Assembly: GCA_963665295.1 (NCBI GenBank)
Contig: OY762209.1
Location: forward strand, 2,496,001 to 2,560,000
DNA: 64,000 nt
Direction of reading: 5' to 3'
DNA from: Syntrophorhabdaceae bacterium
GTDB taxonomy: Bacteria; Desulfobacterota; Syntrophorhabdia; Syntrophorhabdales; Syntrophorhabdaceae
In this document: positions 1 to 64,000 of the stretch, in pieces
Numbering within the stretch: position 1 is the stretch's first letter
How the letters are laid out: the number at the start of each line of letters is the position of its first letter
Notes under the pieces: generated by a model
The model's database searches: none
Told to the model about the DNA's origin: nothing
The model's input: the letters and a program-made list of their open reading frames with translations, nothing else
Made by a program: the position numbers and the translations under genes

Positions 1-464
1 TAATACTGGTTGAACCTGAGCCAGTCGTCGAGGATGGCGAAACCGCCGGTGAAACGGAGAAAACTTACAAGGGCTACCGCGGCTTTGGGCAGCTTGGAGA
101 GCTTCGCCTCTTCACCTGGTCGCTGCTGGTAGAAAGTGACCCCGCCACTGACGTCGATTATTTTGAACGTGTCGTTTGAGGAGGCGCGCATGTCCACTTC
201 ATCGAAGAGGACCTCGTATCCCCTGTCCGGACTCTTGAGCTGGTCGCTCATCACGAGGGCCACGGGAGCGGCGGGCATGAGGTTGGCGTCGTGCCCGACA
301 ATCTTCTGGCCGTCTACCGTGGCGGCAGCATACTTCTTTACCGGGTCGCCCTGTATCTTTCCGAGGGCCTTGCAGAGAGCGTCGACGATCGCATCGACCC
401 GCTCGGCCGGGGGGATTTCCTTGATCTTTGCCCAATTAATTACTTTAACTCCGAAAAGTTTCAT
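1..464 (-). CDS. Probable major capsid protein (runs off the window)
   Basis: Not in ORF track; ATG at 464 with GGAGG upstream, open frame MKLFGVKVINWAK...YEVLFDEVDMR...GGFAILDDWLRFNQY to base 1; follows protease and cement genes. Confidence 0.7.
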   Translation of the reverse strand, partial: MKLFGVKVINWAKIKEIPPAERVDAIVDALCKALGKIQGDPVKKYAAATVDGQKIVGHDANLMPAAPVALVMSDQLKSPDRGYEVLFDEVDMRASSNDTFKIIDVSGGVTFYQQRPGEEAKLSKLPKAAVALVSFLRFTGGFAILDDWLRFNQY

Positions 465-493
465 CTCTCAACCTCCTTGTAAGGTCTGCGTGG

Positions 494-1456
494 TTAGCTC
501 GTGAGCACCTTGCGTTTGTATTCTATCCAGGCCGCGTGCAGGTAGACCGCGTCGCCCGCGTGGGCTTCCGGCATGAGCACAAGGGTCATGTTGGCGTTTG
601 TCTGATTTGGGGGGAGATCGGCGGCGAGGATCGTCGCGGTCAACTCCGCTTTTGCCAAGGCTATGAGGTTTGCGGCCGCTGCCGACGGGAAGCAGTCAAC
701 ATCGCTTTCGCCGAAATAGGCCTCTCCATCCATGTGGACCGTGTTCGCATCGGCGTCCTTGGACGTGAGGAAGTGGACCACCAGGTTGGCGGTAAGGTCC
801 ACGTCAGGGGGAAGAATGACCTGGGCCGCGATCTGGTCCGTGTTGCCTGCCGCCCATGCGAGCCTCATAGCGTCGCCGTCTCCGATCATCGAAAGGATGG
901 GGGTCGTGTCGATGGCGAGTACCCCGCCGTTACCTGCGGCGTTGATGAAGACACCGGCGGCGAGTTCACGGAAGGAAGTAAGGGGAACGGGAATGAACCC
1001 CTGAATGCTCTTGAGGTGCTGGTAAATCTCCTGAAGGGCGGCTTCCACGTCTGTGTGCGCGGTGAACTGGCCCGCGTCGCTGATCGAAACGTCGGAGGCG
1101 GGCGGCGCGAGGACGTGGTTGGGAAAGATAACCATAACTATCTCGGTAGCCGACGTTCCTGCCGCTTCAAGGCAGATGCCTGCGAGGGTGGTAGCCACGG
1201 TGACCTTCGTCATTTTGCCCGCGGAGGCATCCCAGTAACACCGGTCGCCGGGGGCGAAAGAGGTACCCGTCACCTTGGGCATGATGGCCTTGCCCAGGTA
1301 CACGTAGGAGTTGATCACATTCGCGAGGGCGTCATTAATCGCCACGAGGACGTTTCCGTTCGAGACGATGATATCTCCCGCCTCAACTTCGGCGGTGTGG
1401 GCGAGGATCAGAGTCCTCGCGTTCTGGATGCTGTCGGTGATGGTTCCTGTGGCCAT
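494..1456 (-). CDS. Capsid cement/decoration protein (DUF2190-like N-terminus) with long C-terminal extension
   Basis: N-terminal ~110 aa (VEAGDIIVSNG...MPKVTGTSFAPGDRCYWDAS...AGICLEAA) fits the DUF2190 pattern; lies between protease and capsid. Confidence 0.65.
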   Translation of the reverse strand: MATGTITDSIQNARTLILAHTAEVEAGDIIVSNGNVLVAINDALANVINSYVYLGKAIMPKVTGTSFAPGDRCYWDASAGKMTKVTVATTLAGICLEAAGTSATEIVMVIFPNHVLAPPASDVSISDAGQFTAHTDVEAALQEIYQHLKSIQGFIPVPLTSFRELAAGVFINAAGNGGVLAIDTTPILSMIGDGDAMRLAWAAGNTDQIAAQVILPPDVDLTANLVVHFLTSKDADANTVHMDGEAYFGESDVDCFPSAAAANLIALAKAELTATILAADLPPNQTNANMTLVLMPEAHAGDAVYLHAAWIEYKRKVLTS

Positions 1457-1506
1457 GGTATCCTCCTTGAAGGCTGTTTTCGGTATCGGCCGTCAAAACG
1501 GCTTGT

Positions 1507-2688
1507 TTACTCCTCGTCCGCGAGGGGGTTCTTTTTCCGCCAGCTTTTTTCCCCTCTCGCGAGATCGTCCGATTTGTCGCGCCGGTCGTCGCTTGCCAGC
1601 TCTTTTTCATTGGGGAACTTTTCGAAGACCCGGTCTTCGAGGGACTTGACCTCGGACTGGAGGAAATCTATCGGGTAGGTCGCGGCCACGGCCTTGACCT
1701 TGTCCTGGGCCTCGGGGGTTTCGGCCACTTCGCCGAGTTTGGCTTTCGACGTCACATATTTGCCGACCAGGTCGTCACGGAAGGCCTTGCCGTCGGCGGC
1801 AAGGGGGGCGAGTTCCGCGATCTTCGCGTCTTTCTTTCCGAGGTCGGTGGTGAGGGCAGCTATTTTGCCGTCCCGTTCGTCCATGGCGACTTTTATCGCG
1901 TCAATGGCCTGAGCGTCGGTCATTCCGTCAGTGATGACCTTTCCGAGAGATTTAAGGTACATTTTCAGAAATTCGTTCATGGTGGTCTTCCCTCCTTCGG
2001 GTTTCTCCGTTTCTTTATGTGGGCGATCTCCTTCATGAGTGGGGTCGGCTTTGTCGTTCCCTGCGCTTTTTATCCCCGCGCCTGGCTGGGCTCCGAGGTA
2101 GACGAGTGAGCCTTCAGTCGCCTCTCCCCGGCCCTGGTACTCGTAGTAAAGGACCGTGCCCTTCGGGTCCGTGATGGGAACCAAGCGCTCGGCCCGGTAG
2201 CCTCCGGAAGCAAAATCGAACACACCAGCGTCGATCTTGACGATCGTCTTCGGGTCGACGCCTTCCTTGGCAATGTAGAACCAGGGAGCCACGAAAAGGA
2301 CGTCTGTTACCCCGGCGGGCAGCTCGATCTCTTCACCCGTGATCCTCTTGGCTTCCTCAAGAGAAACGGTCTCGATAACGGAGTCAAAGAACTTGCCTAT
2401 CGCCTTGTCCCCCACGTTGTATTTGCCGTGGTCGAGGAGAAAGGTCTTGCGGACAATCGTGGTGTTGAAGTGCTGAAGGATTTCCTCGTTGAACCGCTCG
2501 TTGTCGCGGTCGATGGCGTTGTGGTAGAGCCAGAGCTGGCCCACATAAAGCTCGGGGGCGGTGAAGATCCGGCGGGTGAACACGTTGATCTTGCCGAGTT
2601 GCTCCTCGGTGGCGTCGGAAGAAGTGTTCCGGAGGCCCGCAAACTTGAGGGCCTTGGTCTTCTCGATCCATTTGACGGGCTTGGTCAT
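1507..2688 (-). CDS. Prohead protease-scaffold fusion
   Basis: IDRDNERF...FLLDH...EGSLVYLGAQPGA protease-like N-terminus, helical C-terminal half, head-module position. Confidence 0.7.
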   Translation of the reverse strand: MTKPVKWIEKTKALKFAGLRNTSSDATEEQLGKINVFTRRIFTAPELYVGQLWLYHNAIDRDNERFNEEILQHFNTTIVRKTFLLDHGKYNVGDKAIGKFFDSVIETVSLEEAKRITGEEIELPAGVTDVLFVAPWFYIAKEGVDPKTIVKIDAGVFDFASGGYRAERLVPITDPKGTVLYYEYQGRGEATEGSLVYLGAQPGAGIKSAGNDKADPTHEGDRPHKETEKPEGGKTTMNEFLKMYLKSLGKVITDGMTDAQAIDAIKVAMDERDGKIAALTTDLGKKDAKIAELAPLAADGKAFRDDLVGKYVTSKAKLGEVAETPEAQDKVKAVAATYPIDFLQSEVKSLEDRVFEKFPNEKELASDDRRDKSDDLARGEKSWRKKNPLADEE

Positions 2689-2900
2689 ATCTTCATCCCC
2701 TTTTGGCGAAGAATGGCGAGAACATCTTCGCCGCTCACTGATTCACGTTTCGGGGGGGACTTCTTCGGGGTCTCTTCCGGTTTTTTGGTGTCGGATGAGG
2801 CTTTGATTCCTTCGACTTCGAAGGTGGGGTCTTCAAATTCCCGGTTATCGGCCGTGGCCGTGTTGGTCAATCTGTTGTCTTTAGCCTTCTTGCCGCTCAT
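2685..2900 (-). CDS. Small charged hypothetical phage protein
   Basis: AAAGGAG RBS; stop overlaps the start of the next gene (ATGA). Confidence 0.55.
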   Translation of the reverse strand: MSGKKAKDNRLTNTATADNREFEDPTFEVEGIKASSDTKKPEETPKKSPPKRESVSGEDVLAILRQKGMKI

Positions 2901-2927
2901 GGTCCGCTCCTTTCGGTCGTTAAAATG

Positions 2928-2969
2928 ACTGTATCACTGTGGTGTGAAACGTTCCGGCAGATCGTTGCA
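2928..2969 (-). promoter_or_regulatory. Putative activator-dependent late promoter 1
   Basis: Dyad TGAAACG-N11-CGTTGCA (2945-2969, plus strand) and TG-n-TACAGT -10 on minus strand; nearly the same arrangement at 7921-7962. Confidence 0.6.
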
Positions 2970-2975
2970 CTTTTT

Positions 2976-5090
2976 TCACGATCCGCTCACCTCACTCGCG
3001 GCCGGGCGGGTGCTGCAACGGTCGCGGGGGTGAGTATCCTTGCCGGGGATGGGGCATTTGTCGATGTCATATTCTCCCGCGAGGGATTGGCAGAGAGGGC
3101 ACGCGTCGGGGGCCGGGACGAACTCGACTCGCTTGATTTTCCATTCGCGCCACTCGTCGAGCTTGGCCGTTTCGGCGGACATAGTCATTTCCGTGCGGGC
3201 GAGGCGCTCCCAGTCGCTGTTCTGGGCCCCAAATATGGATTCGAGGCGGGCTGCCACGTGACGGGGGTTCGTGCCTGCGAGGGCCTGAGCTTCCATCTCG
3301 GGGAGGATCTGGTTCGTGATCATCCGGGTCGCGTTGTCCTTCACCAGGGTGAAGCCGGCGGCGCACAGTTGGTTGTAAATCTCTGCGTTCTTGATAATGT
3401 CGAGGATGGGGCGCGACCCACCGGCGATCTTTGCCGCCTGGATGAGGCCGAGGCTGTAGGACTGGCCGTAGTACCACCTGACGGGGGAATCGGTCGCCTC
3501 GGGGGCGTACCGGCCTGCCACTTCGCGGAGAGCCTTCATGATCGCGGCGCGGTGTTCGTCGGTGAAGGTGAATATGTCGATGAGGGGCGGGGTTTCGTCT
3601 TTCTCGCCTAGGGTACCCGCCGCTTTCGCGGGAAGACGGGATTGAGGCGCGGAATCGGAGAGTTTGAGGATGGTGAATACCCGGGCCTTGAGGTCGGACC
3701 AGTCGGCCTGAAGCCGGTCCTGGTATTCCGTCTCCACCTGGTCGAGTTCCGGCCAGGGATGGGGACGGTTGATTTCTTTGCAGCCGCACACGCAGGCGGG
3801 AGCGTGGAGGAGTTTGTCGCCCGATGGTATGGACTTCGCGGGTGTGCCGGTGACGGTGATCGCGGACGTACCGTTTGCCATTTGCTGGTAGTACATGTCG
3901 GCCTGGGCGTTCATGAAGCGGGCCTGGGCTTGTTTGAGGACGTCGCGGAGGTTGACCTGCGCCCATTTCAAGGTCCAGTCGCCTTTCTTCCATGTGCGGC
4001 CCCGGAGAAGGAGAAGAGTCCGGATCAGGTTGTAGAAGTGGGGCATCTTCGCGGCCTGACGGGTGGAGATGTCGGCGAGAAGTACTTCAGCCTCGTTGTC
4101 GGCGAGGCGCTCCGTGGTGGACCACTGGAGGCCCAGGGTCCACGGGGGGAGGCCTGTTTTCGCGACGATCTGCTCGATTACGTGCCGGGCAGGGACTTCG
4201 AGGGCCAGCTCCTCACCTTCCGACCCGATCACCTTGATCTCGATGTTCGAGTCTTTGTCGATGGCCCGGACGAAATCGGCCGATTTTCCTTCACGCTTCG
4301 CGCGAATGGCGCTGTTGAATTCGTCCTGAATCTTATCCCGGCGGGCGGCGAGGTCTGTGCCGTCACGGCGGCTTGTCTTGTAAACAATACTGAAGGATGG
4401 GTCCCCGAAGCGCTCCCAGACGTTGAGTAAGCTGTTGTGCATGGTGACGAGGATCTTTGAAACAAATTCGCAGCTCCTCATGAGGGGGGTGCCAAAGGGG
4501 TTCTGGTTTTCATTGCCCACGCTGAAATAGATAAGGTTTGCGGGGTCGAGCTTCCTCCAGTCGATGTCATTGTCCGCCCGCTGGAAGATATCGAGGCCCG
4601 TGTCGGTGCGCTTGAAGGTGATGAATTTGGAATCTCCCACGCGCAGCTGCTCGATGTCGTTCCGGCGGCGGTTGGGGACAGACTCGCCCAGGACGAAGCC
4701 CTGCTCCTGGGCTTCGTTGGTGAGATTCTGGTGGAAGGCCTGAAGGCCTTTCTGAATATCGTTCACGGGCACATTGTAGACCCAGTCTTTTATCTCCTCC
4801 ACGAGGGGGCCGTTTTCGCCTTCCACTTCGATGTGGCCGTCGAGGGTGACAAGGCGGTTGATCGCGGCGTCGATGATGGGAATGGCTTCGCGCAAGAACT
4901 CGTAAAAGTAGGGGTCCACCTTGCGGGCGATGTAGTTCGCGAAGATCCGCGTGTACGGCCCCTGCCCGTCGCGTGGGCGCATCTGCCAGCCGGTGGAGTC
5001 TGTGGGGCGGGCGGACGCGGCCTTGCGGCCTCCGGGGATGAATAATTGGCGGACAAAGGGAGTGCGCAGGTTAAAGCCGAATAGGTTCAT
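2976..5090 (-). CDS. Portal protein fused to MuF-like minor head protein
   Basis: N-terminal ~410 aa portal-like (LREAIPIIDAAINRLV); C-terminal MuF signature RLARTE...ACPLC...HPRDRC; start moved to ATG 5090 with GGAGG. Confidence 0.8.
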   Translation of the reverse strand: MNLFGFNLRTPFVRQLFIPGGRKAASARPTDSTGWQMRPRDGQGPYTRIFANYIARKVDPYFYEFLREAIPIIDAAINRLVTLDGHIEVEGENGPLVEEIKDWVYNVPVNDIQKGLQAFHQNLTNEAQEQGFVLGESVPNRRRNDIEQLRVGDSKFITFKRTDTGLDIFQRADNDIDWRKLDPANLIYFSVGNENQNPFGTPLMRSCEFVSKILVTMHNSLLNVWERFGDPSFSIVYKTSRRDGTDLAARRDKIQDEFNSAIRAKREGKSADFVRAIDKDSNIEIKVIGSEGEELALEVPARHVIEQIVAKTGLPPWTLGLQWSTTERLADNEAEVLLADISTRQAAKMPHFYNLIRTLLLLRGRTWKKGDWTLKWAQVNLRDVLKQAQARFMNAQADMYYQQMANGTSAITVTGTPAKSIPSGDKLLHAPACVCGCKEINRPHPWPELDQVETEYQDRLQADWSDLKARVFTILKLSDSAPQSRLPAKAAGTLGEKDETPPLIDIFTFTDEHRAAIMKALREVAGRYAPEATDSPVRWYYGQSYSLGLIQAAKIAGGSRPILDIIKNAEIYNQLCAAGFTLVKDNATRMITNQILPEMEAQALAGTNPRHVAARLESIFGAQNSDWERLARTEMTMSAETAKLDEWREWKIKRVEFVPAPDACPLCQSLAGEYDIDKCPIPGKDTHPRDRCSTRPAASEVSGS

Positions 5091-5114
5091 GGGGTGGCCT
5101 CCAAATTTTATCAA

Positions 5115-7031
5115 TCATGCGAATAGGTCCTCTATGTCAGCCGCCAGGAGATGTGCTAATATCTGCGCCCGGTCGGCGTCAAGAAGGTGGTCGTCTTCCT
5201 TCTTGTAGATCCGGTGCTTGCCGCCGGTGCGGACCGTGTGATTCGTGTAAAAGAGGATCACGTCAGGGTCAGGGGGGTATTCCAGCTCTCCGCGCTGCAT
5301 TTTCTTGACGAGGATGTCCGTGGCCAATTCCTTGAGGGTGATCTTCGACGGTTTGCCGGTTTTGGCGTCGATGATGGGCTCACCGTCCTCGTCCACGTTG
5401 TCCGTGGTTGATTCGAACTGGAAGCCCTTGAGACGGTCGTCATATTCCTTATGCTTGTAAATGTCGAGGCCCTGCAGGTCGTGGGCGACGGCCGACCCCG
5501 CATTCCCGAAGTCTGTCCCCCACGCGAGGGCCTCGCGTGGCCCGTAAATGTCGTCTAGGGCATTCAATGCCTGACATTGCTGGTCGTAGGTTACGTGCTT
5601 GAGCTGGAGGCGGCCTACCTTCCGGTCCCGCTTTCCGATAATGGAGGTTATCCACATCTCCGTTTCATCGTCGGAGAAGCCGAAATCACCGCCGCCTCGC
5701 TTCTGACCGGGGACAGGGTTGAAAAAGGACTTGATGAGACGGGTAAATTCGGACTCACCGTCCGTGAGGTCAAAAAACGTGGACATCAGGTATCCGGTGT
5801 CGACCAAAAATTCCACCTGGGGGATGGGGCCGTTTTCGCCTACCACGTAGTGGCAGCGGAAGCCCCGGACTATTACCTCGTTGTTCGAGGCGTCGACGAG
5901 GATCTTCATCGCGCGGTATTCAGGGATGTCCTTTATGCAGTATTTGAACTGGTGCCATGGGAAGACAGTATGCTCCGGATCGCCGTCCTCGCCGAGGACG
6001 TTATGCTTGTATCCAGGAGAGTCTTCGCCGCCGTACTGGTCGACGAAGAAACGACGGCGGTCGTCATTCCAGTAGGGGTCGGGCATGAGGCTTTTAGGCC
6101 ACTGGAAGAGTCTGAATTTAAGATTCTTGATGTGGCCGGAAACGTCCTTAAAAGATTCAACCGATTCCTCCTTCTTTTCGGTGGGCGATGGAGCGGCGCT
6201 CGGGGGCCTGCCTTTCTTGGGGGTGTTCATTGCGGCGCGCTGGCCCAGGCGGTAGAATTCGCACGAGCGGTCCCCGTCGGGCACGCTGTAGATGCGGGCG
6301 ACGCAGCCTGGCTTCATGGCTCGCCAGAATTCGGACCACTGCATGACGTTCTTATCCTTCGCCGCCTCGTCTTTGATGGCGAAGGTACGGGCGTGGACGC
6401 CCCTGTAGGCCTGACCGTCGAAGCCAGAGGGGCGGAAGTCGAGCTTGAACCCATTCCTGCCGTAAAAGGCGTGGTGCGGGTGCTTCTTCCAGCCGTCCTT
6501 GATCCGGCGGTGCCAGCGCATGTCACCGAGGTCGGGGTTCCAGTTGAACTGGTCGTCCATCCCCTCGATGATCTCCTCCAGATGGGTCTGCTGGGGCGCT
6601 CCGATCAAACCGGAGCCGTTGGGAACCGTGCAAAAGAGGTACGTGGCAAGGGCGACAATCTCGCGGGTCTTGCCGATCTCCGCGGCGTCCTTGTGGACCA
6701 CGTTGCCCGGGTACCGGAGACTCTCCACCTGGAAGTCCCAGAAGCTGTAGGGCTCGTCATGGTCCGGGTCTTCGGGCTCCCGGAGGAAGGCGATGCACCA
6801 GAGAAAGGGGTCGGAGGAGATGCAGCCAAGCTGAAAGTCCTTGAGGGATTCGAAGGGAGGGGGCATCTCGCCCCGAGCAAGCTGGTGGTATGTCCAGTCG
6901 AACAGCTCCATCCAGGGTTCAAAATGCTCCGGGGGAACGATTATCTCCTTTCGCACGAAGTCCCTGAGGCGCAGGGGCTCAAGGGGAGCAGGCGCGGCCC
7001 GGGGAGAGGCGCTACTCGTCGTCGCCGGCAT
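5115..7031 (-). CDS. terL: Terminase large subunit
   Basis: Walker A-like AAEIGKT, Walker B-like FAIKDEAA, RNase H-like acidic motifs (GGDFG, DDHLLDA); directly upstream of portal. Confidence 0.85.
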   Translation of the reverse strand: MPATTSSASPRAAPAPLEPLRLRDFVRKEIIVPPEHFEPWMELFDWTYHQLARGEMPPPFESLKDFQLGCISSDPFLWCIAFLREPEDPDHDEPYSFWDFQVESLRYPGNVVHKDAAEIGKTREIVALATYLFCTVPNGSGLIGAPQQTHLEEIIEGMDDQFNWNPDLGDMRWHRRIKDGWKKHPHHAFYGRNGFKLDFRPSGFDGQAYRGVHARTFAIKDEAAKDKNVMQWSEFWRAMKPGCVARIYSVPDGDRSCEFYRLGQRAAMNTPKKGRPPSAAPSPTEKKEESVESFKDVSGHIKNLKFRLFQWPKSLMPDPYWNDDRRRFFVDQYGGEDSPGYKHNVLGEDGDPEHTVFPWHQFKYCIKDIPEYRAMKILVDASNNEVIVRGFRCHYVVGENGPIPQVEFLVDTGYLMSTFFDLTDGESEFTRLIKSFFNPVPGQKRGGGDFGFSDDETEMWITSIIGKRDRKVGRLQLKHVTYDQQCQALNALDDIYGPREALAWGTDFGNAGSAVAHDLQGLDIYKHKEYDDRLKGFQFESTTDNVDEDGEPIIDAKTGKPSKITLKELATDILVKKMQRGELEYPPDPDVILFYTNHTVRTGGKHRIYKKEDDHLLDADRAQILAHLLAADIEDLFA

Positions 7032-7914
7032 TGGCCTGACCTTTCAGGCGGGAAGACTTGACCTTGCTCATTGCCTTCGCCACGCGGGTGAACCCGTCGG
7101 CGATGGTGTCGCGGTCCTTGTCACTGTCGTCGGCGCGGGTCTTGGCCCGTGGGGTTGCCATGAATTCGGCGGGATTGAGGCCGAGGTCCGCGAGGAGCTT
7201 CGGGAGAGCAAGCAGGGAGGGATGGGTCACGTACTCGATGTCGGTCCCGTATTTCGTCTTCTTTTCGCGCTTGAGGACCGTACCGTCCCGGAGAATGTCC
7301 TCCATGAGGTTGGAAAGAACGAGCATGGCGTTGCTGATCTGGAGGGCCGCGAGGTCATTGAATTTTTCGACGTTGTTATTTGCGATCGCTTCGTGGACCG
7401 CCCGGTAGAAGGTGAGGACTTCCACCTTGTCGAGGCAGTCGTCGCCCGGCTCCACTTCGCCTTCGTCAACGAGGCTGCACGGGTACTGCGGGCAGGTGCT
7501 TTTGCAGGGCTTCAGCTTGTGGGCGAAGTCCTTCGCGTAGCGGCCGTGCTTCCAACCGTTCCGGTTGCCTTCCATGGCGTCGGCATGGGCGGGTGAGTTG
7601 GCGGCGGCGCGGCGCTGCTCCAGAGCCTCGGGAGAGAGGGTGTAGCGGCGGCGGACGCGGAGGGCGGCGGGGATGCCTACCTCGCGGGGGAGGCCGTGAT
7701 CGTCGGTTTCTTCGTCGTCGGGGGGGCCGGTGGGGTTTTCCTGCTCTTTCATGTAGGCCTCGATTTTGGCTTTGTAAGCGTCGTATTTGGCCTGCTGCTG
7801 GGCGTTGAAGAACTTCCCTTGAAGGAGGAAATCGACGAGACTCCGGTACTGAATCCTCTCGTCCGGGTCGAGGGCGGCGTTTACTATTTCAGGAGTGGGC
7901 TTCGATTCGGCCAT
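7012..7914 (-). CDS. terS: Probable terminase small subunit
   Basis: GNRNGWKHGRY motif, Cys cluster, HPSLLAL...LGLNP segment; overlaps terL start. Confidence 0.65.
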   Translation of the reverse strand: MAESKPTPEIVNAALDPDERIQYRSLVDFLLQGKFFNAQQQAKYDAYKAKIEAYMKEQENPTGPPDDEETDDHGLPREVGIPAALRVRRRYTLSPEALEQRRAAANSPAHADAMEGNRNGWKHGRYAKDFAHKLKPCKSTCPQYPCSLVDEGEVEPGDDCLDKVEVLTFYRAVHEAIANNNVEKFNDLAALQISNAMLVLSNLMEDILRDGTVLKREKKTKYGTDIEYVTHPSLLALPKLLADLGLNPAEFMATPRAKTRADDSDKDRDTIADGFTRVAKAMSKVKSSRLKGQANAGDDE

Positions 7915-7920
7915 GCCATA

Positions 7921-7962
7921 GCCATATCATCCAGAGGGGAAACGGTCTGGCAGAGTGTTGCA
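7921..7962 (-). promoter_or_regulatory. Putative activator-dependent late promoter 2
   Basis: GGAAACG-N11-TGTTGCA (7938-7962) with TATCA 9 nt before GAAACG, the same spacing as at 2932-2969. Confidence 0.6.
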
Positions 7963-7981
7963 TTATTTTGGGGGGGGGGAA

Positions 7982-8012
7982 GGAAAGCAAGAGGCCCCCT
8001 CAAGGGCCTCTT
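7982..8012 (-). terminator. Putative terminator hairpin ending the accessory operon
   Basis: CAAGAGGCCC/GGGCCTCTTG 10-bp stem followed on the minus strand by a pyrimidine run. Confidence 0.55.
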
Positions 8013-8034
8013 GGTAAGGGACTTAAAATTACTC

Positions 8035-8295
8035 TCACCGGTTGGCTCTCAGTTGGGCGGCGTCTAGTTGCCTTTTTAGGACTTTTCTTTTTTTGTCCGC
8101 AACCATCTTCACAGCGGAGGCGCAGATTTCGCAAAGGAATATCGAGGATCCATCGCTGTATTGAAGCCTTTGACGGGAAATTCGGCGATCCGGACCATTG
8201 TCATTCCTGGCATCAATGTTTCTACTGCGGTCGATAGGGACCATTACATGATGATCACAACGATCGTTGTCACAGAAAAATACTTTATCGCTCAT
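8035..8295 (-). CDS. Small Cys-motif (possible Zn-binding) protein
   Basis: CDNDRC...CEIC; AAGGAGG RBS. Confidence 0.6.
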   Translation of the reverse strand: MSDKVFFCDNDRCDHHVMVPIDRSRNIDARNDNGPDRRISRQRLQYSDGSSIFLCEICASAVKMVADKKRKVLKRQLDAAQLRANR

Positions 8296-8311
8296 TTTGA
8301 GACCTCCTTGA

Positions 8312-8755
8312 TTATTGCCATGCCTTCATCCAGGGGATACGCTTTGCGAGGCGGTAGCGGCATGGGAAATCGGCAATTTTCTCCTTGCTGGTCCATATGG
8401 TAAGCCGCCACCTCGGGGGGCTGTCTTTTCTGTCCCTGTCGGTGTCGGCGGGGAGGCGGTCGATCGACTCCGTACCAAGGTGGAGGGCATAGGGGTTGTC
8501 TGTGCCGTCCTCAAACATTATCTCAAGGCCGTCGCTACGGCCATGCTCCGGCCAGGGGCCTCTGGTGACTATCACTTCCGTGGCGTTGTGGACTTCCCCA
8601 ATCACCGCCGGTGCCTTCTCGTCGGGAACGAGGAGACGGAACGCACCGGCGTTGATGGACAGATAGACAAACCCCGTGCGGGCGTTCGCCGTTTCGAAAT
8701 AGTTGGTGCGAATGATATTGGGGCCGTCGTTCTCGATGGAGATGAACTCTTTCAT
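8312..8755 (-). CDS. Hypothetical protein
   Basis: Translationally coupled to upstream gene; protein-like composition. Confidence 0.75.
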   Translation of the reverse strand: MKEFISIENDGPNIIRTNYFETANARTGFVYLSINAGAFRLLVPDEKAPAVIGEVHNATEVIVTRGPWPEHGRSDGLEIMFEDGTDNPYALHLGTESIDRLPADTDRDRKDSPPRWRLTIWTSKEKIADFPCRYRLAKRIPWMKAWQ

Positions 8756-9375
8756 TCTTTTTCGTCCTCCTTCTTAAGTCTTGCCCGTACGGCCCTCGGG
8801 TTGATAGTCTTGTTGTAAAGTTTGACACCTTTTTGGGCCGCCTCTTCGGCGGACCGGGCGCGGACTATTTTGGTGGTGGAAGGAAGACCGTGCTGCTCTG
8901 CTGCTTGATCTCCCAGGGGGATACAGTTCTCCGGGTCGTCGGCTACAATCCAGTTTTGCCAAGTGCTTTTCCTCGAAGGGGCATCCGTTGTTTTGCGGGG
9001 CCTGTCCCAATAGGGAGATTTACATTTCAGGCTCGGGCACACCGCAGGTCTCTGGTCCGTGCGGGGGCGCCAGGTGTGGCCACAGCGGAGGCAGGTGTGC
9101 GTTGCGGGTCCTGCCAGCGTCCTCATGGCTTCCTGCACCGTTTGACCCTTGAACCCTGACCGGTAGCCACGGCCGAGCATCCTGCGCGATTCGTCGTCGC
9201 TATTGACCAGGCCCATCCACAAGATGTGCTCGTCCTCGGTCCCGAACCTCTCACCATGATAGAGACGGCGCAATCCTTTCATATAGCCCTTCCAAAAATC
9301 TCCGTCATTGCCCTCGGAAATACCGTGGAACGTCTCCGCAGCGATCATGTTGGATTTGAATTGTTGTTCGGTCAT
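8752..9375 (-). CDS. Hypothetical protein with internal zinc ribbon
   Basis: CLRCGHTW...CPSLKCKSPYW; GGAGG RBS; coupled overlaps. Confidence 0.75.
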   Translation of the reverse strand: MTEQQFKSNMIAAETFHGISEGNDGDFWKGYMKGLRRLYHGERFGTEDEHILWMGLVNSDDESRRMLGRGYRSGFKGQTVQEAMRTLAGPATHTCLRCGHTWRPRTDQRPAVCPSLKCKSPYWDRPRKTTDAPSRKSTWQNWIVADDPENCIPLGDQAAEQHGLPSTTKIVRARSAEEAAQKGVKLYNKTINPRAVRARLKKEDEKE

Positions 9376-9677
9376 GGCGATGCCTCCATCTCCCTGAGAT
9401 ATTCCCGGTCGCGGATAGCATCCCTGACTATTTCAGAACAGGTCAGCTCTTCGCTCACATGGGCTTTCAGAACCGAGAGACGGGCATTGTTCTTGATAGC
9501 GGCATGCACGAGTCTCTTCGCTTCCCTGAGAGCGGCGTCGAATTCCTCATTTTCCTCGTCTATCGATGGGCCTCCGGATATCACGCCCACCCTCAGGTTT
9601 GCTATTTTTCTCAATTCCGTTCGGGCCTCGACGACCCTCTTTATTGCGGCATCAATCTCGGCATAATTTGTCTTCAT
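9372..9677 (-). CDS. Hypothetical protein
   Basis: GGAGG upstream of ATG 9677 (alternative start 9716). Confidence 0.65.
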   Translation of the reverse strand: MKTNYAEIDAAIKRVVEARTELRKIANLRVGVISGGPSIDEENEEFDAALREAKRLVHAAIKNNARLSVLKAHVSEELTCSEIVRDAIRDREYLREMEASP

Positions 9678-9714
9678 GTTACCCTCCGATTGTGTATTGG
9701 GTTTCACCATGTTC

Positions 9715-9750
9715 ATACTATAAGTATATACCTATAGGTAAACATGTCAA
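9715..9750 (-). promoter_or_regulatory. Sigma70-type promoter with overlapping palindromes
   Basis: TTGACA-16-TATACT on minus strand; TACCTATAGGTA palindrome in spacer; ATACT-N3-AGTAT over the -10/start. Confidence 0.7.
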
Positions 9751-9774
9751 GTTCTTTTTTGAAAAAATTGCGCA

Positions 9775-9806
9775 AAAAAGAAGGGCGGACCTGTCGGGCC
9801 GCCCTT
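9775..9806 (-). terminator. Intrinsic terminator after ParB gene
   Basis: AAGGGCGG/CCGCCCTT stem followed by CTTTTTT on minus strand. Confidence 0.8.
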
Positions 9807-9820
9807 GATGAGTGCTTCTT

Positions 9821-11401
9821 TCAGTTCTTCTTCTCTTCCAGTATCTCCTTCGGGACTTTTCCGGCGAGGTTTACACCGGATTCCAGGACGAGGCGGATGA
9901 GGTCGGTTTTTTTGCAGTGGGCCGGGGATTTTGCCTTGATGGTGCCTTGCAGGAAGGCCTTCGCCTTCTCGTCTTCGAAGATGCCGAATTCGTGGCCCAG
10001 GGAGAGGATCTCCTTGATGGTCTTCTTTTTGAGGTACTCTTCGTGGATTGTCCAATCCCTTTGGAGGTCGACGCCCAGGTGGGAGGCTACCCGGTGCCTT
10101 GCGGAGGGTCCGAAATCGGGTTGGAGGGTGACGGCGAGTGATGCCTTGCGCAACGCCTCTTTGACTTCGGCGAGGTCCATCTTTTCGACGATCTCCCAGA
10201 GGGATGCGGCTCCATCGTATCCCCCATACCGCTGGGCGGCGGGGAGCACGGCTTTCACCGCGTTAAAGTTGCAGTGCATGAGGGACACGAGGGTGAGGCG
10301 GAGCACTTTGAGGTCGTCGGGGGGAAGATCAGCGGCAAGGGAGGGGATGCGCTCGGCGTAAAAGGCCTCCCGGAACAACTCGCCATGGCCGGGGGTCTTC
10401 TTCGGAGAGGAACCGGACAGGTGTGAGTCCTGGCCCTTCCCTTCCTTGCACTTCGGGTTGAAACAGGCACGGGGAACGAAAAGGCCTCCGTCGAGACGGA
10501 TAATGGTAAAGAAATGCTCACAGGTGAGGCATTTCGCCGAGGGAGTGTAGAGGGACCGGTACTCTCCCCAATCGACCTCGTCCGCGAACCTCACGGCGGG
10601 GGTCTTGTACTCCTTCGCGTATTTCATGGACGGCCAGTGGTCGAGGAAGTGTTTTCGCTGCTTCTCGATGAAACAGGAGGGAAGGAGGCACGACGCCTTG
10701 TCCATCTTGAAGTCATCGCCGAAGAGGGAGCCCTGCACGGCTGAGTTGTGGTTGCATTTCCCGCACCCTGCCTTTTTCCGGTTGAACGCGGCCCGGGCGA
10801 GGGGTTTGGAGCGGTTGTTGAGCATCATCCTGAGTTCGTTGACGGAGGGTATCCTCTGCCGGAATATCTCGATCGCAAATTCGAGGACCTCGCCGGGGTC
10901 GAGCCTGAGCAGTTGCTCGAGGTGGCCGTAGACGAGGGCTCCTTCCTCCCACGCCTTGAGAATCTCGTGGGGCAGAGTGAGGACCCTGACCCTGCGGCGG
11001 ACGTAGCGCGGATCCACGCCGATCCTTTCGGCAAGGGAGGGAATCTCCTCCTCTCCCCTGACCTGGATGTATTCTTTGAAGTTCTTCGCTTCCTCGTATT
11101 CGCTCAAGTCCTCCCGGTGCAAGTTCTCCACGGTCATGACGTCGAGGGCCTCCTCGTCCGTTAAGTCCTGAACCACAGCGGGGATCGTGCCTGTTTCGGC
11201 TTCGCGGGAGGCCCTCAGGCGGCGCTCACCCGCGACAAGCTCGAACCCGCCGTTCATAGGGCGGACAATGACCGGCTCGACGACGCCCTGCTTTCTTATC
11301 GACGCCACCAGCTCGTCAAAACCACGGCCGGAAAAGTTCTCCCTCGGGTTGTGGGGGTTGGCTACGATGTCCGCGAGTGGAATGGTTCTTAATTCTTTCA
11401 T
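9821..11401 (-). CDS. ParB/RepB/Spo0J-family protein with Cys motifs and long C-terminus
   Basis: NPHNPR, LVAGERRLRA CTPase motif, ENLHREDL, HTH; CGKC...CLLPSC; no ParA partner in window. Confidence 0.9.
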   Translation of the reverse strand: MKELRTIPLADIVANPHNPRENFSGRGFDELVASIRKQGVVEPVIVRPMNGGFELVAGERRLRASREAETGTIPAVVQDLTDEEALDVMTVENLHREDLSEYEEAKNFKEYIQVRGEEEIPSLAERIGVDPRYVRRRVRVLTLPHEILKAWEEGALVYGHLEQLLRLDPGEVLEFAIEIFRQRIPSVNELRMMLNNRSKPLARAAFNRKKAGCGKCNHNSAVQGSLFGDDFKMDKASCLLPSCFIEKQRKHFLDHWPSMKYAKEYKTPAVRFADEVDWGEYRSLYTPSAKCLTCEHFFTIIRLDGGLFVPRACFNPKCKEGKGQDSHLSGSSPKKTPGHGELFREAFYAERIPSLAADLPPDDLKVLRLTLVSLMHCNFNAVKAVLPAAQRYGGYDGAASLWEIVEKMDLAEVKEALRKASLAVTLQPDFGPSARHRVASHLGVDLQRDWTIHEEYLKKKTIKEILSLGHEFGIFEDEKAKAFLQGTIKAKSPAHCKKTDLIRLVLESGVNLAGKVPKEILEEKKN

Positions 11402-11482
11402 GGTTTGATTTCTCCTTTTTGATGGTTTCCCCGTAGGGGATGATGGGGCAGAGGGACCGCGCCCCCTGCCCGGGTTGGGTGG

Positions 11483-12343
11483 TTATGCCGCGTGTTCCAT
11501 GGCGTCCTTTATTCCGGCTCCCGCGTGGATCAGCTTTCGCATTTTCATCAGGTGCTGGATAATGAGGTCGAGCCTTTCGGGGCTCACCTGGGAATGAAAG
11601 GATGCCTTCTTGAAGTGCTCCGTGCCGAGGGCTCCCGTCGCCTTGATGAAACGCTCGATAGTCTTTAAGAGACCCTCGAAGTCATCGAGGGACTTCTTTT
11701 CTTCCTCCGTGATGGTGCGGAAGGTGAAGAGGGCTTCCTGCTGCTCCATCATTATCAGACCGTCCACGAAGGAGCGGAGTTTGTTGTAGGTAGCCAGCTC
11801 TCCGGACGTGATCTTCCGGAGAAGCAAGGCCTGTTTGTCAGCGGAAACCCGGCTCATTTCGAATGCCTGGGAGTGGCCGATGGTCCCGTCCACCACGAGG
11901 CGCTGGTGTTCGGGTGAGAGGTTCAGGAGGCTCGTCCTCTCGTCCACCCTCCAGGCCTGTTTGAAGCCCATCTTGCGGGCGAGTTCTTCCTTTGACCATC
12001 CCCGGTCGAGAAGGGCCTGAAAGGCTTTCGCCTCCTCGATGATGTTCAGGTCCTGGCGCTGGATATTCTCCAGAAGGGATAGTTCTTCCACCAGGGCGTC
12101 GTCGGCGTCGATCACCCTCGCGGGGATCTCGCCGAGGCCGGCAAGGAGGGAGGCGCGGAAACGCCTCTCCCCTCCTATTATCATGAAACGGTCGCCCCTC
12201 GGGGTGACCACGATGGGCTCAAGGACCCCGTATTGCCTGATGGACATGGCGAGTTCGTCGAGTTTTTCGGGGTCGAACTCCTTCCGGGGCTGATCGGGGT
12301 TCGGGTAAATCGATGCAAGGGGTAATGTCTGGTCGTTGTTCAT
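11483..12343 (-). CDS. ParB/RepB/Spo0J-family protein
   Basis: PNPDQPRKEF, IIGGERRFRA, ENIQRQDL; start moved to MNNDQ (12343), coupled to upstream gene. Confidence 0.9.
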   Translation of the reverse strand: MNNDQTLPLASIYPNPDQPRKEFDPEKLDELAMSIRQYGVLEPIVVTPRGDRFMIIGGERRFRASLLAGLGEIPARVIDADDALVEELSLLENIQRQDLNIIEEAKAFQALLDRGWSKEELARKMGFKQAWRVDERTSLLNLSPEHQRLVVDGTIGHSQAFEMSRVSADKQALLLRKITSGELATYNKLRSFVDGLIMMEQQEALFTFRTITEEEKKSLDDFEGLLKTIERFIKATGALGTEHFKKASFHSQVSPERLDLIIQHLMKMRKLIHAGAGIKDAMEHAA

Positions 12344-12747
12344 AATATTTCCTCCAGAAGTTGTGATGTGGGAAGCTCCATGCCGCCCTGCAGGTGGACC
12401 ACGTCGATTCCGTGGTCCCGGAGAAGGCGGGCGGCGATGTCTGTCACGCGGTGGCACCTCAAGGGGTCGTCTTCGAGGCACAGAAGAATGGGGGTATCCC
12501 CGAGCCCCGCCAGATACCTGATGCCCTCTTCCGTGGCGGGGCCGTGCTTGCCTCCGAGGGTGTCGCCTTTCCACTGGTAGGCCGGGCCGAAGCGCCGGGC
12601 CATTTGATTGCGGTTGAATTCGTATTTGTCGGGACGTCTGGTGTAGGGCACCGACCTCACGTCCACGATCAGGACGATCCCGTATTTCTTCATGAGGTCC
12701 TCAAGGTCGGGGACCGTTCTTTTTTCGTAGCCCGTGGAGTAGATCAT
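12340..12747 (-). CDS. DUF488-like protein
   Basis: IYSTGY...IVDVRSVP...LGG...LLCLEDDPLRCHR pattern. Confidence 0.8.
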   Translation of the reverse strand: MIYSTGYEKRTVPDLEDLMKKYGIVLIVDVRSVPYTRRPDKYEFNRNQMARRFGPAYQWKGDTLGGKHGPATEEGIRYLAGLGDTPILLCLEDDPLRCHRVTDIAARLLRDHGIDVVHLQGGMELPTSQLLEEIL

Positions 12748-12750
12748 GGG

Positions 12751-14163
12751 TTACGCCCTTATCGGCATGACGACTGCCTTCTTGTTGATGGTGCATGCCC
12801 CGTAGCTCGCCGGGACTTCCATGACCGTCGTCTCGTACTGAAAAGATTTCAGCGCGTCAATGAGGAACTTGGGGTTGAAGGCGAGGGTAAAGGGACCCTC
12901 CGCTCCTTCGGTTTCGCAGGGGATCTGCCACGAATAGGACGCCCCGGTCTCACTCTCGGCTTCAACCGAAAGGGAACCGTTCGCCTTGAGGCGCACGGAC
13001 TGCTTTGACAGGGGGTTCGCCCCATCGAGAAGCTGCAAGAAGTCCTTCGAGGAAAAGGTGAGCTTCACCGCCGAGGGAGGGACAATGTCCTGATAGTCGG
13101 GGAAATTCCCCTGAACGCACTTTGTCACGAGCAGACCACCCTTCATCGGGAAGGAGACCATGTCCACCTGGTCCTCCGCTTCACCCGGGGCGACGGTGAA
13201 TTCATCCGAAATCGCATGTTTGACCGCGATCTTCACCGCCTGACGGGGCACGGTGAAGGACGGGGCCTGAGCAGGGGTCACGTCGTCGATGTGAAGCCTG
13301 AAGCCGTCCGTGGCGACCACCTTGCCGCGGGAGGGGTCCACGCGGGCGCCGGTGAGGGCATAACGCGAATCGTCGTCACTGATGGCGGGGGCGACTTTTC
13401 GCAGGGCTTCGAGGAGGCCGGAGAGTTGGACCGGGGGGCCGTCGGGGAATACGAGGACCGGGTACTCGGCGGCGTCCGTGGTGTTGAGTTCGCACCGGGA
13501 GTTGACCTGGAGCGTCTCTCCGATGAAGGTGAAGACCACTTCCGAAATATCCTTCGGGAGGGCCTTCACTTCGAGAAGAGTCAGGGCCGTGGGGATGCAG
13601 CGGACCACGGGCTCCGGTGAGTCGCAGGGGATGGAGACGCGCCACGATTCGGCGAGGTTCGTGGCGGATACGGTGCAGACGCCGGGTTTGGTTGTGTCCA
13701 GCATGGTGAAGGAGAGGATGGGGAGGCTTCCTTTCATGGCGGTCACGTCGTTGGCCACGGCGAGGGCCTCGGTGATAAGCTGCCGCTTGATGGTGACGGT
13801 CCTGGGAGTGAGGTCCACCGGCTCGGGGCCGGGAGCGGCTGATTCGGCGGGCTCTGTTTTTTCGGTGGTTTCGGACGGTTCGCCGGAGGGGGCGGCTTCG
13901 GTTGCCGGCGCTATCTCTTCGGGGGCGGTGGGGTCAAGGTGCTCAGTCTGGACAGTGGAGGCGGGAGCCGGTGTCTCCACGGCTGTCGATTTGGACGGCT
14001 TGCGGGTCACACGGTACTCTACCTTCGTGGGTGTTTCCTTTATCTTCTCCGTTACCCATTCCCTCGGGTTGAGGCCGATCGCTTCGAGACCTTCTTTTGT
14101 GCTGGCGACTTCGCCGACGAGCACTTCTGTTCCGATTCCTTCTATTCTATAGATTGATTTCAT
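12751..14163 (-). CDS. DNA polymerase III beta (sliding clamp)-like protein with N-terminal extension
   Basis: LPILS, SATNL, SRYALTG, VATDGFRL, GNFPDYQ, AFNPKFLIDAL, VVMPIR motifs; start MKSIY (14163) with AAGGAGG. Confidence 0.85.
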   Translation of the reverse strand: MKSIYRIEGIGTEVLVGEVASTKEGLEAIGLNPREWVTEKIKETPTKVEYRVTRKPSKSTAVETPAPASTVQTEHLDPTAPEEIAPATEAAPSGEPSETTEKTEPAESAAPGPEPVDLTPRTVTIKRQLITEALAVANDVTAMKGSLPILSFTMLDTTKPGVCTVSATNLAESWRVSIPCDSPEPVVRCIPTALTLLEVKALPKDISEVVFTFIGETLQVNSRCELNTTDAAEYPVLVFPDGPPVQLSGLLEALRKVAPAISDDDSRYALTGARVDPSRGKVVATDGFRLHIDDVTPAQAPSFTVPRQAVKIAVKHAISDEFTVAPGEAEDQVDMVSFPMKGGLLVTKCVQGNFPDYQDIVPPSAVKLTFSSKDFLQLLDGANPLSKQSVRLKANGSLSVEAESETGASYSWQIPCETEGAEGPFTLAFNPKFLIDALKSFQYETTVMEVPASYGACTINKKAVVMPIRA

Positions 14164-14179
14164 GAGATTCCTCCTTGAG

Positions 14180-14449
14180 TTAATTCCCCTTCGAGGGGTT
14201 GTCTTGTGGTACGGGCAATATGACGAGCTTGCTGAATTGGGTACGGTAAATCTCGGCCATCCATTCGAATTCTTCGGGGGTGACTCTACCCGCTTTTGCG
14301 TATACCGGGGAGCCATTTTTCTTGCCGATTTCACGCGGGCCGATCTGAACTTTTGGAGCGCCTCCGTTGTAGGATGAGAGAGAAAACCATAACCCCGTCT
14401 TCTCGTTCTTGATTTCACTGATAACTCGGTCTTTATCTTCATTAAACAT
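14180..14449 (-). CDS. Possible PC4/YdbC-like ssDNA-binding protein
   Basis: FSLSSYNGGAPKVQI...AGRVTPEEF resembles the PC4-fold pattern. Confidence 0.45.
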   Translation of the reverse strand: MFNEDKDRVISEIKNEKTGLWFSLSSYNGGAPKVQIGPREIGKKNGSPVYAKAGRVTPEEFEWMAEIYRTQFSKLVILPVPQDNPSKGN

Positions 14450-14687
14450 CCCTTTCCTCCTTTTCGTTATTTGATACGACGGAGCTTACCGCGGAGCCCC
14501 ATCCGAGTTTCATCCATGCGTTGATCTCACCCTCGGGGAACGTGCTTCCGCCCACACTTACGGTCTTGAAAAGAGGGTCGTAGGTGCCGGCGAGGACGCG
14601 GCCGCTTTCGAGAGTGATCTTGATCCTTAATTTGTCCCTGCAGGCGAGGGCTTGCGCCAGTTCCCGCAGGTGTGCTAGATTTTTCAT
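14442..14687 (-). CDS. Hypothetical protein
   Basis: AAGGAGG RBS; overlaps next gene. Confidence 0.65.
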   Translation of the reverse strand: MKNLAHLRELAQALACRDKLRIKITLESGRVLAGTYDPLFKTVSVGGSTFPEGEINAWMKLGWGSAVSSVVSNNEKEERDV

Positions 14688-14760
14688 GCCTTAAATGCCT
14701 CCTTGCGTGGTTTTTGGGGTTTTGCCCCCCAGGCTGTTCGCGCAGTCCTGAGGGGCGTCT

Positions 14761-15261
14761 TTATGCGACAAACAACCTTCCCTGTCCTGTTTCCTGTTCC
14801 CTCCGGGCTTCTTTCTCTTCCCGGCGGGCGGCGGCCGCCTGTTCCCGGGTGGCGTGCTTCTTGAAGTCCCTGAGGGTGTTCAGGAGGGGGTTGTCGATCT
14901 CGCCGCCACGGGCGCGGTAGATATCGCGCCTCAGGTCCGCGAGGCAGTGCAGCTCGTCGGGGCTTAAGGGGCGGTCCACGTGCTCCGTCCGGAGATCCTC
15001 GGGCAGCTCCCGGCCTCGGGCGAGGACCAGCTTTCCGGCCAGATGCAAATAGATGTTCGCGTATTCGTGGTACATGGGGGCCCGCATCGAGGCGGGCATG
15101 AGGTACGCCACTACTTCGGCGTCCCCTACCTTCTCGATGTCGGGCTTGAGCATCGACGCGAGGCCGATGAACATCCTCTCCGAGGCCACTTCATCGAGAA
15201 GCCATTTCGGGATAAGGTCCGCCCACGACGCGTCGCCTACTACCAGTCTGTTACCGCTCAT
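14761..15261 (-). CDS. Hypothetical protein
   Basis: AGGAGGT RBS; protein-like. Confidence 0.75.
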   Translation of the reverse strand: MSGNRLVVGDASWADLIPKWLLDEVASERMFIGLASMLKPDIEKVGDAEVVAYLMPASMRAPMYHEYANIYLHLAGKLVLARGRELPEDLRTEHVDRPLSPDELHCLADLRRDIYRARGGEIDNPLLNTLRDFKKHATREQAAAARREEKEARREQETGQGRLFVA

Positions 15262-15277
15262 TTTTGTTCACCTCCTT

Positions 15278-15676
15278 TTAGTCTTCGTGGGGGAGCATGA
15301 TGGTGATTACCGGCTCCGGGGTGTCTCCGGGGCCGATGACCGCCTTCAGGGTGACAAGCCTTTTCTGCTGCTCCTTCATGATGAAGTAGAGCCGGAAGTA
15401 CATAAGGTCCGTGGATGAATTGCGGGCGGCCACGCGGAACATCCAAAGGACATCCCAGAGGCGGCCCGCTTCGGACTGACCCCACTTTCTCGATCTCAGG
15501 TCGGGGACGATGTAGCCATGCCACAGGGCGCTCGTGAGCGCGACGGGGTACTTGATGCCCGCTTCGACGGCCGTTTCGGTGACGTCCACCAGGACGCCGT
15601 CCGCGATCGCCTCCGCGCGAGTGTAGGAATAGATCACTTCAAGGTCTTCGGGGTGGTTTGTGTCGTGTTCTGCCAT
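15278..15676 (-). CDS. DUF6573-like protein
   Basis: YSYTRAEAIADGVLVDV...GQSEAGRLWDVLWM...PEPVITIMLPHED; start moved to MAEHD (15676). Confidence 0.75.
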   Translation of the reverse strand: MAEHDTNHPEDLEVIYSYTRAEAIADGVLVDVTETAVEAGIKYPVALTSALWHGYIVPDLRSRKWGQSEAGRLWDVLWMFRVAARNSSTDLMYFRLYFIMKEQQKRLVTLKAVIGPGDTPEPVITIMLPHED

Positions 15677-15681
15677 GTTGA

Positions 15682-15822
15682 TCACCCCTCGATTACTTCC
15701 ACTGTTTCCTTCTTGCCGGTGTGCCACCTGATTTCCACATACCCGATTCTGAGGTTGTTCACGCATTCAAACCTGCCGTCCTTGATGTTTCTTTGCGCGG
15801 TGCTCATCTTGATCCTTTTCAT
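15682..15822 (-). CDS. 46-aa small protein, first ORF of the accessory operon
   Basis: Not in ORF track; AGGAGG RBS; MKRIKMSTAQRNIKDGRFECVNNLRIGYVEIRWHTGKKETVEVIEG. Confidence 0.55.
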   Translation of the reverse strand: MKRIKMSTAQRNIKDGRFECVNNLRIGYVEIRWHTGKKETVEVIEG

Positions 15823-15838
15823 TGCTCGTTCCTCCTGG

Positions 15839-15895
15839 AGTGGTTTCGGCCTTGGAAGCGGCCATTCTCAAACCCGGCACTACCGGGTGACCACT
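15839..15895 (-). ncRNA. Type III hammerhead ribozyme, U3-A8 core variant
   Basis: Minus strand AGUGG-UC-ACCCGG uagug CCGGGU-UUGAGAA-U-GGCC gcuuccaa GGCC-GAAA-CCACU; all three stems pair perfectly; GUC cleavage triplet. Confidence 0.75.
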
Positions 15896-15913
15896 GCCTG
15901 AGTTTTATTGTCA

Positions 15914-16215
15914 TGGTGGGTGGGAGGAATTGAACCTCCTTCACCCGGGGACCCGCCTCAGGTCTTTATTCCCCAGTCCGACTTTTGGGTGCGATTAAGC
16001 GGCCCGTGTTACCGCGCTGGGTGCGGTGTCCGTTTCCTGCCCTGCCGTGAAGGCCAGGGAAAGGCCGGAGCGATTTCTGTAGCCGGGCTGACTTGCGGTC
16101 CCGGCATCAACCCTTCCGCCGAAGGGGTTAACAGACGTGGAAGGCTGGACCGTCTCGCGGAGGGGGCGGTCGCTTGCCTGTTTCGTGGTCTGTTTCATTT
16201 TGTCTAATGATTTCA
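15914..16215 (-). ncRNA. Structured leader RNA ending in a tRNA-like minihelix with ACCA
   Basis: Consecutive hairpins, then GGGUG-AA-GGAGG-UUCAAUU-CCUCC-CACCC-A-CCA. Confidence 0.55.
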
Positions 16216-16257
16216 TATACTTATAGTATATTGTAACATACGGGCCTGGGGATGCAA
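16215..16257 (-). promoter_or_regulatory. Sigma70-type promoter with palindromic operator
   Basis: TTGCAT-16-TACAAT with extended TG; ATATACT-TAT-AGTATAT palindrome at 16215-16231. Confidence 0.6.
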
Positions 16258-16504
16258 GAGAAATAACCTGTTAAATCAATGACTTATACATTAAAGGTAA
16301 TCTGTTACCTCAGTTACGGGGCGTACTCGTGAGATACGCGGAGGTGGAGGGGCTGATAAATTTTATGGGGGATGGGGGTTAAAGCGGGCGTGTAGGGGTA
16401 GGTTTTGAAGTGAAAAAGGCGTGAAAAACGGGCAAAAAGGGTGTTTTCTGATATTTAGAATATTAAATAATAAGTTTAGTATGGTGCTATTTCGTGAAAA
16501 ACGC

Positions 16505-16662
16505 TCCTAGATGTAATGATAAGAATGGTTTACAACCCTTTCCGTACGCGAGGGGTCTGATAGGGTCAATAGTGATATAAAGGAAGGGGCGCTTTCGTGC
16601 AGTACGCGCGAAATACGCCCATTGGTTCCTAGATGTAATGAAAATGGGGGTTTACGTCCCTT
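16505..16662. repeat. Pair of 36-bp imperfect direct repeats
   Basis: TCCTAGATGTAATGAnAAnnnnGGTTTACnnCCCTT at 16505-16540 and 16627-16662, ungapped. Confidence 0.8.
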
Positions 16663-17422
16663 GCGCCGATGGGCCGGAGCCGGGCGGTGTATCGAGGCCG
16701 GAGAGGCCTGCTCGCGCGAGGTCCAGTATCTTCATGAAGGCGGTGGGGTTGTTGATTATGTTGTATTTGTCCTTGATGTCCACCAGGAGGTTGAAAACCT
16801 GCTCGTAGTGGGAACGGGAGAGGACGTAGTTTTCTTCACCGGCGAAATAGAGGTCGATCTCTTCGAGGACCTTTTTTATTTCCTCCGCCTCCTCGGGAAG
16901 GAAGAGGAACATTAAATGTTTGAAGTCGGGGCGGGCCTCCACGATGGAGGTGAACTCCATCTTCTCCAGCTCCTTGATGATCTCGCTGTCGAGGCCTGCG
17001 TACATCTTGAGGTCGATGATCTCGATCTCGTCCCACAGTTCCTTGAGGATCACGGGGTCGTCCCGGCCTTCTATGGCGTTGTGGGAAAGCTGGACCGCTA
17101 CCTGCTCCTGGCGGGTTAGTTCCTTGTCGATGACGAGGATGAGGACTTCCTCCAAGCCTGCGTGGACGGCGGCCTGGACGCGGTGGTTGCCGGAGAGGAC
17201 GAGGAGCCGGCCGTCGGGCTCGCGGTAGCAGAGAGGGAGGGAGGAGAGGCCTCCGTCCTTTTTGATGTTGCTCACCAGGTTGTCGAACATTTCCTGGGTC
17301 ATGTACCGGGCGTTCTTGTCGAGGAGGATGATCTCGCGCGGGTTGACCAGGTCGAGCTTGTAGGGCATCTCCTGAAGGTGGGCGTTGAGGTCGCTTATCG
17401 TTTCTCGTATTTCTTTTGCCAT
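16652..17422 (-). CDS. ParB/Srx N-terminal-domain protein coupled to DNA-modification gene
   Basis: KNARYM...LVSNIKKDG...VLSGNHRVQAA; no HTH evident; overlaps upstream gene. Confidence 0.75.
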   Translation of the reverse strand: MAKEIRETISDLNAHLQEMPYKLDLVNPREIILLDKNARYMTQEMFDNLVSNIKKDGGLSSLPLCYREPDGRLLVLSGNHRVQAAVHAGLEEVLILVIDKELTRQEQVAVQLSHNAIEGRDDPVILKELWDEIEIIDLKMYAGLDSEIIKELEKMEFTSIVEARPDFKHLMFLFLPEEAEEIKKVLEEIDLYFAGEENYVLSRSHYEQVFNLLVDIKDKYNIINNPTAFMKILDLARAGLSGLDTPPGSGPSAQGT

Positions 17423-18696
17423 TGTGAGACTACCTCCTTGAATGTGGTGGCGGTGAATTCGGCGCGGTAGTTGAGGAAGCCTTCGCCGCGCTTTACGAGC
17501 TCGTAGACGCCGCGGTATTTCATGCTTACCGGGGCGGGGGTGAATGCGGTGGTGAGGATTGCGCGGTAGTCGCGGACGATCTTTTCGGAGAGGATCGTTT
17601 TCAGGTCAATGCAGCGGGTGACCATGAGAAGGAGCTTTGCGAGGCGCTTGTGGCGCGTCGACGGGACCACGAAGTCGGAGAGCATGTAGATTTCGTCTTT
17701 TGCACCTCCTTTCTGGGAGTAGGCCTGGAAGATGAGGAAGCCGAAGAGCTTGGCCCCCGCGAAGACGAGGTAACAGGGACCGCCGGAGCCGGGTTGAATC
17801 TTCTTTGAGAGAAACATGTTCCGGTAATGGTTGATGGTGGAGAGGTCTACCTCCACGGCGGCGACGGGGGCCCCGGGATCTATCGCGTCGTCGGGCATGA
17901 GAAGGTCGTAAGGGGTAATCTTCTCGTTGATCTTGCGGCGGAAGATGCCGGGGGGCATGGTGAGATTGCTGTAGATGTAAACCGTGTGGCGTCCGAAAAG
18001 GTCCATGCGGGCGATGCAGGGGAACTCCGGGCGGGGTCGGTCGTCATAGAGGATGTAGTCCCCGGCGGTCATGCGGGTGATGGTGGCTTCGCGGCGCTCC
18101 TCGGTGAGCATCTGGTAGGCGGGGCGGTCCCAGGAGAGGGAGTCTTCGAGGCGGGCGAAGAGCTTTTCGTACCCGCCGGCGTAGGTGGGAAGGAAGCCGA
18201 TGGACACGCCGTCCGGGCGGGGGTAGTAGTCGGGGACGTCGATCATGGTGTAGGAGGCGATGCGGAGGGAGGCGGCGGCGGCCTGGACCCGGGCGAGGGT
18301 TCTGAGGAATAGGGTCTCGAAGTTGACGAGGTAGGCGCGCCACATGCGTTCCGAGTAGGGGTTTGCGCGTTTTTCGTATTTGAGAATCTCGAGGAGGAGG
18401 AGCATCACGGCGGAGGGGGCGGCGGGATCGCGGGGGAGGTAGGCGTTGGCCCAGGCCAGCTCGGGGTTGACTACTTCCATGCGGAAGGGGGAACGGGTGA
18501 GCATGTGGCCTATCACGGAGGAGTAGAGGGATACATCATTGCTGTGGATTCGGGCGGCGGGGCAATGGCGGGTGATGATCTGCTCGATCGTGAAGTTGCC
18601 CGAGCAACCGACGTAACAGGCGCGGCCGTCGAGAAGGGCCGCGTGGGTGGAGAAGAATTTACGGAGCTTGTCGTTTATTGCGCCGACGAATGACAA
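17395..18696 (-). CDS. Putative DNA-modification enzyme: divergent adenine-methyltransferase-like domain plus GNAT-like C-terminal domain
   Basis: YVGCSGNFTIE (motif I-like), SNDVSLYS, GFLPTYAGGY (motif IV-like); C-terminal YMLSDF...KRLAKLLL...SMKYRG; TTG start 18696 with GGAGG. Confidence 0.6.
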   Translation of the reverse strand: MSFVGAINDKLRKFFSTHAALLDGRACYVGCSGNFTIEQIITRHCPAARIHSNDVSLYSSVIGHMLTRSPFRMEVVNPELAWANAYLPRDPAAPSAVMLLLLEILKYEKRANPYSERMWRAYLVNFETLFLRTLARVQAAAASLRIASYTMIDVPDYYPRPDGVSIGFLPTYAGGYEKLFARLEDSLSWDRPAYQMLTEERREATITRMTAGDYILYDDRPRPEFPCIARMDLFGRHTVYIYSNLTMPPGIFRRKINEKITPYDLLMPDDAIDPGAPVAAVEVDLSTINHYRNMFLSKKIQPGSGGPCYLVFAGAKLFGFLIFQAYSQKGGAKDEIYMLSDFVVPSTRHKRLAKLLLMVTRCIDLKTILSEKIVRDYRAILTTAFTPAPVSMKYRGVYELVKRGEGFLNYRAEFTATTFKEVVSQWQKKYEKR

Positions 18697-18963
18697 AGGA
18701 GCACCTCCCGGTTGACCTGGGACGGGTGGTCGCGCTATAGTCTTACCGCACTTTTCGTACACTTCAAATGCGGCGGATGGTAGCGGGCTTGCCCGTCATG
18801 CGTTGGTAGCGCATGGTCTTGGGGAGGTGCGAACTCCTCGGACTGCTGTCCGTCTTTTTAACTGTCAATACCCCTTGAGCGGGGGACCGGTGGACTGTGG
18901 AAAGGAAACGGCGGGCCGGTCGCCATGGGGGCGGCCCGACACTCGAACACAGGAGGAACATCG

Positions 18964-19332
18964 ATGAGTTTGCATTCAACCAAGACTTTTTTCAGGGAGA
19001 AGCTGGAAGGGTATAAGGAACAGGGATTCAAATATTTTGAGATATCCCCTCCGCCGGACTGCTGCGCTTCGTGCGCGGAAAAAGCAAACAGGAAGATCGC
19101 GATGGAAGGCGCAACGGATGAGAATATCCCTCCTTTCCATGATGAGTGCAGGTGCGGCGTGCTGCCCCTGTGGGAAAACGATGAAGCGGGGGCGCTCGCG
19201 CGACAAATGAAGAGGTACGCTTCGGGCGAGTTTCCCAAAAAAAGATGTCCTTTCTGCAAAGGGTGGATTGCGGGGAACGCGGCGGTTTGCACGCGGTGCG
19301 GGAAGGTCGTCACAGGGTCACCGCGAGATTGA
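18964..19332 (+). CDS. Opposite-strand small protein with MuF-like Cys/His motif and zinc ribbon
   Basis: AGGAGG RBS; DCCASC...PPFHDECRC and CPFC...CTRC. Confidence 0.7.
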   Translation: MSLHSTKTFFREKLEGYKEQGFKYFEISPPPDCCASCAEKANRKIAMEGATDENIPPFHDECRCGVLPLWENDEAGALARQMKRYASGEFPKKRCPFCKGWIAGNAAVCTRCGKVVTGSPRD

Positions 19333-19459
19333 GGACGGTGGCGGCGAACCAGTAGACCGCGCGGCGGTAGTCGCCCGTGGCCGTGTAGACCACGCCGGCG
19401 GAGAATGACAGGGCTATTATCGAAATGGGGAAGATCAACGGGGCTGCGCGGAGGATCAT
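19310..19459 (-). CDS. 49-aa small membrane protein
   Basis: Not in ORF track; MILRAAPLIFPISIIALSFSAGVVYTATGDYRRAVYWFAATVLNLAVTL; ATGA-coupled to upstream gene. Confidence 0.6.
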   Translation of the reverse strand: MILRAAPLIFPISIIALSFSAGVVYTATGDYRRAVYWFAATVLNLAVTL

Positions 19460-20043
19460 GGATGGTTTCCTTCAGTAGGTGGTAAGGTAATTTGTTTGAG
19501 CATTGCCTCACCGGCGTTGCGCCAATGCTTGCCGTGGTCCCTGTAGAGGCATAACATCCAATAAATTACGGAGGCTTGTTCATCTTCGGCCTTGTGCGCG
19601 ATGTCCCATCCCATCCGGCGAAGTTTTTCGGCAAGGGCGGCGAGCATGAACGAGGGGCGGCCCAATATCCAGCGCAGTTGATCGTCAAGGGCGGGGGGCG
19701 TGTCGGGAGTGTTCAACCTTACATATATTTCACAGGTGGGGTGATTCTTTATCGCTTGCCGGGCTTCTTCCATGGCCTCGTAACCCATGCTGAGCCCCGG
19801 GCCGTAGACCAGGAACCTGGAGGGACCGGGGGCGGGTTCACCGGAGAAGAATGTTCCTGCCGGGCCTCTCAGGGATTGAAGCCATTCGCTGTAGCCGTCG
19901 TCACCGATGGCTTCGCAGATGGCGTCAAGGAGAACTATCCCTAATTCACCCCATCCTATATTCGGATCATCGAGATGGTGCTTGCGGTAGGCCATCTTGC
20001 AGGCGTTGAGAAGGGTTTCATTCGGCGTGTCTGTCTTGTTCAT
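19456..20043 (-). CDS. Hypothetical phage protein
   Basis: GGAGG RBS; abuts the Mor gene stop. Confidence 0.7.
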   Translation of the reverse strand: MNKTDTPNETLLNACKMAYRKHHLDDPNIGWGELGIVLLDAICEAIGDDGYSEWLQSLRGPAGTFFSGEPAPGPSRFLVYGPGLSMGYEAMEEARQAIKNHPTCEIYVRLNTPDTPPALDDQLRWILGRPSFMLAALAEKLRRMGWDIAHKAEDEQASVIYWMLCLYRDHGKHWRNAGEAMLKQITLPPTEGNHP

Positions 20044-20337
20044 TTAGTCCTCCCTGAAGGTTCTGTTTTTGTTGTCGCCGTCTACTATGTTGCGGATCTG
20101 CCGAACTCGCAGGCCGTAGCGTTCGGCGAGTTCGGCGTGGTTGGCGCCGTTGAACTGGGTGATGATGCGCCGGTTGCGCTCTTCCCTGAAAAGGTCGTGG
20201 AGGTCGGGAATGGTGACGCGGAGACCCCCTAATTCTTCGATGATCGTTTTGATGACCGCCTGGCCGGAAGCGATACCGAAGTCGGCGGTAAGGCGGCGGA
20301 AGAGTCGGTCGAGGGCGTCACGGTTTTCAGACTTCAT
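20044..20337 (-). CDS. Mor/C-family transcriptional activator
   Basis: ELGGLRVTIP...ERNRRI...FNGANHAELAERYGLRVRQIRNIV; start MKSEN with AGGAGG. Confidence 0.85.
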   Translation of the reverse strand: MKSENRDALDRLFRRLTADFGIASGQAVIKTIIEELGGLRVTIPDLHDLFREERNRRIITQFNGANHAELAERYGLRVRQIRNIVDGDNKNRTFRED

Positions 20338-21418
20338 CGGGGTCACCTCCTGGGGGACGGTTTGCGGGGGCCGGTGAAGGCGTGGGGGAAGGGGGAAGCT
20401 TCCGGTGGCGGGGGCGGCTGGTACGGTCATCGTCATGTTCATCTATTATTTGTCTCCCTTCAAAAATGGAATTGAACTCGCGCCAGTAGACGGCGAGAGA
20501 GGGGTATGTCTGGTGGAGGCGTCCGCGCGTGGCGACGTAGCGGTCGGTGGTGATGATCGAGGCGTGGCCCAGGCGTTCGGCGATGGCGGGGGTATCGTAG
20601 CCCTTGATGTGGCGGAGGTCGTGGGCGTGTGCGGCGCGGAGCATGTGCATGGAGAGCTTCGGCTTGCGGATCTGGGCGCGGGCGGCGAGTGTTTTGAGGA
20701 ACGCGTCGGTGGCTGATGCGGTCAGGGGGTTGTGTTTCGGGCGGGCTCCTCGACCGTAGGAGATGATGAGGGGGTCGGAGGGGCGCGCGCCGTGGCCCAC
20801 GCGGGTGAGGTACCATGCGCGGAGGATGGCGGAGGGGGCTTTCCAGAGATAGACCTTGCGCCATTTCTCGCCTTTGCCGTAGACGTGGATGTCGTAGGAC
20901 TGGCCTTCTTCGACGGCGTTGGCGAGGGTGAGGGTGATGATCTCGCCGATCCGGAGGCCGCAGAAGGCCCCGAGGATGAGGATCACGGCGTCGCGGAGGG
21001 ATTTCTCGGTGATGGGGGGCGCGGCGGCGATGGTGAAGAGGCGGAGGATTTCTTCTTTGGTGAATCGCTGCACCAGGGTCTTGCGGACCTTGGGGAGCGG
21101 GATCTGTGCGGAGGGGTCGGCCGGGATGTGGCCTTCGTAGAGCATGTAGCGGAAAAATTTGCGGATGGCGATGAGCTTCGTGAGGCGGGTGTGGTTGTTG
21201 TTGCCCTGGTAGAAGCAATGCTCCAGAAACGCTTCTATGTCCTGTCGACTGGGGATAGAAGCGGGGGATGGAGACGGGGGCGCAGGGCGGACGGCTTGTC
21301 TGGAGGTCCACCAGGTGCAGAACTCGCGGACGCGGGACGTGTAGACCTTGGCGCTCACGTCGGTGAGGGCATTGAGGACCTTGAGGTGGCGTTCAAATCC
21401 GGGCAGATGATCAAGCAT
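20327..21418 (-). CDS. XerC/D-like tyrosine recombinase
   Basis: SAM-like N-domain; GLRIGE, GKGEK, HMLR, LGHASIITTDRY; start MLDHL with GGAGG. Confidence 0.9.
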   Translation of the reverse strand: MLDHLPGFERHLKVLNALTDVSAKVYTSRVREFCTWWTSRQAVRPAPPSPSPASIPSRQDIEAFLEHCFYQGNNNHTRLTKLIAIRKFFRYMLYEGHIPADPSAQIPLPKVRKTLVQRFTKEEILRLFTIAAAPPITEKSLRDAVILILGAFCGLRIGEIITLTLANAVEEGQSYDIHVYGKGEKWRKVYLWKAPSAILRAWYLTRVGHGARPSDPLIISYGRGARPKHNPLTASATDAFLKTLAARAQIRKPKLSMHMLRAAHAHDLRHIKGYDTPAIAERLGHASIITTDRYVATRGRLHQTYPSLAVYWREFNSIFEGRQIIDEHDDDRTSRPRHRKLPPSPTPSPAPANRPPGGDPDEV

Positions 21419-21769
21419 GGGTGGCCTCCGGGGCGCGAGATGCGGGAAATGGGGCAAAAATCCCCCCGGACCCCCCTCTTCCAACTAAGGGAGATACCGG
21501 ACTGAGAAAAAAACCGGATTTAAGGGACCGGGAAGAGAAAAGGATGGGCAATGCTGATGGGCAAAACCGAAAATGGTTTGAAAATAGGCTCCATTTTATA
21601 CCGGGTAATAGGGGGTGGGGTGGGGATGGAAACGGGAGCTTTTCGAGGGGGGGAGGGTATCCGGGCTCCTGATCGGGCTGCCTGAACTGGAGCGATTGAA
21701 AACTTACCGCAGTATTGTGAAAAAGGGATGGCTGAAAACCGTTGGAAACAGGTATCGGGACTGACCCCT

Positions 21770-21797
21770 TATCGCACAGTTTAACATTATGTGCAGT
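21770..21797. promoter_or_regulatory. dif-like candidate recombinase site
   Basis: Minus strand ACTGCACATAA-TGTTAA-ACTGTGCGATA; left arm resembles the XerC arm of E. coli dif (GGTGCGCATAA); upstream of the Xer-like gene. Confidence 0.4.
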
Positions 21798-22175
21798 AAC
21801 GAGGCCCCTCTGATTCCGTGATTTCGACTGTCTAGTTAACCACGTGACTAAAAATAGTTTACAGAGAGCCTTGACAGGGTCTCTCAAAGGATTGGTATCA
21901 CAGGAAAAGAACTGTATGACAGGTACGAGATATCTGGTAATATATAATGTGCTTTTTTTCCGGCTATTCATGGCTTTCTCCATGGGATGGGAAAAACTCG
22001 GGGTGATCCCGCTGCACCACGCTAACTTGTGTAAAATTTGGCGTTCAATGTCGGTGCATGGATCACGTTTCTCTTCGGGCATCTGTTGACCTCCGTGTAA
22101 AATTGCCGGGGCAAAAACCGTGTCCCCCATGCCCCATCTGGACATAAACCCTTGACAGGCTTAGCTTTATGCCGT

Positions 22176-22423
22176 GGGGAAACGCTAAAATCATGGCGTC
22201 CGTATCCCCCGCGTTTCCCCCCTTTCCCCACCGTTTCCCCCCGCGTTTCCCCCACCCTAACAAACTAAAATCAAAGGGAAAAGAATTGAAGTGGGGAAAG
22301 GGGGAAGCGGTTTTTTGATCGGGTCCTAAAAAAACAGCCGAAGGCCAAAAAAAAGAAAAAAAGAAAGCTTTGCCCTTGGCGCTGCTCAATTTAATGGATA
22401 TTGACCCTTGAGCGTTTCCCCCC
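22176..22423. repeat. Iteron-like CGTTTCCCC repeats with A-tract (candidate origin)
   Basis: Copies near 22212, 22232, 22244 and 22413, an inverted copy at 22176-22184, A-rich tract ~22346-22365. Confidence 0.6.
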
Positions 22424-22748
22424 GTGCTGCCTGCAGCCCTTGGATGGCCATACGATCGGCTCAAATAGCTTCTCTGCCCCCTTAAATTTTGCGCCGCGAC
22501 ACTTCTCCGGCACCTTCGTGCCATTACTTGGTTAATCAGGATGCGCCCTCGGGCGCTGACACGGCGGGGACGTAACCCTTTCCGGCTCTCCTGACCGGTG
22601 CTCACCTTCTCACGGCCCTTCGGCCATCGAGCGTTCCCGGCATCGTCCGAACACTTGGTCTCATCAAGGCAGAAACGATGCGTAACACGCATATCCCACG
22701 CGGGCATGGCCGCTTTTAGATCATCCCTTTCTATTGTTTCCAAGGTGT

Positions 22749-23660
22749 TCATTCTGTCAATAACCTCGCTACAGCGGGCCACCTGTTGGCCGCGGCGCTC
22801 AGGAGGACACGGCCGGACTCTTCCTCTTCTTCGAGGGCGTTGTACTTGTCCTCGTCCCTGAAGCTCAGCACTGCGTCGGTAATGAGCCGGGTGATTACTC
22901 CCGGCTCCAGGGCGTCAAGTTCCCAACTCTCGGTGCCGAAGCGCTTGATGTAGCCGTTGCAGCGCGAGTCGGTCAGCTTCGCCGGGTTGGGAGGAGGCTT
23001 GTATTTCTCGACCTGGTCCTTGTTGAGAGCTATTCGCTCAAAGGTAAGCTCCCAGAAGGTCTCTTCCATGAACGTCCGGAGACGGTCCTCAATGTCGCGG
23101 CTCATATCGATGCCGCTCGGATCGTGGTCGCTCAGGTGGAGAATTACCACCTTCTGACCATCCTCCACGTACCGCTGGAGCCTCTTCCCTGCTTTCCACA
23201 TGGCCGTCTGGCTTGTGTACCCCCGACAGGAAAAGAAATCGATGTCCAGCTCCGAGGCTACGCGCCCCACGATTCCCTCAAGGGCGTCCTTCTCGACCCA
23301 CACCTCGACGCGGCACTCCTGATCCTGCCACTTGTCGAGACGAAAGGACGTGGCAGCGGACCTGATGGTGTCCGACGGATCGTCCCAGTGGGCATTGCCC
23401 CCGAGGGACCTGGTCCTGTCCTCGATCGCGTCCCAGTCAATAAGCCCGGCGAGGCGCCCGTCGTTTACCAGTTCCCCAAGGCGCTTGTATTCCTTCTGTG
23501 CGTTCTTGATCCAGCCGCGAGCCACGAACTGGTAATAGAGTTGGCGCAGGGTGAGGATGTAGCCCTGGGCGAAGTAATCGCGGATAAGGCCGTTCACGAG
23601 GTCAATGGCCTCCAGGCGACGGTCTTGAAAGTCGATGTCCTTGTATTGGATCTTCGGCAC
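22749..23660 (-). CDS. Topoisomerase VI subunit A/JetD-like winged-helix-Toprim protein
   Basis: TLRQLYYQ, VEVWVEKDAL, HLSDHDPSG, WELDAL; GTG start 23660. Confidence 0.75.
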   Translation of the reverse strand: MPKIQYKDIDFQDRRLEAIDLVNGLIRDYFAQGYILTLRQLYYQFVARGWIKNAQKEYKRLGELVNDGRLAGLIDWDAIEDRTRSLGGNAHWDDPSDTIRSAATSFRLDKWQDQECRVEVWVEKDALEGIVGRVASELDIDFFSCRGYTSQTAMWKAGKRLQRYVEDGQKVVILHLSDHDPSGIDMSRDIEDRLRTFMEETFWELTFERIALNKDQVEKYKPPPNPAKLTDSRCNGYIKRFGTESWELDALEPGVITRLITDAVLSFRDEDKYNALEEEEESGRVLLSAAANRWPAVARLLTE

Positions 23661-23944
23661 TATTTGCCCCTTTTCCCTGCGTGACCGCCGCAAACCGCGT
23701 CACTCAATACCTTAACTAATCTTTTGGCCGGGCAATCCGATGAGGTATGCAGCCTTAGTGTCCTCCTGCCCTTTTCAATGTCGGAGAGGTAAGACCCCGC
23801 AAGGCCGACCTTCTCCCCTAGTTTCCGGTAAGTCCATCCTAAAGCCTGTCTCGATTCCTTAATCCAGACCGGGTTGACGATGTCATAAGAAAGGTCCACA
23901 TGAATACATTTTGTTTTTTCGACGACGGTATTCTTATCTTCCAT
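23660..23944 (-). CDS. XRE-family HTH protein
   Basis: IKESRQALGWTYRKLGEKVGLAGSYLSDIEKGRR. Confidence 0.8.
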   Translation of the reverse strand: MEDKNTVVEKTKCIHVDLSYDIVNPVWIKESRQALGWTYRKLGEKVGLAGSYLSDIEKGRRTLRLHTSSDCPAKRLVKVLSDAVCGGHAGKRGK

Positions 23945-23956
23945 TATTTCTCCTCC

Positions 23957-26900
23957 TTACCTCACTATCGTCTTCCGGAATTTCCAAAAGTACACGCCTC
24001 TGATCTTCTTCCAATGCGGCGCCACGTTTGAATTGTCGCTCGGCACCAGCTCCCAGCCTGCCTTTTCCATCAGGTTCCTGTCATTTTTGAGCCGCTCGCC
24101 AAAGATGTTGGCATTGCCGTAGGGATTCCGGATGCCGTTATTCTTGCAGAACCGGTCGAAAGCGAACACGATGTCTTTCGGTGTGGCCACAAACTCGACA
24201 AAGGTTCTCATGTAATCGTCCTCGCCATCCTTTCCCTTGACCACTTCAGGCCCGATCTTCACCATTTCAAGGCCATATTCGGGATGGACGTAAAGGTTTC
24301 TCATCTCTTCATCCCCATCCTTCATTTTCATGATGTATTCCCGCACAAGGCCATCGAGCAGCTTGATGATGTTGGAGCTCTGCGTCTCCGTCTCTCTCGC
24401 CCTTGCGTCCTGGTACGTGATCCACGCCTTCCTGATGTGGGCGTCCCCCCAGCCGAACTCGCTTTCGAGGCCGTAATAAACGTCGTCGTCCTGATACCAG
24501 GGAATGTATCGGATGACCTTCTCAAGGATGAGCATCATCAAAGCCAAGAATTCATCGCTCCTGTTCTTGGAATGCCCCTTGTGCTCCTTCTTGAGGATGG
24601 TGATGTAATCCCGCCGGTTCTTGAGGTTGGGGAGAATATCCTTTTGAATGAACCGCATGATTGCGCTCACGATCAGGTCCCTGTGCTTGGTGATCTCGCC
24701 CATTATCTCGGTCTCCACAAACGAATCGCCTTTGAACTTGTTCTCGAACTCAATATCGTAGGTCCTGTTTATCAGCTCCGCCTTTTCGAAGGATTCTATG
24801 GCGGTGATCCACACGAGGGCTTTCGGCACCTGCTCCACCGTCTTTTCCCCGGAGGTCTCCGCCGCCTTCTCCTTACCGCCTCTCGTGGCCGATCCCAAGA
24901 GAAATTGCAGCTTCCCCTTCGTAATATCCTCATGTTCGAGGTTGTCGAGGACAAGAAGGGGGTTCTGGGCGCTTACCCTGTAGGAAGCCGGGCCGCTGAT
25001 TTCGATGGACAGGTGTTCCGTTCCGTAAAGGAGAAGGCTGAACAATTTCGCCGCCGTTGTCTTCCCTGCGGCCGTGCTCCCGCAAAGGTGAAGCAGGCCG
25101 GTGTAAGGAGCAAAATCGAGCAGGAAACAACAGATAAAATGACAGAGGACAAAATACCTCTGCTCCCGTTCGCACGTGAGGTTGTCGAAGATCGCCTCCG
25201 ACAGGATACCCATCCCGTCAGAGATATCCGCGTCGGGAAGAAAGTTCACGGGCATGATCTTCCAGGGGGACGCGAGAAGGACGCCGTCTTCATTGAGCCC
25301 GTTCGGGATCTCATCGACAGCCTTGGGGCTCACCTTCAATATGTTTCCGTCGGGCCCGTTCAGATTGATGTAAACCGTGTCCTCCGCAAGGTCGGTATGG
25401 ATCCACAGGAGCGGGTCCACCTTCTTCCCGAAGTTGTAGGCTTCGCTCGCGAGCGAATCCCACACGGACCGGCCCGGCTCCTTGGTGTGCTGGAGGCCGG
25501 TCGTCAGTTTCATGAGCGCGTTGAACGGCCTGTTATTGCCTATTTCATAAATGTGATGCTTGTAAAACAAGCCCGGAACGCCGTCGCGGGTGCAGTAAAA
25601 CAACCCGCTTTTGCCCAGCTCCCTGTAGATGAGAGAAACGATCATGTGCGGGTCCGCGTCCGCCTTCTTGGGGAGACTCGCGTAATATCGCCCGAGGGCC
25701 GTGAGAAGCTCCTGGGCGGCCTCGATCTGTTCCTGTATCGCTTTACCGGTAAGACCCAGCTCCTCTATCTTCTCGATGAAGGCAAGCCGCTCCGCCTCCA
25801 CCATATCCGCAAGCGCCGCGAATATTCTCCGGTCTTTCAGTGCCTTTAGTTTGTTATCCAGCCCTGAAAGCTTCGCGGTCTCGCCGATTTCCCATGTGAT
25901 GTAATCGCGGGCTTCGACCTGGAGGCGTTTGATCTCCTTTCGGCGCTCACCCTCCGGGAGGGTTCTGAGGTAATCGTCGGGGTCCTTAACGTAGTTATCG
26001 GCCCCTACCGGGCCTGACGGGTGGGAGATGATGCGGACGTTTATTCCCGCGGGGATCAGGACCGCGCAGATCTGACGGATGAATCCGTCGTGCCACTTGT
26101 CCCCCTTCCAGCCGCCGTGGCCGCCCAGGTCGTTGTCTACCCAGAGGTAGATGTGCTTCTTCGCGCAGGCGCTCTTGAGGGCTTGTATCTGCTGCTCCGA
26201 GGGCTGGCCGATCAGGCCGATCACGTGCTGGACACCGGCGTCGAGCACGGAGAGGGCGTCGTTCTCACCCTCGACGACGATGATCTCGTTGAACCTCTGC
26301 AACGCGGACTGGTTGTAGAACCGCCAGTCCTTGTGCCGGTACTCGTTCTTGAGCTGGTAGGGCGTGCTGCGGCCCTCGATACGCTTCTCCGGGTCCTTGA
26401 CGGTGAAATGGAGGACCTTCCCCGCGTCCAGGTGGGGGAAAATGACGAGGTGCTTCATGAACGTGTCGGAGAGGAACGGATGTCCGTTGTTGATCCTCTC
26501 CCGGGCGAGGCCCGACGCCGTGATGTCGGCGTCGCTGAAGTTCTTGCTCCGGAGGTGGTCCACGAGTCCCCCATCGGTCCAGCCGACTCGCATGGCCTTG
26601 ATCACGTCTTCACGATGGCCGCGCTTCTCGATGAGGTACGATTTCGCGCCATTCCCGTTCTCGTTGTACTTGAGATGGTAGTAATCGGCCGCCTCAATGA
26701 AGATGCGCTCCCTGGTGCTGAAGCGCATTTCACGGCGTTTCGGCTCGGTGAGGGTGACGCCGGCGGCGAGGGCCGCTCTCCGGAGAGACTCCGCCTTGTC
26801 GATGTTGTGGTACCGCTCGAAGAACGTAAAGACGTCCCCGCCGCTCTTGTCGGGGTCGCACTGAAAGCACTTGAAGACCTGCTTCGCCTGGTCCACGGTG

Positions 26901-27025
26901 AAACATTCGTGGCCGCCGCAGAACGGGCACTCCTCAAGGTGAGACCGTTTCATCTTGAGTCCGGTCTCGCCCTGGATAACCGTCAGCAGGTCGAGCTTAC
27001 CTTTTACTTCTTCAAAGTCGTTCAT
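23957..27025 (-). CDS. DnaG-type primase (CHC2 finger, Toprim) fused to P-loop ATPase/helicase
   Basis: CPFC...CFQC, IVVEGENDAL, WVDND, KDPDD; GSTAAGKTT and LVLDN. Confidence 0.9.
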   Translation of the reverse strand: MNDFEEVKGKLDLLTVIQGETGLKMKRSHLEECPFCGGHECFTVDQAKQVFKCFQCDPDKSGGDVFTFFERYHNIDKAESLRRAALAAGVTLTEPKRREMRFSTRERIFIEAADYYHLKYNENGNGAKSYLIEKRGHREDVIKAMRVGWTDGGLVDHLRSKNFSDADITASGLARERINNGHPFLSDTFMKHLVIFPHLDAGKVLHFTVKDPEKRIEGRSTPYQLKNEYRHKDWRFYNQSALQRFNEIIVVEGENDALSVLDAGVQHVIGLIGQPSEQQIQALKSACAKKHIYLWVDNDLGGHGGWKGDKWHDGFIRQICAVLIPAGINVRIISHPSGPVGADNYVKDPDDYLRTLPEGERRKEIKRLQVEARDYITWEIGETAKLSGLDNKLKALKDRRIFAALADMVEAERLAFIEKIEELGLTGKAIQEQIEAAQELLTALGRYYASLPKKADADPHMIVSLIYRELGKSGLFYCTRDGVPGLFYKHHIYEIGNNRPFNALMKLTTGLQHTKEPGRSVWDSLASEAYNFGKKVDPLLWIHTDLAEDTVYINLNGPDGNILKVSPKAVDEIPNGLNEDGVLLASPWKIMPVNFLPDADISDGMGILSEAIFDNLTCEREQRYFVLCHFICCFLLDFAPYTGLLHLCGSTAAGKTTAAKLFSLLLYGTEHLSIEISGPASYRVSAQNPLLVLDNLEHEDITKGKLQFLLGSATRGGKEKAAETSGEKTVEQVPKALVWITAIESFEKAELINRTYDIEFENKFKGDSFVETEIMGEITKHRDLIVSAIMRFIQKDILPNLKNRRDYITILKKEHKGHSKNRSDEFLALMMLILEKVIRYIPWYQDDDVYYGLESEFGWGDAHIRKAWITYQDARARETETQSSNIIKLLDGLVREYIMKMKDGDEEMRNLYVHPEYGLEMVKIGPEVVKGKDGEDDYMRTFVEFVATPKDIVFAFDRFCKNNGIRNPYGNANIFGERLKNDRNLMEKAGWELVPSDNSNVAPHWKKIRGVYFWKFRKTIVR

Positions 27026-27061
27026 TCAGCCTCGTCGTCAGCCTCCAACTCATTGTGGTAA

Positions 27062-27310
27062 TCAAAGATCAAGCGTTACTTTGTTGTTGCGCGCGTCTTC
27101 AGCCGCTCGGCTACAGGCCTGCAGGCGAGCGTTATCGGGCCAGTACCCCAGTATCTCCGCCAGCATCGCTGCCACCTCAATCGATTTAGGGAACTGCTTT
27201 TTGGTAACTGCATACTTCTTGGCGTCAGGATTTCCCCCGACGTTCGAGACCGTGACCCGGACATAAGTGTCAATCGCCTCAATCGTCACACTACCCAGTC
27301 TATATTTCAT
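27062..27310 (-). CDS. Hypothetical protein
   Basis: GAGGAG RBS. Confidence 0.55.
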   Translation of the reverse strand: MKYRLGSVTIEAIDTYVRVTVSNVGGNPDAKKYAVTKKQFPKSIEVAAMLAEILGYWPDNARLQACSRAAEDARNNKVTLDL

Positions 27311-27396
27311 ACGCTCCTCGCCATTTCCTGCTGGTTCTGGTGGCGGTAGTTCGGGATCATGCTGTCGATGTCGATAAGGAGGATGTCCATTCCCAT
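27307..27396 (-). pseudogene. Possible internally deleted gene remnant
   Basis: MGMDILLIDIDSMIPN resembles the N-terminus of a phage radical-SAM-like family but stops after 29 aa. Confidence 0.35.
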
Positions 27397-27399
27397 TCC

Positions 27400-27621
27400 C
27401 TACACCACCTTCACAAATACGCGGACGGGAAAGGAGCCGTCGTCGCGGGCCCGCATGAACTCGCGGCCCGTGTTACAGATCCTTCCCATCTGGTCGATGG
27501 CGAGCGTTGATCCGTCGGTACGGTTGTACTGCCTGAACAAACTCTGGGCCTTGGCAACCCATTGGCCGAACGACGCAAACTGAAACAGTTCCTCTCCCAC
27601 GGTGATAGTGATTTGTTCCAT
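27400..27621 (-). CDS. Hypothetical phage protein
   Basis: GAGGAG RBS; coupled to upstream stop. Confidence 0.65.
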   Translation of the reverse strand: MEQITITVGEELFQFASFGQWVAKAQSLFRQYNRTDGSTLAIDQMGRICNTGREFMRARDDGSFPVRVFVKVV

Positions 27622-28145
27622 CAGTGATCTCCTCTCGCGTCGCCTATTTCCTTCGAAACCTCATATGCCTTCACCGGAACCTCGCAATAGACCGAGAGCT
27701 TGCACGCCACTTCGACGGCCTTCCTCGCGTCGTGACCCAGGTGCAGTGCAGCGAGGGCAAAATCCCTTCCCGCGCCTATTGCTGCGAAATCGGTGATCTC
27801 TTGAACGAAAAAACTTTCAATCTCAAAAACATGGGAATCCATCACAAGGAGATAGCTGTTTTCGACAGATGATTTCCCCGTCCTCTTGTGTTTCTATTCC
27901 ACGAACTCGGAGAGGAAATTCACGATCGCCGATTCTGTCGCACCTTCGGGTTTTCGTGTCGCACAAAAAGCCTGGAGCAAGCTTCCTTCCTCCGCTAATC
28001 CTACAGAGCCGAGGATAAGATCATTGACCTTCACCAGCTTGGAGTACTTGTTGGTATCCGTGGACTGTGTCCAGCCACGCACGATAATAGAATCGGCGGC
28101 TATTTCAATCTTGCCACCCCTTGCGGTAACTGCGATAACGCTCAT
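27621..28145 (-). pseudogene. HslV/proteasome-beta-like Ntn hydrolase interrupted by in-frame TAG at 27894-27896
   Basis: MSVIAV...IAADS...SKL and AIGAGRDFALAAL...AVEVAC halves are in the same frame. Confidence 0.75.
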
Positions 28146-28317
28146 CGGGCCTCCTACTTTTTTAGTGGTGAGGGGAGAGGACCTGTTCTCCCCTCGGTGC
28201 TGCTTATCGATTCGCCCATCCGGTACGCGGCTTCGGGTCTTCTGACGGCCCCTCAGGCTTGCGGCTTCTCCGCGCTCACGCCGCCCCATTCCGACCGGTT
28301 TCCAGGGCTCGTTGGAA

Positions 28318-28713
28318 TCATGGTAAATGAATGCCTGCATTTCTCAACACTTCGTCCGGGACATCGAAGAACCCTAGCTGTCCTTTGTAAGGGATCGGGT
28401 TATCGAAGCTCCGGGGTTTTGTGAAGAGAAAGCCGAAGGGGCCTGAAAACCACACGGACCGGCATTCCGACCCGACGCAACCCGCCATGTCCACCGTGCC
28501 GATGATCGCGCCCAGGGCGTACTTGCTCGGGGTGGGCATCCTGAGGCGGGGGAAATGGCGCTTCACCCACTTGTACCCCGCGTCATCGAAGGACAGGGAC
28601 GCATGGATAAGGAGCGGTCCGCGGTGGGGGTGAGTCCAACTCCTGTTCTCGACGGGTTTTTCACCGGCCGCGATGAGCCACGCCCAGGGCTGCCTGATGG
28701 AGAGGGCTTTCAT
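28318..28713 (-). CDS. ASCH-domain protein
   Basis: KALSIRQPWAWLI...GEKPVENRSW...LLIHAS...PIPYKGQLGFF. Confidence 0.9.
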   Translation of the reverse strand: MKALSIRQPWAWLIAAGEKPVENRSWTHPHRGPLLIHASLSFDDAGYKWVKRHFPRLRMPTPSKYALGAIIGTVDMAGCVGSECRSVWFSGPFGFLFTKPRSFDNPIPYKGQLGFFDVPDEVLRNAGIHLP

Positions 28714-29240
28714 TGGCATGAAGCACCTCCTTCCTCAAGGTAGCGGATCGGGCGGCCTATAAACTTGGCATACTCGATTTCATCGCGAGTCGATTCTCCG
28801 ATGTAGCCACCCACGTTCAACACAAAAACCTCGTCGGCGAGGTCTATCTTCCTTTTGTGGAGTTCATCAAGGGCCACCTTCTGCTTGGGCGTAGCTCCGA
28901 TATCTCCGCCGTGACGATTACGTGAAGCGTGCATGAAGAAACCCACGCTGAGTACGATTTTGCCGGACATGGTTTCCTGATAATTGGCCTCGTCAAAGGC
29001 ATCCTTGAATCGTGTAGAGCCACACAAGCACACTATTCTGGGTTTGTTCGTTCGAAGCGACCTTCCGAATTCCATCCACATCGCTTCGAACACCTCACGG
29101 TCGATGATGACGTAGTCCTGGGGGATTCCCAGTTTCGCCTGCATCGCAAGGTGCTCATGAATTACAAGCCTCCTGGATACAGCGGGCGCCGGTGTCGGCC
29201 GGGACGCACTCGGGGGTAATTGGTTGGACTCTTTCTTCAT
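28710..29240 (-). CDS. Nucleoside 2-deoxyribosyltransferase-like fold protein
   Basis: VCLCGSTRF...LHKRKIDLADEVFVLNVGGYIGESTRDEIEYA. Confidence 0.65.
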   Translation of the reverse strand: MKKESNQLPPSASRPTPAPAVSRRLVIHEHLAMQAKLGIPQDYVIIDREVFEAMWMEFGRSLRTNKPRIVCLCGSTRFKDAFDEANYQETMSGKIVLSVGFFMHASRNRHGGDIGATPKQKVALDELHKRKIDLADEVFVLNVGGYIGESTRDEIEYAKFIGRPIRYLEEGGASCQ

Positions 29241-29713
29241 GGTCTCTTTTCTCCTCTCAGCTTCTGAATCATTTCCCTATCCGGATGGCGATAGTTAATG
29301 AGCCACTCGGGCGTTTTGATTAATTTGCCGTTCTGGGTGATCTGGATCCTCGTGCCGATGTCGGGTTGATTGGGAAAAGCGGCTTCGTACTCCTTGAGAA
29401 GAGCGGCAATCCTGTCCTGCCATTCCACTGGCATGGCCTCCATGAAAACGCGGGGGAGGGTAAGGAACGACGCGTAAGAGAGATTGAACCAGCACTGCAA
29501 GTCGTCGCTCTGCGTAAAGCGGCCCTCCTCTTTCGGCGCGTCTTCGAGCGGGCATTTGGGGTGAATGGTGCCGGGAATGATCCGCTCATCCTTGGGTCCT
29601 TCGTCGTGGTCGCACTCGTACCAGGACCACAATCCTTGCGTAACCTCAATGCAGTAAGGGCAATGAATCATCTCTTGCGACCAACATTTGTCGATTCTGA
29701 TGATTTTAGACAT
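29237..29713 (-). CDS. Hypothetical phage protein with N-terminal Cys motif
   Basis: CPYC...HPKCPL; WFNLSYASFLTLPR...YRHPD. Confidence 0.7.
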   Translation of the reverse strand: MSKIIRIDKCWSQEMIHCPYCIEVTQGLWSWYECDHDEGPKDERIIPGTIHPKCPLEDAPKEEGRFTQSDDLQCWFNLSYASFLTLPRVFMEAMPVEWQDRIAALLKEYEAAFPNQPDIGTRIQITQNGKLIKTPEWLINYRHPDREMIQKLRGEKRP

Positions 29714-29727
29714 TAGTGTCTCTCCTT

Positions 29728-31062
29728 TCATCCGGCCAAGAGTGCGAGGCACAGGGCCTTCGCTGTCCTTCGCGGTACCGCGTTGCCGATCTGTTTCACC
29801 TGATCGGCGATCGTACCGCTCAACTTGTACTGACGAAGACTTGTTGCCGCCGCAAGCTCGCGTGGCTTCAACATGCGGAATCTGATGTCAATTTGATATT
29901 CAGCCGTCACTTCCACGAGGCCGAAGCGGTCCTTAGTTGTAATCGCATCGAGAGGCTCGTCGATGCTCTTCGCGGCTGAGTTGCCATAGTACTTAACGAG
30001 GAAGGGCTCAACCAGGGCTATGTGAGAATGTGTCGTGATTGCGGGTAACGGTCTATCACAGGCTCTTGCGCTGCCCTTGCCCTTCATCACCGCGAGAAAA
30101 GGTTCACAGAGATACAGGTGCGGGTTCGTGGTGATCGTGGGAAGAGGTTCATCGAGTCCTCTCACCGTGCTCTGCCCTTTCATAATCGTGATGAATGGCT
30201 CGGCAAGTGCTATGTGCTGCCCACCCGCCGTTATTGTGGGAAGAGGACGGTCTACCGACCTGGCTTTATTTGTTCCATAAAGCATGATCAAAAAGGGTTC
30301 GGCGTTTTTACCTCCGAATTTCTTGAGGCCAGCCTCTATTCTTGCCATGGTAGCGGGGACAAGGGGTTTTTTGCGGTTGAATATTGATCTGCTTTCTATC
30401 GAGAAATCTATGATCTCGCGAGCTGTGTGATACGGCTTCAGGCTTCCCATCCTGCCCGGCTCCCCATGGGTGATGTCGGGCCAAGTGATCTTCTTGTTGC
30501 CCCTGCAAGCCATAATGAAAAGCCTGTGCCTGTCCGTCGGATCGCCGTAGTCGGCGGTGTTGAGTATCCGGTCTTCCACGTTGTAGCCGAACGACCGGAG
30601 AGCGGTCAGAAACGCTTGATATGTCTCTCCCTTCCTTCTCTTCAGCGGCTTGCCGTTCGCCCCCGTGGGTCCCCAGTCCCGGAACTCCCGGACGTTCTCG
30701 ATAAGAACATTTTCTATCCGCAAGGTCTCGATCCATCGAAGGATGAGCCATGCGGATGCCCGCATTTGGTCGGACATGGGGCGGCCACCACGGGCAATGC
30801 TGTGGTGGGTACACTCGGGACTTGCGACGAGGATGTCGAGTTTTCCGGATTTGACCGCGTCTTCCGGACGGATCGCCTCCAACATTGCGCAGATGTGCCG
30901 CGCTTCCGGGTGGTTCGCCGCATGACTCTCGATCGCTACTTTCCAGTGATTTATGGCAAGGAGGTCCACCTTTTTTCCCAGGTTGTGACAGGCGTCGTAA
31001 AGCCCGGTGGAAGTACCGCCCGCCCCGCAAAACAGATCCACAGCCCTGATAACCTTGTCCAT
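29728..31062 (-). CDS. dcm: DNA (cytosine-5) methyltransferase
   Basis: DLFCGAGG, SPECTHHS, ENVREF, QIGNAVP; internal PLPTITT repeats. Confidence 0.95.
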   Translation of the reverse strand: MDKVIRAVDLFCGAGGTSTGLYDACHNLGKKVDLLAINHWKVAIESHAANHPEARHICAMLEAIRPEDAVKSGKLDILVASPECTHHSIARGGRPMSDQMRASAWLILRWIETLRIENVLIENVREFRDWGPTGANGKPLKRRKGETYQAFLTALRSFGYNVEDRILNTADYGDPTDRHRLFIMACRGNKKITWPDITHGEPGRMGSLKPYHTAREIIDFSIESRSIFNRKKPLVPATMARIEAGLKKFGGKNAEPFLIMLYGTNKARSVDRPLPTITAGGQHIALAEPFITIMKGQSTVRGLDEPLPTITTNPHLYLCEPFLAVMKGKGSARACDRPLPAITTHSHIALVEPFLVKYYGNSAAKSIDEPLDAITTKDRFGLVEVTAEYQIDIRFRMLKPRELAAATSLRQYKLSGTIADQVKQIGNAVPRRTAKALCLALLAG

Positions 31063-31238
31063 CAGCCCCCCGCTTCGTTGAGGTCTTTGATCGCGGCCCG
31101 CACGTGGGCCATTATCTTCTCGTCGGACAGGTCTTCGTCGGAGTAATCCGGGTAGAACTGCCGGTTGTGGCGGACATTCATAAGGTGGACCGCCCGGTTC
31201 ACTTCTATCTGAGCGTTTACCAGGGCCTGTTCTTTCAT
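31062..31238 (-). CDS. Small hypothetical protein
   Basis: MKEQALVNAQ start with GGAGG; coupled on both sides. Confidence 0.5.
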   Translation of the reverse strand: MKEQALVNAQIEVNRAVHLMNVRHNRQFYPDYSDEDLSDEKIMAHVRAAIKDLNEAGG

Positions 31239-31912
31239 CCTCGCACCTCCACGCGCAATCGCGCAGGATTGGGCTCTTCTTGGTGTTCCCTCTCGTTGGC
31301 GAGGCTTGCGCCTTCGCCTTTCGTGAGGATGTCTACGAGCCAGTACTTGTCTACCTTGCGGATATCTATCTGACCTACGTTGGCGATGATGAACTCCCTG
31401 ATCGCCTTTTCCTTGATGTACCACATGTCGCCGCCCTGGAGGGCCGTCCGTAACGTGCCCCTGCGGGACGCCTTGAGGTATCCGTACTCTATCCAACGGG
31501 TGATTGCCTTCACATCGAGGCCGAAACATTCGGCGACGGCGGAGGCCGAGTACCCTTCGAGGTTCTGAATGAAACGCATTCTCTTACGCTTAATGAATAT
31601 CCCCGAAGTAGACCGGGAGAATCCCGCCTTCTTGAGGTTGTGCTGAATCCTTTCTGGACAGAGGTGGGCGGACCGTTTGAGGATGTCCAGTTCCTTCTCG
31701 CACCACTCGGGCTCCTTGATGTGGGTTTCTACCACCCCCAGGTCACGGGCCCGACGGGATATTCTCCACCGGGGAAGATTGAGCCGCTTCGCTAGGTCCC
31801 GCACCTCTCCCTTTCCCGTGGTCCCCTCCCGATAGATCGCCCTGATCTGGGCATCCATGAAGGGGGTAAAAATGTACTTGGGTAGTCTACCTCGGGTGGA
31901 GGCTACCGGCAT
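31235..31912 (-). CDS. Multi-HTH DNA-binding protein
   Basis: LAKRLNLPRWRISRRA; YSASAVAECFGLDVKAITRWIEYGYLKA. Confidence 0.7.
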   Translation of the reverse strand: MPVASTRGRLPKYIFTPFMDAQIRAIYREGTTGKGEVRDLAKRLNLPRWRISRRARDLGVVETHIKEPEWCEKELDILKRSAHLCPERIQHNLKKAGFSRSTSGIFIKRKRMRFIQNLEGYSASAVAECFGLDVKAITRWIEYGYLKASRRGTLRTALQGGDMWYIKEKAIREFIIANVGQIDIRKVDKYWLVDILTKGEGASLANEREHQEEPNPARLRVEVRG

Positions 31913-32205
31913 GATGTCGCCTCCGTCGCGGGAGCCTGAGCCGCCCGTAGGTCCTTCTCCAGTTTCTCGTAAAGTAATTCCGCGACGTGGGCTATCTTGA
32001 AGCAATCCCGGAGCTGCTCCGCTTGGCCCCGCTGGCCCTTGCCGAACCTTTCAATGTATTTCCTGATCTCCTTCACGCAGTCCTCCGGTGTCCAATCAGA
32101 CGCCTTGTCCGTCGGGGCGTCGCCGTATTGTGCGACGGTATATTCCTCCACATGTCTGTGCACGAGGGTTGCGAATTCAATCCAGTTGTCACCGCGTTCA
32201 CTCAT
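31903..32205 (-). CDS. Hypothetical phage protein
   Basis: AAGGAGG RBS; overlap with next gene. Confidence 0.7.
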   Translation of the reverse strand: MSERGDNWIEFATLVHRHVEEYTVAQYGDAPTDKASDWTPEDCVKEIRKYIERFGKGQRGQAEQLRDCFKIAHVAELLYEKLEKDLRAAQAPATEATSCR

Positions 32206-32406
32206 CTTTCATTTCCTCCTTGAATTAATCCCGGACCATTTCCACTTCCATGGCACGGAGCAGGCCCATTGCCCTTTTTCTCTCGCGGGCCCACCACAGG
32301 TCGTGACAGGTCCTGCCGTCATCCCGAGGCTCGTGACAGAACCTTGCCCACGGGCGACGCGGCCTGAACGGCTTCCCGCAGTAGTCACATTTGGCGCGGC
32401 CTGCGT

Positions 32407-32814
32407 TCACCGGTAAGCCCGCCGGGGAAAGGGAGAGTCGCAAAGCACAATCCGAATGCGGCGGGCTCCTTCCTGGACAACACGCATCACATCCTCAAGA
32501 AGGTCTTCAACGCGGAGAGTGATAAAAAGCCTGTCGCGTCTCCGAATGCCGGCGGGGATGCCCCATTCTTCCCGGGAGCCTTCCTGCCGGTTTATTGCCC
32601 TTCGGTCGATGATGCGCATTTCGTCCAGCTCGACGAGGTCGTAGATCGTGCGGCCCGCGAAGATGATCCGCCGGCCGTCATGGTCCGTCCTGATAACGAG
32701 AGCGCGCCCGGCCTTCGAGTCGGCAGCCACCACGTTTTTGAGCCTCTTCCCGGTGAGGATGTCCATAACCTCGAACCTGTTCGGGTCGGGGTGCTTTTCA
32801 AAATCAATGACCAT
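32407..32814 (-). CDS. Hypothetical protein
   Basis: AAGGAGG RBS. Confidence 0.6.
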   Translation of the reverse strand: MVIDFEKHPDPNRFEVMDILTGKRLKNVVAADSKAGRALVIRTDHDGRRIIFAGRTIYDLVELDEMRIIDRRAINRQEGSREEWGIPAGIRRRDRLFITLRVEDLLEDVMRVVQEGARRIRIVLCDSPFPRRAYR

Positions 32815-33355
32815 TCGATACCTCCTTGCCCGCCCAAAACACGAGGCTCCTTTGGATGTCGCGTATCTGGTCCGCCATGGTCATCAAGACCTCGTTAAAC
32901 TGGGGACCTTCGTATCCCCCGGCTGAGCAGGCCTTTAAATACTGATCCTGAATTTCGTTGAGCTTCTCCGTGATCTTTTGGAGCTGGGAGGGTATTTCCG
33001 GAGGGGCGATTATCTTGAGGCCCAGAGGCAGTTCCCGGAGAAAGACAAGGGACTTGAGCCTTTCCATAGGGAGGTCTTCCAGGTCGAACGGCTGACCAAA
33101 GGCCCGAATCAGGGCTTTTTTCTTTTCCAGAAAGATGGCGGAATCGATCTCATCCTCCCGGGCGGGCCTGATGTCGACCAACCCGTGTTTGGATGTGTAG
33201 GCCCTGCCTTTGGGATCGAACCTGATGTTTTCTACTACGGCATAGCCCTTTTTCGTAACCATGTCGACCGGCAGTATCCCGAACGTGTGGGCGCCGCGAG
33301 CTTGCATGACGACCAACTGCCCTTCCTGCCATTTGTAACCGCCTGTTTTCATCAT
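32804..33355 (-). CDS. Hypothetical protein
   Basis: Coupled overlaps, RBS. Confidence 0.65.
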   Translation of the reverse strand: MMKTGGYKWQEGQLVVMQARGAHTFGILPVDMVTKKGYAVVENIRFDPKGRAYTSKHGLVDIRPAREDEIDSAIFLEKKKALIRAFGQPFDLEDLPMERLKSLVFLRELPLGLKIIAPPEIPSQLQKITEKLNEIQDQYLKACSAGGYEGPQFNEVLMTMADQIRDIQRSLVFWAGKEVSNGH

Positions 33356-33969
33356 TCCTCCCTTTTCCGCTTCTTTACCTGCATGGCGTACACGCTGATC
33401 GAATCCTGTGTGCTGCCGCCGTAGAGGTCCTCACCTTCGCGCTTGCGGACGTTGCCCCGGACTTCTATCAGGTCTCCGACCTCTATTTCGTAGTAGGCTT
33501 CGAGGTCGAAGAGGACCAACTCGAAGCGCTCGTCCGTTTCCCGCTCTTTCGTGGACCGTATGACTTCGAGGACTATCCGGCCCTCTCCATCGACCAGCTC
33601 CTTTTGGTCGAGTTCGCCGACGAGGATGAAGGCTGCCCGGGGGCCGCCCTTCGGCGAGGAGTCAAGGCGCTCGAAATCGTAGAAGAAATACGAGCTGTAC
33701 CGGATATTGTTTTCGCCGTCCGAATACTGCCCGTAATATCCTTTGAAACGGAAAAAATCCTTTTCGTGGCCCTTGAGGGCGCTCTTGAAGGCCTGGATCT
33801 TTTCCTTGCCCCAGAGACGACCGAAGGCCCTTACCGGACCGAAGTCGTGATTGGAGCAGTTTATCTCCAGGTCGAGAAAGGGGGTCTTCTTGTCCCTCGT
33901 GTGGCCGTCTTCTGCCTTCGTTACCCGGCCCCATACGTTTCCCTGGTTGTAGTGTTTGCCGCCGCTCAT
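33352..33969 (-). CDS. Possible tandem OB-fold ssDNA-binding protein
   Basis: NQGNVWGRV and AFILVGEL...VGDLIEVRGNV SSB-like halves. Confidence 0.5.
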   Translation of the reverse strand: MSGGKHYNQGNVWGRVTKAEDGHTRDKKTPFLDLEINCSNHDFGPVRAFGRLWGKEKIQAFKSALKGHEKDFFRFKGYYGQYSDGENNIRYSSYFFYDFERLDSSPKGGPRAAFILVGELDQKELVDGEGRIVLEVIRSTKERETDERFELVLFDLEAYYEIEVGDLIEVRGNVRKREGEDLYGGSTQDSISVYAMQVKKRKREE

Positions 33970-34271
33970 GCGGTCTCCTTTCTTCGCTCGTTAAGCCGCG
34001 CCGCGGCCCTTTCGACGAATCTTTTTATGTTTGTTTCCGCTGCCTTCATTTTTGCGGAGGCCTCTTCCATGCCGGTGACGTGACGGGCGAAGAAGGCCGC
34101 TTCCATTACGGCTGCTTGCTCCCAAATAGCGCGGAGATAGGAGGGGAGCCTCTCGGCGACCTGGGACCAGTCGATGGAGAGGGCGCGGGACGTCGTCATC
34201 AGCCACCGGGCAAGGGTGGGGAAACGCTCGTACAATGGGTCCCTCGTGCAATCTTCCGCAGCTTCTTCCAT
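33966..34271 (-). CDS. Hypothetical protein
   Basis: Start MEEAA with GGAGG. Confidence 0.55.
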   Translation of the reverse strand: MEEAAEDCTRDPLYERFPTLARWLMTTSRALSIDWSQVAERLPSYLRAIWEQAAVMEAAFFARHVTGMEEASAKMKAAETNIKRFVERAAARLNERRKETA

Positions 34272-34273
34272 CG

Positions 34274-34588
34274 TTATATCCTCCGTTGTAAGGCTTGCAG
34301 TGGTCCGGCGGCGGGGCAGGGAGATACCGGACGGGTTGACCTCCGGGCCTTTCGGGGGATGGAGATTCCCCGCCTGGAGGCTTCCATTTCGAGGCGGACT
34401 ATCCAGAGGAGGACGAACCACTCGTCCGGGGATTTCCGGGCCTGTATTTCGAGGCCTCGGACGGCGTTTATGATCTGCCTGGCCGTCATGCGGGAAAGCT
34501 CGATCCAGCGCCCACGGGCTGTCTTCCACCAGTATCCGAAAAGGCCTTCAACGAGTTGGGCGCGTCCTTTTGATGAGCCTCCCGGCAT
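34274..34588 (-). CDS. Hypothetical protein
   Basis: Start MPGG coupled to upstream stop. Confidence 0.55.
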   Translation of the reverse strand: MPGGSSKGRAQLVEGLFGYWWKTARGRWIELSRMTARQIINAVRGLEIQARKSPDEWFVLLWIVRLEMEASRRGISIPRKARRSTRPVSPCPAAGPLQALQRRI

Positions 34589-35544
34589 TAGATAGCCCCC
34601 TTCTGGAAATCGGACTGCATCCGGCTCCAGGCTTCTTTGACCTCGTGCACTTCCATGGGAATGCAGAGATACTTCCATACCCCGTCGAGAATGATCATCA
34701 TGAGATCGATGAACGGCATGGGGGGCCGACCTCTGAGAATGGGGAGGACGGCAACGGCTATTACCTCAAGAATCGATGTGAGGATGATAGTTCTTGCCCC
34801 CAGGGCTCGCTTCAGCGCGAAGGCCTCATTGAAATCGTTTCGCTTGAATCGATGAAAAAGATGCAAAATAAGGGACCTGCGCGTGAGCGATGAGTGGGCG
34901 TAAGGTTCAGAACTGGTAAACAAGATCATGCCTTTCGGCGTAATCTCCTCCACGGCAGGCGACGGACCGGTTTCTTTCCCCATGGAACCCTCGGTCGCCA
35001 ACATCAAAGGCTTGGCCATCCTGAAACCGTCGAAGCCCAGCAGCGGAGTTTTCTCAAAGTCGCAAGAAATTAGTGAGGACGGAGCCAAGTAACTGTTCCC
35101 CGTCACAAGGGAGTTTATGATGCGAGCGGAAACAGTCTTTCCCGAGCCGATAGAACCTGATATGCAGAACAATGGCCGAGACAAGGCAAAATCGGCGAGG
35201 AAAATGGCGATCAGCCACGATATTACAAAGTAGATATCCGGCGGGGAACACGGAAGTGATTCCTGAAGAATCTCTTCCAGGAGAGCCATGCCTTCTTCCA
35301 TCGGGACGCTGTCATCAGGGTCCACGGGGGAGAAACGCACCGGCTGCCAGAGGAGGATACCTTCCTCATTGTAACCATTCGCCATGGGCCACACCCTAGA
35401 CTTTGTGCGTCGTCCGGTGTCGAGAGGGCCAATTCTGAAAATGTGCCGGTTGCGACTATTGACATTCACATAAACGACGCCCTTGCGGGTGTCCGTGTGA
35501 ATCCAGGAGGGTATCACCGTCATATCCGTTGGAGACCCCTTCAT
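34588..35544 (-). CDS. Stand-alone paralogue of the primase ATPase region
   Basis: WIHTD..VYVNVN..NGYNEEGILL and GSIGSGKT align with WIHTD..VYINLN..NGLNEDGVLL and GSTAAGKT of 23957-27025. Confidence 0.8.
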   Translation of the reverse strand: MKGSPTDMTVIPSWIHTDTRKGVVYVNVNSRNRHIFRIGPLDTGRRTKSRVWPMANGYNEEGILLWQPVRFSPVDPDDSVPMEEGMALLEEILQESLPCSPPDIYFVISWLIAIFLADFALSRPLFCISGSIGSGKTVSARIINSLVTGNSYLAPSSLISCDFEKTPLLGFDGFRMAKPLMLATEGSMGKETGPSPAVEEITPKGMILFTSSEPYAHSSLTRRSLILHLFHRFKRNDFNEAFALKRALGARTIILTSILEVIAVAVLPILRGRPPMPFIDLMMIILDGVWKYLCIPMEVHEVKEAWSRMQSDFQKGAI

Positions 35545-36275
35545 ATCTCGCCCACCCTTTGCATCTCTTCTTTCGTCGGACCCGTATAGACCACCGTGGA
35601 GTTGATCGATTTGTGACGGAGCTGACGCTGGGCGAGGAGAAGCGCCTTGTGGCGTTCCGTGTCGTCCAGGTGCTTCCTGTCGTTCATTATCCTTTGGCCT
35701 TTAGTGTGTCTCAGGGCGTGGGGAGTGTAGCGGGGGATACCGGACCGGGTGGTCCAGTAATCCATTAGATCGTTAAAGGAGCGGAGGGATAGCCTCCCGC
35801 CTTTCTTCGAAATGAACAGCGGAGAATCATCTTCAAGACCCTCCCGCCACTGTCGTTTGAGACGAAGAAAGTGCTTGAGTATGTCCTGCAGCTCGACGGG
35901 CAGGTAGACTTCCCCTACCGCCCCCTTTTCTGCGATCCGTTCGTCAACTATTATTTTGTCCTTCCCCATTACGTCGCCCACGTCGAGGGCGAGGACCTCA
36001 CCCCGGCGGAGTCCCGTGGACCGGCAGAGCTTCAAGAGCACGTAGTCGCGCTCCGCCTGTTTCCCTTTGGTGCCCTTGAGACAGTTAAAGAGGGTCTTCT
36101 CTTCCTGCACGGTGAGATAATTCGTCCCGGCCCGGCTCCGGCCCTGCTTCCTTTCGGGAGCCATTGCGGCGTCCAGGACAAAAACCTTGGGCGCGAGGGA
36201 GTGGAGAAGGACAGTCCAGGCGACGAGAGTTGCAGCCTGACTGGTAGGTGGGGCTTGTCTTGTTTCCGTGATCAT
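35541..36275 (-). CDS. Short tyrosine recombinase (catalytic domain only)
   Basis: TGLRRGE, HALRH, LRHKS, TVVY; no SAM-like N-domain. Confidence 0.85.
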   Translation of the reverse strand: MITETRQAPPTSQAATLVAWTVLLHSLAPKVFVLDAAMAPERKQGRSRAGTNYLTVQEEKTLFNCLKGTKGKQAERDYVLLKLCRSTGLRRGEVLALDVGDVMGKDKIIVDERIAEKGAVGEVYLPVELQDILKHFLRLKRQWREGLEDDSPLFISKKGGRLSLRSFNDLMDYWTTRSGIPRYTPHALRHTKGQRIMNDRKHLDDTERHKALLLAQRQLRHKSINSTVVYTGPTKEEMQRVGEI

Positions 36276-36377
36276 GATTGCCTCCGTATCATTGGTTTAG
36301 CCTCGTTTTAGGGGAGGGGAGGAAGGCCGAGGCTGGGCTCTTCGGGGCGCACACCCTATCCTCCCCCGGGGGTTACA

Positions 36378-36695
36378 TTAGTGTTTTGCGGCGAGCCATC
36401 CGCCCATGGGAGCGGAGGCGTCCTTGACGGCTCTCGCGTGAATCTCGCGGGACTCGCCCTTGAATTCAAGGCGGGCCTCGTGGGACGACACGGGGACGAA
36501 TCGTATTTCCAGGGGGGCGATGTAGAACGGTTCGCCCTCCGGCATCTTTTCGCTGATGGTCCTGGCAATCTGGGTACCCGCGATTTGCCGGCCCTGCTCG
36601 AACTTGGACAGGTAATCCGAGTCGTGGCCCACGGCGAACCCCGAGGCGAAGGCGGCGGGAATGATGAGAAGAAGAAGAAGTAGGCGCGTTTTCAT
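36378..36695 (-). CDS. Small protein with signal peptide or membrane anchor
   Basis: MKTRLLLLLLIIPAAFASG. Confidence 0.6.
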   Translation of the reverse strand: MKTRLLLLLLIIPAAFASGFAVGHDSDYLSKFEQGRQIAGTQIARTISEKMPEGEPFYIAPLEIRFVPVSSHEARLEFKGESREIHARAVKDASAPMGGWLAAKH

Positions 36696-36790
36696 GATTG
36701 CGGCCTCCCTGCCAGAAGGAGGAACAGGAAGAAGACTACAAAGGGTGCGAGCGCGAAAACTGCGGGTGCGACAATCTCAATCACTATCAT
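36692..36790 (-). CDS. 32-aa hydrophobic peptide
   Basis: MIVIEIVAPAVFALAPFVVFFLFLLLAGRPQS; ATGA-coupled at both ends, GGAGG RBS. Confidence 0.45.
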   Translation of the reverse strand: MIVIEIVAPAVFALAPFVVFFLFLLLAGRPQS

Positions 36791-37146
36791 CGTTTGCCTC
36801 CGGCGTTTCCGGCCCCTGGGCGGGGCTCGTATTTTTTCAGGTAGTCCTGAATTGCTTTAAAATTACCTCGCCGGGCCTCGATGATGGCATCAGTGTACCG
36901 GGCCGGGTCGTAAGGCTTGAGGCTAAGAGCGCCCTTGTCGCGGGCTCCGGAGCGCGGGCCGGGGACGGGAGAGGGACCGAAGAGAGCCCCGTAAATCTCC
37001 CGGACCATCATCTCGATGTTGGCGAGACGTAGACCGAGGTCTTCGCCTTTGGGCAAATGTCCGAGGGCGGCTGAAGGGGGGGCGCCGCCCTCGGGTGCGA
37101 GGTGAAGCGGTGCAACAACAGGTTGCGCGGAGGATTCTCCTTTCAT
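36787..37146 (-). CDS. Hypothetical protein
   Basis: TGATG-coupled to the CII-like gene. Confidence 0.55.
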   Translation of the reverse strand: MKGESSAQPVVAPLHLAPEGGAPPSAALGHLPKGEDLGLRLANIEMMVREIYGALFGPSPVPGPRSGARDKGALSLKPYDPARYTDAIIEARRGNFKAIQDYLKKYEPRPGAGNAGGKR

Positions 37147-37652
37147 CAGGCTACATCCTCCCTTCGTTTCTTTCGTGTGAAAAGGCTGAACTTACGGCGC
37201 GTGGCGTCCTTGGCCTTCTTCATGAAAGCCGAGACGCGCCTGATCAGGTGGTTCCCCTCTTCCTCGATCTTCGCTACGTGCCGGCGGGTGATCTCCCGCT
37301 CGGCGAGGGCCTCGGAGGCCACGGTTGTCAGGTGGCCCATCTCGCGGATGGTCGCCACGAGTTCGAGGGAAAGGTCGTCGATAGTTTCGGCTTCGTCGGG
37401 GGGAGCATTCACCCCGAACCTGACATTGAGATAATAGATCGGGGAGAGGGCCGCGTCCCGATCGATACCAAGATCGAGAGCGGTCTGAATAATTGTCTCG
37501 ATCCGGTCAAGCGGGTTATACGCGCCGCTATCACTGGGATCAGCGGAGGGCTCCTGCCATTTGTTAAGCAGGCCCGTGGAAAGACCCAAACGACGGGCAT
37601 GTTCCACTGTTTTTCCCGCGATCGACCGTTTCAGGGACTCATAAGATTGCAT
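37146..37652 (-). CDS. Phage regulatory CII-family protein
   Basis: N-terminal HTH, KWQEP...NPLDRIE, GHLT...ITRRH...IEEE; first gene of the lytic operon. Confidence 0.65.
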   Translation of the reverse strand: MQSYESLKRSIAGKTVEHARRLGLSTGLLNKWQEPSADPSDSGAYNPLDRIETIIQTALDLGIDRDAALSPIYYLNVRFGVNAPPDEAETIDDLSLELVATIREMGHLTTVASEALAEREITRRHVAKIEEEGNHLIRRVSAFMKKAKDATRRKFSLFTRKKRREDVA

Positions 37653-37723
37653 TATAATCCCTCCCCGAATCTATAATTTTCATTGAAGCGAAGAAGAGTT
37701 AAATTCATATATGAAAAAAGGAA

Positions 37724-37751
37724 TTGACAAAAGTGCGGTAACGGGTAAAAA
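37724..37751 (+). promoter_or_regulatory. Rightward (lysogenic) promoter
   Basis: TTGACA-16-TAAAAT upstream of the repressor. Confidence 0.6.
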
Positions 37752-37891
37752 TTTAGGCCAGAGACATCGAGTTGTGAGCACGATGACCATAGGCGCTGTT
37801 TTTGCGTCGATGGGTGTCCCTGGCCTGTTTTTCGGAATAGGTTGGTTGATGCTGCGTTAGGACGGATATGGTTCATCGGGCTCACAAATAG

Positions 37892-37921
37892 ATAATATTG
37901 CATTAATGATAAATCTGTCAA
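37892..37921 (-). promoter_or_regulatory. Leftward (lytic) promoter
   Basis: TTGACA-18-TATTAT on minus strand. Confidence 0.55.
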
Positions 37922-37937
37922 CACTAATTTTGCGTTT

Positions 37938-38471
37938 ATGAAAAAAAAAGTTATTAACCAGAAATTCGGCGAGAAGCTGAAATCACTCAGAGGCAAAAAG
38001 AAACAATACCAGCTTGCTCCAACGGTGGGCTGTAGCGCGTCCCAGTGGGGAAGATATGAGCAGGGGGTGGTCCCGCCCTATGATATTCTGGTGAGGATCG
38101 CGAAACTATTTGGTGTGACCGTGGAGGAACTTATCGCGGAAGAAGGGGGACAGGGCGGGGACGTCTTATCCGACGGACCGAAGCACACGCAGCTGAGAAT
38201 ACGGCACACCCTGAACGAGAGGCTGGCGGAATATGTCACTCCTCGGGAAGGACCGATCGACGAGACCTTAACCTCCAGCGAGAAAGAAGCGGTGGCAATG
38301 GCCCTTTTCGTGCTACGCGGGACATGGGAGGGGGAATATGAAAAATCCCTGACCCAAAATATCAAGTCATTCTACCGGGCGGCCAAGAAGGAGGCCGAAG
38401 AGAAAGCCGTGAACGATTTGAAGATGGATAGACCCATTCACCGGTCGGGGGGCGGGAAGAAAGAGGGATGA
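37938..38471 (+). CDS. XRE-family repressor
   Basis: FGEKLKSLRG...QWGRYEQG..PPYDILVRIAKLFGVTVEELI; divergent from lytic genes; no S24 peptidase domain evident. Confidence 0.85.
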   Translation: MKKKVINQKFGEKLKSLRGKKKQYQLAPTVGCSASQWGRYEQGVVPPYDILVRIAKLFGVTVEELIAEEGGQGGDVLSDGPKHTQLRIRHTLNERLAEYVTPREGPIDETLTSSEKEAVAMALFVLRGTWEGEYEKSLTQNIKSFYRAAKKEAEEKAVNDLKMDRPIHRSGGGKKEG

Positions 38472-38710
38472 CGGTGATCGAGGGGGGCGGACGTGGTGAT
38501 GGAGAAGACGGGTACTGGGTGGAGATGCCGGACGGAGAAGTCGTGGCATACAAAAGGGCACGGCAATACCGGGATGCCTGCATCAATGATCTGTCTCTCG
38601 TGATAATGGAACCGCGACGGGTCTATGCGCTGAGCGACCTGCTGGAATGGATCACCCTGGAGGATAAACGGCGGGGTTGTGAAGGGGGAATGAGTGAAAG
38701 AAGTGAGTGA
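38468..38710 (+). CDS. Hypothetical protein
   Basis: ATGA-coupled to the repressor. Confidence 0.55.
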   Translation: MTVIEGGGRGDGEDGYWVEMPDGEVVAYKRARQYRDACINDLSLVIMEPRRVYALSDLLEWITLEDKRRGCEGGMSERSE

Positions 38711-39011
38711 TGATGAAGCGAAAAAAATCAAGGCGGGATGGGAAGAAAAGGATCAGGTCGATGCAGGGTCGGCAATCGCTGCCGCCAGAGCTGGATCCCG
38801 CACGACGGCGACGGTCAAACGAGGTCTTACCCTAGCCGTCACCGGAAGTATTTTGTGCCTCGTCGGCGCCGGAGAGTGTACTCAGGTATTTTCCTCCCGC
38901 GGCTCCGACGGTCTCGTGGGAAGCCTTTTTCTCGCAATTATCTTCCTCGGCATAGGCATACCGTTAACAGTAAAGGGTCTCGATCGCGTAATTACGCGGG
39001 ACCGGGGATGA
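38694..39011 (+). CDS. Two-TM membrane protein
   Basis: Two hydrophobic segments. Confidence 0.55.
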   Translation: MKEVSDDEAKKIKAGWEEKDQVDAGSAIAAARAGSRTTATVKRGLTLAVTGSILCLVGAGECTQVFSSRGSDGLVGSLFLAIIFLGIGIPLTVKGLDRVITRDRG

Positions 39012-39015
39012 GTCG

Positions 39016-39642
39016 ATGAAAACGCGATGGATCGCCGCACTCGCTCTCTTTGCCATTCTCCTTATTCACGGCTTGGCCGGGGCGGAGCGTACCGAGACCG
39101 CTGTCGTCATGCGCGTTACCGATGGGGACACACTCAGGGTGATGATCGGTGACAGGGCGGAGAGTGTCCGGCTCATCGGGATCGACACGCCGGAATCGCG
39201 ACTCAACCGCAAGGCGAAAAAGGACGCGGAAAGATCGGGAGAAGATATCGACGCCATCATCGCCATGGGCAAGCGGTCCACGGAGTTTGTAAAAACTCTC
39301 ATCCGGAAGGGGGATGAGGTAGACCTGGAGTTTGATGTCCAGACGCGCAACCATTACCACCGGTTGCTCGCCTACGTCTACCTCAAGGATGGGACCGGGA
39401 GGATGCTCAACGAGGAAATCGTGCGGGCAGGCTACGGGTCGCCGATGACCATCCCGCCGAACGTAAAATACCGGGACAGATTCGGCGAGGCGTACCGCGA
39501 GGCCCGAGAAGCGAGGCGTGGCTTGTGGTCGGACGCTAACGACCGTGCGTCTTGCGTAACACGCATAACCGAAGCGGGCAAGACCGCTTTTCTAGCCGTC
39601 GTCCCGGAGCCCCGCGGCCTGTGGTCTCTCGAGGAGGACTGA
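39016..39642 (+). CDS. Thermonuclease (SNase-like) with signal peptide
   Basis: VTDGDTL, VRLIGIDTPE, RLLAYVY, ARRGLWS. Confidence 0.92.
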   Translation: MKTRWIAALALFAILLIHGLAGAERTETAVVMRVTDGDTLRVMIGDRAESVRLIGIDTPESRLNRKAKKDAERSGEDIDAIIAMGKRSTEFVKTLIRKGDEVDLEFDVQTRNHYHRLLAYVYLKDGTGRMLNEEIVRAGYGSPMTIPPNVKYRDRFGEAYREAREARRGLWSDANDRASCVTRITEAGKTAFLAVVPEPRGLWSLEED

Positions 39643-39643
39643 C

Positions 39644-40834
39644 ATGTCGGTCAAATGGGACAAAAAACGGGAAAGGTTTATTTTGGACTATTACCCGAAA
39701 GGGGGCAAGGGTATACGAAAGAGGCTGACCCTTCCCGCCGTCGTGAGGGACCCTGCGGTTGCCGAGGCGATAGAATATGACCTCCGGCATCCATACGAAC
39801 ACTCCGAACTGCGCGCCGACAGCAAATCGACGGTGAATGACTTGTTTCCCGACTACCTGGTATATTATAAGGACCATCATTCTATCACCACCCACGACAA
39901 CATGCTCTGGACGTTCGGCAAGTATTTCGGTCCCATCCTCGGAGAAATACGGGCCACCGAATTAAACAAAGGGCACCTCTCGATGTACAAACGGATCAGG
40001 AAGGAGGGAAAGGTAAAGAACAGAACCGTGAATAAGGAAATGACCTATTTCATGGGGTTCGTCAATTGGTGCAGGAAAGAGCAGCAACTCCTCATGAACG
40101 ATTTCAAATATGAGCGCATGAAGGAAACAAAGCCGGAACACGTCATTCTCTCCATCGATGAAGCTATACGGTTCATCCTGTCCTCGGACCCCTACTACCG
40201 CGTATTTTTCCTCACCCTGTATTCTCTTGGACTGCGCTTTGCGGAGGCGACCGGGCTTAACTGGGAGGACCTTGACCCCGCGAATAAAAGGATTATCGCG
40301 AGAGGGAAGGGGGGCAAGGAAAGGGTGCTGCCCGTCTCGGACTGGCTTCTCTATGCTCTGAACTCAGCCAAGCCCAAGGACAAGAAGGCGGAAGGGTTGA
40401 TTTTCCGGAGCCGAATAACGGGAAGCAAGCTCGTCAACGTGCAAAAAGCCATTAACCGGGCCTGCAAAAGGGCCGGGATAGAAAAACATGTGCATCCTCA
40501 CCTTCTTCGGCACACGCTCGCCACCCATTTTATGGCCATGAAGATCAATATTAAAATCGTGCAGGAATGGCTCGGCCATTCCCGGGAGGATACGACTGCA
40601 AATATGTACATGCACGCGGAGATGGAACACCTGAGGACCGCCATGGATGCGCTGAATGTCCATCTCGATGAGCAATTCACCAAACAGACCTTCGATAAGC
40701 CGGAGACCCCGGTGAAGCGGAAATATACAGTATCAGAAAAGGTTCTGGAAGCCCGCCGCAAAGCGGCCCCTCTAGCAAGAGCGGCGAAATCAGCAAAAGT
40801 TACGTCTATTCCAACTGAAGGGAAAAAGGCCTAA
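39644..40834 (+). CDS. int: Prophage integrase (tyrosine recombinase)
   Basis: GLRFAE, GKGGK, HLLRH, LGHS...MY; adjacent to the tRNA fragment. Confidence 0.95.
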   Translation: MSVKWDKKRERFILDYYPKGGKGIRKRLTLPAVVRDPAVAEAIEYDLRHPYEHSELRADSKSTVNDLFPDYLVYYKDHHSITTHDNMLWTFGKYFGPILGEIRATELNKGHLSMYKRIRKEGKVKNRTVNKEMTYFMGFVNWCRKEQQLLMNDFKYERMKETKPEHVILSIDEAIRFILSSDPYYRVFFLTLYSLGLRFAEATGLNWEDLDPANKRIIARGKGGKERVLPVSDWLLYALNSAKPKDKKAEGLIFRSRITGSKLVNVQKAINRACKRAGIEKHVHPHLLRHTLATHFMAMKINIKIVQEWLGHSREDTTANMYMHAEMEHLRTAMDALNVHLDEQFTKQTFDKPETPVKRKYTVSEKVLEARRKAAPLARAAKSAKVTSIPTEGKKA

Positions 40835-40887
40835 TGTGACTGGTTCATCAGCCGTAAACACTTGTAAAATATAGCTCGGCTATAATA

Positions 40888-40932
40888 CTCCGAAGCCAAA
40901 GGTCGTGCGTTCAAATCGCACCGGGCGCGCCA
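40888..40932 (+). repeat. att site: 3' half of tRNA-Arg(CCG)
   Basis: CTCCGAA anticodon loop, GTGCG-TTCAAAT-CGCAC T-arm, CGGGCGC-G-CCA; no 5' half upstream. Confidence 0.85.
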
Positions 40933-41063
40933 TTAAAACAACAGCTTAGAACCGTTTTCACAAGCCCCGTAATTCTTCCTTGCTGTCCTGTAGCTACCCA
41001 ACCCGGTAAAAGACCTTTGTCAGGGCCACGAAATGTGAACAGACGAGCTCGGAATCCGGCCGC

Positions 41064-41092
41064 AAGGCCTTTGAGGCGGTAAAGGCCTTTTT
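41064..41092 (+). terminator. Intrinsic terminator hairpin
   Basis: AAGGCCTTT/AAAGGCCTT stem plus T-run. Confidence 0.65.
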
Positions 41093-41135
41093 GGGAAATT
41101 GTGCCTGCCATGGATTTTTGGTCTGCGGAGTCGGG

Positions 41136-41496
41136 TTAGAAACTGCAGCGCACCCCGGCAAAGAAGGTCCTTCCCGCCTGAGGGTACCCGTTCTGATACT
41201 GGTAGCTTCGGTTAAAGAGGTTGTTCACCCCGCCTTCGAGGATAAAGTTCTTCATTGCCTCATACATGACTTTTCCATTCGCGACGGCTGCGGGGCCCGA
41301 TTCGTTGACCCCGTCGCTCGTGGTGGTCCGGCTGGAGGTATATTCAAAGGTCCCGAGGACACTCAAGCCCGTGAGCGGTGTCCGGTATTTCATGTTCGCG
41401 AAGACCTTATGGGCCGGCACATCCGTGAGCCTGACATAGGCGCCTGAAGACCTGTCGTTGCACCTGTTGAGATAGGTGTAGTTGAGTCCGCGTCCA
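41136..41496 (-). pseudogene. 3' fragment of TonB-dependent receptor gene
   Basis: 41155-41491 appears identical to 62515-62851; only the last codons differ (GVRCSF vs GVRYSF). Confidence 0.9.
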
Positions 41497-41887
41497 TTGA
41501 CCTTGGATATGGAACGTGCCGAATGCCCCGATTTCCGGAAAATATTTCTGACGGGATGTATGGCATAAAATGCGATAACACCTCAAATAACGCACACATA
41601 GGACGCATTTTGGCATTATCCGGCACAAAAATACTTGACAGCGTTATCGCTAGCAATATACAACGCAGCTATCGGTGGCTCTTATTATATACAACGGGAA
41701 CATGTGACGACCCTAAAGTCCGACCGGAAGGTCCGGACGGTAGAGTTTCGCCGGTGCCTTGGCGACCTGTGAACCTGCAGTCTCATACATGGATTCCCCT
41801 GACGCGGGACCTACCGGAAGAGCGACCGGCGGTTCTCACCCATGAGGAGGAAGTTCGGGTGTCTCAAAAGGATAGAAGAGGAAAGGG

Positions 41888-44803
41888 ATGAGGAAGGAAT
41901 TGGAACACTGCCGAAGAAGACGCGTCACCATGGCCTTATGGTTTTTCACGACATGCCTTCTCATTGCATCAATCCCCGTACATGCAAAGACAAAAAACCT
42001 TCTTGAGTTCAACTCCGGAAGCCATGTCCTGGGCTTTTCCTCCGGGTCCATGTACATGGCCTCCGGCACCCATGTGCTGAGGGTAGAGTTCGTGGGTGGG
42101 AAGTCGGTAGCCCCCGTCTCCAAGGAGGGACTCTCCTCCGATGGGAAGGCCCCTCCCTTGAGCAAGGTAATCTATCCGAACATATGGGACGGAGTGGACA
42201 TCGTCTATGAAGGAGCCAAAGGCTCCATCGTGAAGTCTACCTATACGGTGGCTGCGGGCAAGGCCCCCGGTTCCATCCGCCTCCGCTACAACCGGCCCCT
42301 TACCCTGGATAAGAAGGGCAACCTCGTGGTCCGCTTCGAGACGGGGGAAATGACGGAAAGCAGGCCCGTCGCGTGGCAGGTCGTGGAGGGCAAAAAGAAA
42401 CCCGTCATGGTGGCGTACAACCTCCAATCGGATAAGGAAGTGGGGTTTACGGTAAAGGATTATGACACAAGCCTGCCGCTGGTGATAGACCCCTATTTTT
42501 CGTGGAATACCTTCCTCGGGGGAAGCGGCACCGATTACGGATACGCCATAGCCGTGGATTCCGGCGGGAACATCTATGTGGCGGGAGCGAGCAGCGCGAC
42601 GTGGGGGACGAGCCCTGTAAGGGCATACACCTCAAACTATGATGCCTTCGTGGCCAAGCTGACGGCCGACGGGGTACTCGTCTGGAACACTTTCGTTGGG
42701 GGAGACGGCGTTGATTATAGTCAGGCGGTAACGGTCGATTCCGCAGGTAACGTCTATGTAGCAGGCATCAGCACCGCCGCGTGGGGCGCCCCGGTGAGGG
42801 GCTACACATCAGGCTACGACGGTTTCGCCGCCAAGCTTACTCCTGACGGCGCCCTGGTGTGGAACACCTTCCTCGGGGGGAAGGGCAATGACTGGGGAAG
42901 CGGTATAGCCGTGGATTTGGCTGGAAATACCTACGTGACCGGATACGGCGACGGCGCATGGGGCTCGCCGATAAGGGGCTACGCAGGGGGGAATTACGAC
43001 GGTTTCGCCGCCAAACTTACTCCTGACGGCGCCCTGGTGTGGAACACCTTCCTCGGAAGCTATTTCGAGGACCACGGCACCGCCATAGCTGCGGATTCAG
43101 GCGGGAACGTGTATGTAGCCGGGCGCAGCGTCGGATCGTGGGGTACGCCGGTCAGGGACTACACAGCAGGCTATGACGCCTTCGTGGCGAAACTGACGGG
43201 CAACGGCGCCCTTATCTGGACCACCTTCCTTGGAGGTTACGACAGCGACTGGGGAAACGCGATAACCGTGGACTCGAACGATTACGTCTACGTAGCGGGA
43301 GACAGCTATGCAACATGGGGACTGCCTAAGAGGCCTTACAATGCCGACCTTGACGCCTTCGCCGCCAAACTTACTCCTGACGGCGCCCTCATCTGGAACA
43401 CCTTCCTGGGGGGGAAAGGGGCCGACCGCGGCAAGGGCATCGCCGTGGATTCGAGCGGCAATGCGCATGTGACGGGATACAGCACTGCCGCATGGGGCGC
43501 CCCGGTGCGGGGCTACGCATCCGACGACGACGCTTTTGTCGCTGAACTGGGCACCACCGATGGAATGCTTTTGTGGAGTGCCTTTCTCGGAGGAAGTGGG
43601 TCCGACCAGGGGTGGGGCGTCGCCGTAGATTCAAGCGGCGGGGTTTGTGTGGCCGGATACAGCACTGCCGCATGGGGCGCCCCGGTGAGGGGATACACAT
43701 CAGGCTACGACGCCTTTGTCGCCAGGTTCGGCTATTCAGGCACCTTTTCCCTTTCTGTGGCAACGGCCGGCACCGGGAGCGGCTCGGTTACCAGCAGTCC
43801 CTCCGGCATCGACTGCGGCTCCACATGCGTGGGTTCCTTCTCCCTGGGGTCGTCTGTCACCCTCACGGCCAACGCAAACACGGGCTCCACCTTCCGGGGC
43901 TTCACAGGCTGCGACTCTACCTCAAACAACACCTGTAAGGTGTTCTTAACCTCCGACAGGATCGTCACCGCGACGTTTACCACCACCGGGGCCTGTACCT
44001 ACACTATCTCTCCCGCGAGGGCGTCCTTTGCCTACAAAGGGGGCAGCGCCAACGTCACCGTTCAGGCCACGGGGACGAACTGCGCAAGCCCGTTCGTCTA
44101 CGTGAGCGATACGTGGATAGGGGCGAGCCTCACCTCATTCAAAAACAACAAGGGAACGGTAAAAGTAACCGCCCCGGCCAACAATTCCGTCACGGAGAGA
44201 AAAGGCGAGGTGACCATAGAGACGAATACCTTTACCATCACCCAGGTGGGATCCCCTTGTTCGCTTACTTCCATCTCTCCCACGAGCAAGACCTTCACCG
44301 CCTCGGGAGGATCACACTCGTTCGCCGTCACCGCCACCACAGGCTGCGGGTGGAGTGTATTATTAAATGCGGACTGGCTCACTCCCTTCACCGTTACCGG
44401 GACGGGAACGGACTCCGTCTCTTATGCCGCCCCGGTGAACACCACCGGAAAGCAGAGAAGCGGGAAGATCACTGTGTTCCTCACCGATACCCCAACAAAG
44501 AAGAAGGTGTTTACGGCCAAGCAATCCCCCTGTACCCTCACCATCTCCCCGACTGCCGACACCTTTATCTCTGAGGGGGGATCGGGTTTGCTTATTGTCA
44601 CCGCCCCCGAGGGTTGCCCGTGGAGTGTGTCGTCAAATGCGGACTGGCTCACCACCGGGACCGGCTCGGGGAGCGGAGAGGTTTTTGTCTCCTACACGGC
44701 CCTTAAGAACACTACGGGGAAGCAGAGGAGTGGGAAGATCACCGTATTCCTCACCGACACCCCTTCCAAGAAGAAGGCGTGTACGGTGACGGAGAAGAAA
44801 TAG
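41888..44803 (+). CDS. Secreted SBBP-repeat beta-propeller protein with InlB-B-like and BACON domains (copy 1)
   Basis: Signal peptide; seven WNTFLGG...IAVDS.GNVYVAG...DAFVAKL blades; SSPSGIDCGSTC; C.W...WLT...NTTG..RSG. Confidence 0.9.
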   Translation: MRKELEHCRRRRVTMALWFFTTCLLIASIPVHAKTKNLLEFNSGSHVLGFSSGSMYMASGTHVLRVEFVGGKSVAPVSKEGLSSDGKAPPLSKVIYPNIWDGVDIVYEGAKGSIVKSTYTVAAGKAPGSIRLRYNRPLTLDKKGNLVVRFETGEMTESRPVAWQVVEGKKKPVMVAYNLQSDKEVGFTVKDYDTSLPLVIDPYFSWNTFLGGSGTDYGYAIAVDSGGNIYVAGASSATWGTSPVRAYTSNYDAFVAKLTADGVLVWNTFVGGDGVDYSQAVTVDSAGNVYVAGISTAAWGAPVRGYTSGYDGFAAKLTPDGALVWNTFLGGKGNDWGSGIAVDLAGNTYVTGYGDGAWGSPIRGYAGGNYDGFAAKLTPDGALVWNTFLGSYFEDHGTAIAADSGGNVYVAGRSVGSWGTPVRDYTAGYDAFVAKLTGNGALIWTTFLGGYDSDWGNAITVDSNDYVYVAGDSYATWGLPKRPYNADLDAFAAKLTPDGALIWNTFLGGKGADRGKGIAVDSSGNAHVTGYSTAAWGAPVRGYASDDDAFVAELGTTDGMLLWSAFLGGSGSDQGWGVAVDSSGGVCVAGYSTAAWGAPVRGYTSGYDAFVARFGYSGTFSLSVATAGTGSGSVTSSPSGIDCGSTCVGSFSLGSSVTLTANANTGSTFRGFTGCDSTSNNTCKVFLTSDRIVTATFTTTGACTYTISPARASFAYKGGSANVTVQATGTNCASPFVYVSDTWIGASLTSFKNNKGTVKVTAPANNSVTERKGEVTIETNTFTITQVGSPCSLTSISPTSKTFTASGGSHSFAVTATTGCGWSVLLNADWLTPFTVTGTGTDSVSYAAPVNTTGKQRSGKITVFLTDTPTKKKVFTAKQSPCTLTISPTADTFISEGGSGLLIVTAPEGCPWSVSSNADWLTTGTGSGSGEVFVSYTALKNTTGKQRSGKITVFLTDTPSKKKACTVTEKK

Positions 44804-44871
44804 AAGAATCGGCCCCTCCCTCCATGAGAGGGGCACAGAGATAGATATCACTTTACACAAAGGAGCGAGAG

Positions 44872-47800
44872 ATGACAAGAAAACCGACGTACCACCGAAC
44901 ATGGTTCACCATTACTCCATGCCTCTTCACGGCATGCCTTCTCGTTGCGATGCTCTTTGCCTCGGCACATGCAAAGACAGCCGACGGGAAGGACCTCCTC
45001 CAGTTCACCTCGAAGGGCCATATCCTCGGCTTCTCTCCCGGTTCCATGTATATGGCTTCAGGCTCCCATATGCTCAAGGTGGAGTTTCTGGGAGGAAAGT
45101 CCGTCTCTCCCGTCTCCAAGGAAGGACCCTCCTCCGATGGAAAGGCCCCTCCCTTGAGCAAGGTAACCTATCCGAACATATGGGACGGAGTGGACATCGT
45201 CTATGAAGGAGCCAAAGGCTCCATCGTGAAGTCTACCTATACGGTGGCTGCGGGCAAGGCCCCAGGTTCCATCCGCCTCCGCTATAACAGACCCCTTACC
45301 CTCGATGAGAAGGGCAACCTCGTGGTCCGCTACGAAACCGGCACTATCACGGAATCCAAACCCATTGCCTGGCAGGTCATAGAAGGAAAGAAGAAGCCCG
45401 TCATGGTGGCGTACAACCTCCAATCGGATAAGGAAGTGGGGTTTACGGTAAAGGATTACGATAAGAGCATTCCGTTGGTTATCGACCCCTCTTTTGGGTG
45501 GTACACCTTCCTCGGAGGCAGCGGTACGGATTATGGACAGGCCATAGCCCTCGATTCGAGCGGGAACATCTATGTGGCAGGCTACAGCAGCGCCGCATGG
45601 ACGGAGACCCCGGTCAGGGCCTACTACGGGTCGGGCACCGACGCCTTCGTGGCCAAACTGAATCCCGACGGGTCCCTCGCCTGGTACACCTTCCTCGGGG
45701 GCAGCGGCACTGATAACGGATACGCCATAGCCCTCGATTCGAACGCCAACATCTATGTGACGGGCCAGAGCAACGCCACCTGGGGCTCGCCGCTGCAGGC
45801 TTACACATCAGGCTATGACGCCTTCGTGGCCAAACTGAATGCCTCCGGATCCCTCGTCTGGCACAGCTTCCTCGGGGGGAGCGGAAGTGATTGCGGGCAG
45901 GCCATAGCCCTCGATTCGAACGCCAACATCTATGTGACGGGCCAGAGCAACGCCACCTGGAGATCGCCGCTGCGGGCTTACACATCAGGCTATGACGCCT
46001 TCGTGGCCAAACTGACCACCGACGGCAGTCTCGTCTGGCACAGCTTCCTCGGGGGCAGCGGCACTGATAACGGATACGCCATAGCCCTCGATTCGAACGC
46101 CAACATCTATGTGACGGGGCGCAGCAGCGCCACCTGGGAAAGCCCGGTCAGGGCTTACACATCAGGCTATGACGCCTTCGTGGCCAAACTGACCACCGAC
46201 GGAAGCTTCCTGTGGAACACCTTCCTCGGCGGCAGTAGTACGGATTACGGGCAGGCCATAGCCCTCGATTCCGGCGGGAACATCTATGTGGCAGGCTACG
46301 GCAGCGCTGCATGGACGGAGACCCCGGTCAGGGCCTACGACGGGTCGGGCACCGACGCCTTCGTGGCCAGACTGAATCCCGACGGGTCCCTCGTCTGGCA
46401 TACCTTCCTCGGCGGCAGCGGCACTGATTACGGACAGGCTATCACCCTCGATTCCGGCGGCAATATCTATGTGACAGGACGCAGCAACGCCGCATGGACG
46501 GAGACCCCGGAGAGGGCTTACACATCAGGCTATGACGCCTTCGTGGCCAGACTGACCACCGATGGCAACCTCACCGGCCATACCTTCCTCGGCGGCAGCG
46601 GCACTGATTACGGCTACGGCGTAGCCCTCGATTCGAGCGACAACATCTACGTGACGGGCTGCAGCAGCACCGCATGGACGGAGACCCCGGTGAGGGTCTA
46701 CACGTCGAGCTATGACGCCTTCGTGGCCAGGGTCATGTTCCCTCCGCTCAGGTCCATGTCGGTCTCAGTGACGGGTGCGGGGACCGGCACGGTGACGAGC
46801 AGTCCCTCGGGCATTAACTGCGGCTCGACCTGTTCGGCTGCTTTCAGCCAGGAAACGACCGTTACCCTCACGGCTGTTGCGGGGGCCCACTCGGTCTTCA
46901 CCGGCTGGACCGGAGGGGGGTGCAGCGGAAACGGAACGTGCGTAATCACATTGGCCGGCGAAGACATTACTGTGACCGCGGAATTCTCCCTGGTCACCTT
47001 CACGGTGGGCGCATCGGTTGAGGGCGGCCACGGGACCGTGTCCCCGGACACCCAGGCCGTGACCTACAACACTTCTGCGACGATCACCATGACCCCCGAT
47101 CCGGGATACCACGTGGCGGGCGTGAGCGACACGGTGCAGGAAGCGCGGGGCGCGAAAAAAGGCTCGGTCACAAAGAAGGCGGTAAAACCGGCCGGTTCCG
47201 CCCCCACCTATACCATAAACCGCGTTACCGCCAACCATGCCGTAGTAGTCACCTACGAGGCCGATCCCGAAACCCTCACCGCGAGGAAAACAGGCACGGG
47301 AAGCGGTACTCTCTCGGCCTCGGGCCTCACCTGCTCCGGCCTCACCTGCTCGGGGACATATGGGTATAATACTACGGTCACCATCACCGCCACTCCCGAT
47401 ACGGGTTCTTCCTTCACGGGATGGACCGGCTGCGACTCCACGTCGGGCCTCACCTGCGTGATCGCCATGACCGCCACCAGGAGTGTCACAGCCAACTTCG
47501 ACATAAGCAACTCATGCACCTACGCGGTCTCGTGGACGGACAAGGTTTTCGGCCACAAAGGAGGGAGCGCCAATATTACTCTCAGGGCCACGGGGGGCAA
47601 GACCTGCGCGAACCCCGAGGTTGCCTCGGAGGACGCCTGGGTAGGGGTCAGTCTGAGCGCGTTCAAGAACAACAAGGGCACTGTAAAGATAAGCGTTTTG
47701 CCCAACGACGGGGCGACGGAGAGGACCGGCACCGTGAGCATACGGGGTAACGCCTTCCACGTGGTCCAGGCCGGAGCGCCATGCTCCGTCTTCCTTCCTG

Positions 47801-48054
47801 CGACGAGCGACACCCTGGATGCAGAAGGAGGACCGCACTCCTTTGCCGTCAATGCCCCCACGGGCTGCGCATGGAGCGTATCATCATCGGAGGACTGGCT
47901 GACAGGCATCACCAGTGCGGGAACAGGGACGGGACTCGTCTCCTACATCGCCTCCGGGAATACCACGGGGAAGCAGAGGAGTGGGAAGATCACCGTATTC
48001 CTCACCGACACCCCTTCCAAGAAGAAGGTGTTTACGGTGAAAGAGAAGAAATAA
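44872..48054 (+). CDS. Secreted SBBP/InlB-B/BACON protein (copy 2)
   Basis: Same architecture; AAGGAG RBS. Confidence 0.9.
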   Translation: MTRKPTYHRTWFTITPCLFTACLLVAMLFASAHAKTADGKDLLQFTSKGHILGFSPGSMYMASGSHMLKVEFLGGKSVSPVSKEGPSSDGKAPPLSKVTYPNIWDGVDIVYEGAKGSIVKSTYTVAAGKAPGSIRLRYNRPLTLDEKGNLVVRYETGTITESKPIAWQVIEGKKKPVMVAYNLQSDKEVGFTVKDYDKSIPLVIDPSFGWYTFLGGSGTDYGQAIALDSSGNIYVAGYSSAAWTETPVRAYYGSGTDAFVAKLNPDGSLAWYTFLGGSGTDNGYAIALDSNANIYVTGQSNATWGSPLQAYTSGYDAFVAKLNASGSLVWHSFLGGSGSDCGQAIALDSNANIYVTGQSNATWRSPLRAYTSGYDAFVAKLTTDGSLVWHSFLGGSGTDNGYAIALDSNANIYVTGRSSATWESPVRAYTSGYDAFVAKLTTDGSFLWNTFLGGSSTDYGQAIALDSGGNIYVAGYGSAAWTETPVRAYDGSGTDAFVARLNPDGSLVWHTFLGGSGTDYGQAITLDSGGNIYVTGRSNAAWTETPERAYTSGYDAFVARLTTDGNLTGHTFLGGSGTDYGYGVALDSSDNIYVTGCSSTAWTETPVRVYTSSYDAFVARVMFPPLRSMSVSVTGAGTGTVTSSPSGINCGSTCSAAFSQETTVTLTAVAGAHSVFTGWTGGGCSGNGTCVITLAGEDITVTAEFSLVTFTVGASVEGGHGTVSPDTQAVTYNTSATITMTPDPGYHVAGVSDTVQEARGAKKGSVTKKAVKPAGSAPTYTINRVTANHAVVVTYEADPETLTARKTGTGSGTLSASGLTCSGLTCSGTYGYNTTVTITATPDTGSSFTGWTGCDSTSGLTCVIAMTATRSVTANFDISNSCTYAVSWTDKVFGHKGGSANITLRATGGKTCANPEVASEDAWVGVSLSAFKNNKGTVKISVLPNDGATERTGTVSIRGNAFHVVQAGAPCSVFLPATSDTLDAEGGPHSFAVNAPTGCAWSVSSSEDWLTGITSAGTGTGLVSYIASGNTTGKQRSGKITVFLTDTPSKKKVFTVKEKK

Positions 48055-48117
48055 AAGTATGAAGCCCCTCCCCGCGGGGGGCGCAGGAAGATAGATAATA
48101 CCTAAAAGGAGCAAGAG

Positions 48118-51100
48118 ATGAAAACAGCATATACACACTCCCCGCATTGCGGAAGACGTCCTGCAGCCCTGTTTCTTTTCCTGGCGTGCCTTCTTCTCTC
48201 CGTTCTTCTCATCCCGAAGGCCTATGCAAAGGAGGCGAATCTCCTCCAGTTCACCTCGAAGGGCCATATCCTCGGCTTCTCTCCCGGTTCCATGTATATG
48301 GCTTCAGGCTCCCATATGCTCAAGGTGGAGTTTCTGGGAGGAAAGTCCGTCTCTCCCGTCTCCAAGGAAGGACCCTCCTCCGATGGAAAGGCCCCTCCCT
48401 TGAGCAAGGTAACCTATCCGAACATATGGGACGGAGTGGACATCGTCTATGAAGGAGCCAAAGGCTCCATCGTGAAGTCTACCTATACGGTGGCTGCGGG
48501 CAAGGCCCCAGGTTCCATCCGCCTCCGCTATAACAGACCCCTTACCCTCGATGAGAAGGGCAACCTCGTGGTCCGCTACGAAACCGGCACTATCACGGAA
48601 TCCAAACCCATTGCCTGGCAGGTCATAGAAGGAAAGAAGAAGCCCGTCATGGTGGCGTACAACCTCCAATCGGATAAGGAAGTGGGGTTTACGGTAAAGG
48701 ATTACGATAAGAGCATTCCGTTGGTTATCGACCCCTCTTTTGGGTGGTACACCTTCCTCGGAGGCAGCAGCTCCGATTACGTGGGGGGCATAGCCATGGA
48801 CTCGAGCGGAAACTTCTATGTGGCGGGACACAGCAACGCCACCTGGGGCACGCCGCTACGGCCTTACACGGGCGGTTGGGACGTTTTTGTCGCAAAACTG
48901 ACTGCCGACGGGCAGCTCGTCTGGAACACCTTCCTCGGTGGGAGCGGTGATGACAGGGGAGGCGGCACCTTGCGCGGGGGGGGCGGCTTTAGCAGGGCGG
49001 GCGGCATAGGCCTTGATTCGAGCGGGAACATCTATGTGGCGGGCACCAGCGGGGCCACGTGGGGAGACTCGGTGAGGGGCTACACGGGAGGCAGCGATGC
49101 CTTCGTCGCAAAACTGACTGCCGACGGGCAGCTCGTCTGGAACACCTTCCTCGGGGGGAGCGGCACTGATTCCGGGACTGCCATGGCCGTGGACGCCGGC
49201 GGGAACGTGTACGTGGTCGGAGACACTGACACCGGGTGGGGAAATCCGATAAACCTCTTCGCGGGGCTTACCGACTGCAGTGTTGCCAAGGTGACGTCAG
49301 ACGGGCAGCTCGCGTGGAACACCTTCTTTGGGTCTTACCTTTTGGATTACGGGTACGGTGTAGCCCTTGACCGGAGCGGCAACGTCTATGTGCTCGGAAC
49401 GAGCCAGGGGGGCGGGTGGGGCTCGCCGGTGAGGGCCTACACGGGAGGCGCCGATGCCTTCGTCGCCAAGATGACTCCCGACGGGGCGCTCACCTGGCAC
49501 GCCTTCCTCGGGGGAAGCGATTGGGATCACGGGTACGGCATAGCAGCGGATGAGAGCGGCAACATCTATACAACGGGATTGAGCAAGAAGACGTGGGGCT
49601 CGCCGGTGAGGGCCTTCTCAGGCGTCCCGGGAAACAGTTGGGACGTCTTCGTCGCCAAGATGACTTCCGACGGGGCGCTCACCTGGAACACCTTCCTCGG
49701 CGGGGCGACTGGGTGTGAGGAGGGGTGGGCCGTAACCTCCGACCCGAGGAACGGCAAAGTCTACGTGACGGGACAGAGCAACTACACGTGGGGCTCGCCG
49801 ATACGGGACTACGGCGGCTACTACGGGGACTCCGACGTCTTCGTCGCCGGGCTGGCTGCCGACGGAGAATTGATATGGAATACCTTCCTCCAATCGGGCA
49901 GCAACTCCGGCCCAGGCGGCATAGCGCTTGATTCGCAGAGAGACATCTACATCGCGGGGCTGACCACCGGCACGAAGTGGGGCTCGCCGATACGGGCCTA
50001 CTCCGGAGGCTACGACGGCTTCCTCATGAAGATCAACCGGGACAAGGAAATTTCCGTCACGTTGACGGGCACGGGAACCGGCACGGTGACAAGCAGCCCC
50101 GCCGGCATCGACTGCGGCTCGATTTGTTCCGCCAGCTTCGCCGAGGGGACGACCGTTACCCTCACGGCCGTTGCGGGGGCGGTCGGCACGACCTTCTACG
50201 GCTGGACCGGCGGGGGATGCAGTGGAACGGGTACCTGTGTGATAACGATGGCCGGCGAGGACATTGCCGTGTCCGCGGAATTCTCCCCCACCATCTATAC
50301 GGTCAACGCATCCGTTTCAGGAGGCCACGGGACCGTATCTCCCGAGACACAGGCCGTTACCCACAAATCCTCGGTGTCCATTACCATGACCCCCGATGCG
50401 GGGTACCATATCGTGACCATCACCGACAATGTCCAGGAGGAGGCTCGGGGCGCGAAAAAGGGCTCAGGCACAAGAAAAGTGGTCAAACCGGTCCGCTCCG
50501 CGAAATCCGGTTCCGGTTATGTGTACAGCATAAGCAGCATCACCGCCAACCATACGGTAGCGGTTGCCTACGAGGCCGACCTCTATACCCTCACCGCGAC
50601 GAAAACGGGCGCGGGGACCGGCACCCTCACCGCGACGGGCCTTGCCTGCTCGGGGAATACGTGCTCCGGGACCTATCCGTACGGAGCATCGGTGACCATC
50701 ACCGCCACTCACGATGCGGGCTCTTCCTTCACGGGATGGACCGGCTGCGACTCCACGTCGGGCAACACGTGCGTGATCGCCATAACCGCCAACAAGAGCG
50801 TTGCCGCCGCCTTCGGCATAAGCGATCCGTGCACCTATACAGTCTCGTGGAAGGATAAGCCCTTCGCGCACAAGGGGGGAAGCGCCACCATCACCGTCAA
50901 GGCCACGGGGGCGAAGACCTGTACGACCCCCACCCCCTCGGCAAGCGACGCGTGGATAACGACGAGCATGGGCTCCTTCGCGAACAACAAGGGAACGGTG
51001 AGGGTGACAATCTCGGCCAACGACTCGGTCACGGAGAGGACCGGCGCCGTCACCATACGGGGCAACAGCTTTCAAGTCACCCAGGACGGAACGCCCTGCA

Positions 51101-51639
51101 CCCTCACCATCTCCTCGACCGGCAATACCCTCTCCCCGGCGGGGGGAACGGACTCCTTTACCGTCAATGCCCCCACGGGCTGCGCATGGAGCGTATCATC
51201 ATCGGAGGACTGGCTGACAGGCATCACCAGTGCGGGAACAGGGACGGGACCCGTCTCCTACACGGCCTCTGAGAATACCACGGGGAAGCAGAGGATCGGG
51301 AAGATCACCGTATTCCTCACCGACACCCCAACGAAGAAGAAAGTATTTACGGTGAAGCAGTCACTCTGCACCCTCACCACCTCCTCGACCGGCAATACCC
51401 TCTCCCCTGTGGGAGGAACGGACTCCTTTACCGTCAATGCCCCCACGGGCTGCGCATGGAGCGTATCATCATCGGAGGACTGGCTGACAGGCATCACCAG
51501 TGCGGGAACAGGGACGGGACCCGTCTCCTACACGGCCTCTGAGAATACCACGGGGAAGCAGAGGAGCGGGAAGATCACCGTATTCCTCACCGACACCCCA
51601 ACGAAGAAGAAAGTGTTTACGGTGACGGAGAAGAAATAG
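48118..51639 (+). CDS. Secreted SBBP/InlB-B/BACON protein (copy 3)
   Basis: Same architecture; duplicated terminal BACON. Confidence 0.9.
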   Translation: MKTAYTHSPHCGRRPAALFLFLACLLLSVLLIPKAYAKEANLLQFTSKGHILGFSPGSMYMASGSHMLKVEFLGGKSVSPVSKEGPSSDGKAPPLSKVTYPNIWDGVDIVYEGAKGSIVKSTYTVAAGKAPGSIRLRYNRPLTLDEKGNLVVRYETGTITESKPIAWQVIEGKKKPVMVAYNLQSDKEVGFTVKDYDKSIPLVIDPSFGWYTFLGGSSSDYVGGIAMDSSGNFYVAGHSNATWGTPLRPYTGGWDVFVAKLTADGQLVWNTFLGGSGDDRGGGTLRGGGGFSRAGGIGLDSSGNIYVAGTSGATWGDSVRGYTGGSDAFVAKLTADGQLVWNTFLGGSGTDSGTAMAVDAGGNVYVVGDTDTGWGNPINLFAGLTDCSVAKVTSDGQLAWNTFFGSYLLDYGYGVALDRSGNVYVLGTSQGGGWGSPVRAYTGGADAFVAKMTPDGALTWHAFLGGSDWDHGYGIAADESGNIYTTGLSKKTWGSPVRAFSGVPGNSWDVFVAKMTSDGALTWNTFLGGATGCEEGWAVTSDPRNGKVYVTGQSNYTWGSPIRDYGGYYGDSDVFVAGLAADGELIWNTFLQSGSNSGPGGIALDSQRDIYIAGLTTGTKWGSPIRAYSGGYDGFLMKINRDKEISVTLTGTGTGTVTSSPAGIDCGSICSASFAEGTTVTLTAVAGAVGTTFYGWTGGGCSGTGTCVITMAGEDIAVSAEFSPTIYTVNASVSGGHGTVSPETQAVTHKSSVSITMTPDAGYHIVTITDNVQEEARGAKKGSGTRKVVKPVRSAKSGSGYVYSISSITANHTVAVAYEADLYTLTATKTGAGTGTLTATGLACSGNTCSGTYPYGASVTITATHDAGSSFTGWTGCDSTSGNTCVIAITANKSVAAAFGISDPCTYTVSWKDKPFAHKGGSATITVKATGAKTCTTPTPSASDAWITTSMGSFANNKGTVRVTISANDSVTERTGAVTIRGNSFQVTQDGTPCTLTISSTGNTLSPAGGTDSFTVNAPTGCAWSVSSSEDWLTGITSAGTGTGPVSYTASENTTGKQRIGKITVFLTDTPTKKKVFTVKQSLCTLTTSSTGNTLSPVGGTDSFTVNAPTGCAWSVSSSEDWLTGITSAGTGTGPVSYTASENTTGKQRSGKITVFLTDTPTKKKVFTVTEKK

Positions 51640-54600
51640 AGAAGTGAGCCCCTCCCCTCGGAGGGAGGGGCTCGTACCACACATAAGGAGCAAGGGATGG
51701 GAAAGGGATCGACCCGCAGCATTTCATATCACGGAAGGTGTTTTATATCTCCATGCCTCTTCACAGCATGCCTTCTCGTTGCGATGCTCTTTGCCTCGGC
51801 ACATGCAAAGACAGCCGACGGGAAGGACCTCCTCCAGTTCACCTCGAAGGGCCATATCCTCGGCTTCTCTCCCGGTTCCATGTATATGGCTTCAGGCTCC
51901 CATATGCTCAAGGTGGAGTTTCTGGGAGGAAAGTCCGTCTCTCCCGTCTCCAAGGAAGGACCCTCCTCCGATGGAAAGGCCCCTCCCTTGAGCAAGGTAA
52001 CCTATCCGAACATATGGGACGGAGTGGACATCGTCTATGAAGGAGCCAAAGGCTCCATCGTGAAGTCTACCTATACGGTGGCTGCGGGCAAGGCCCCCGG
52101 TTCCATCCGCCTCCGCTATAACAGACCCCTTACCCTCGATGAGAAGGGCAACCTCGTGGTCCGCTACGAAACCGGCACTATCACGGAATCCAAACCCATT
52201 GCCTGGCAGGTGATAGAAGGAAAGAAGAAGCCCGTCATGGTGGCGTACAACCTCCAATCGGATAAGGAAGTGGGGTTTACGGCAAAGGATTACGATAAGA
52301 GCGTTCCGTTGGTTATCGACCCTGATTCCGGGTGGACCAGCATGCATTTTGGGGGCGGCAGCTACTACGACTGGGGGCAGGCCATAGCCGTCGATTCGAG
52401 CGGGAACATCTATGTGACAGGATTCAGCGACGGCACGTGGGACTCGCCGGTGCAAGCCTATACTTCGGGCCGCGACGTCTTCGTCGCGAAACTGGCGGCG
52501 GACGGGAGCCTCATCTGGAACACCTTCCTCGGCGGGAGCGGTAATGACTGGGGATGTGCCATAGCCTCGGATTCCAGCGAGAACGTCTATGTGATGGGGT
52601 ACAGCACGGCCGCGTGGGGAAACCCGTTGGAGGCCTATCGGTCTGCCAACGACGTCTTCGTCGCGAAACTGGCGGCGGACGGGAGCCTCATCTGGAACAC
52701 CTTCCTCGGCGGGGGCGGGGGCGATACCGGGTACGGCATGGCCGTCGATTCGGAAGGGAGCGTGTACGTGGCGAGAACCGGCACCGCCACGTGGGGTTCT
52801 CCGATACGGGCATACACCTCGGGTAACGATGCTTTCGTCGCCAAACTGACCACCGACGGGAGCCTCATCTGGAACACCTTCCTCGGCGGGAGCGGGTCCG
52901 ATACCGGGTGCGGCCTAGCCGTCGATTCGGAACGGAGCGTCTATGTGACGGGAGGGAGCAGCGCCACGTGGGGTTCTCCGATACGGGCATACACCTCGGG
53001 TAACGATGCTTTCGTCGCCAAACTGACTACCGACGGGAGCCTCATCTGGAACACCTTCCTCGGCGGGAGCGGTAATGATGCCGGGTACGGCCTAGCCGTC
53101 GATTCGGAACGGAGCGTCTATGTGGCGGGAGGGAGCGGCGCGACGTGGGGTTCTCCGCTGGGCGCCTACTATGGTCAGGGCGATGATGCTTTCGTCGCCA
53201 AACTGACCACCGACGGGAGCTTCCTGTGGAACACCTTCCTCGGCGGGAGCGGTGATAATACCGCGGGCGCCATAGCCGTCGATTCGGGAAGGAACGTCTA
53301 TGTGACGGTATCCGGCTACAACGATGCCTTCATGGCCAAACTGACCACCGACGGCGCACTTGTCCGGAACAACGGCACGGCCGGCAGCGGCATAGCCATC
53401 GATTCGGGAAGGAACATCTATGTGACGGGGGGGATTTATGTGGGGTTTCTCGGGGGTTATGATATCCTCGTCATCAAGCAGAACCTGAGCAGCGATACCC
53501 TCTCTGTTCTGGTAGACGGCTCGGGGAGCGGCTTGGTCACGAGCGATCCGTCCGGTATTACGTGCGGCTCCGTGTGCTCGGCCGTGTTTGCGGAGGGTAC
53601 ATCCGTTACACTCACCGCCAATCCCGGAGCACACTCGGTCTTCTCGGGCTGGGGCGGGGCTTGCAGCGGCACCGGCACATGCACCTTCACACTGAGCGCG
53701 GAGACTACCGTGAGGGCCAGATTCCGCATTGGCACGTACGCTGTCACCGCCTCCGTCTCCGGCGGCCACGGGGCCGTATCTCCCGCCACCCAGGCGGTGA
53801 GCTACGGCAACTCCGCCATCATTACCATGATCCCGGATGACGGATACCATATCGCGACGCTCACGGACAACGGACAGGAGATAACAGGAACGGCCATGGG
53901 AGGTAAGGCAAGCCGGGCTTCGAACAAGAAAGAGAGGGTCAGGTCGAGGATCCCTGTAAAAAAGACACCGACGACCGCCGTCACTTCCATACCTAATCCT
54001 TACATGATAACCGGCGTGACCGCCGACCATGCCGTAGTGGTCACCTACGCGATCGACAGCGTGACATTGACCGGGAGCGTTGCCGCAGGTACAGGCAACG
54101 GCACCCTCTCGGCAGAAGGACTCACTTGCTCGGGCAGTTCGTGCTCCGGCACATACCAATACGGCACCAAGGTCGTTATCACGGCAACACCGGACCCTGA
54201 CTCCGCTCTGGAAAGCTTGTCGGGTTGTGACTCCATTTCAGGCAACACCTGCACGGTAGCCATGACGGCCAACCGAACCGTCACCGCCGTCTTCAGCTCT
54301 CCCTGCGCCTATACAATCAGCCCTTCATCGAAATCTTTCCCCCACAAGGGGGGAAGCGCCACCATCACCGTCAAGGCCACGGGGGCGAAGACCTGTACGA
54401 CCCCCACCCCCTCGGCAAGCGACGCGTGGATAACGACGAGCATGGGCTCCTTCGCGAACAACAAGGGAACGGTGAGGGTGACAATCTCGGCCAACGACTC
54501 GGTCACGGAGAGGACCGGCGCCGTCACCATACGGGGCAACAGCTTTCAAGTCACCCAGGACGGAACGCCCTGCACCCTCACCATCTCCTCGACCGGCAAT

Positions 54601-55797
54601 ACCCTCTCCCCGGCGGGGGGAACGGACTCCTTTACCGTCAATGCCCCCACGGGCTGCGCATGGAGCGTATCATCATCGGAGGACTGGCTGACAGGCATCA
54701 CCAGTGCGGGAACAGGGACGGGACCCGTCTCCTACACGGCCTCTGAGAATACCACGGGGAAGCAGAGGATCGGGAAGATCACCGTATTCCTCACCGACAC
54801 CCCAACGAAGAAGAAAGTATTTACGGTGAAGCAGTCACTCTGCACCCTCACCACCTCCTCGACCGGCAATACCCTCTCCCCTGTGGGAGGAACGGACTCC
54901 TTTACCGTCAATGCCCCCACGGGCTGCGCATGGAGCGTATCATCATCGGAGGACTGGCTGACAGGCATCACCAGTGCGGGAACAGGGACGGGACCCGTCT
55001 CCTACACGGCCTCTGAGAATACCACGGGGAAGCAGAGGAGCGGGAAGATCACCGTATTCCTCACCGACACCCCAACGAAGAAGAAAGTGTTTACGGTGAC
55101 GGAGAAGAAATAGAGAAGTGAGCCCCTCCCCTCGGAGGGAGGGGCTCGTACCACACATAAGGAGCAAGGGATGGGAAAGGGATCGACCCGCAGCATTTCA
55201 TATCACGGAAGGTGTTTTATATCTCCATGCCTCTTCACAGCATGCCTTCTCGTTGCGATGCTCTTTGCCTCGGCACATGCAAAGACAGCCGACGGGAAGG
55301 ACCTCCTCCAGTTCACCTCGAAGGGCCATATCCTCGGCTTCTCTCCCGGTTCCATGTATATGGCTTCAGGCTCCCATATGCTCAAGGTGGAGTTTCTGGG
55401 AGGAAAGTCCGTCTCTCCCGTCTCCAAGGAAGGACCCTCCTCCGATGGAAAGGCCCCTCCCTTGAGCAAGGTAACCTATCCGAACATATGGGACGGAGTG
55501 GACATCGTCTATGAAGGAGCCAAAGGCTCCATCGTGAAGTCTACCTATACGGTGGCTGCGGGCAAGGCCCCCGGTTCCATCCGCCTCCGCTATAACAGAC
55601 CCCTTACCCTCGATGAGAAGGGCAACCTCGTGGTCCGCTACGAAACCGGCACTATCACGGAATCCAAACCCATTGCCTGGCAGGTGATAGAAGGAAAGAA
55701 GAAGCCCGTCATGGTGGCGTACAACCTCCAATCGGATAAGGAAGTGGGGTTTACGGTAAAGGATTACGATAAGAGCGTTCCGTTGGTTATCGACCCT
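50869..55797. repeat. ~1455-bp near-identical direct repeat (50869-52323 and 54343-55797)
   Basis: Offset 3474; spans gene 3' end, intergenic hairpin and the next gene's N-terminal domain. Confidence 0.9.
51697..55113 (+). CDS. Secreted SBBP/InlB-B/BACON protein (copy 4)
   Basis: Same architecture; last blade shortened. Confidence 0.9.
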   Translation: MGKGSTRSISYHGRCFISPCLFTACLLVAMLFASAHAKTADGKDLLQFTSKGHILGFSPGSMYMASGSHMLKVEFLGGKSVSPVSKEGPSSDGKAPPLSKVTYPNIWDGVDIVYEGAKGSIVKSTYTVAAGKAPGSIRLRYNRPLTLDEKGNLVVRYETGTITESKPIAWQVIEGKKKPVMVAYNLQSDKEVGFTAKDYDKSVPLVIDPDSGWTSMHFGGGSYYDWGQAIAVDSSGNIYVTGFSDGTWDSPVQAYTSGRDVFVAKLAADGSLIWNTFLGGSGNDWGCAIASDSSENVYVMGYSTAAWGNPLEAYRSANDVFVAKLAADGSLIWNTFLGGGGGDTGYGMAVDSEGSVYVARTGTATWGSPIRAYTSGNDAFVAKLTTDGSLIWNTFLGGSGSDTGCGLAVDSERSVYVTGGSSATWGSPIRAYTSGNDAFVAKLTTDGSLIWNTFLGGSGNDAGYGLAVDSERSVYVAGGSGATWGSPLGAYYGQGDDAFVAKLTTDGSFLWNTFLGGSGDNTAGAIAVDSGRNVYVTVSGYNDAFMAKLTTDGALVRNNGTAGSGIAIDSGRNIYVTGGIYVGFLGGYDILVIKQNLSSDTLSVLVDGSGSGLVTSDPSGITCGSVCSAVFAEGTSVTLTANPGAHSVFSGWGGACSGTGTCTFTLSAETTVRARFRIGTYAVTASVSGGHGAVSPATQAVSYGNSAIITMIPDDGYHIATLTDNGQEITGTAMGGKASRASNKKERVRSRIPVKKTPTTAVTSIPNPYMITGVTADHAVVVTYAIDSVTLTGSVAAGTGNGTLSAEGLTCSGSSCSGTYQYGTKVVITATPDPDSALESLSGCDSISGNTCTVAMTANRTVTAVFSSPCAYTISPSSKSFPHKGGSATITVKATGAKTCTTPTPSASDAWITTSMGSFANNKGTVRVTISANDSVTERTGAVTIRGNSFQVTQDGTPCTLTISSTGNTLSPAGGTDSFTVNAPTGCAWSVSSSEDWLTGITSAGTGTGPVSYTASENTTGKQRIGKITVFLTDTPTKKKVFTVKQSLCTLTTSSTGNTLSPVGGTDSFTVNAPTGCAWSVSSSEDWLTGITSAGTGTGPVSYTASENTTGKQRSGKITVFLTDTPTKKKVFTVTEKK

Positions 55798-58374
55798 CTT
55801 CTTGCCTGGACCACATACCTTGGGGCCGACGGGTCCGACCAGGCGTACGCCATAGCCCTCGATTCGGGAGGAAACGTCTACGTGGCAGGATTCAGCGACA
55901 CCGCGTGGGGCTCGCCGGTACAAGCCTATACGTCAGGCAACGACGCCTTCGTCGCGAAGCTTACCACCGACGGCAGTCTGCTGTGGAACACCTTCCTCGG
56001 GGGCAGCGGATCCGATTACGGGTACGCCGTAGCCCTCGATCCGGGAGGGAACGTCTATGTGGCAGGGTACAGTAATGCGACCTGGGGCTCGCCGGTACAA
56101 GCCTATACCTCGGGCAACGACGCCTTCGTCGCGAAGCTTACCACCGACGGCAGTCTGCTGTGGAACACCTTCCTCGGGAGCAGGGGCACCGAAGTGGGGT
56201 ATGACATAGCCGTCGATTCGGGAGGGAACGTCTATGTGGCAGGAGTGAGCAATGCGACCTGGGGCTCGCCTATCCGGGCCTATACCTCAGGCAACGACGC
56301 CTTCGTCGCGAAGCTTACCACCGACGGCAGTCTGGTGTGGAACACTTTCTTCGGGGGCAGCGGATCCGATTACGGGTACGCCGTAGCCCTCGATCCGGGA
56401 GCGAACGTCTATGTGGCAGGGTACAGCAATGCCACCTGGGGCTCGCCTATCCGGGCCTATACCTCAGGCAACGACGCCTTCGTCGCGAAGCTTACCACCG
56501 ACGGCAGTCTGCTGTGGAACACCTTCCTCGGGGGCAGGGGCACTGAAGTGGGGTATGACATAGCCGTCGATTCGGGAGGGAACGCCTATGTGGCAGGAGT
56601 GAGCAGTGCCACCTGGGGCTCGCCTATCCGGGCCTATACCTCGGGCAACGACGCCTTCGTCGCGAAGCTTACCACCGACGGCAGTCTGGTGTGGAACACT
56701 TTCTTCGGGGGCAGCGGATTCGATTACGGGTACGCCGTAGCCCTCGATTCGGGAGGGAACGTCTATGTGGCAGGGTACAGCAATGCGACCTGGGGCTCGC
56801 CGGTAAGAGCCTTTAGTGGGGGTATTGACAGCTATGTCACCAGGCTTACCACCGACGGCAGCTTCCTGTGGAACACCTTCCTCGGGGGGAGCGGCGGCGC
56901 TTACGCTCAGGCCATTGCCCTGGATTCGAGCGGAGACGTCTACGTGACAGGCTTGAGCGACCTCATCTGGGGCCAGCCGTACAACGACGCTTTTGTCGCC
57001 AAGACCTTTGCCTCGGACGCTTATGCTCTTTCGGTGTCAAGGGCCGGCGCCGGGACCGGCACGGTCACAAGCAGCCCCTCGGGCATCGACTGCGGCTCTG
57101 CCTGTTCGACGGCGTTTGTTGTGGGTAAATCCGTCACTCTCACCGCTGCTCCTTCGACCGGCAGCATCTTCACGGGCTGGGGCGGCGCCTGCAGCGGGAC
57201 CGGCGCGTGCACAGTCACCATAACCGCGGACGCCACCGTGACAGCCACGTTTGCCCCGGAGACCCTTACCGTCGCCGCCTCGGTCTCCAGCGGGCACGGA
57301 AGCATATCTCCCGACATTCAGACGGTGAGCTACGGCAATTCCGCCACGATCACCATGAAGCCGGATACAGGCTATCATATCGCCTCATTCACAGACAACG
57401 GAACCTCGATAACGGGTGTAAGCGTCAAAACAAGTTCGCCCGTGGGCAAGAAGACCTCCGGGTCAAGGACAAAATCCGCCGCAAAGACAACCGCTTCCGG
57501 CAAGACCTCCATTTCCAATCCCTATACGATACGTAAAGTGACTGTCGACCATACGGTCGTGGCGACCTATGAGATCGATACCGAGGGCCTGACCGCGACC
57601 ATGGACGGCACAGGGACCGGCACCCTTTGCGCAGAAGGTCTCACCTGCTCGGGCACCAAGTGCAGCGGAACCTACCCCTACGACACCTCGGTCACCATAA
57701 CAGCCGCGCCGGATGCGGGCACATTGTTTGAAGGCTTTACCGGCTGTGATTCCACATCCGGAAGCACCTGCATGGTGAAGATGACAGCAGGAAAAAGCAT
57801 CACCGCCACGTTCACCGCCATCTGCACATATACAATTACTCCCACGGAGAAGTCCTTTGCGTCCAAAGGGGGGAGCACGAGCGTGACAGTCCGGGCCACA
57901 GGGGCGAAGAGCTGCGTGGACCCCGGCGTCTCTGCGGGCGAAGATAGCTGGATCACCGCAACGTTAAGCTCGTTTAAGAACAATAAGGGTACGGTGAAAC
58001 TTGCCGTACAGGCCAACGATGCCATTACGGACAGGATCGGCACCGTCACCATCGGCCGCAACATCTTCACGATCATCCAGACGGGGGTAGCCTGCTCCAT
58101 AGGTATTTCCCCGTCGAAGGCAACCCTCGTTTCATCGGGAGGCACGGGCTCGTTCACTGTGACCGCACCGACGGGTTGCCCGTGGACGGTTGAGGGGGAC
58201 CCCAGCGCGACGGCATGGCTCAGCGCCTTGACTATTTCGGGAAGCGGGGCCGGCCCGGTCTCTTACAAGGTATCGGAGAACGGCACCGGCAGGCAGAGGA
58301 GCGGGAAGATCACCGTCTATCTTACCAATGCTCCCGGAAATATGAAGGCGTTTACAGTAACGGAAAAGAAATAG
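55171..58374 (+). CDS. Secreted SBBP/InlB-B/BACON protein (copy 5)
   Basis: Same architecture. Confidence 0.9.
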   Translation: MGKGSTRSISYHGRCFISPCLFTACLLVAMLFASAHAKTADGKDLLQFTSKGHILGFSPGSMYMASGSHMLKVEFLGGKSVSPVSKEGPSSDGKAPPLSKVTYPNIWDGVDIVYEGAKGSIVKSTYTVAAGKAPGSIRLRYNRPLTLDEKGNLVVRYETGTITESKPIAWQVIEGKKKPVMVAYNLQSDKEVGFTVKDYDKSVPLVIDPLLAWTTYLGADGSDQAYAIALDSGGNVYVAGFSDTAWGSPVQAYTSGNDAFVAKLTTDGSLLWNTFLGGSGSDYGYAVALDPGGNVYVAGYSNATWGSPVQAYTSGNDAFVAKLTTDGSLLWNTFLGSRGTEVGYDIAVDSGGNVYVAGVSNATWGSPIRAYTSGNDAFVAKLTTDGSLVWNTFFGGSGSDYGYAVALDPGANVYVAGYSNATWGSPIRAYTSGNDAFVAKLTTDGSLLWNTFLGGRGTEVGYDIAVDSGGNAYVAGVSSATWGSPIRAYTSGNDAFVAKLTTDGSLVWNTFFGGSGFDYGYAVALDSGGNVYVAGYSNATWGSPVRAFSGGIDSYVTRLTTDGSFLWNTFLGGSGGAYAQAIALDSSGDVYVTGLSDLIWGQPYNDAFVAKTFASDAYALSVSRAGAGTGTVTSSPSGIDCGSACSTAFVVGKSVTLTAAPSTGSIFTGWGGACSGTGACTVTITADATVTATFAPETLTVAASVSSGHGSISPDIQTVSYGNSATITMKPDTGYHIASFTDNGTSITGVSVKTSSPVGKKTSGSRTKSAAKTTASGKTSISNPYTIRKVTVDHTVVATYEIDTEGLTATMDGTGTGTLCAEGLTCSGTKCSGTYPYDTSVTITAAPDAGTLFEGFTGCDSTSGSTCMVKMTAGKSITATFTAICTYTITPTEKSFASKGGSTSVTVRATGAKSCVDPGVSAGEDSWITATLSSFKNNKGTVKLAVQANDAITDRIGTVTIGRNIFTIIQTGVACSIGISPSKATLVSSGGTGSFTVTAPTGCPWTVEGDPSATAWLSALTISGSGAGPVSYKVSENGTGRQRSGKITVYLTNAPGNMKAFTVTEKK

Positions 58375-58402
58375 GAACCCGGTCCAGGCGAAGGAGGTTT
58401 TT

Positions 58403-61400
58403 GTGCGATATCATGTCAGCATTGCAGCATTCGTTTTCTCTATTCTCACGCTGGTCTTTTTTTCTCATACGGCCGTCGCGGGCGTGAAGATCGACGCCGG
58501 TCTCCAGCAGGCCATCGAAAAGGATGAGACAACGGGCTACATTATGTATTTCAAGGCCAGGCCCAGCCTTACAAAGGCAAGCTCCATGGAATGGAAAGCC
58601 CGTGGTGAATTCGTAGCCAATAGTCTCAAAGATGCGGCAACTATATCCCAAGCCGGAGTGAAAACGTACCTTGAGGGTCGTGACGTCAGGCACAGGAGCT
58701 TTTGGATAGGCAATATGATTGTGGTGGAAGCATCCGACCTGGCCACCTTCAGCGGTCTCAAGGCGTTCCCGGAGATCGACCGGATCGGCAAGATACCGGA
58801 CATCATTCTCTATGAACCCGTGGAGATAAGCACGGACCCTACCGTATCCGAGGGGGTCGAGGTTAACCTCTCCCATATCAAGGCCGATCAGGTGTGGGAA
58901 ACGCTCGGGGTCACGGGGAGCGGGATAGTGGTGGCGAATATCGATACCGGCGTGCGTTACACCCACGACGCCTTGGTAAGCGGATACCGGGGCAGCTCCT
59001 CGGGGACATATGATCACAACTATAACTGGTGGGACCCGTATGGCGAGTACACCGAGCCCACTGACCCCAACGGACACGGCACCCACACCATGGGGATCAT
59101 GGTGGGGAACGACGGCTCGAACCGGATAGGCGTGGCTCCGGGGGCCCAATGGGTCGCCTGCCGGGGATGCAGCACCAATGCCTGTACCACTACCGCCCTT
59201 CTCGAATGCGCCCAATGGGTAATTGCGCCGTGGGACTTGAGCAAGTCTGTCACAGATACCTCCAAGAGGCCCCACGTGGTGAACAATTCCTGGGGTAATT
59301 GTGGCCGGACGTACGATCCGTGGTTTCAGGATGCGGTCGATGCCTGGCTTGCGGCGGGTATCTATCCCGTCTTCTCGAACGGCAATGCCCCGAACTGCGG
59401 CTATGATACTCCTCCAGGCTGCTATACGGTCGGCAATCCGGCCCGGTACGGTAACGTGACCGGCGTGGGTGCTACCGGGAAGAATAACGGGCAGTATGAG
59501 AGCTACTCGAACTGGGGTCCCACGGACAGAGCCGACGGGGTGAATCCCGACGGCTATCAATACGTGAAGCCCCAAGTGTTGGCCCCGGGGACGGGCATCC
59601 GCTCATCCTACTATAGCGGCGATTCTGCATATGCGACGATGAGTGGAACCTCCATGGCCGCTCCCCACGTGGCGGGCCTCGTCGCCCTTATGTACAGCGC
59701 CTGTTCGGATTTCACACGCGTCTACGCGGATGTGGAGACGATCATGGAGAGGACCGCCGTCTCCATACCGTACGCCTCGGGCTGCGGGGGGGAAGGGACG
59801 GATAATGTGCCGAACAATGCAACGGGCTGGGGCGAGATCGACGCTTTCGCCGCAGTCCGGGAGGTACTGTCCCGATGCGGGGATAGCGGCTCGGTCACGG
59901 GGAACATACTTTCCGCCAAGACCAAAAAGGCCATTGAAGGCGCGACCCTGACAGTGGGCGGCCGGACGGTGGCTACGGACGGCAACGGCACATACACGGC
60001 AACCTTTGTCGTTCTCGGACAACAGACCGCCGTAGCCACTGCCGATGGGTATTACGATCAGATCAACATGGTCACCGTCACCAAGGGGGGGATTTCTACC
60101 GCCAATTTCAGTCTCAGGCCGAAATCACTTGTGAGTCTCACCGGCAAAGTGACGGACGGCTCGAGTGGTGGTTGGCCGCTCTATGCGAAGCTTAACGCTT
60201 CCGACGGCAAGGCGACGGTAAGCGCCGTCACCAATCCCCTTACAGGCGTATACACTATGAAGCTTTATAGAGATACCGACTATACCATTCGCATCTCCTC
60301 CACCGGGTACGCCACCGCTGAAGCAGTCGTGACGACTACGGGAAAGTTCAGCCCCAGGAATTTTACCCTCACTGTCGGCTCTGATTGCTCCGCTCCTGGT
60401 TATGCGCGGTCCGGGGATTCATGCAACGCGCTGAGCGGCGGCCTCGTCACCGGACTTGTGAGGGACGCAAACACGAAGGGCGTCCTGAGCGACTTCGTGG
60501 TTAACTCGTCTGTCGCCTCTGCAACTACCGAGTCGAACGGAAGGTATGTGCTCTTCGCGTCCCCAGGCAGCAATGTGATTACCGCCAATCCGCCCGGTCT
60601 GCTGAATTACGGCCCTGCTTCCAGGCGAGTGACTGTCAAGGCAGCCAGGACAGTCGGTTTGGACCTCAGCGTGCCCGCCGCCCTGTTTGAGGGGCCGAAA
60701 GGCCTGAGCATCACTATGGCTCCGGGCTCAACCAGGAAAATGACGCTTAAGCTCAAGAACGCGGGGGATTTCGGGGCATCCTTCGTGATTTTTGATTACC
60801 CGGTGACGACATCTACGAGCGCCCTGGCGCAGACAAAGGTATCGCTGCCGCCCTCGGATTACAAAGCTGCGGCTGATGCCGAACCCACTTCCGCGGGACC
60901 TGCGCCCAGGCCGCAGAGAACGTCGACGTCCAGGTCTGCTTCGGCAGCCGTCTCTACTCTCACCGGCTACCCGGCGTACGCCATCGACCTGCTGCACGGA
61001 AGCGCATTCGGCAGGTTCAGCTCCGATTCACCGGGGACCTGGACAATAATAGGCTCTCTCCCAGGCGATGATTACTATGGCGGTGATTTTGTCAAAAATG
61101 ACTTTTCGAAGCTCTACGTTATCAAGAACGGCGATAGCACGCTTTATACCATCGATACGACAACCGGCGCGGCTACCGCCATCGGGAAGGCCACTGCATA
61201 CAATTCCGAAATGTGGACGGGCATGACCACGTCGGTAGACGGTACACTCTATGCATCGTCGACGGATATATCACGGTCGACGCTCTACACCATAAACCCC
61301 GCCACAGGCGCCGCCACCATAATCGGTCAGATAACGAACGGGCCCGGCATCATCGATATCGCCATCGATAGAGAAGACAATATGTACGGATTGGAACTCG

Positions 61401-61852
61401 TGGGAGATGCCCTGGTAAAAATAGACCCAGCAACGGGAGCAGGAACGCCGATAGGGTCCATAGGGTATAACGCGAACTATGCCCAGGGCATGTCCTTCGA
61501 GAAGCAGTCGGGAGTGCTCTATCTCGCAGCGTACAATGTGGATAACGAGTGGAACTCCCGGGCGCAACTCCGCGTTGCGGACACTTCCACGGGCAACACC
61601 GAGGTGATAGGCGCACTTCCGGCCGGTGCCGACGTTGACTGCCTCTCCTTCGCCACAGCGATGGAAGCATCATGGCTGAAAGAGTCTCCCACGAAGGCGA
61701 CCCTCGGGCCGAAGAAGACCATATCCATCGACGTGACCTTCGACGCCACAAACCTCAGCCCAGGGACCTATGGCGCGAGACTCCTGGTTGCCCGCGGGAC
61801 GCCATATGGTAGCCTCGTTATCCCCGTAACCATGAAGGTAACCGCCAAGTAG
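58403..61852 (+). CDS. Secreted S8 subtilisin-family protease with carboxypeptidase-regulatory-like and propeller domains
   Basis: IDTG, HGTHTMG, GTSMAAPHVAG triad; signal peptide; true start probably ATG 58413. Confidence 0.95.
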   Translation: MRYHVSIAAFVFSILTLVFFSHTAVAGVKIDAGLQQAIEKDETTGYIMYFKARPSLTKASSMEWKARGEFVANSLKDAATISQAGVKTYLEGRDVRHRSFWIGNMIVVEASDLATFSGLKAFPEIDRIGKIPDIILYEPVEISTDPTVSEGVEVNLSHIKADQVWETLGVTGSGIVVANIDTGVRYTHDALVSGYRGSSSGTYDHNYNWWDPYGEYTEPTDPNGHGTHTMGIMVGNDGSNRIGVAPGAQWVACRGCSTNACTTTALLECAQWVIAPWDLSKSVTDTSKRPHVVNNSWGNCGRTYDPWFQDAVDAWLAAGIYPVFSNGNAPNCGYDTPPGCYTVGNPARYGNVTGVGATGKNNGQYESYSNWGPTDRADGVNPDGYQYVKPQVLAPGTGIRSSYYSGDSAYATMSGTSMAAPHVAGLVALMYSACSDFTRVYADVETIMERTAVSIPYASGCGGEGTDNVPNNATGWGEIDAFAAVREVLSRCGDSGSVTGNILSAKTKKAIEGATLTVGGRTVATDGNGTYTATFVVLGQQTAVATADGYYDQINMVTVTKGGISTANFSLRPKSLVSLTGKVTDGSSGGWPLYAKLNASDGKATVSAVTNPLTGVYTMKLYRDTDYTIRISSTGYATAEAVVTTTGKFSPRNFTLTVGSDCSAPGYARSGDSCNALSGGLVTGLVRDANTKGVLSDFVVNSSVASATTESNGRYVLFASPGSNVITANPPGLLNYGPASRRVTVKAARTVGLDLSVPAALFEGPKGLSITMAPGSTRKMTLKLKNAGDFGASFVIFDYPVTTSTSALAQTKVSLPPSDYKAAADAEPTSAGPAPRPQRTSTSRSASAAVSTLTGYPAYAIDLLHGSAFGRFSSDSPGTWTIIGSLPGDDYYGGDFVKNDFSKLYVIKNGDSTLYTIDTTTGAATAIGKATAYNSEMWTGMTTSVDGTLYASSTDISRSTLYTINPATGAATIIGQITNGPGIIDIAIDREDNMYGLELVGDALVKIDPATGAGTPIGSIGYNANYAQGMSFEKQSGVLYLAAYNVDNEWNSRAQLRVADTSTGNTEVIGALPAGADVDCLSFATAMEASWLKESPTKATLGPKKTISIDVTFDATNLSPGTYGARLLVARGTPYGSLVIPVTMKVTAK

Positions 61853-61871
61853 AGGGGAACATTGTTTGGAT

Positions 61872-62264
61872 TTAGCCCATCTTCCGTTGTTACAAATAGT
61901 GGTGTTTGCAATTACAGGTAGTCACGACAAAGGAAGGGCGTTTTTCTGCACTGCATTTTCTATTATCTTCGGTCTGTTAGGGAGAGATATCTTCATCCTT
62001 TGAAGCAATACCTTCAGCGGTGCTGGAGTTGAGGTGACTGCCCGCAGCCGGATGGTTTTATCCTTTGCGGGCAGGAGCACATCAAGGGATTTCAGCTCTC
62101 GCATTTCCTCCAACAATACTCAGCATGAGGCTGCAAGGGGGTTTTCCGCACTTCATTCGGTTTTCAGAGACTTGGGGTTGATATCGTTAAGGTTCTCCGG
62201 AAGGTTCTCCGGTGAATTACCCTCTGTTTTTATGCAAAACAAGGGGTGGCGGAAGATGGGTTAA
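61872..62264. mobile_element. Internally deleted IS (MITE-like) with transposase C-terminal remnant, possibly IS1634-like
   Basis: TIRs TTAGCCCATCTTCCG and CGGAAGATGGGTTAA (14/15 match); enclosed ORF 61922-62116 LDVLLP...IRLR...LLQRMKISLP. Confidence 0.65.
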
Positions 62265-62495
62265 CGCTGGGTCAAATCGGCACACGAGTTTGTCAGAGCG
62301 ATCACGGTTACCGGTTTTCCTTCGTACGAATTTGACGACACCACACTCTGCCCTTAACTCTATACTCTCAGGCACACTCATAAACTGTGTCCGCAGGACA
62401 GCTCTTTTGTGAGGCAAGCCCGAGCGGACAGCGCGAGGGTCTGTAGCCGCGGACTACCTGTGGGCCGTTTCCATGACCGCCTTGGCCTTCCCCTC

Positions 62496-64000
62496 TCAGA
62501 AGCTGTACCGGACTCCGGCAAAGAAGGTCCTTCCCGCCTGAGGGTACCCGTTCTGATACTGGTAGCTTCGGTTAAAGAGGTTGTTCACCCCGCCTTCGAG
62601 GATAAAGTTCTTCATTGCCTCATACATGACTTTTCCATTCGCGACGGCTGCGGGGCCCGATTCGTTGACCCCGTCGCTCGTGGTGGTCCGGCTGGAGGTA
62701 TATTCAAAGGTCCCGAGGACACTCAAGCCCGTGAGCGGTGTCCGGTATTTCATGTTCGCGAAGACCTTATGGGCCGGCACATCCGTGAGCCTGACATAGG
62801 CGCCTGAAGACCTGTCGTTGCACCTGTTGAGATAGGTGTAGTTGAGTCCGCCGTCCACGTTGTCCGTGATGGCGAAGTCCCCCTGCAACTCCAGGCCGTA
62901 CTGCTGCACGCGACCCACGTTCTGGTTCTGGTTTACGTACTTGTTCCACCCCGCCTGACCATAGTAGGGGTTGAGCACGGTCACCTGTTGAATGGCGTCG
63001 CTGATGTCGTTCCGGAATAGGGCGCTCTTGAGGCGCACTTTCTTTTTAAGGAAGAAGTCTTCGTAGCCTATCTCGTAGTTGACGGCCTGCTCCGCCCTCA
63101 AAGAGGGGTTGTCGATGGTCTTCCCCATGCTCCAGGAATACCTCTCCTTCATGGTGGGAAACCGCGTCTTCTCTTCCGCCGTCACGTGGACGATGCCTGT
63201 GTCCGTGATCCTGTAGAAGAGGCCGAGTTGCGGGTTTACCTTGCTTGTGGTATCGGTGGGGAAGTAACGCCAGCCCACCCACCCCGTGCCCAGGACGGGG
63301 TCGGTCGTCGCTTTCACCCACTTCTTGGCCCTGAGGCCTTCCATCCTGTCGTAGCTCAGCCCTGCGATGGCGTAGAGCTTCTTCGTGAAATCGACCGTAT
63401 CCTGGAGTCCCGCCGAAAGGGTCAGGTCGTCGTCGGGCGTCCACGGCGGAGAGATGTAGGCGTTGCCGCCCACATGGCTTGTATTCATGACCGACGTCGT
63501 CTCTTTGTGACTGTCCCGTTTATAGTGAAAGGACATTCTGATGTCGTTGCAAGGGACCAGTCTTGTTCCCGCTTCAACGGAGCCGCCGATGGTGTAGTCG
63601 TCGTAATAACTTCTCTGACCCCAGGAGTTGTTGTACTGGGCCCACGCGTTGTTGTTGGGCATGAAATAGTCTAGCCAATTTTCGAACCTGTCGTAGTAGA
63701 ACCTTGTTTTCATGTAGCTTTTGTCCCTGATGGGGGTGAGGGATGTGAAATAGTAGCTGTCTTTGTCCCATCGCGGCCATAGCCACCGGTTCGTATTGCT
63801 GTAAGGGTCGGTGGAGAGCCTCGCATCGGGGGGTCCGCCCTTCGAGGCTTCCTGTTTTATCCAGCCGAAGACGTACTCATGGCCCTCCCAAGGGGTGAGG
63901 CCGACCTTGAGGTTTACCCGTGCGTCCTGAGAATCGGAGTGGGTCCGCCCGTTGCCTGATTGGTTCCTTGTGGAGGTGAAGCCGTCCGCCACGGGATAAT
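62496..64000 (-). CDS. TonB-dependent receptor (5' part outside window)
   Basis: Beta-barrel pattern, NPSLRAE, GVNNLFNRSY...GRTFFAGVRYSF with terminal Phe. Confidence 0.93.
   Translation of the reverse strand, partial: YPVADGFTSTRNQSGNGRTHSDSQDARVNLKVGLTPWEGHEYVFGWIKQEASKGGPPDARLSTDPYSNTNRWLWPRWDKDSYYFTSLTPIRDKSYMKTRFYYDRFENWLDYFMPNNNAWAQYNNSWGQRSYYDDYTIGGSVEAGTRLVPCNDIRMSFHYKRDSHKETTSVMNTSHVGGNAYISPPWTPDDDLTLSAGLQDTVDFTKKLYAIAGLSYDRMEGLRAKKWVKATTDPVLGTGWVGWRYFPTDTTSKVNPQLGLFYRITDTGIVHVTAEEKTRFPTMKERYSWSMGKTIDNPSLRAEQAVNYEIGYEDFFLKKKVRLKSALFRNDISDAIQQVTVLNPYYGQAGWNKYVNQNQNVGRVQQYGLELQGDFAITDNVDGGLNYTYLNRCNDRSSGAYVRLTDVPAHKVFANMKYRTPLTGLSVLGTFEYTSSRTTTSDGVNESGPAAVANGKVMYEAMKNFILEGGVNNLFNRSYQYQNGYPQAGRTFFAGVRYSF

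Follow-up and report, generated by a model that had tools for sequence, protein, structure and literature searches.

A hammerhead-like motif on the minus strand stands directly in front of the ribosome-binding site (RBS) of the first gene of a cargo operon, and the questions are whether the motif is a genuine self-cleaving ribozyme and what its cleavage would separate. The window analysed here is the whole 64-kb stretch of DNA. Up to about 40.8 kb it is a prophage-like region, encoding a cement protein, two ParB proteins, clamp-like, DUF488, DUF6573 and Mom-like DAM/GNAT proteins, Mor and a primase. An earlier note on this DNA had described the anatomy of the motif at 15895-15839 on the minus strand, and reading of the sequence confirmed each segment:

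15839-15895, minus strand: type III hammerhead with a U3-A8 core and an extra U after A9, found by reading, fold, model, covariation and descriptor
15895-15890, minus strand: 5' strand of stem III, AGUGG(U), read from the sequence
15889, minus strand: C17; G16.2-U16.1-C17 occupy 15891-15889 in hammerhead numbering
15888-15872, minus strand: stem I, ACCCGG (15888-15883), loop UAGUG, CCGGGU (15877-15872)
15871-15865, minus strand: core UUGAGAA, that is U3 U4 G5 A6 G7 A8 A9
15864, minus strand: extra U, directly 5' of G10.1
15863-15848, minus strand: stem II, GGCC (15863-15860), loop GCUUCCAA, GGCC (15851-15848)
15847-15844, minus strand: GAAA, that is G12 A13 A14 A15.1
15843-15839, minus strand: 3' strand of stem III, CCACU
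15820-15836, minus strand: Shine-Dalgarno AGGAGG (15836-15831) and ATG (15822-15820) of the first cargo gene
15822-15682, minus strand: first cargo gene, 46 aa, with the DUF6573 gene next

The whole motif reads AGUGG-UC / ACCCGG-UAGUG-CCGGGU / UUGAGAA-U / GGCC-GCUUCCAA-GGCC / GAAA-CCACU on the minus strand. All three stems were perfect, and stem III comprised 6 bp, namely A15.1-U16.1 plus five more pairs. The catalytic bases U4, G5, A6, A9, G12, A13, A14, A15.1-U16.1 and C17 were intact in the window, together with G10.1-C11.1. The core departed from the hammerhead consensus in having U3-A8 for C3-G8 and one U after A9, and the rest was present. The minimum free energy (MFE) fold of 15900-15835 was a three-way junction of -28.4 kcal/mol (z = -2.9), and 0 of 200 shuffles were equally stable. 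Stems I and II were closed by loops and stem III was open in both the MFE and the centroid folds, which identifies the motif as type III. The geometry proposed earlier was also upheld: cleavage between 15889 and 15888, as predicted, would divide the transcript into an upstream RNA of ~336 nt and an mRNA whose AGGAGG begins 2 nt past stem III.

A tertiary contact between loop I and loop II is required for fast hammerhead cleavage at cellular Mg2+. Complementarity of the two loops was compared with that of permuted loop partners in 31 distinct sequences with 500 permutations. The family mean was 3.23, against 2.75 +/- 0.13 for the permuted partners, and 0 of 500 permutations were as high. In the window the match was AGU/GCU, with 3 pairs only, one of them a G.U.

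A helix-aware descriptor was then applied, which allowed C3-G8 or U3-A8 and 0-1 inserted base and required at least 4 bp in stem I, at least 4 bp in stem III and at least 3 bp in stem II with G10.1-C11.1. It gave one match on both strands of the window, at this site, and 0 in 100 dinucleotide shuffles. The Rfam hammerhead models, proposed earlier as a check, left the site unscored at every threshold used. At the gathering score, no hammerhead, no HDV-like match and no family for the leader was found in the whole window, and at E<=10 neither a hammerhead nor a leader family was reported on 15700-16400 (701 nt) or on 15825-15910 (86 nt), the longer segment giving no HDV-like match either. RF00008 did not report the site over the 5.5-Mb genome, where one unrelated 15-bit match was obtained elsewhere; the gathering cut-off of this family is 48.5 bits. 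Rfam also gave no hammerhead match on three homologous loci (L002, L004 and L005). As L002 has a canonical core, the missing match reflects low sensitivity of the models to the subfamily as a whole and not a particular rejection of U3-A8.

A pattern derived from the motif retrieved 37 viral contigs, and 25 of them were aligned. Left out were 10 duplicates (L015, L021, L024, L027, L029, L033, L036, L041, L042 and L044) as well as L017 and L019, both without evident stem I. When Rfam Hammerhead_3 was run on 20 viral loci, four were matched with 36.5, 28.3, 27.1 and 25.3 bits, 0 of 20 reached the cut-off of 48.5, and the extra U was treated as an insertion in the alignment to the matched loci. 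Model R1, trained on the 25 viral-contig hammerheads, matched the window at 15897-15837 (minus strand) with 44.5 bits and E 1.6e-9, a score that is partly circular because the training set came from a pattern derived from this motif and that is independent in stem I pairing, spacing and loops only. Over the 5.5-Mb genome the window site was the sole R1 match with E<0.1. The runner-up matches at 11187-11242 (minus strand, 14.5 bits, E 0.14) and 7906-7950 (minus strand, 13.8 bits, E 0.23) were probably due to chance. One viral contig, L016, carried a type II hammerhead above its Rfam cut-off (41.3 against 37 bits) ~600 nt upstream of a type III hammerhead, the two being located at 26-96 and 697-756.

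The U3-A8 pair had been interpreted as a compensatory swap for C3-G8, and the close relative L063 bore this out. L063 shares the stem I 5' strand and loop of the window, but its core has C3 and G8 in place of U3 and A8, so the two core changes are compensatory. Several natural examples of U3-A8 replacing C3-G8, active in vitro, are described in section 8 of PMC3088659. The window has the same compensatory Watson-Crick swap, here combined with an extra U between A9 and G10.1. Insertion after A9 as a natural hammerhead variation, also put forward earlier, agrees with PMC3705267 and PMC4209133. The change of A10 to U in the CChMVd plus-strand hammerhead increased the trans-cleavage rate 3-4 fold (summarised in PMC3705267), and in hammerheads of Penelope-like elements the base inserted between 9 and 10.1 is conserved (PMC4209133). 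The window shares with both one inserted base in the same place, but those insertions belong to a viroid and a eukaryotic retroelement, whereas here a large phage subfamily with at least 50 distinct helix-validated inserted-U examples is concerned.

Among the 100 distinct pattern matches listed from a wider viral scan, 50 passed the helix filter, all with the inserted U. These 50 listed matches comprised 49 with C3-G8, one with C3-A8 and none with U3-A8; no second U3-A8 hammerhead was therefore present among the helix-validated viral-contig matches listed. U at position 3 was found in 25 of the 100 distinct pattern matches listed, all 25 without stems I and II. Six near-identical viral contigs (L020, L021, L027, L036, L041 and L044) carried C3 but A8 in the core CUGACAA, with otherwise perfect helices, and this core is an uncompensated variant. 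The U3-A8 pair and the extra U are each known from print as tolerated natural variations.

Upstream of the hammerhead, a promoter and a conserved leader were identified:

16230-16257, minus strand: promoter, read from the sequence, with -35 TTGCAT (16257-16252), a 16-nt spacer and a TG-extended -10 TACAAT (16235-16230)
15896-16224, minus strand: conserved leader RNA module, found by BLAST, motif scans, alignment and RNAalifold
15995-16216, minus strand: 73-codon open reading frame (ORF) in the leader, ATG at 16216, TAA at 15997-15995
15897-15962, minus strand: closing helix, CCUGAG (15962-15957) with CUCAGG (15902-15897), from compensation in homologues
15914-15946, minus strand: T-arm-like minihelix GGGUG-AA-GGAGG-UUCAAUU-CCUCC-CACCC, then ACCA

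The transcript is predicted to start near 16224. A consensus promoter scan missed the promoter because its -35 box fits 3 of 6 positions only; homologues have TTGACA-17-GATAAT or TATACT at this position. A search with a 23-nt leader motif retrieved 3 genome-contig, 15 metagenome and 2 viral loci, and the members of the module were the window (15896-16224, minus strand), L004, L052, L053, L057-L071 and L075. The module was 330-480 nt long and occurred in a short form and a long form with an inserted domain of ~150 nt. Its invariant core of ~50 nt was ACCCAGCGCGGUAA ... GCACCCAAAAGUCGGACUGGGGA, the latter located at 15992-15970 in the window. The leader hairpin CCCUUC-GGCG-GAAGGG covaried, with the versions CCCUUC/GAAGGG, CCUGUC/GACAGG, CCUGGC/GCCAGG and CCUCGC/GCGAGG, and a hairpin CCGGG..CCCGG was also present. 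Rfam has no family that matches the module, and the leader RNA that the hammerhead ends is uncatalogued.

The minihelix lies within the closing helix, the end of which is 8 nt upstream of the predicted cleavage site (8-9 nt in most copies). Its compensatory versions were CCCGA/UCGGG, CCAUGGG/CCCAUGG, CCGGGA/UCCCGG and G.U variants. The anchored search for this helix mis-anchored the window, L052 and L068, which were read by eye, and no single-sequence shuffle test was significant in it; a wide-window search was uninformative. In the leader 5' half (GCGGGUUCCAUUCCC) of L052, L061 and L068, a second T-loop-like hairpin, GGG-UUCCAUU-CCC, was observed, with frames differing between copies.

The leader ORF had 51-73 codons and was open in every module copy, with a conserved stop. 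Its ATG was located 6 or 12-14 nt after the -10 box, and there was no Shine-Dalgarno sequence; in L004 and L075, where the distance was 6 nt, the transcript would be leaderless. Substitutions were spread evenly over the codon positions (8/11/12 and 9/9/11), with no protein-like pattern. The conserved nucleotide blocks were read in differing frames between copies, and frame shifts were compensated between copies. The even substitutions and the frame differences indicate that the leader RNA is constrained and the peptide is not. The ORF product matched no Pfam family at E<=1, no PHROG family at E<=0.01 and just 3 proteins in a search of 5.8 billion proteins. Plus-strand ORFs across the site matched no Pfam family at E<=1. 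The leader was also considered as an antisense RNA to the window, and short-word BLAST gave chance-level matches only (best 15 nt, E 0.017).

Homologues of the hammerhead were found by BLAST at three places in one related genome (G053), with any match in 3 of 61 relatives, and across the order 5 of 96 genomes gave matches. BLAST of 15780-16300 against phage and plasmid collections gave no match. In L002 and L005, stem I was GCCGGA-UAGUG-UCCGGC, followed by CUGAAGA-U-GGCC ... GGCC-GAAA. Compared with the window, stem I covaries and the core is canonical C3/G8. Stem I was 100% paired in the 25 viral-contig sequences, and 4 of 4 pairs covaried. RNAalifold recovered the junction from 6 module sequences, with changes on both sides of stems I, II and III. 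Across homologues, the single-stranded core bases were fixed and the stems covaried.

Among the copies collected, 11 of the 13 distinct modules with their 3' side on the contig ended with a hammerhead: the window, L063, L002, L004, L059, L067, L070, L053, L052, L068 and L061. Identical copies and the unrelated match L069 had been removed from this set, and the motif-less L002 type had been added. L071 and L058 had no hammerhead, and the contig of L057 stops before the spot. L053, L052, L061 and L068 had a stem II of GUCC-GAAA-GGAC and no extra U, so these four are independent of the search pattern derived from the motif. Hammerhead_3 matched them at the same place in the module, with 42.2 bits (E 1.5e-6) for L053, 36.1 for L061 and 35.0 each for L052 and L068, all below the cut-off; they were 4 of 7 loci searched, the other three being two without a hammerhead and one ending before it. 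Sequence similarity between loci ended directly after the hammerhead.

Several homologues showed oddities in the core. At position 3, L004 had UA and L059, L067 and L070 had UU in place of C3; L052, L068 and L061 had an extra base at N7; and L063 had an A.C mispair at 1.1-2.1 adjoining the core, plus an extra C. These oddities could reflect relaxed constraint. Insertions beside C3 lower activity under standard conditions (PMC3088659), so some module copies may be slow or dead. In L071, at about 920-1010, hairpins and an intrinsic terminator, GAGCCGCA-UCU-GCGGCUC followed by a U run, were located just before the RBS. This 70-nt replacement segment was considered as another ribozyme class and rejected, as it had no Rfam match and folded into hairpins and the terminator. 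In L058, a promoter-like TTGACT stretch was present in the place of the hammerhead.

The minihelix had been called a tRNA-like RNA in the earlier note. The hairpin is real in the window; its tRNA-likeness is not conserved in homologues. ARAGORN found no tRNA and no tmRNA in the window. Rfam models gave 17.2 bits for beta_tmRNA (cut-off 84) and 14.9 bits for tmRNA_permuted (cut-off 47), and these matches covered the T-arm stretch only, which does not make it a tmRNA. The T-arm/ACCA likeness was limited to the window, L063 and L058, the latter two carrying similar GGUUCUAU(U/C)CC hairpins, and L004, L002, L053, L052 and L061 had unrelated hairpins at this spot and kept the hammerhead. The hammerhead is retained irrespective of whether the hairpin resembles a tRNA. 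The ACCA ends at 15914, 25 nt before C17, and lies inside the covarying closing helix, not at a free 3' end. The T-arm/ACCA stretch was also considered as an attachment site, and no second copy was found in the host genome at <=3 mismatches.

The first cargo gene heads a variable set. In four relatives the module headed an operon in which variable small genes came first (DUF6908, RadC-like, ligase-like or unnamed), followed by a conserved block, in which a clamp-like gene and ParB were present at the three loci whose sequence extends far enough. DUF488 and MgsA_C were each found in 2 of the 4 relatives, and L072 was matched for ParB and MgsA_C only. A Mom-like gene and a terminase were located upstream in L075. 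In the window, the clamp-like protein (12751-14442, minus strand) had DNA polymerase III beta domains and an N-terminal extension of ~210 aa of no known family, and its gene was conserved beside DUF488 and ParB in related elements. Three tyrosine recombinases were encoded within 20 kb, at 20327-21484 (minus strand), 35541-36275 (minus strand) and 39644-40834 (plus strand), and more than one mobile element may be present here. Five tandem paralogues of ~1000-1170 aa with DUF7948, SBBP beta-propeller, InlB-B-like repeats and BACON were encoded at 41888-58374 (plus strand), followed by a large subtilase at 58403-61852 (plus strand); these genes are located shortly beyond the prophage-like region, whose end is near the integrase at 39644-40834.

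Taken together, the motif is quite probably a genuine type III hammerhead, predicted to cleave itself co-transcriptionally after C17 and to free the leader from the cargo mRNA. Both cleavage itself and its purpose we infer from sequence. Transcription would begin at the promoter at about 16257-16230, and the hammerhead would fold in the 5' part of the operon transcript and cut the backbone after C17, between 15889 and 15888. The released leader of ~336 nt would carry a 2',3'-cyclic phosphate end and an 8-nt 3' tail after the closing helix. The remaining mRNA would have a 5'-OH, the stem I and II hairpins as a cap and its RBS 2 nt past the freed stem III strand. The cut would probably serve to part the leader from the cargo mRNA, and whichever cargo gene follows would receive an identical, defined 5' end. 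In RiboJ-type engineered insulators, a hammerhead between a promoter-proximal leader and the RBS gives the downstream gene a constant 5' end. RiboJ is a synthetic part, whereas the analogy for the window is drawn from the border between a conserved module and variable cargo; such variable cargo would fit an insulator-like role.

The intrinsic terminator of L071 suggests that ending the RNA at this place is what matters, and it fits a need for a defined leader 3' end. A further reading, which we hold tentatively and with some doubt, is that the hammerhead serves to form the 3' end of the members of an uncatalogued phage RNA family and frees a stand-alone RNA before swappable accessory genes. 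This RNA would be structured and 330-480 nt long, made first from a strong promoter, with the invariant core of ~50 nt, T-loop-like hairpins and an always-open, drifting ORF. Once released, it could act as an early regulator or a decoy.

Other explanations of the motif were weighed against self-cleavage. An unlikely one is that the three-way junction derives from a hammerhead but has lost its cleavage activity, and is now either a relic or a purely structural leader element that sets RBS accessibility. The Rfam models without a match at the site would fit a dead junction, as would the variation of position 3 and the nearby core in homologues (UA, UU, the N7 base and the A.C mispair), the impaired activity caused by insertions next to C3 under standard conditions (PMC3088659) and the modules of L071 and L058 that do without a hammerhead. 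However, the change at position 3 of the window is matched at position 8 by a Watson-Crick U-A pair, with the other catalytic bases and the stems intact, and core bases that are fixed while stems covary are not required of a mere junction. Conservation and covariation in relatives belonging to other genera effectively refute a chance match of the site to the hammerhead consensus. Short motifs do arise randomly, and 25 of the 100 distinct pattern matches listed had U at position 3, but stems I and II were missing from all 25, whereas the window has all three helices and the descriptor found nothing in the shuffles.

It is very improbable that the hammerhead matures the 3' end of a tRNA-like RNA as a counterpart of the HDV-like theta ribozymes, a parallel that the earlier note had drawn. 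The UUCAAUU loop, the 5-bp acceptor-like stem and the ACCA 25 nt upstream speak for it, together with the weak tmRNA-model matches and the similar hairpins of L063 and L058. These model scores are nevertheless far under their cut-offs, ARAGORN recognised neither RNA, and five homologues keep the hammerhead beside unrelated hairpins; CCUGAG/CUCAGG closes around the ACCA, and 25 nt of trailer would remain after the cut. True tRNAs are the partners of theta ribozymes, and a role in trailer removal has been postulated for them (PMC10879173). They share with the window ribozyme a self-cleaving nature and a place downstream of an RNA gene-like element in phage, but they are HDV-like double pseudoknots adjoining real tRNAs, whereas the window has a hammerhead and a hairpin that is neither conserved nor terminal (PMC10879173). 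The analogy therefore fails on fold, neighbour and geometry.

Hundreds of bacterial hammerheads have been reported, many near integrase genes in prophages, and they often flank genes, which implies processing of long phage transcripts (PMC3088659). The earlier note had not recognised the arrangement as described, yet both gene-flanking prophage hammerheads and U3-A8 were in print in 2011 (PMC3088659). The window shares with these ribozymes (PMC3088659; RF00008) the fold, the core, the prophage setting near integrase genes, the place between an upstream RNA segment and the RBS of the next gene, and the proposed processing of long phage transcripts. Weak stems III are common among bacterial hammerheads (PMC3088659), and weak or short stems III occur in relatives. 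Unlike the clustered prophage hammerheads described in PMC3088659, the window copy is single, below the Rfam reporting thresholds and fixed at the 3' end of a conserved promoter-proximal leader.

The ribozyme alone is one more prophage hammerhead, an already-known sort of phage element. It is a rare natural combination of the U3-A8 pair with a 9/10.1 insertion, missed by the Rfam models along with its canonical relatives, and it gives a practical warning that an inserted-U phage subfamily is overlooked by Rfam (0 of 20 loci at the cut-off). The more useful lead is the setting, in which a conserved promoter-plus-leader module gives way, exactly at the hammerhead, to a variable slot with DUF6573, DUF6908, RadC-like, ligase-like or unnamed genes. 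In phage-like elements from genomes of the Syntrophobacterales and Syntrophorhabdales type, this slot heads a conserved block of clamp-like, DUF488 and ParB genes. The role of phage hammerheads has long been debated, and the locus offers a concrete case in which it may be formation of a leader end, insulation of downstream translation, or both.

Follow-up and report, generated by a model that had tools for sequence, protein, structure and literature searches.

A tRNA-like hairpin as the putative T-loop-capped tip of the last stem in a hammerhead-bearing prophage leader RNA

The window analyzed here, a stretch of 64,000 nucleotides from a Syntrophorhabdaceae bacterium, carries on its minus strand a short hairpin with the look of a tRNA acceptor stem and T-arm followed by an encoded ACCA, and the question arises as to whether this hairpin is a free tRNA mimic, a remnant of a tRNA, or a part of some other RNA. 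An earlier note had read it as GGGUG-AA-GGAGG-UUCAAUU-CCUCC-CACCC-A-CCA, and the minus strand at 15946-15914 was found to have exactly that sequence. The 5-bp T-stem with a canonical 7-nt T-loop on a 5-bp lower stem, as described there, was confirmed from the sequence and the fold. The two elements are as follows:

15918..15946, minus strand: T-loop hairpin that forms the module D tip, its lower stem and T-stem of 5 bp each being separated by a 2-nt bulge and closed by a 7-nt T-loop (sequence, fold, and homologues)
15914..15917, minus strand: ACCA, unconserved; on the 3′ side of an internal loop once module D forms (homologue comparison)

Folded alone, the 33-nt element formed 5 bp, a 2-nt bulge, 5 bp, and a 7-nt loop with the ACCA unpaired (−16.5 kcal/mol; z −2.9), and in four longer contexts, the whole leader included, both stems showed pairing probabilities of 0.96–1.0. 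A descriptor consisting of a canonical T-arm, a lower stem of 4–7 bp, and N+CCA, which was composed post hoc with the element already seen, had a single match on both strands of the 5.5-Mb genome, i.e., the hairpin at 15946-15914. The same descriptor gave one match in 294 Mb of order-3 Markov sequence, corresponding to ∼4e-4 per window. The same letters are present in public DNA contigs, the best holders of which are perhaps the window's own source; among the public runs listed for the element, none was of RNA. The suggestion that an RNA ends at the encoded ACCA was not supported, as no terminator-like site was found on the minus strand and the transcript is predicted to continue; the predicted RNA end lies 25 nt beyond the CCA. 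The helix consists of 5 + 5 bp with a 2-nt bulge, i.e., 10 bp, as against the 7-bp acceptor stem and 12 bp in total of a minihelix, and the acceptor-like stem has no G3-U70 pair. The comparisons described below indicate that the hairpin is real, that its shape is maintained, and that it is one piece of a larger RNA than first described.

The window spans part of a 64-kb prophage, with head genes to the left and the primase, repressor, and integrase genes to the right. The prophage is integrated in tRNA-Arg(CCG), the 3′ part of which is repeated over 43 bp at the prophage ends:

40888..40930, plus strand: prophage attachment site, a 43-bp copy of the tRNA-Arg(CCG) 3′ part (repeat; integrase at 39644-40834)

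The hairpin is located 25 kb from this site, inside the prophage. Comparison with the host tRNA 3′ ends, proposed in the earlier note, revealed no exact match, the longest exact match among the 52 tRNA/tmRNA calls being 11 nt; the best identity of the T-arm to the host was 15/17, with three tRNAs (Gln, Lys, and Tyr). An attachment scar or a duplicated host tRNA 3′ end was ruled out by the 25-kb distance and the 11-nt limit. The lower stem and ACCA equal the host tRNA-Ala acceptor minus two pairs, G3-U70 being among those missing, and this likeness was not common to the homologues. The view that the hairpin is a maintained structure rather than an eroded tRNA 3′ end was thus borne out by the lack of an exact host 3′ match, the attachment site lying elsewhere, and homologues with different stem letters. 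ARAGORN found no tRNA in the window. A permuted tmRNA was also rejected on the grounds of model score (17 and 15 bits, where the cut-offs are 84 and 47), downstream 5′ acceptor strand, and tag frame, and the host has an ordinary tmRNA. The prophage carries three proteins of the tyrosine-recombinase family (20327-21484, 35541-36275, and 39644-40834). Beyond the prophage lie six paralogous ORFs of 970–1170 aa with internal repeats (41888-61852), partly bounded by a 360-bp direct repeat (41138-41496 and 62498-62857).

The hairpin was found to lie within a ∼400-nt leader of a prophage operon, comprising a promoter, an upstream ORF (uORF), two conserved motifs, a long stem, and a hammerhead. Sequence comparison established the anatomy of this leader, its conservation and covariation, and the conservation of its frame:

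16230..16257, minus strand: putative sigma-70-type promoter, −35 at 16257-16252 and extended −10 at 16235-16230 (pattern in leaders)
15995..16216, minus strand: leaderless or nearly leaderless uORF of 73 codons, crossing motif A and stopping within motif B (frame conservation)
16074..16132, minus strand: motif A, two adjacent hairpins, outside Rfam (covariation)
15966..16022, minus strand: motif B, a segment strongly conserved in sequence, with the uORF stop codon (alignment)
15897..15962, minus strand: module D, an outer stem leading through a conserved internal loop to a middle stem and a variable tip (14 leaders)
15839..15895, minus strand: predicted type III hammerhead with a variant (U3-A8) core and an additional U following A9 (descriptor, fold z −2.9, homologues)
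15278..15822, minus strand: first genes of the operon, a 46-aa ORF and DUF6573 (gene calls)

Further on, the operon encodes a beta-clamp-like protein, DUF488, and two ParB-like proteins. The beta-clamp-like phage protein (12751-14442) has all three Pfam domains and is also present downstream of homologous leaders.

Homologous leaders were gathered by DNA, pattern, and model searches, with identical copies and two chance matches removed. The leader region was present in 3 of 68 genomes of the family, in one further genome of the order, and in viral and metagenome contigs. This gave 13 distinct leaders with motif A, and a fourteenth was split over two contigs of genome G042 (L059 and L004). Several leaders are flanked by the same neighbours as in the window. 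In a related provirus, the same promoter is joined straight to the first gene without a leader, and hence the leader is an optional accessory cassette. Chance matches discarded after inspection of the sequences amounted to 12/14, 1/4, and 1/16 in separate searches, plus two weak model matches. A search of 400 genomes of the phylum yielded five non-self matches, and neither of the two inspected was a leader. The viral contigs had no match to the minihelix+CCA pattern or to the module D pattern, the latter being matched in 3 of 96 genomes, and no match was obtained among phage or plasmid records. The same hammerhead and linker, without the other leader parts, precede a different gene in G075 (L024, 1483-1568).

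The promoter pattern was observed at the equivalent place in 11 of the 14 leaders, a simple scanner having missed the window's own promoter, and transcription is predicted to start near 16223. An ATG near the promoter, with the frame open across motif A, was found in 12 of the 14 leaders in spite of several spacer lengths, and in all eight leaders that contain motif B the stop codon occupies an equivalent position within it, in one of them as TAG one codon later. P0002, a nearer uORF relative, was traced to no DNA record. As the peptide varies where the motif A stem covaries, translation of the uORF itself seems to matter more than the peptide product. Motif A was fully paired (100% of cells) over 13 distinct sequences, with four pairs changed on both sides, the kin among these sequences being non-independent, and motif B showed 83% column identity in the alignment of eight leaders. 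The fold of the whole leader was modestly more stable than that of shuffles (z −1.5). Rfam gave no match in the window at gathering score and only weak tmRNA, snoRNA, and plastid matches at the E-value level; motifs A, B, and D matched no Rfam family. Motifs A and B showed no evident fit to the twister, pistol, HDV-like, and glmS ribozymes. Motif A may act in put-like antitermination, and a literature search for such a link found nothing. A 10-nt motif is repeated at 16285 and 16213 (minus strand), flanking the promoter; it occurs nowhere else in the prophage, a similar word lies just after the left attachment site, and the repeat could be an operator. The presence of a D-loop-like GG in motif B goes together with that of the T-hairpin, a contrast provided by one lineage.

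The outer stem of module D was paired in 77 of 84 cells across the 14 leaders, with the 3′ anchor picked by best pairing, which favours structure, and at one of its positions UA, CG, GC, AU, and UG were all seen. The first three pairs of the middle stem form in 13 of the 14 leaders, and the tip above it ranges from 5 to 36 nt. The tips of the window, L003, and L004 (35, 36, and 35 nt) share one architecture, in which a 7-nt loop closes a 5-bp stem that sits, across a 2-nt bulge on the 5′ side, on a lower stem. As regards covariation in homologues, a check suggested in the earlier note, the two closest positional homologues (L003 and L004) keep this architecture although their stem letters differ. 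Shuffles yield it at 0.002–0.004 each. The pairs of the three tips were counted by script, the MAFFT alignment being out of register, and the close positional homologues number only three, two of them from one genus. In the other 11 leaders, the same stem carries a tip that is shorter or unrelated, and the tip is therefore exchangeable; in L002, L005, and L044, it has a 3-bp stem and a 7–8-nt loop. These three leaders also have another T-loop-like 3-bp hairpin just upstream of motif A, inside the uORF. The lower stem is followed by ACCA in the window, AUCA in L003, and AUCU in L004, and neither the L003 loop nor the L004 loop conforms to UUCRA. A maintained encoded CCA end could not be upheld, as CCA was found in one of the three close homologues and in one of the six slot-bearing leaders. 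With ViennaRNA, the probability of the outer stem rose from 0.02 in the window leader before cleavage to 0.57 in the 5′ product after it, and was 0.98 for the isolated stem. The uncut leader was predicted to favour a local hairpin (0.5–0.7) that leaves ACCA outside module D, and this competing hairpin is mismatched in 7 of the 14 leaders. Relaxed T-loop hairpins numbered seven in five of the 14 leaders (6.2 kb), compared with ∼0.16 expected, the lineages being non-independent. L004 contains, at ∼1222-1297 (minus strand), a second canonical T-arm in a tRNA-like element before the first gene; for ARAGORN to call it a tRNA, the threshold has to be lowered, and at minimum energy it does not form a cloverleaf.

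The window hammerhead, which goes unmentioned in the earlier note, has three stems round the core, a UH site, the 3-8 pair, and GAAA, in agreement with type III, and its predicted cut lies between 15889 and 15888, at a site 25 nt downstream of the hairpin. The U3-A8 pair is recorded in the accessible text of PMC3088659 as a natural, active hammerhead variant. Among the homologues, 11 distinct copies were 95.8% paired, with seven pairs changed on both sides. The hammerhead descriptor matched 9 of 15 loci, and three others have core variants; stem II is long in L051, L053 carries a deletion, and L004 gave no hammerhead match. The window hammerhead was absent from the Rfam matches with E up to 10, and three homologues scored 35–42 bits against RF00008, below the gathering score of 48.5. 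A single hammerhead with many cut sites was considered and rejected, as one other 11-of-12 site was found, within a gene and at about the chance level. Loop I (15872-15883 in the window) is invariant in eight copies and could pair over 4–5 nt with the start of loop II (15852-15859), a possible loop–loop contact.

From this arrangement, we infer transcription of the leader, hammerhead activity, and a role for the hairpin. The explanation we put forward, at roughly even chances and on the strength of sequence comparison, is that the last stem of a hammerhead-released prophage leader RNA ends in the hairpin as a tRNA-like tip capped by a T-loop. Transcription would begin near 16223, ribosomes would read the leaderless uORF and halt in motif B, and the hammerhead would cut after 15889, setting a ∼335-nt leader RNA apart from the operon mRNA, which would be left with a 66-nt 5′ end. 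Module D would close the 3′ end of the released RNA, with the T-hairpin capping module D and most likely serving as a folding or stability domain or as a docking surface for a T-loop reader, in preference to a free CCA-ended minihelix. The shared tips, the exchangeable tip, the unconserved ACCA, the outer stem predicted at 0.57 after cleavage, the covarying hammerhead with its natural U3-A8 variant, and the accessory nature of the cassette are consistent with this explanation, and since the hairpin belongs to a longer leader RNA and its CCA is not kept, it is probably not a free tRNA decoy. Several observations speak against it: the outer stem is predicted at 0.02 in the uncut leader as against 0.5–0.7 for the local hairpin; the canonical T-loop and ACCA of the window exceed the tRNA-likeness that a mere cap needs; the A-Y-C after the stem in all three close homologues could pair with the GGU of RNase P; and the close homologues are few (three, two of one genus) and the window hammerhead is unmatched by Rfam.

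The A-Y-C bears on the main alternative, possible but doubtful, in which the hairpin is a processing signal for host RNase P, as in phage C4 RNA. A cut 5′ of G15946 would set the 3′ end of the upstream RNA and, together with the hammerhead cut, give a 58-nt RNA, maybe trimmed to the 33-nt minihelix. A T-arm with an acceptor-like stem and RCCA is a model substrate of RNase P in the accessible text of PMC11143913, and the RNase P RNA of the host is of type A, its L15 GGU having been identified by eye. All three close homologues have pyrimidines before the stem and A-Y-C after it; the window has the T-loop, G+1, a pyrimidine at −1, and RCCA, and the homologues share only the A-Y-C. The recurrence of relaxed T-loop hairpins in the (related) lineages is in keeping with such a signal, as is the second T-arm element of L004, the leader that has no hammerhead match, although that element is called a tRNA only at the lowered threshold and does not fold as a cloverleaf at minimum energy. 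The 10-bp helix does not conform to the 12-bp ruler given in the accessible text of PMC11143913, the loops of L003 and L004 are off UUCRA, the CCA is unconserved, and most leaders have no T-hairpin at this slot. It is less likely again that the hairpin is a captured piece of a tRNA or tmRNA 3′ end drifting in the variable tip, its tRNA look inherited and unused. The 15/17 identity of the T-arm to the Gln, Lys, and Tyr tRNAs, the tRNA-Ala-like lower stem and ACCA, and the weak permuted tmRNA matches are what such an origin would leave behind, but the 5′ strand pairs locally, the homologues pair with different letters, and neither the distant attachment site nor the 11-nt longest host match points to a capture.

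The earlier note had favoured a free minihelix that would engage synthetases, the CCA-adding enzyme, or defence proteins directed at tRNA, as their decoy or their substrate, and this is considered very unlikely. The window does have a canonical T-loop and ACCA, in an accessory cassette that heads the operon and is missing from the related provirus. Against this, the CCA occurs in one of six slot-bearing leaders, the G3-U70 pair is lacking, and two further processing steps would be required. Anticodon nucleases would find no anticodon arm in the hairpin. A free minihelix with an encoded CCA is not supported by the 10-bp helix, the unconserved CCA, and the embedding in a longer conserved stem, and of all that the earlier reading proposed, the CCA-ended decoy holds up least well. 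In a combined scheme, which we regard as distinctly unlikely, RNase P and the hammerhead would excise the 58-nt RNA, which would be trimmed to a shortened, non-chargeable minihelix decoying acceptor-end readers, with relatives swapping tRNA-like modules into the slot. A chance hairpin is the least probable: the descriptor was post hoc and the whole-leader fold is modest, but the rate of ∼4e-4 per window and the architecture kept in two homologues largely refute it.

Hammerheads that precede phage operons are known, and this family offers a testable case by virtue of its optional cassette, frame-conserved uORF, uncatalogued covarying motifs, exchangeable T-loop tip, and cassette-less relative. 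Should the hairpin be cut by RNase P as well, two ribozymes would together mature a natural, minimal mimic of a tRNA.

A literature search over mostly open papers turned up neither this leader nor a naturally occurring minihelix of a phage. According to the accessible text of PMC3088659, hammerheads occur in prophage and phage transcripts, and HHphage precedes the first early gene of HF1/HF2; the leader may by analogy work like these hammerhead-punctuated prophage transcripts. The hammerhead described here is alike in its position just upstream of the first gene of a prophage operon and in its U3-A8 variant, and it differs in that its 5′ piece would, once released, include a T-loop hairpin along with a frame-conserved uORF and uncatalogued motifs, no such leader being described in that part of the paper, the supplements of which may include these hammerheads (PMC3088659). 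Processing could possibly resemble that of the C4 antisense RNA of phages P1/P7, which is likewise a structured phage RNA inside a longer transcript and a candidate RNase P substrate starting with GG, as far as the accessible parts of PMC5320573 and PMC11143913 describe it. C4 itself was rejected, with no Rfam C4 match and without three stem-loops; C4 is an RNA of ∼77 nt that is made up of three stem-loops and carries antisense loops (PMC5320573, accessible text), in contrast to the one bulged hairpin here. No antisense complement above the chance level lay near the hairpin, the longest being 7 nt, equalled or exceeded in 149 of 200 shuffles. With the RNase P model substrates and tRNA minihelices, the hairpin shares the acceptor-like stem stacked on a T-stem, the T-loop, and RCCA, and it differs from them in that its helix has 10 bp and a 2-nt bulge where theirs has 12 bp, that it is embedded in a longer RNA, and that its CCA is unconserved (PMC11143913, accessible text). 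Theta ribozymes are similar in placing a self-cleaving ribozyme 3′ of a tRNA-type phage structure; as presented in the accessible part of PMC10879173, they are HDV-like and flank whole tRNAs, whereas here a putative hammerhead lies 25 nt past a partial tRNA-like hairpin.
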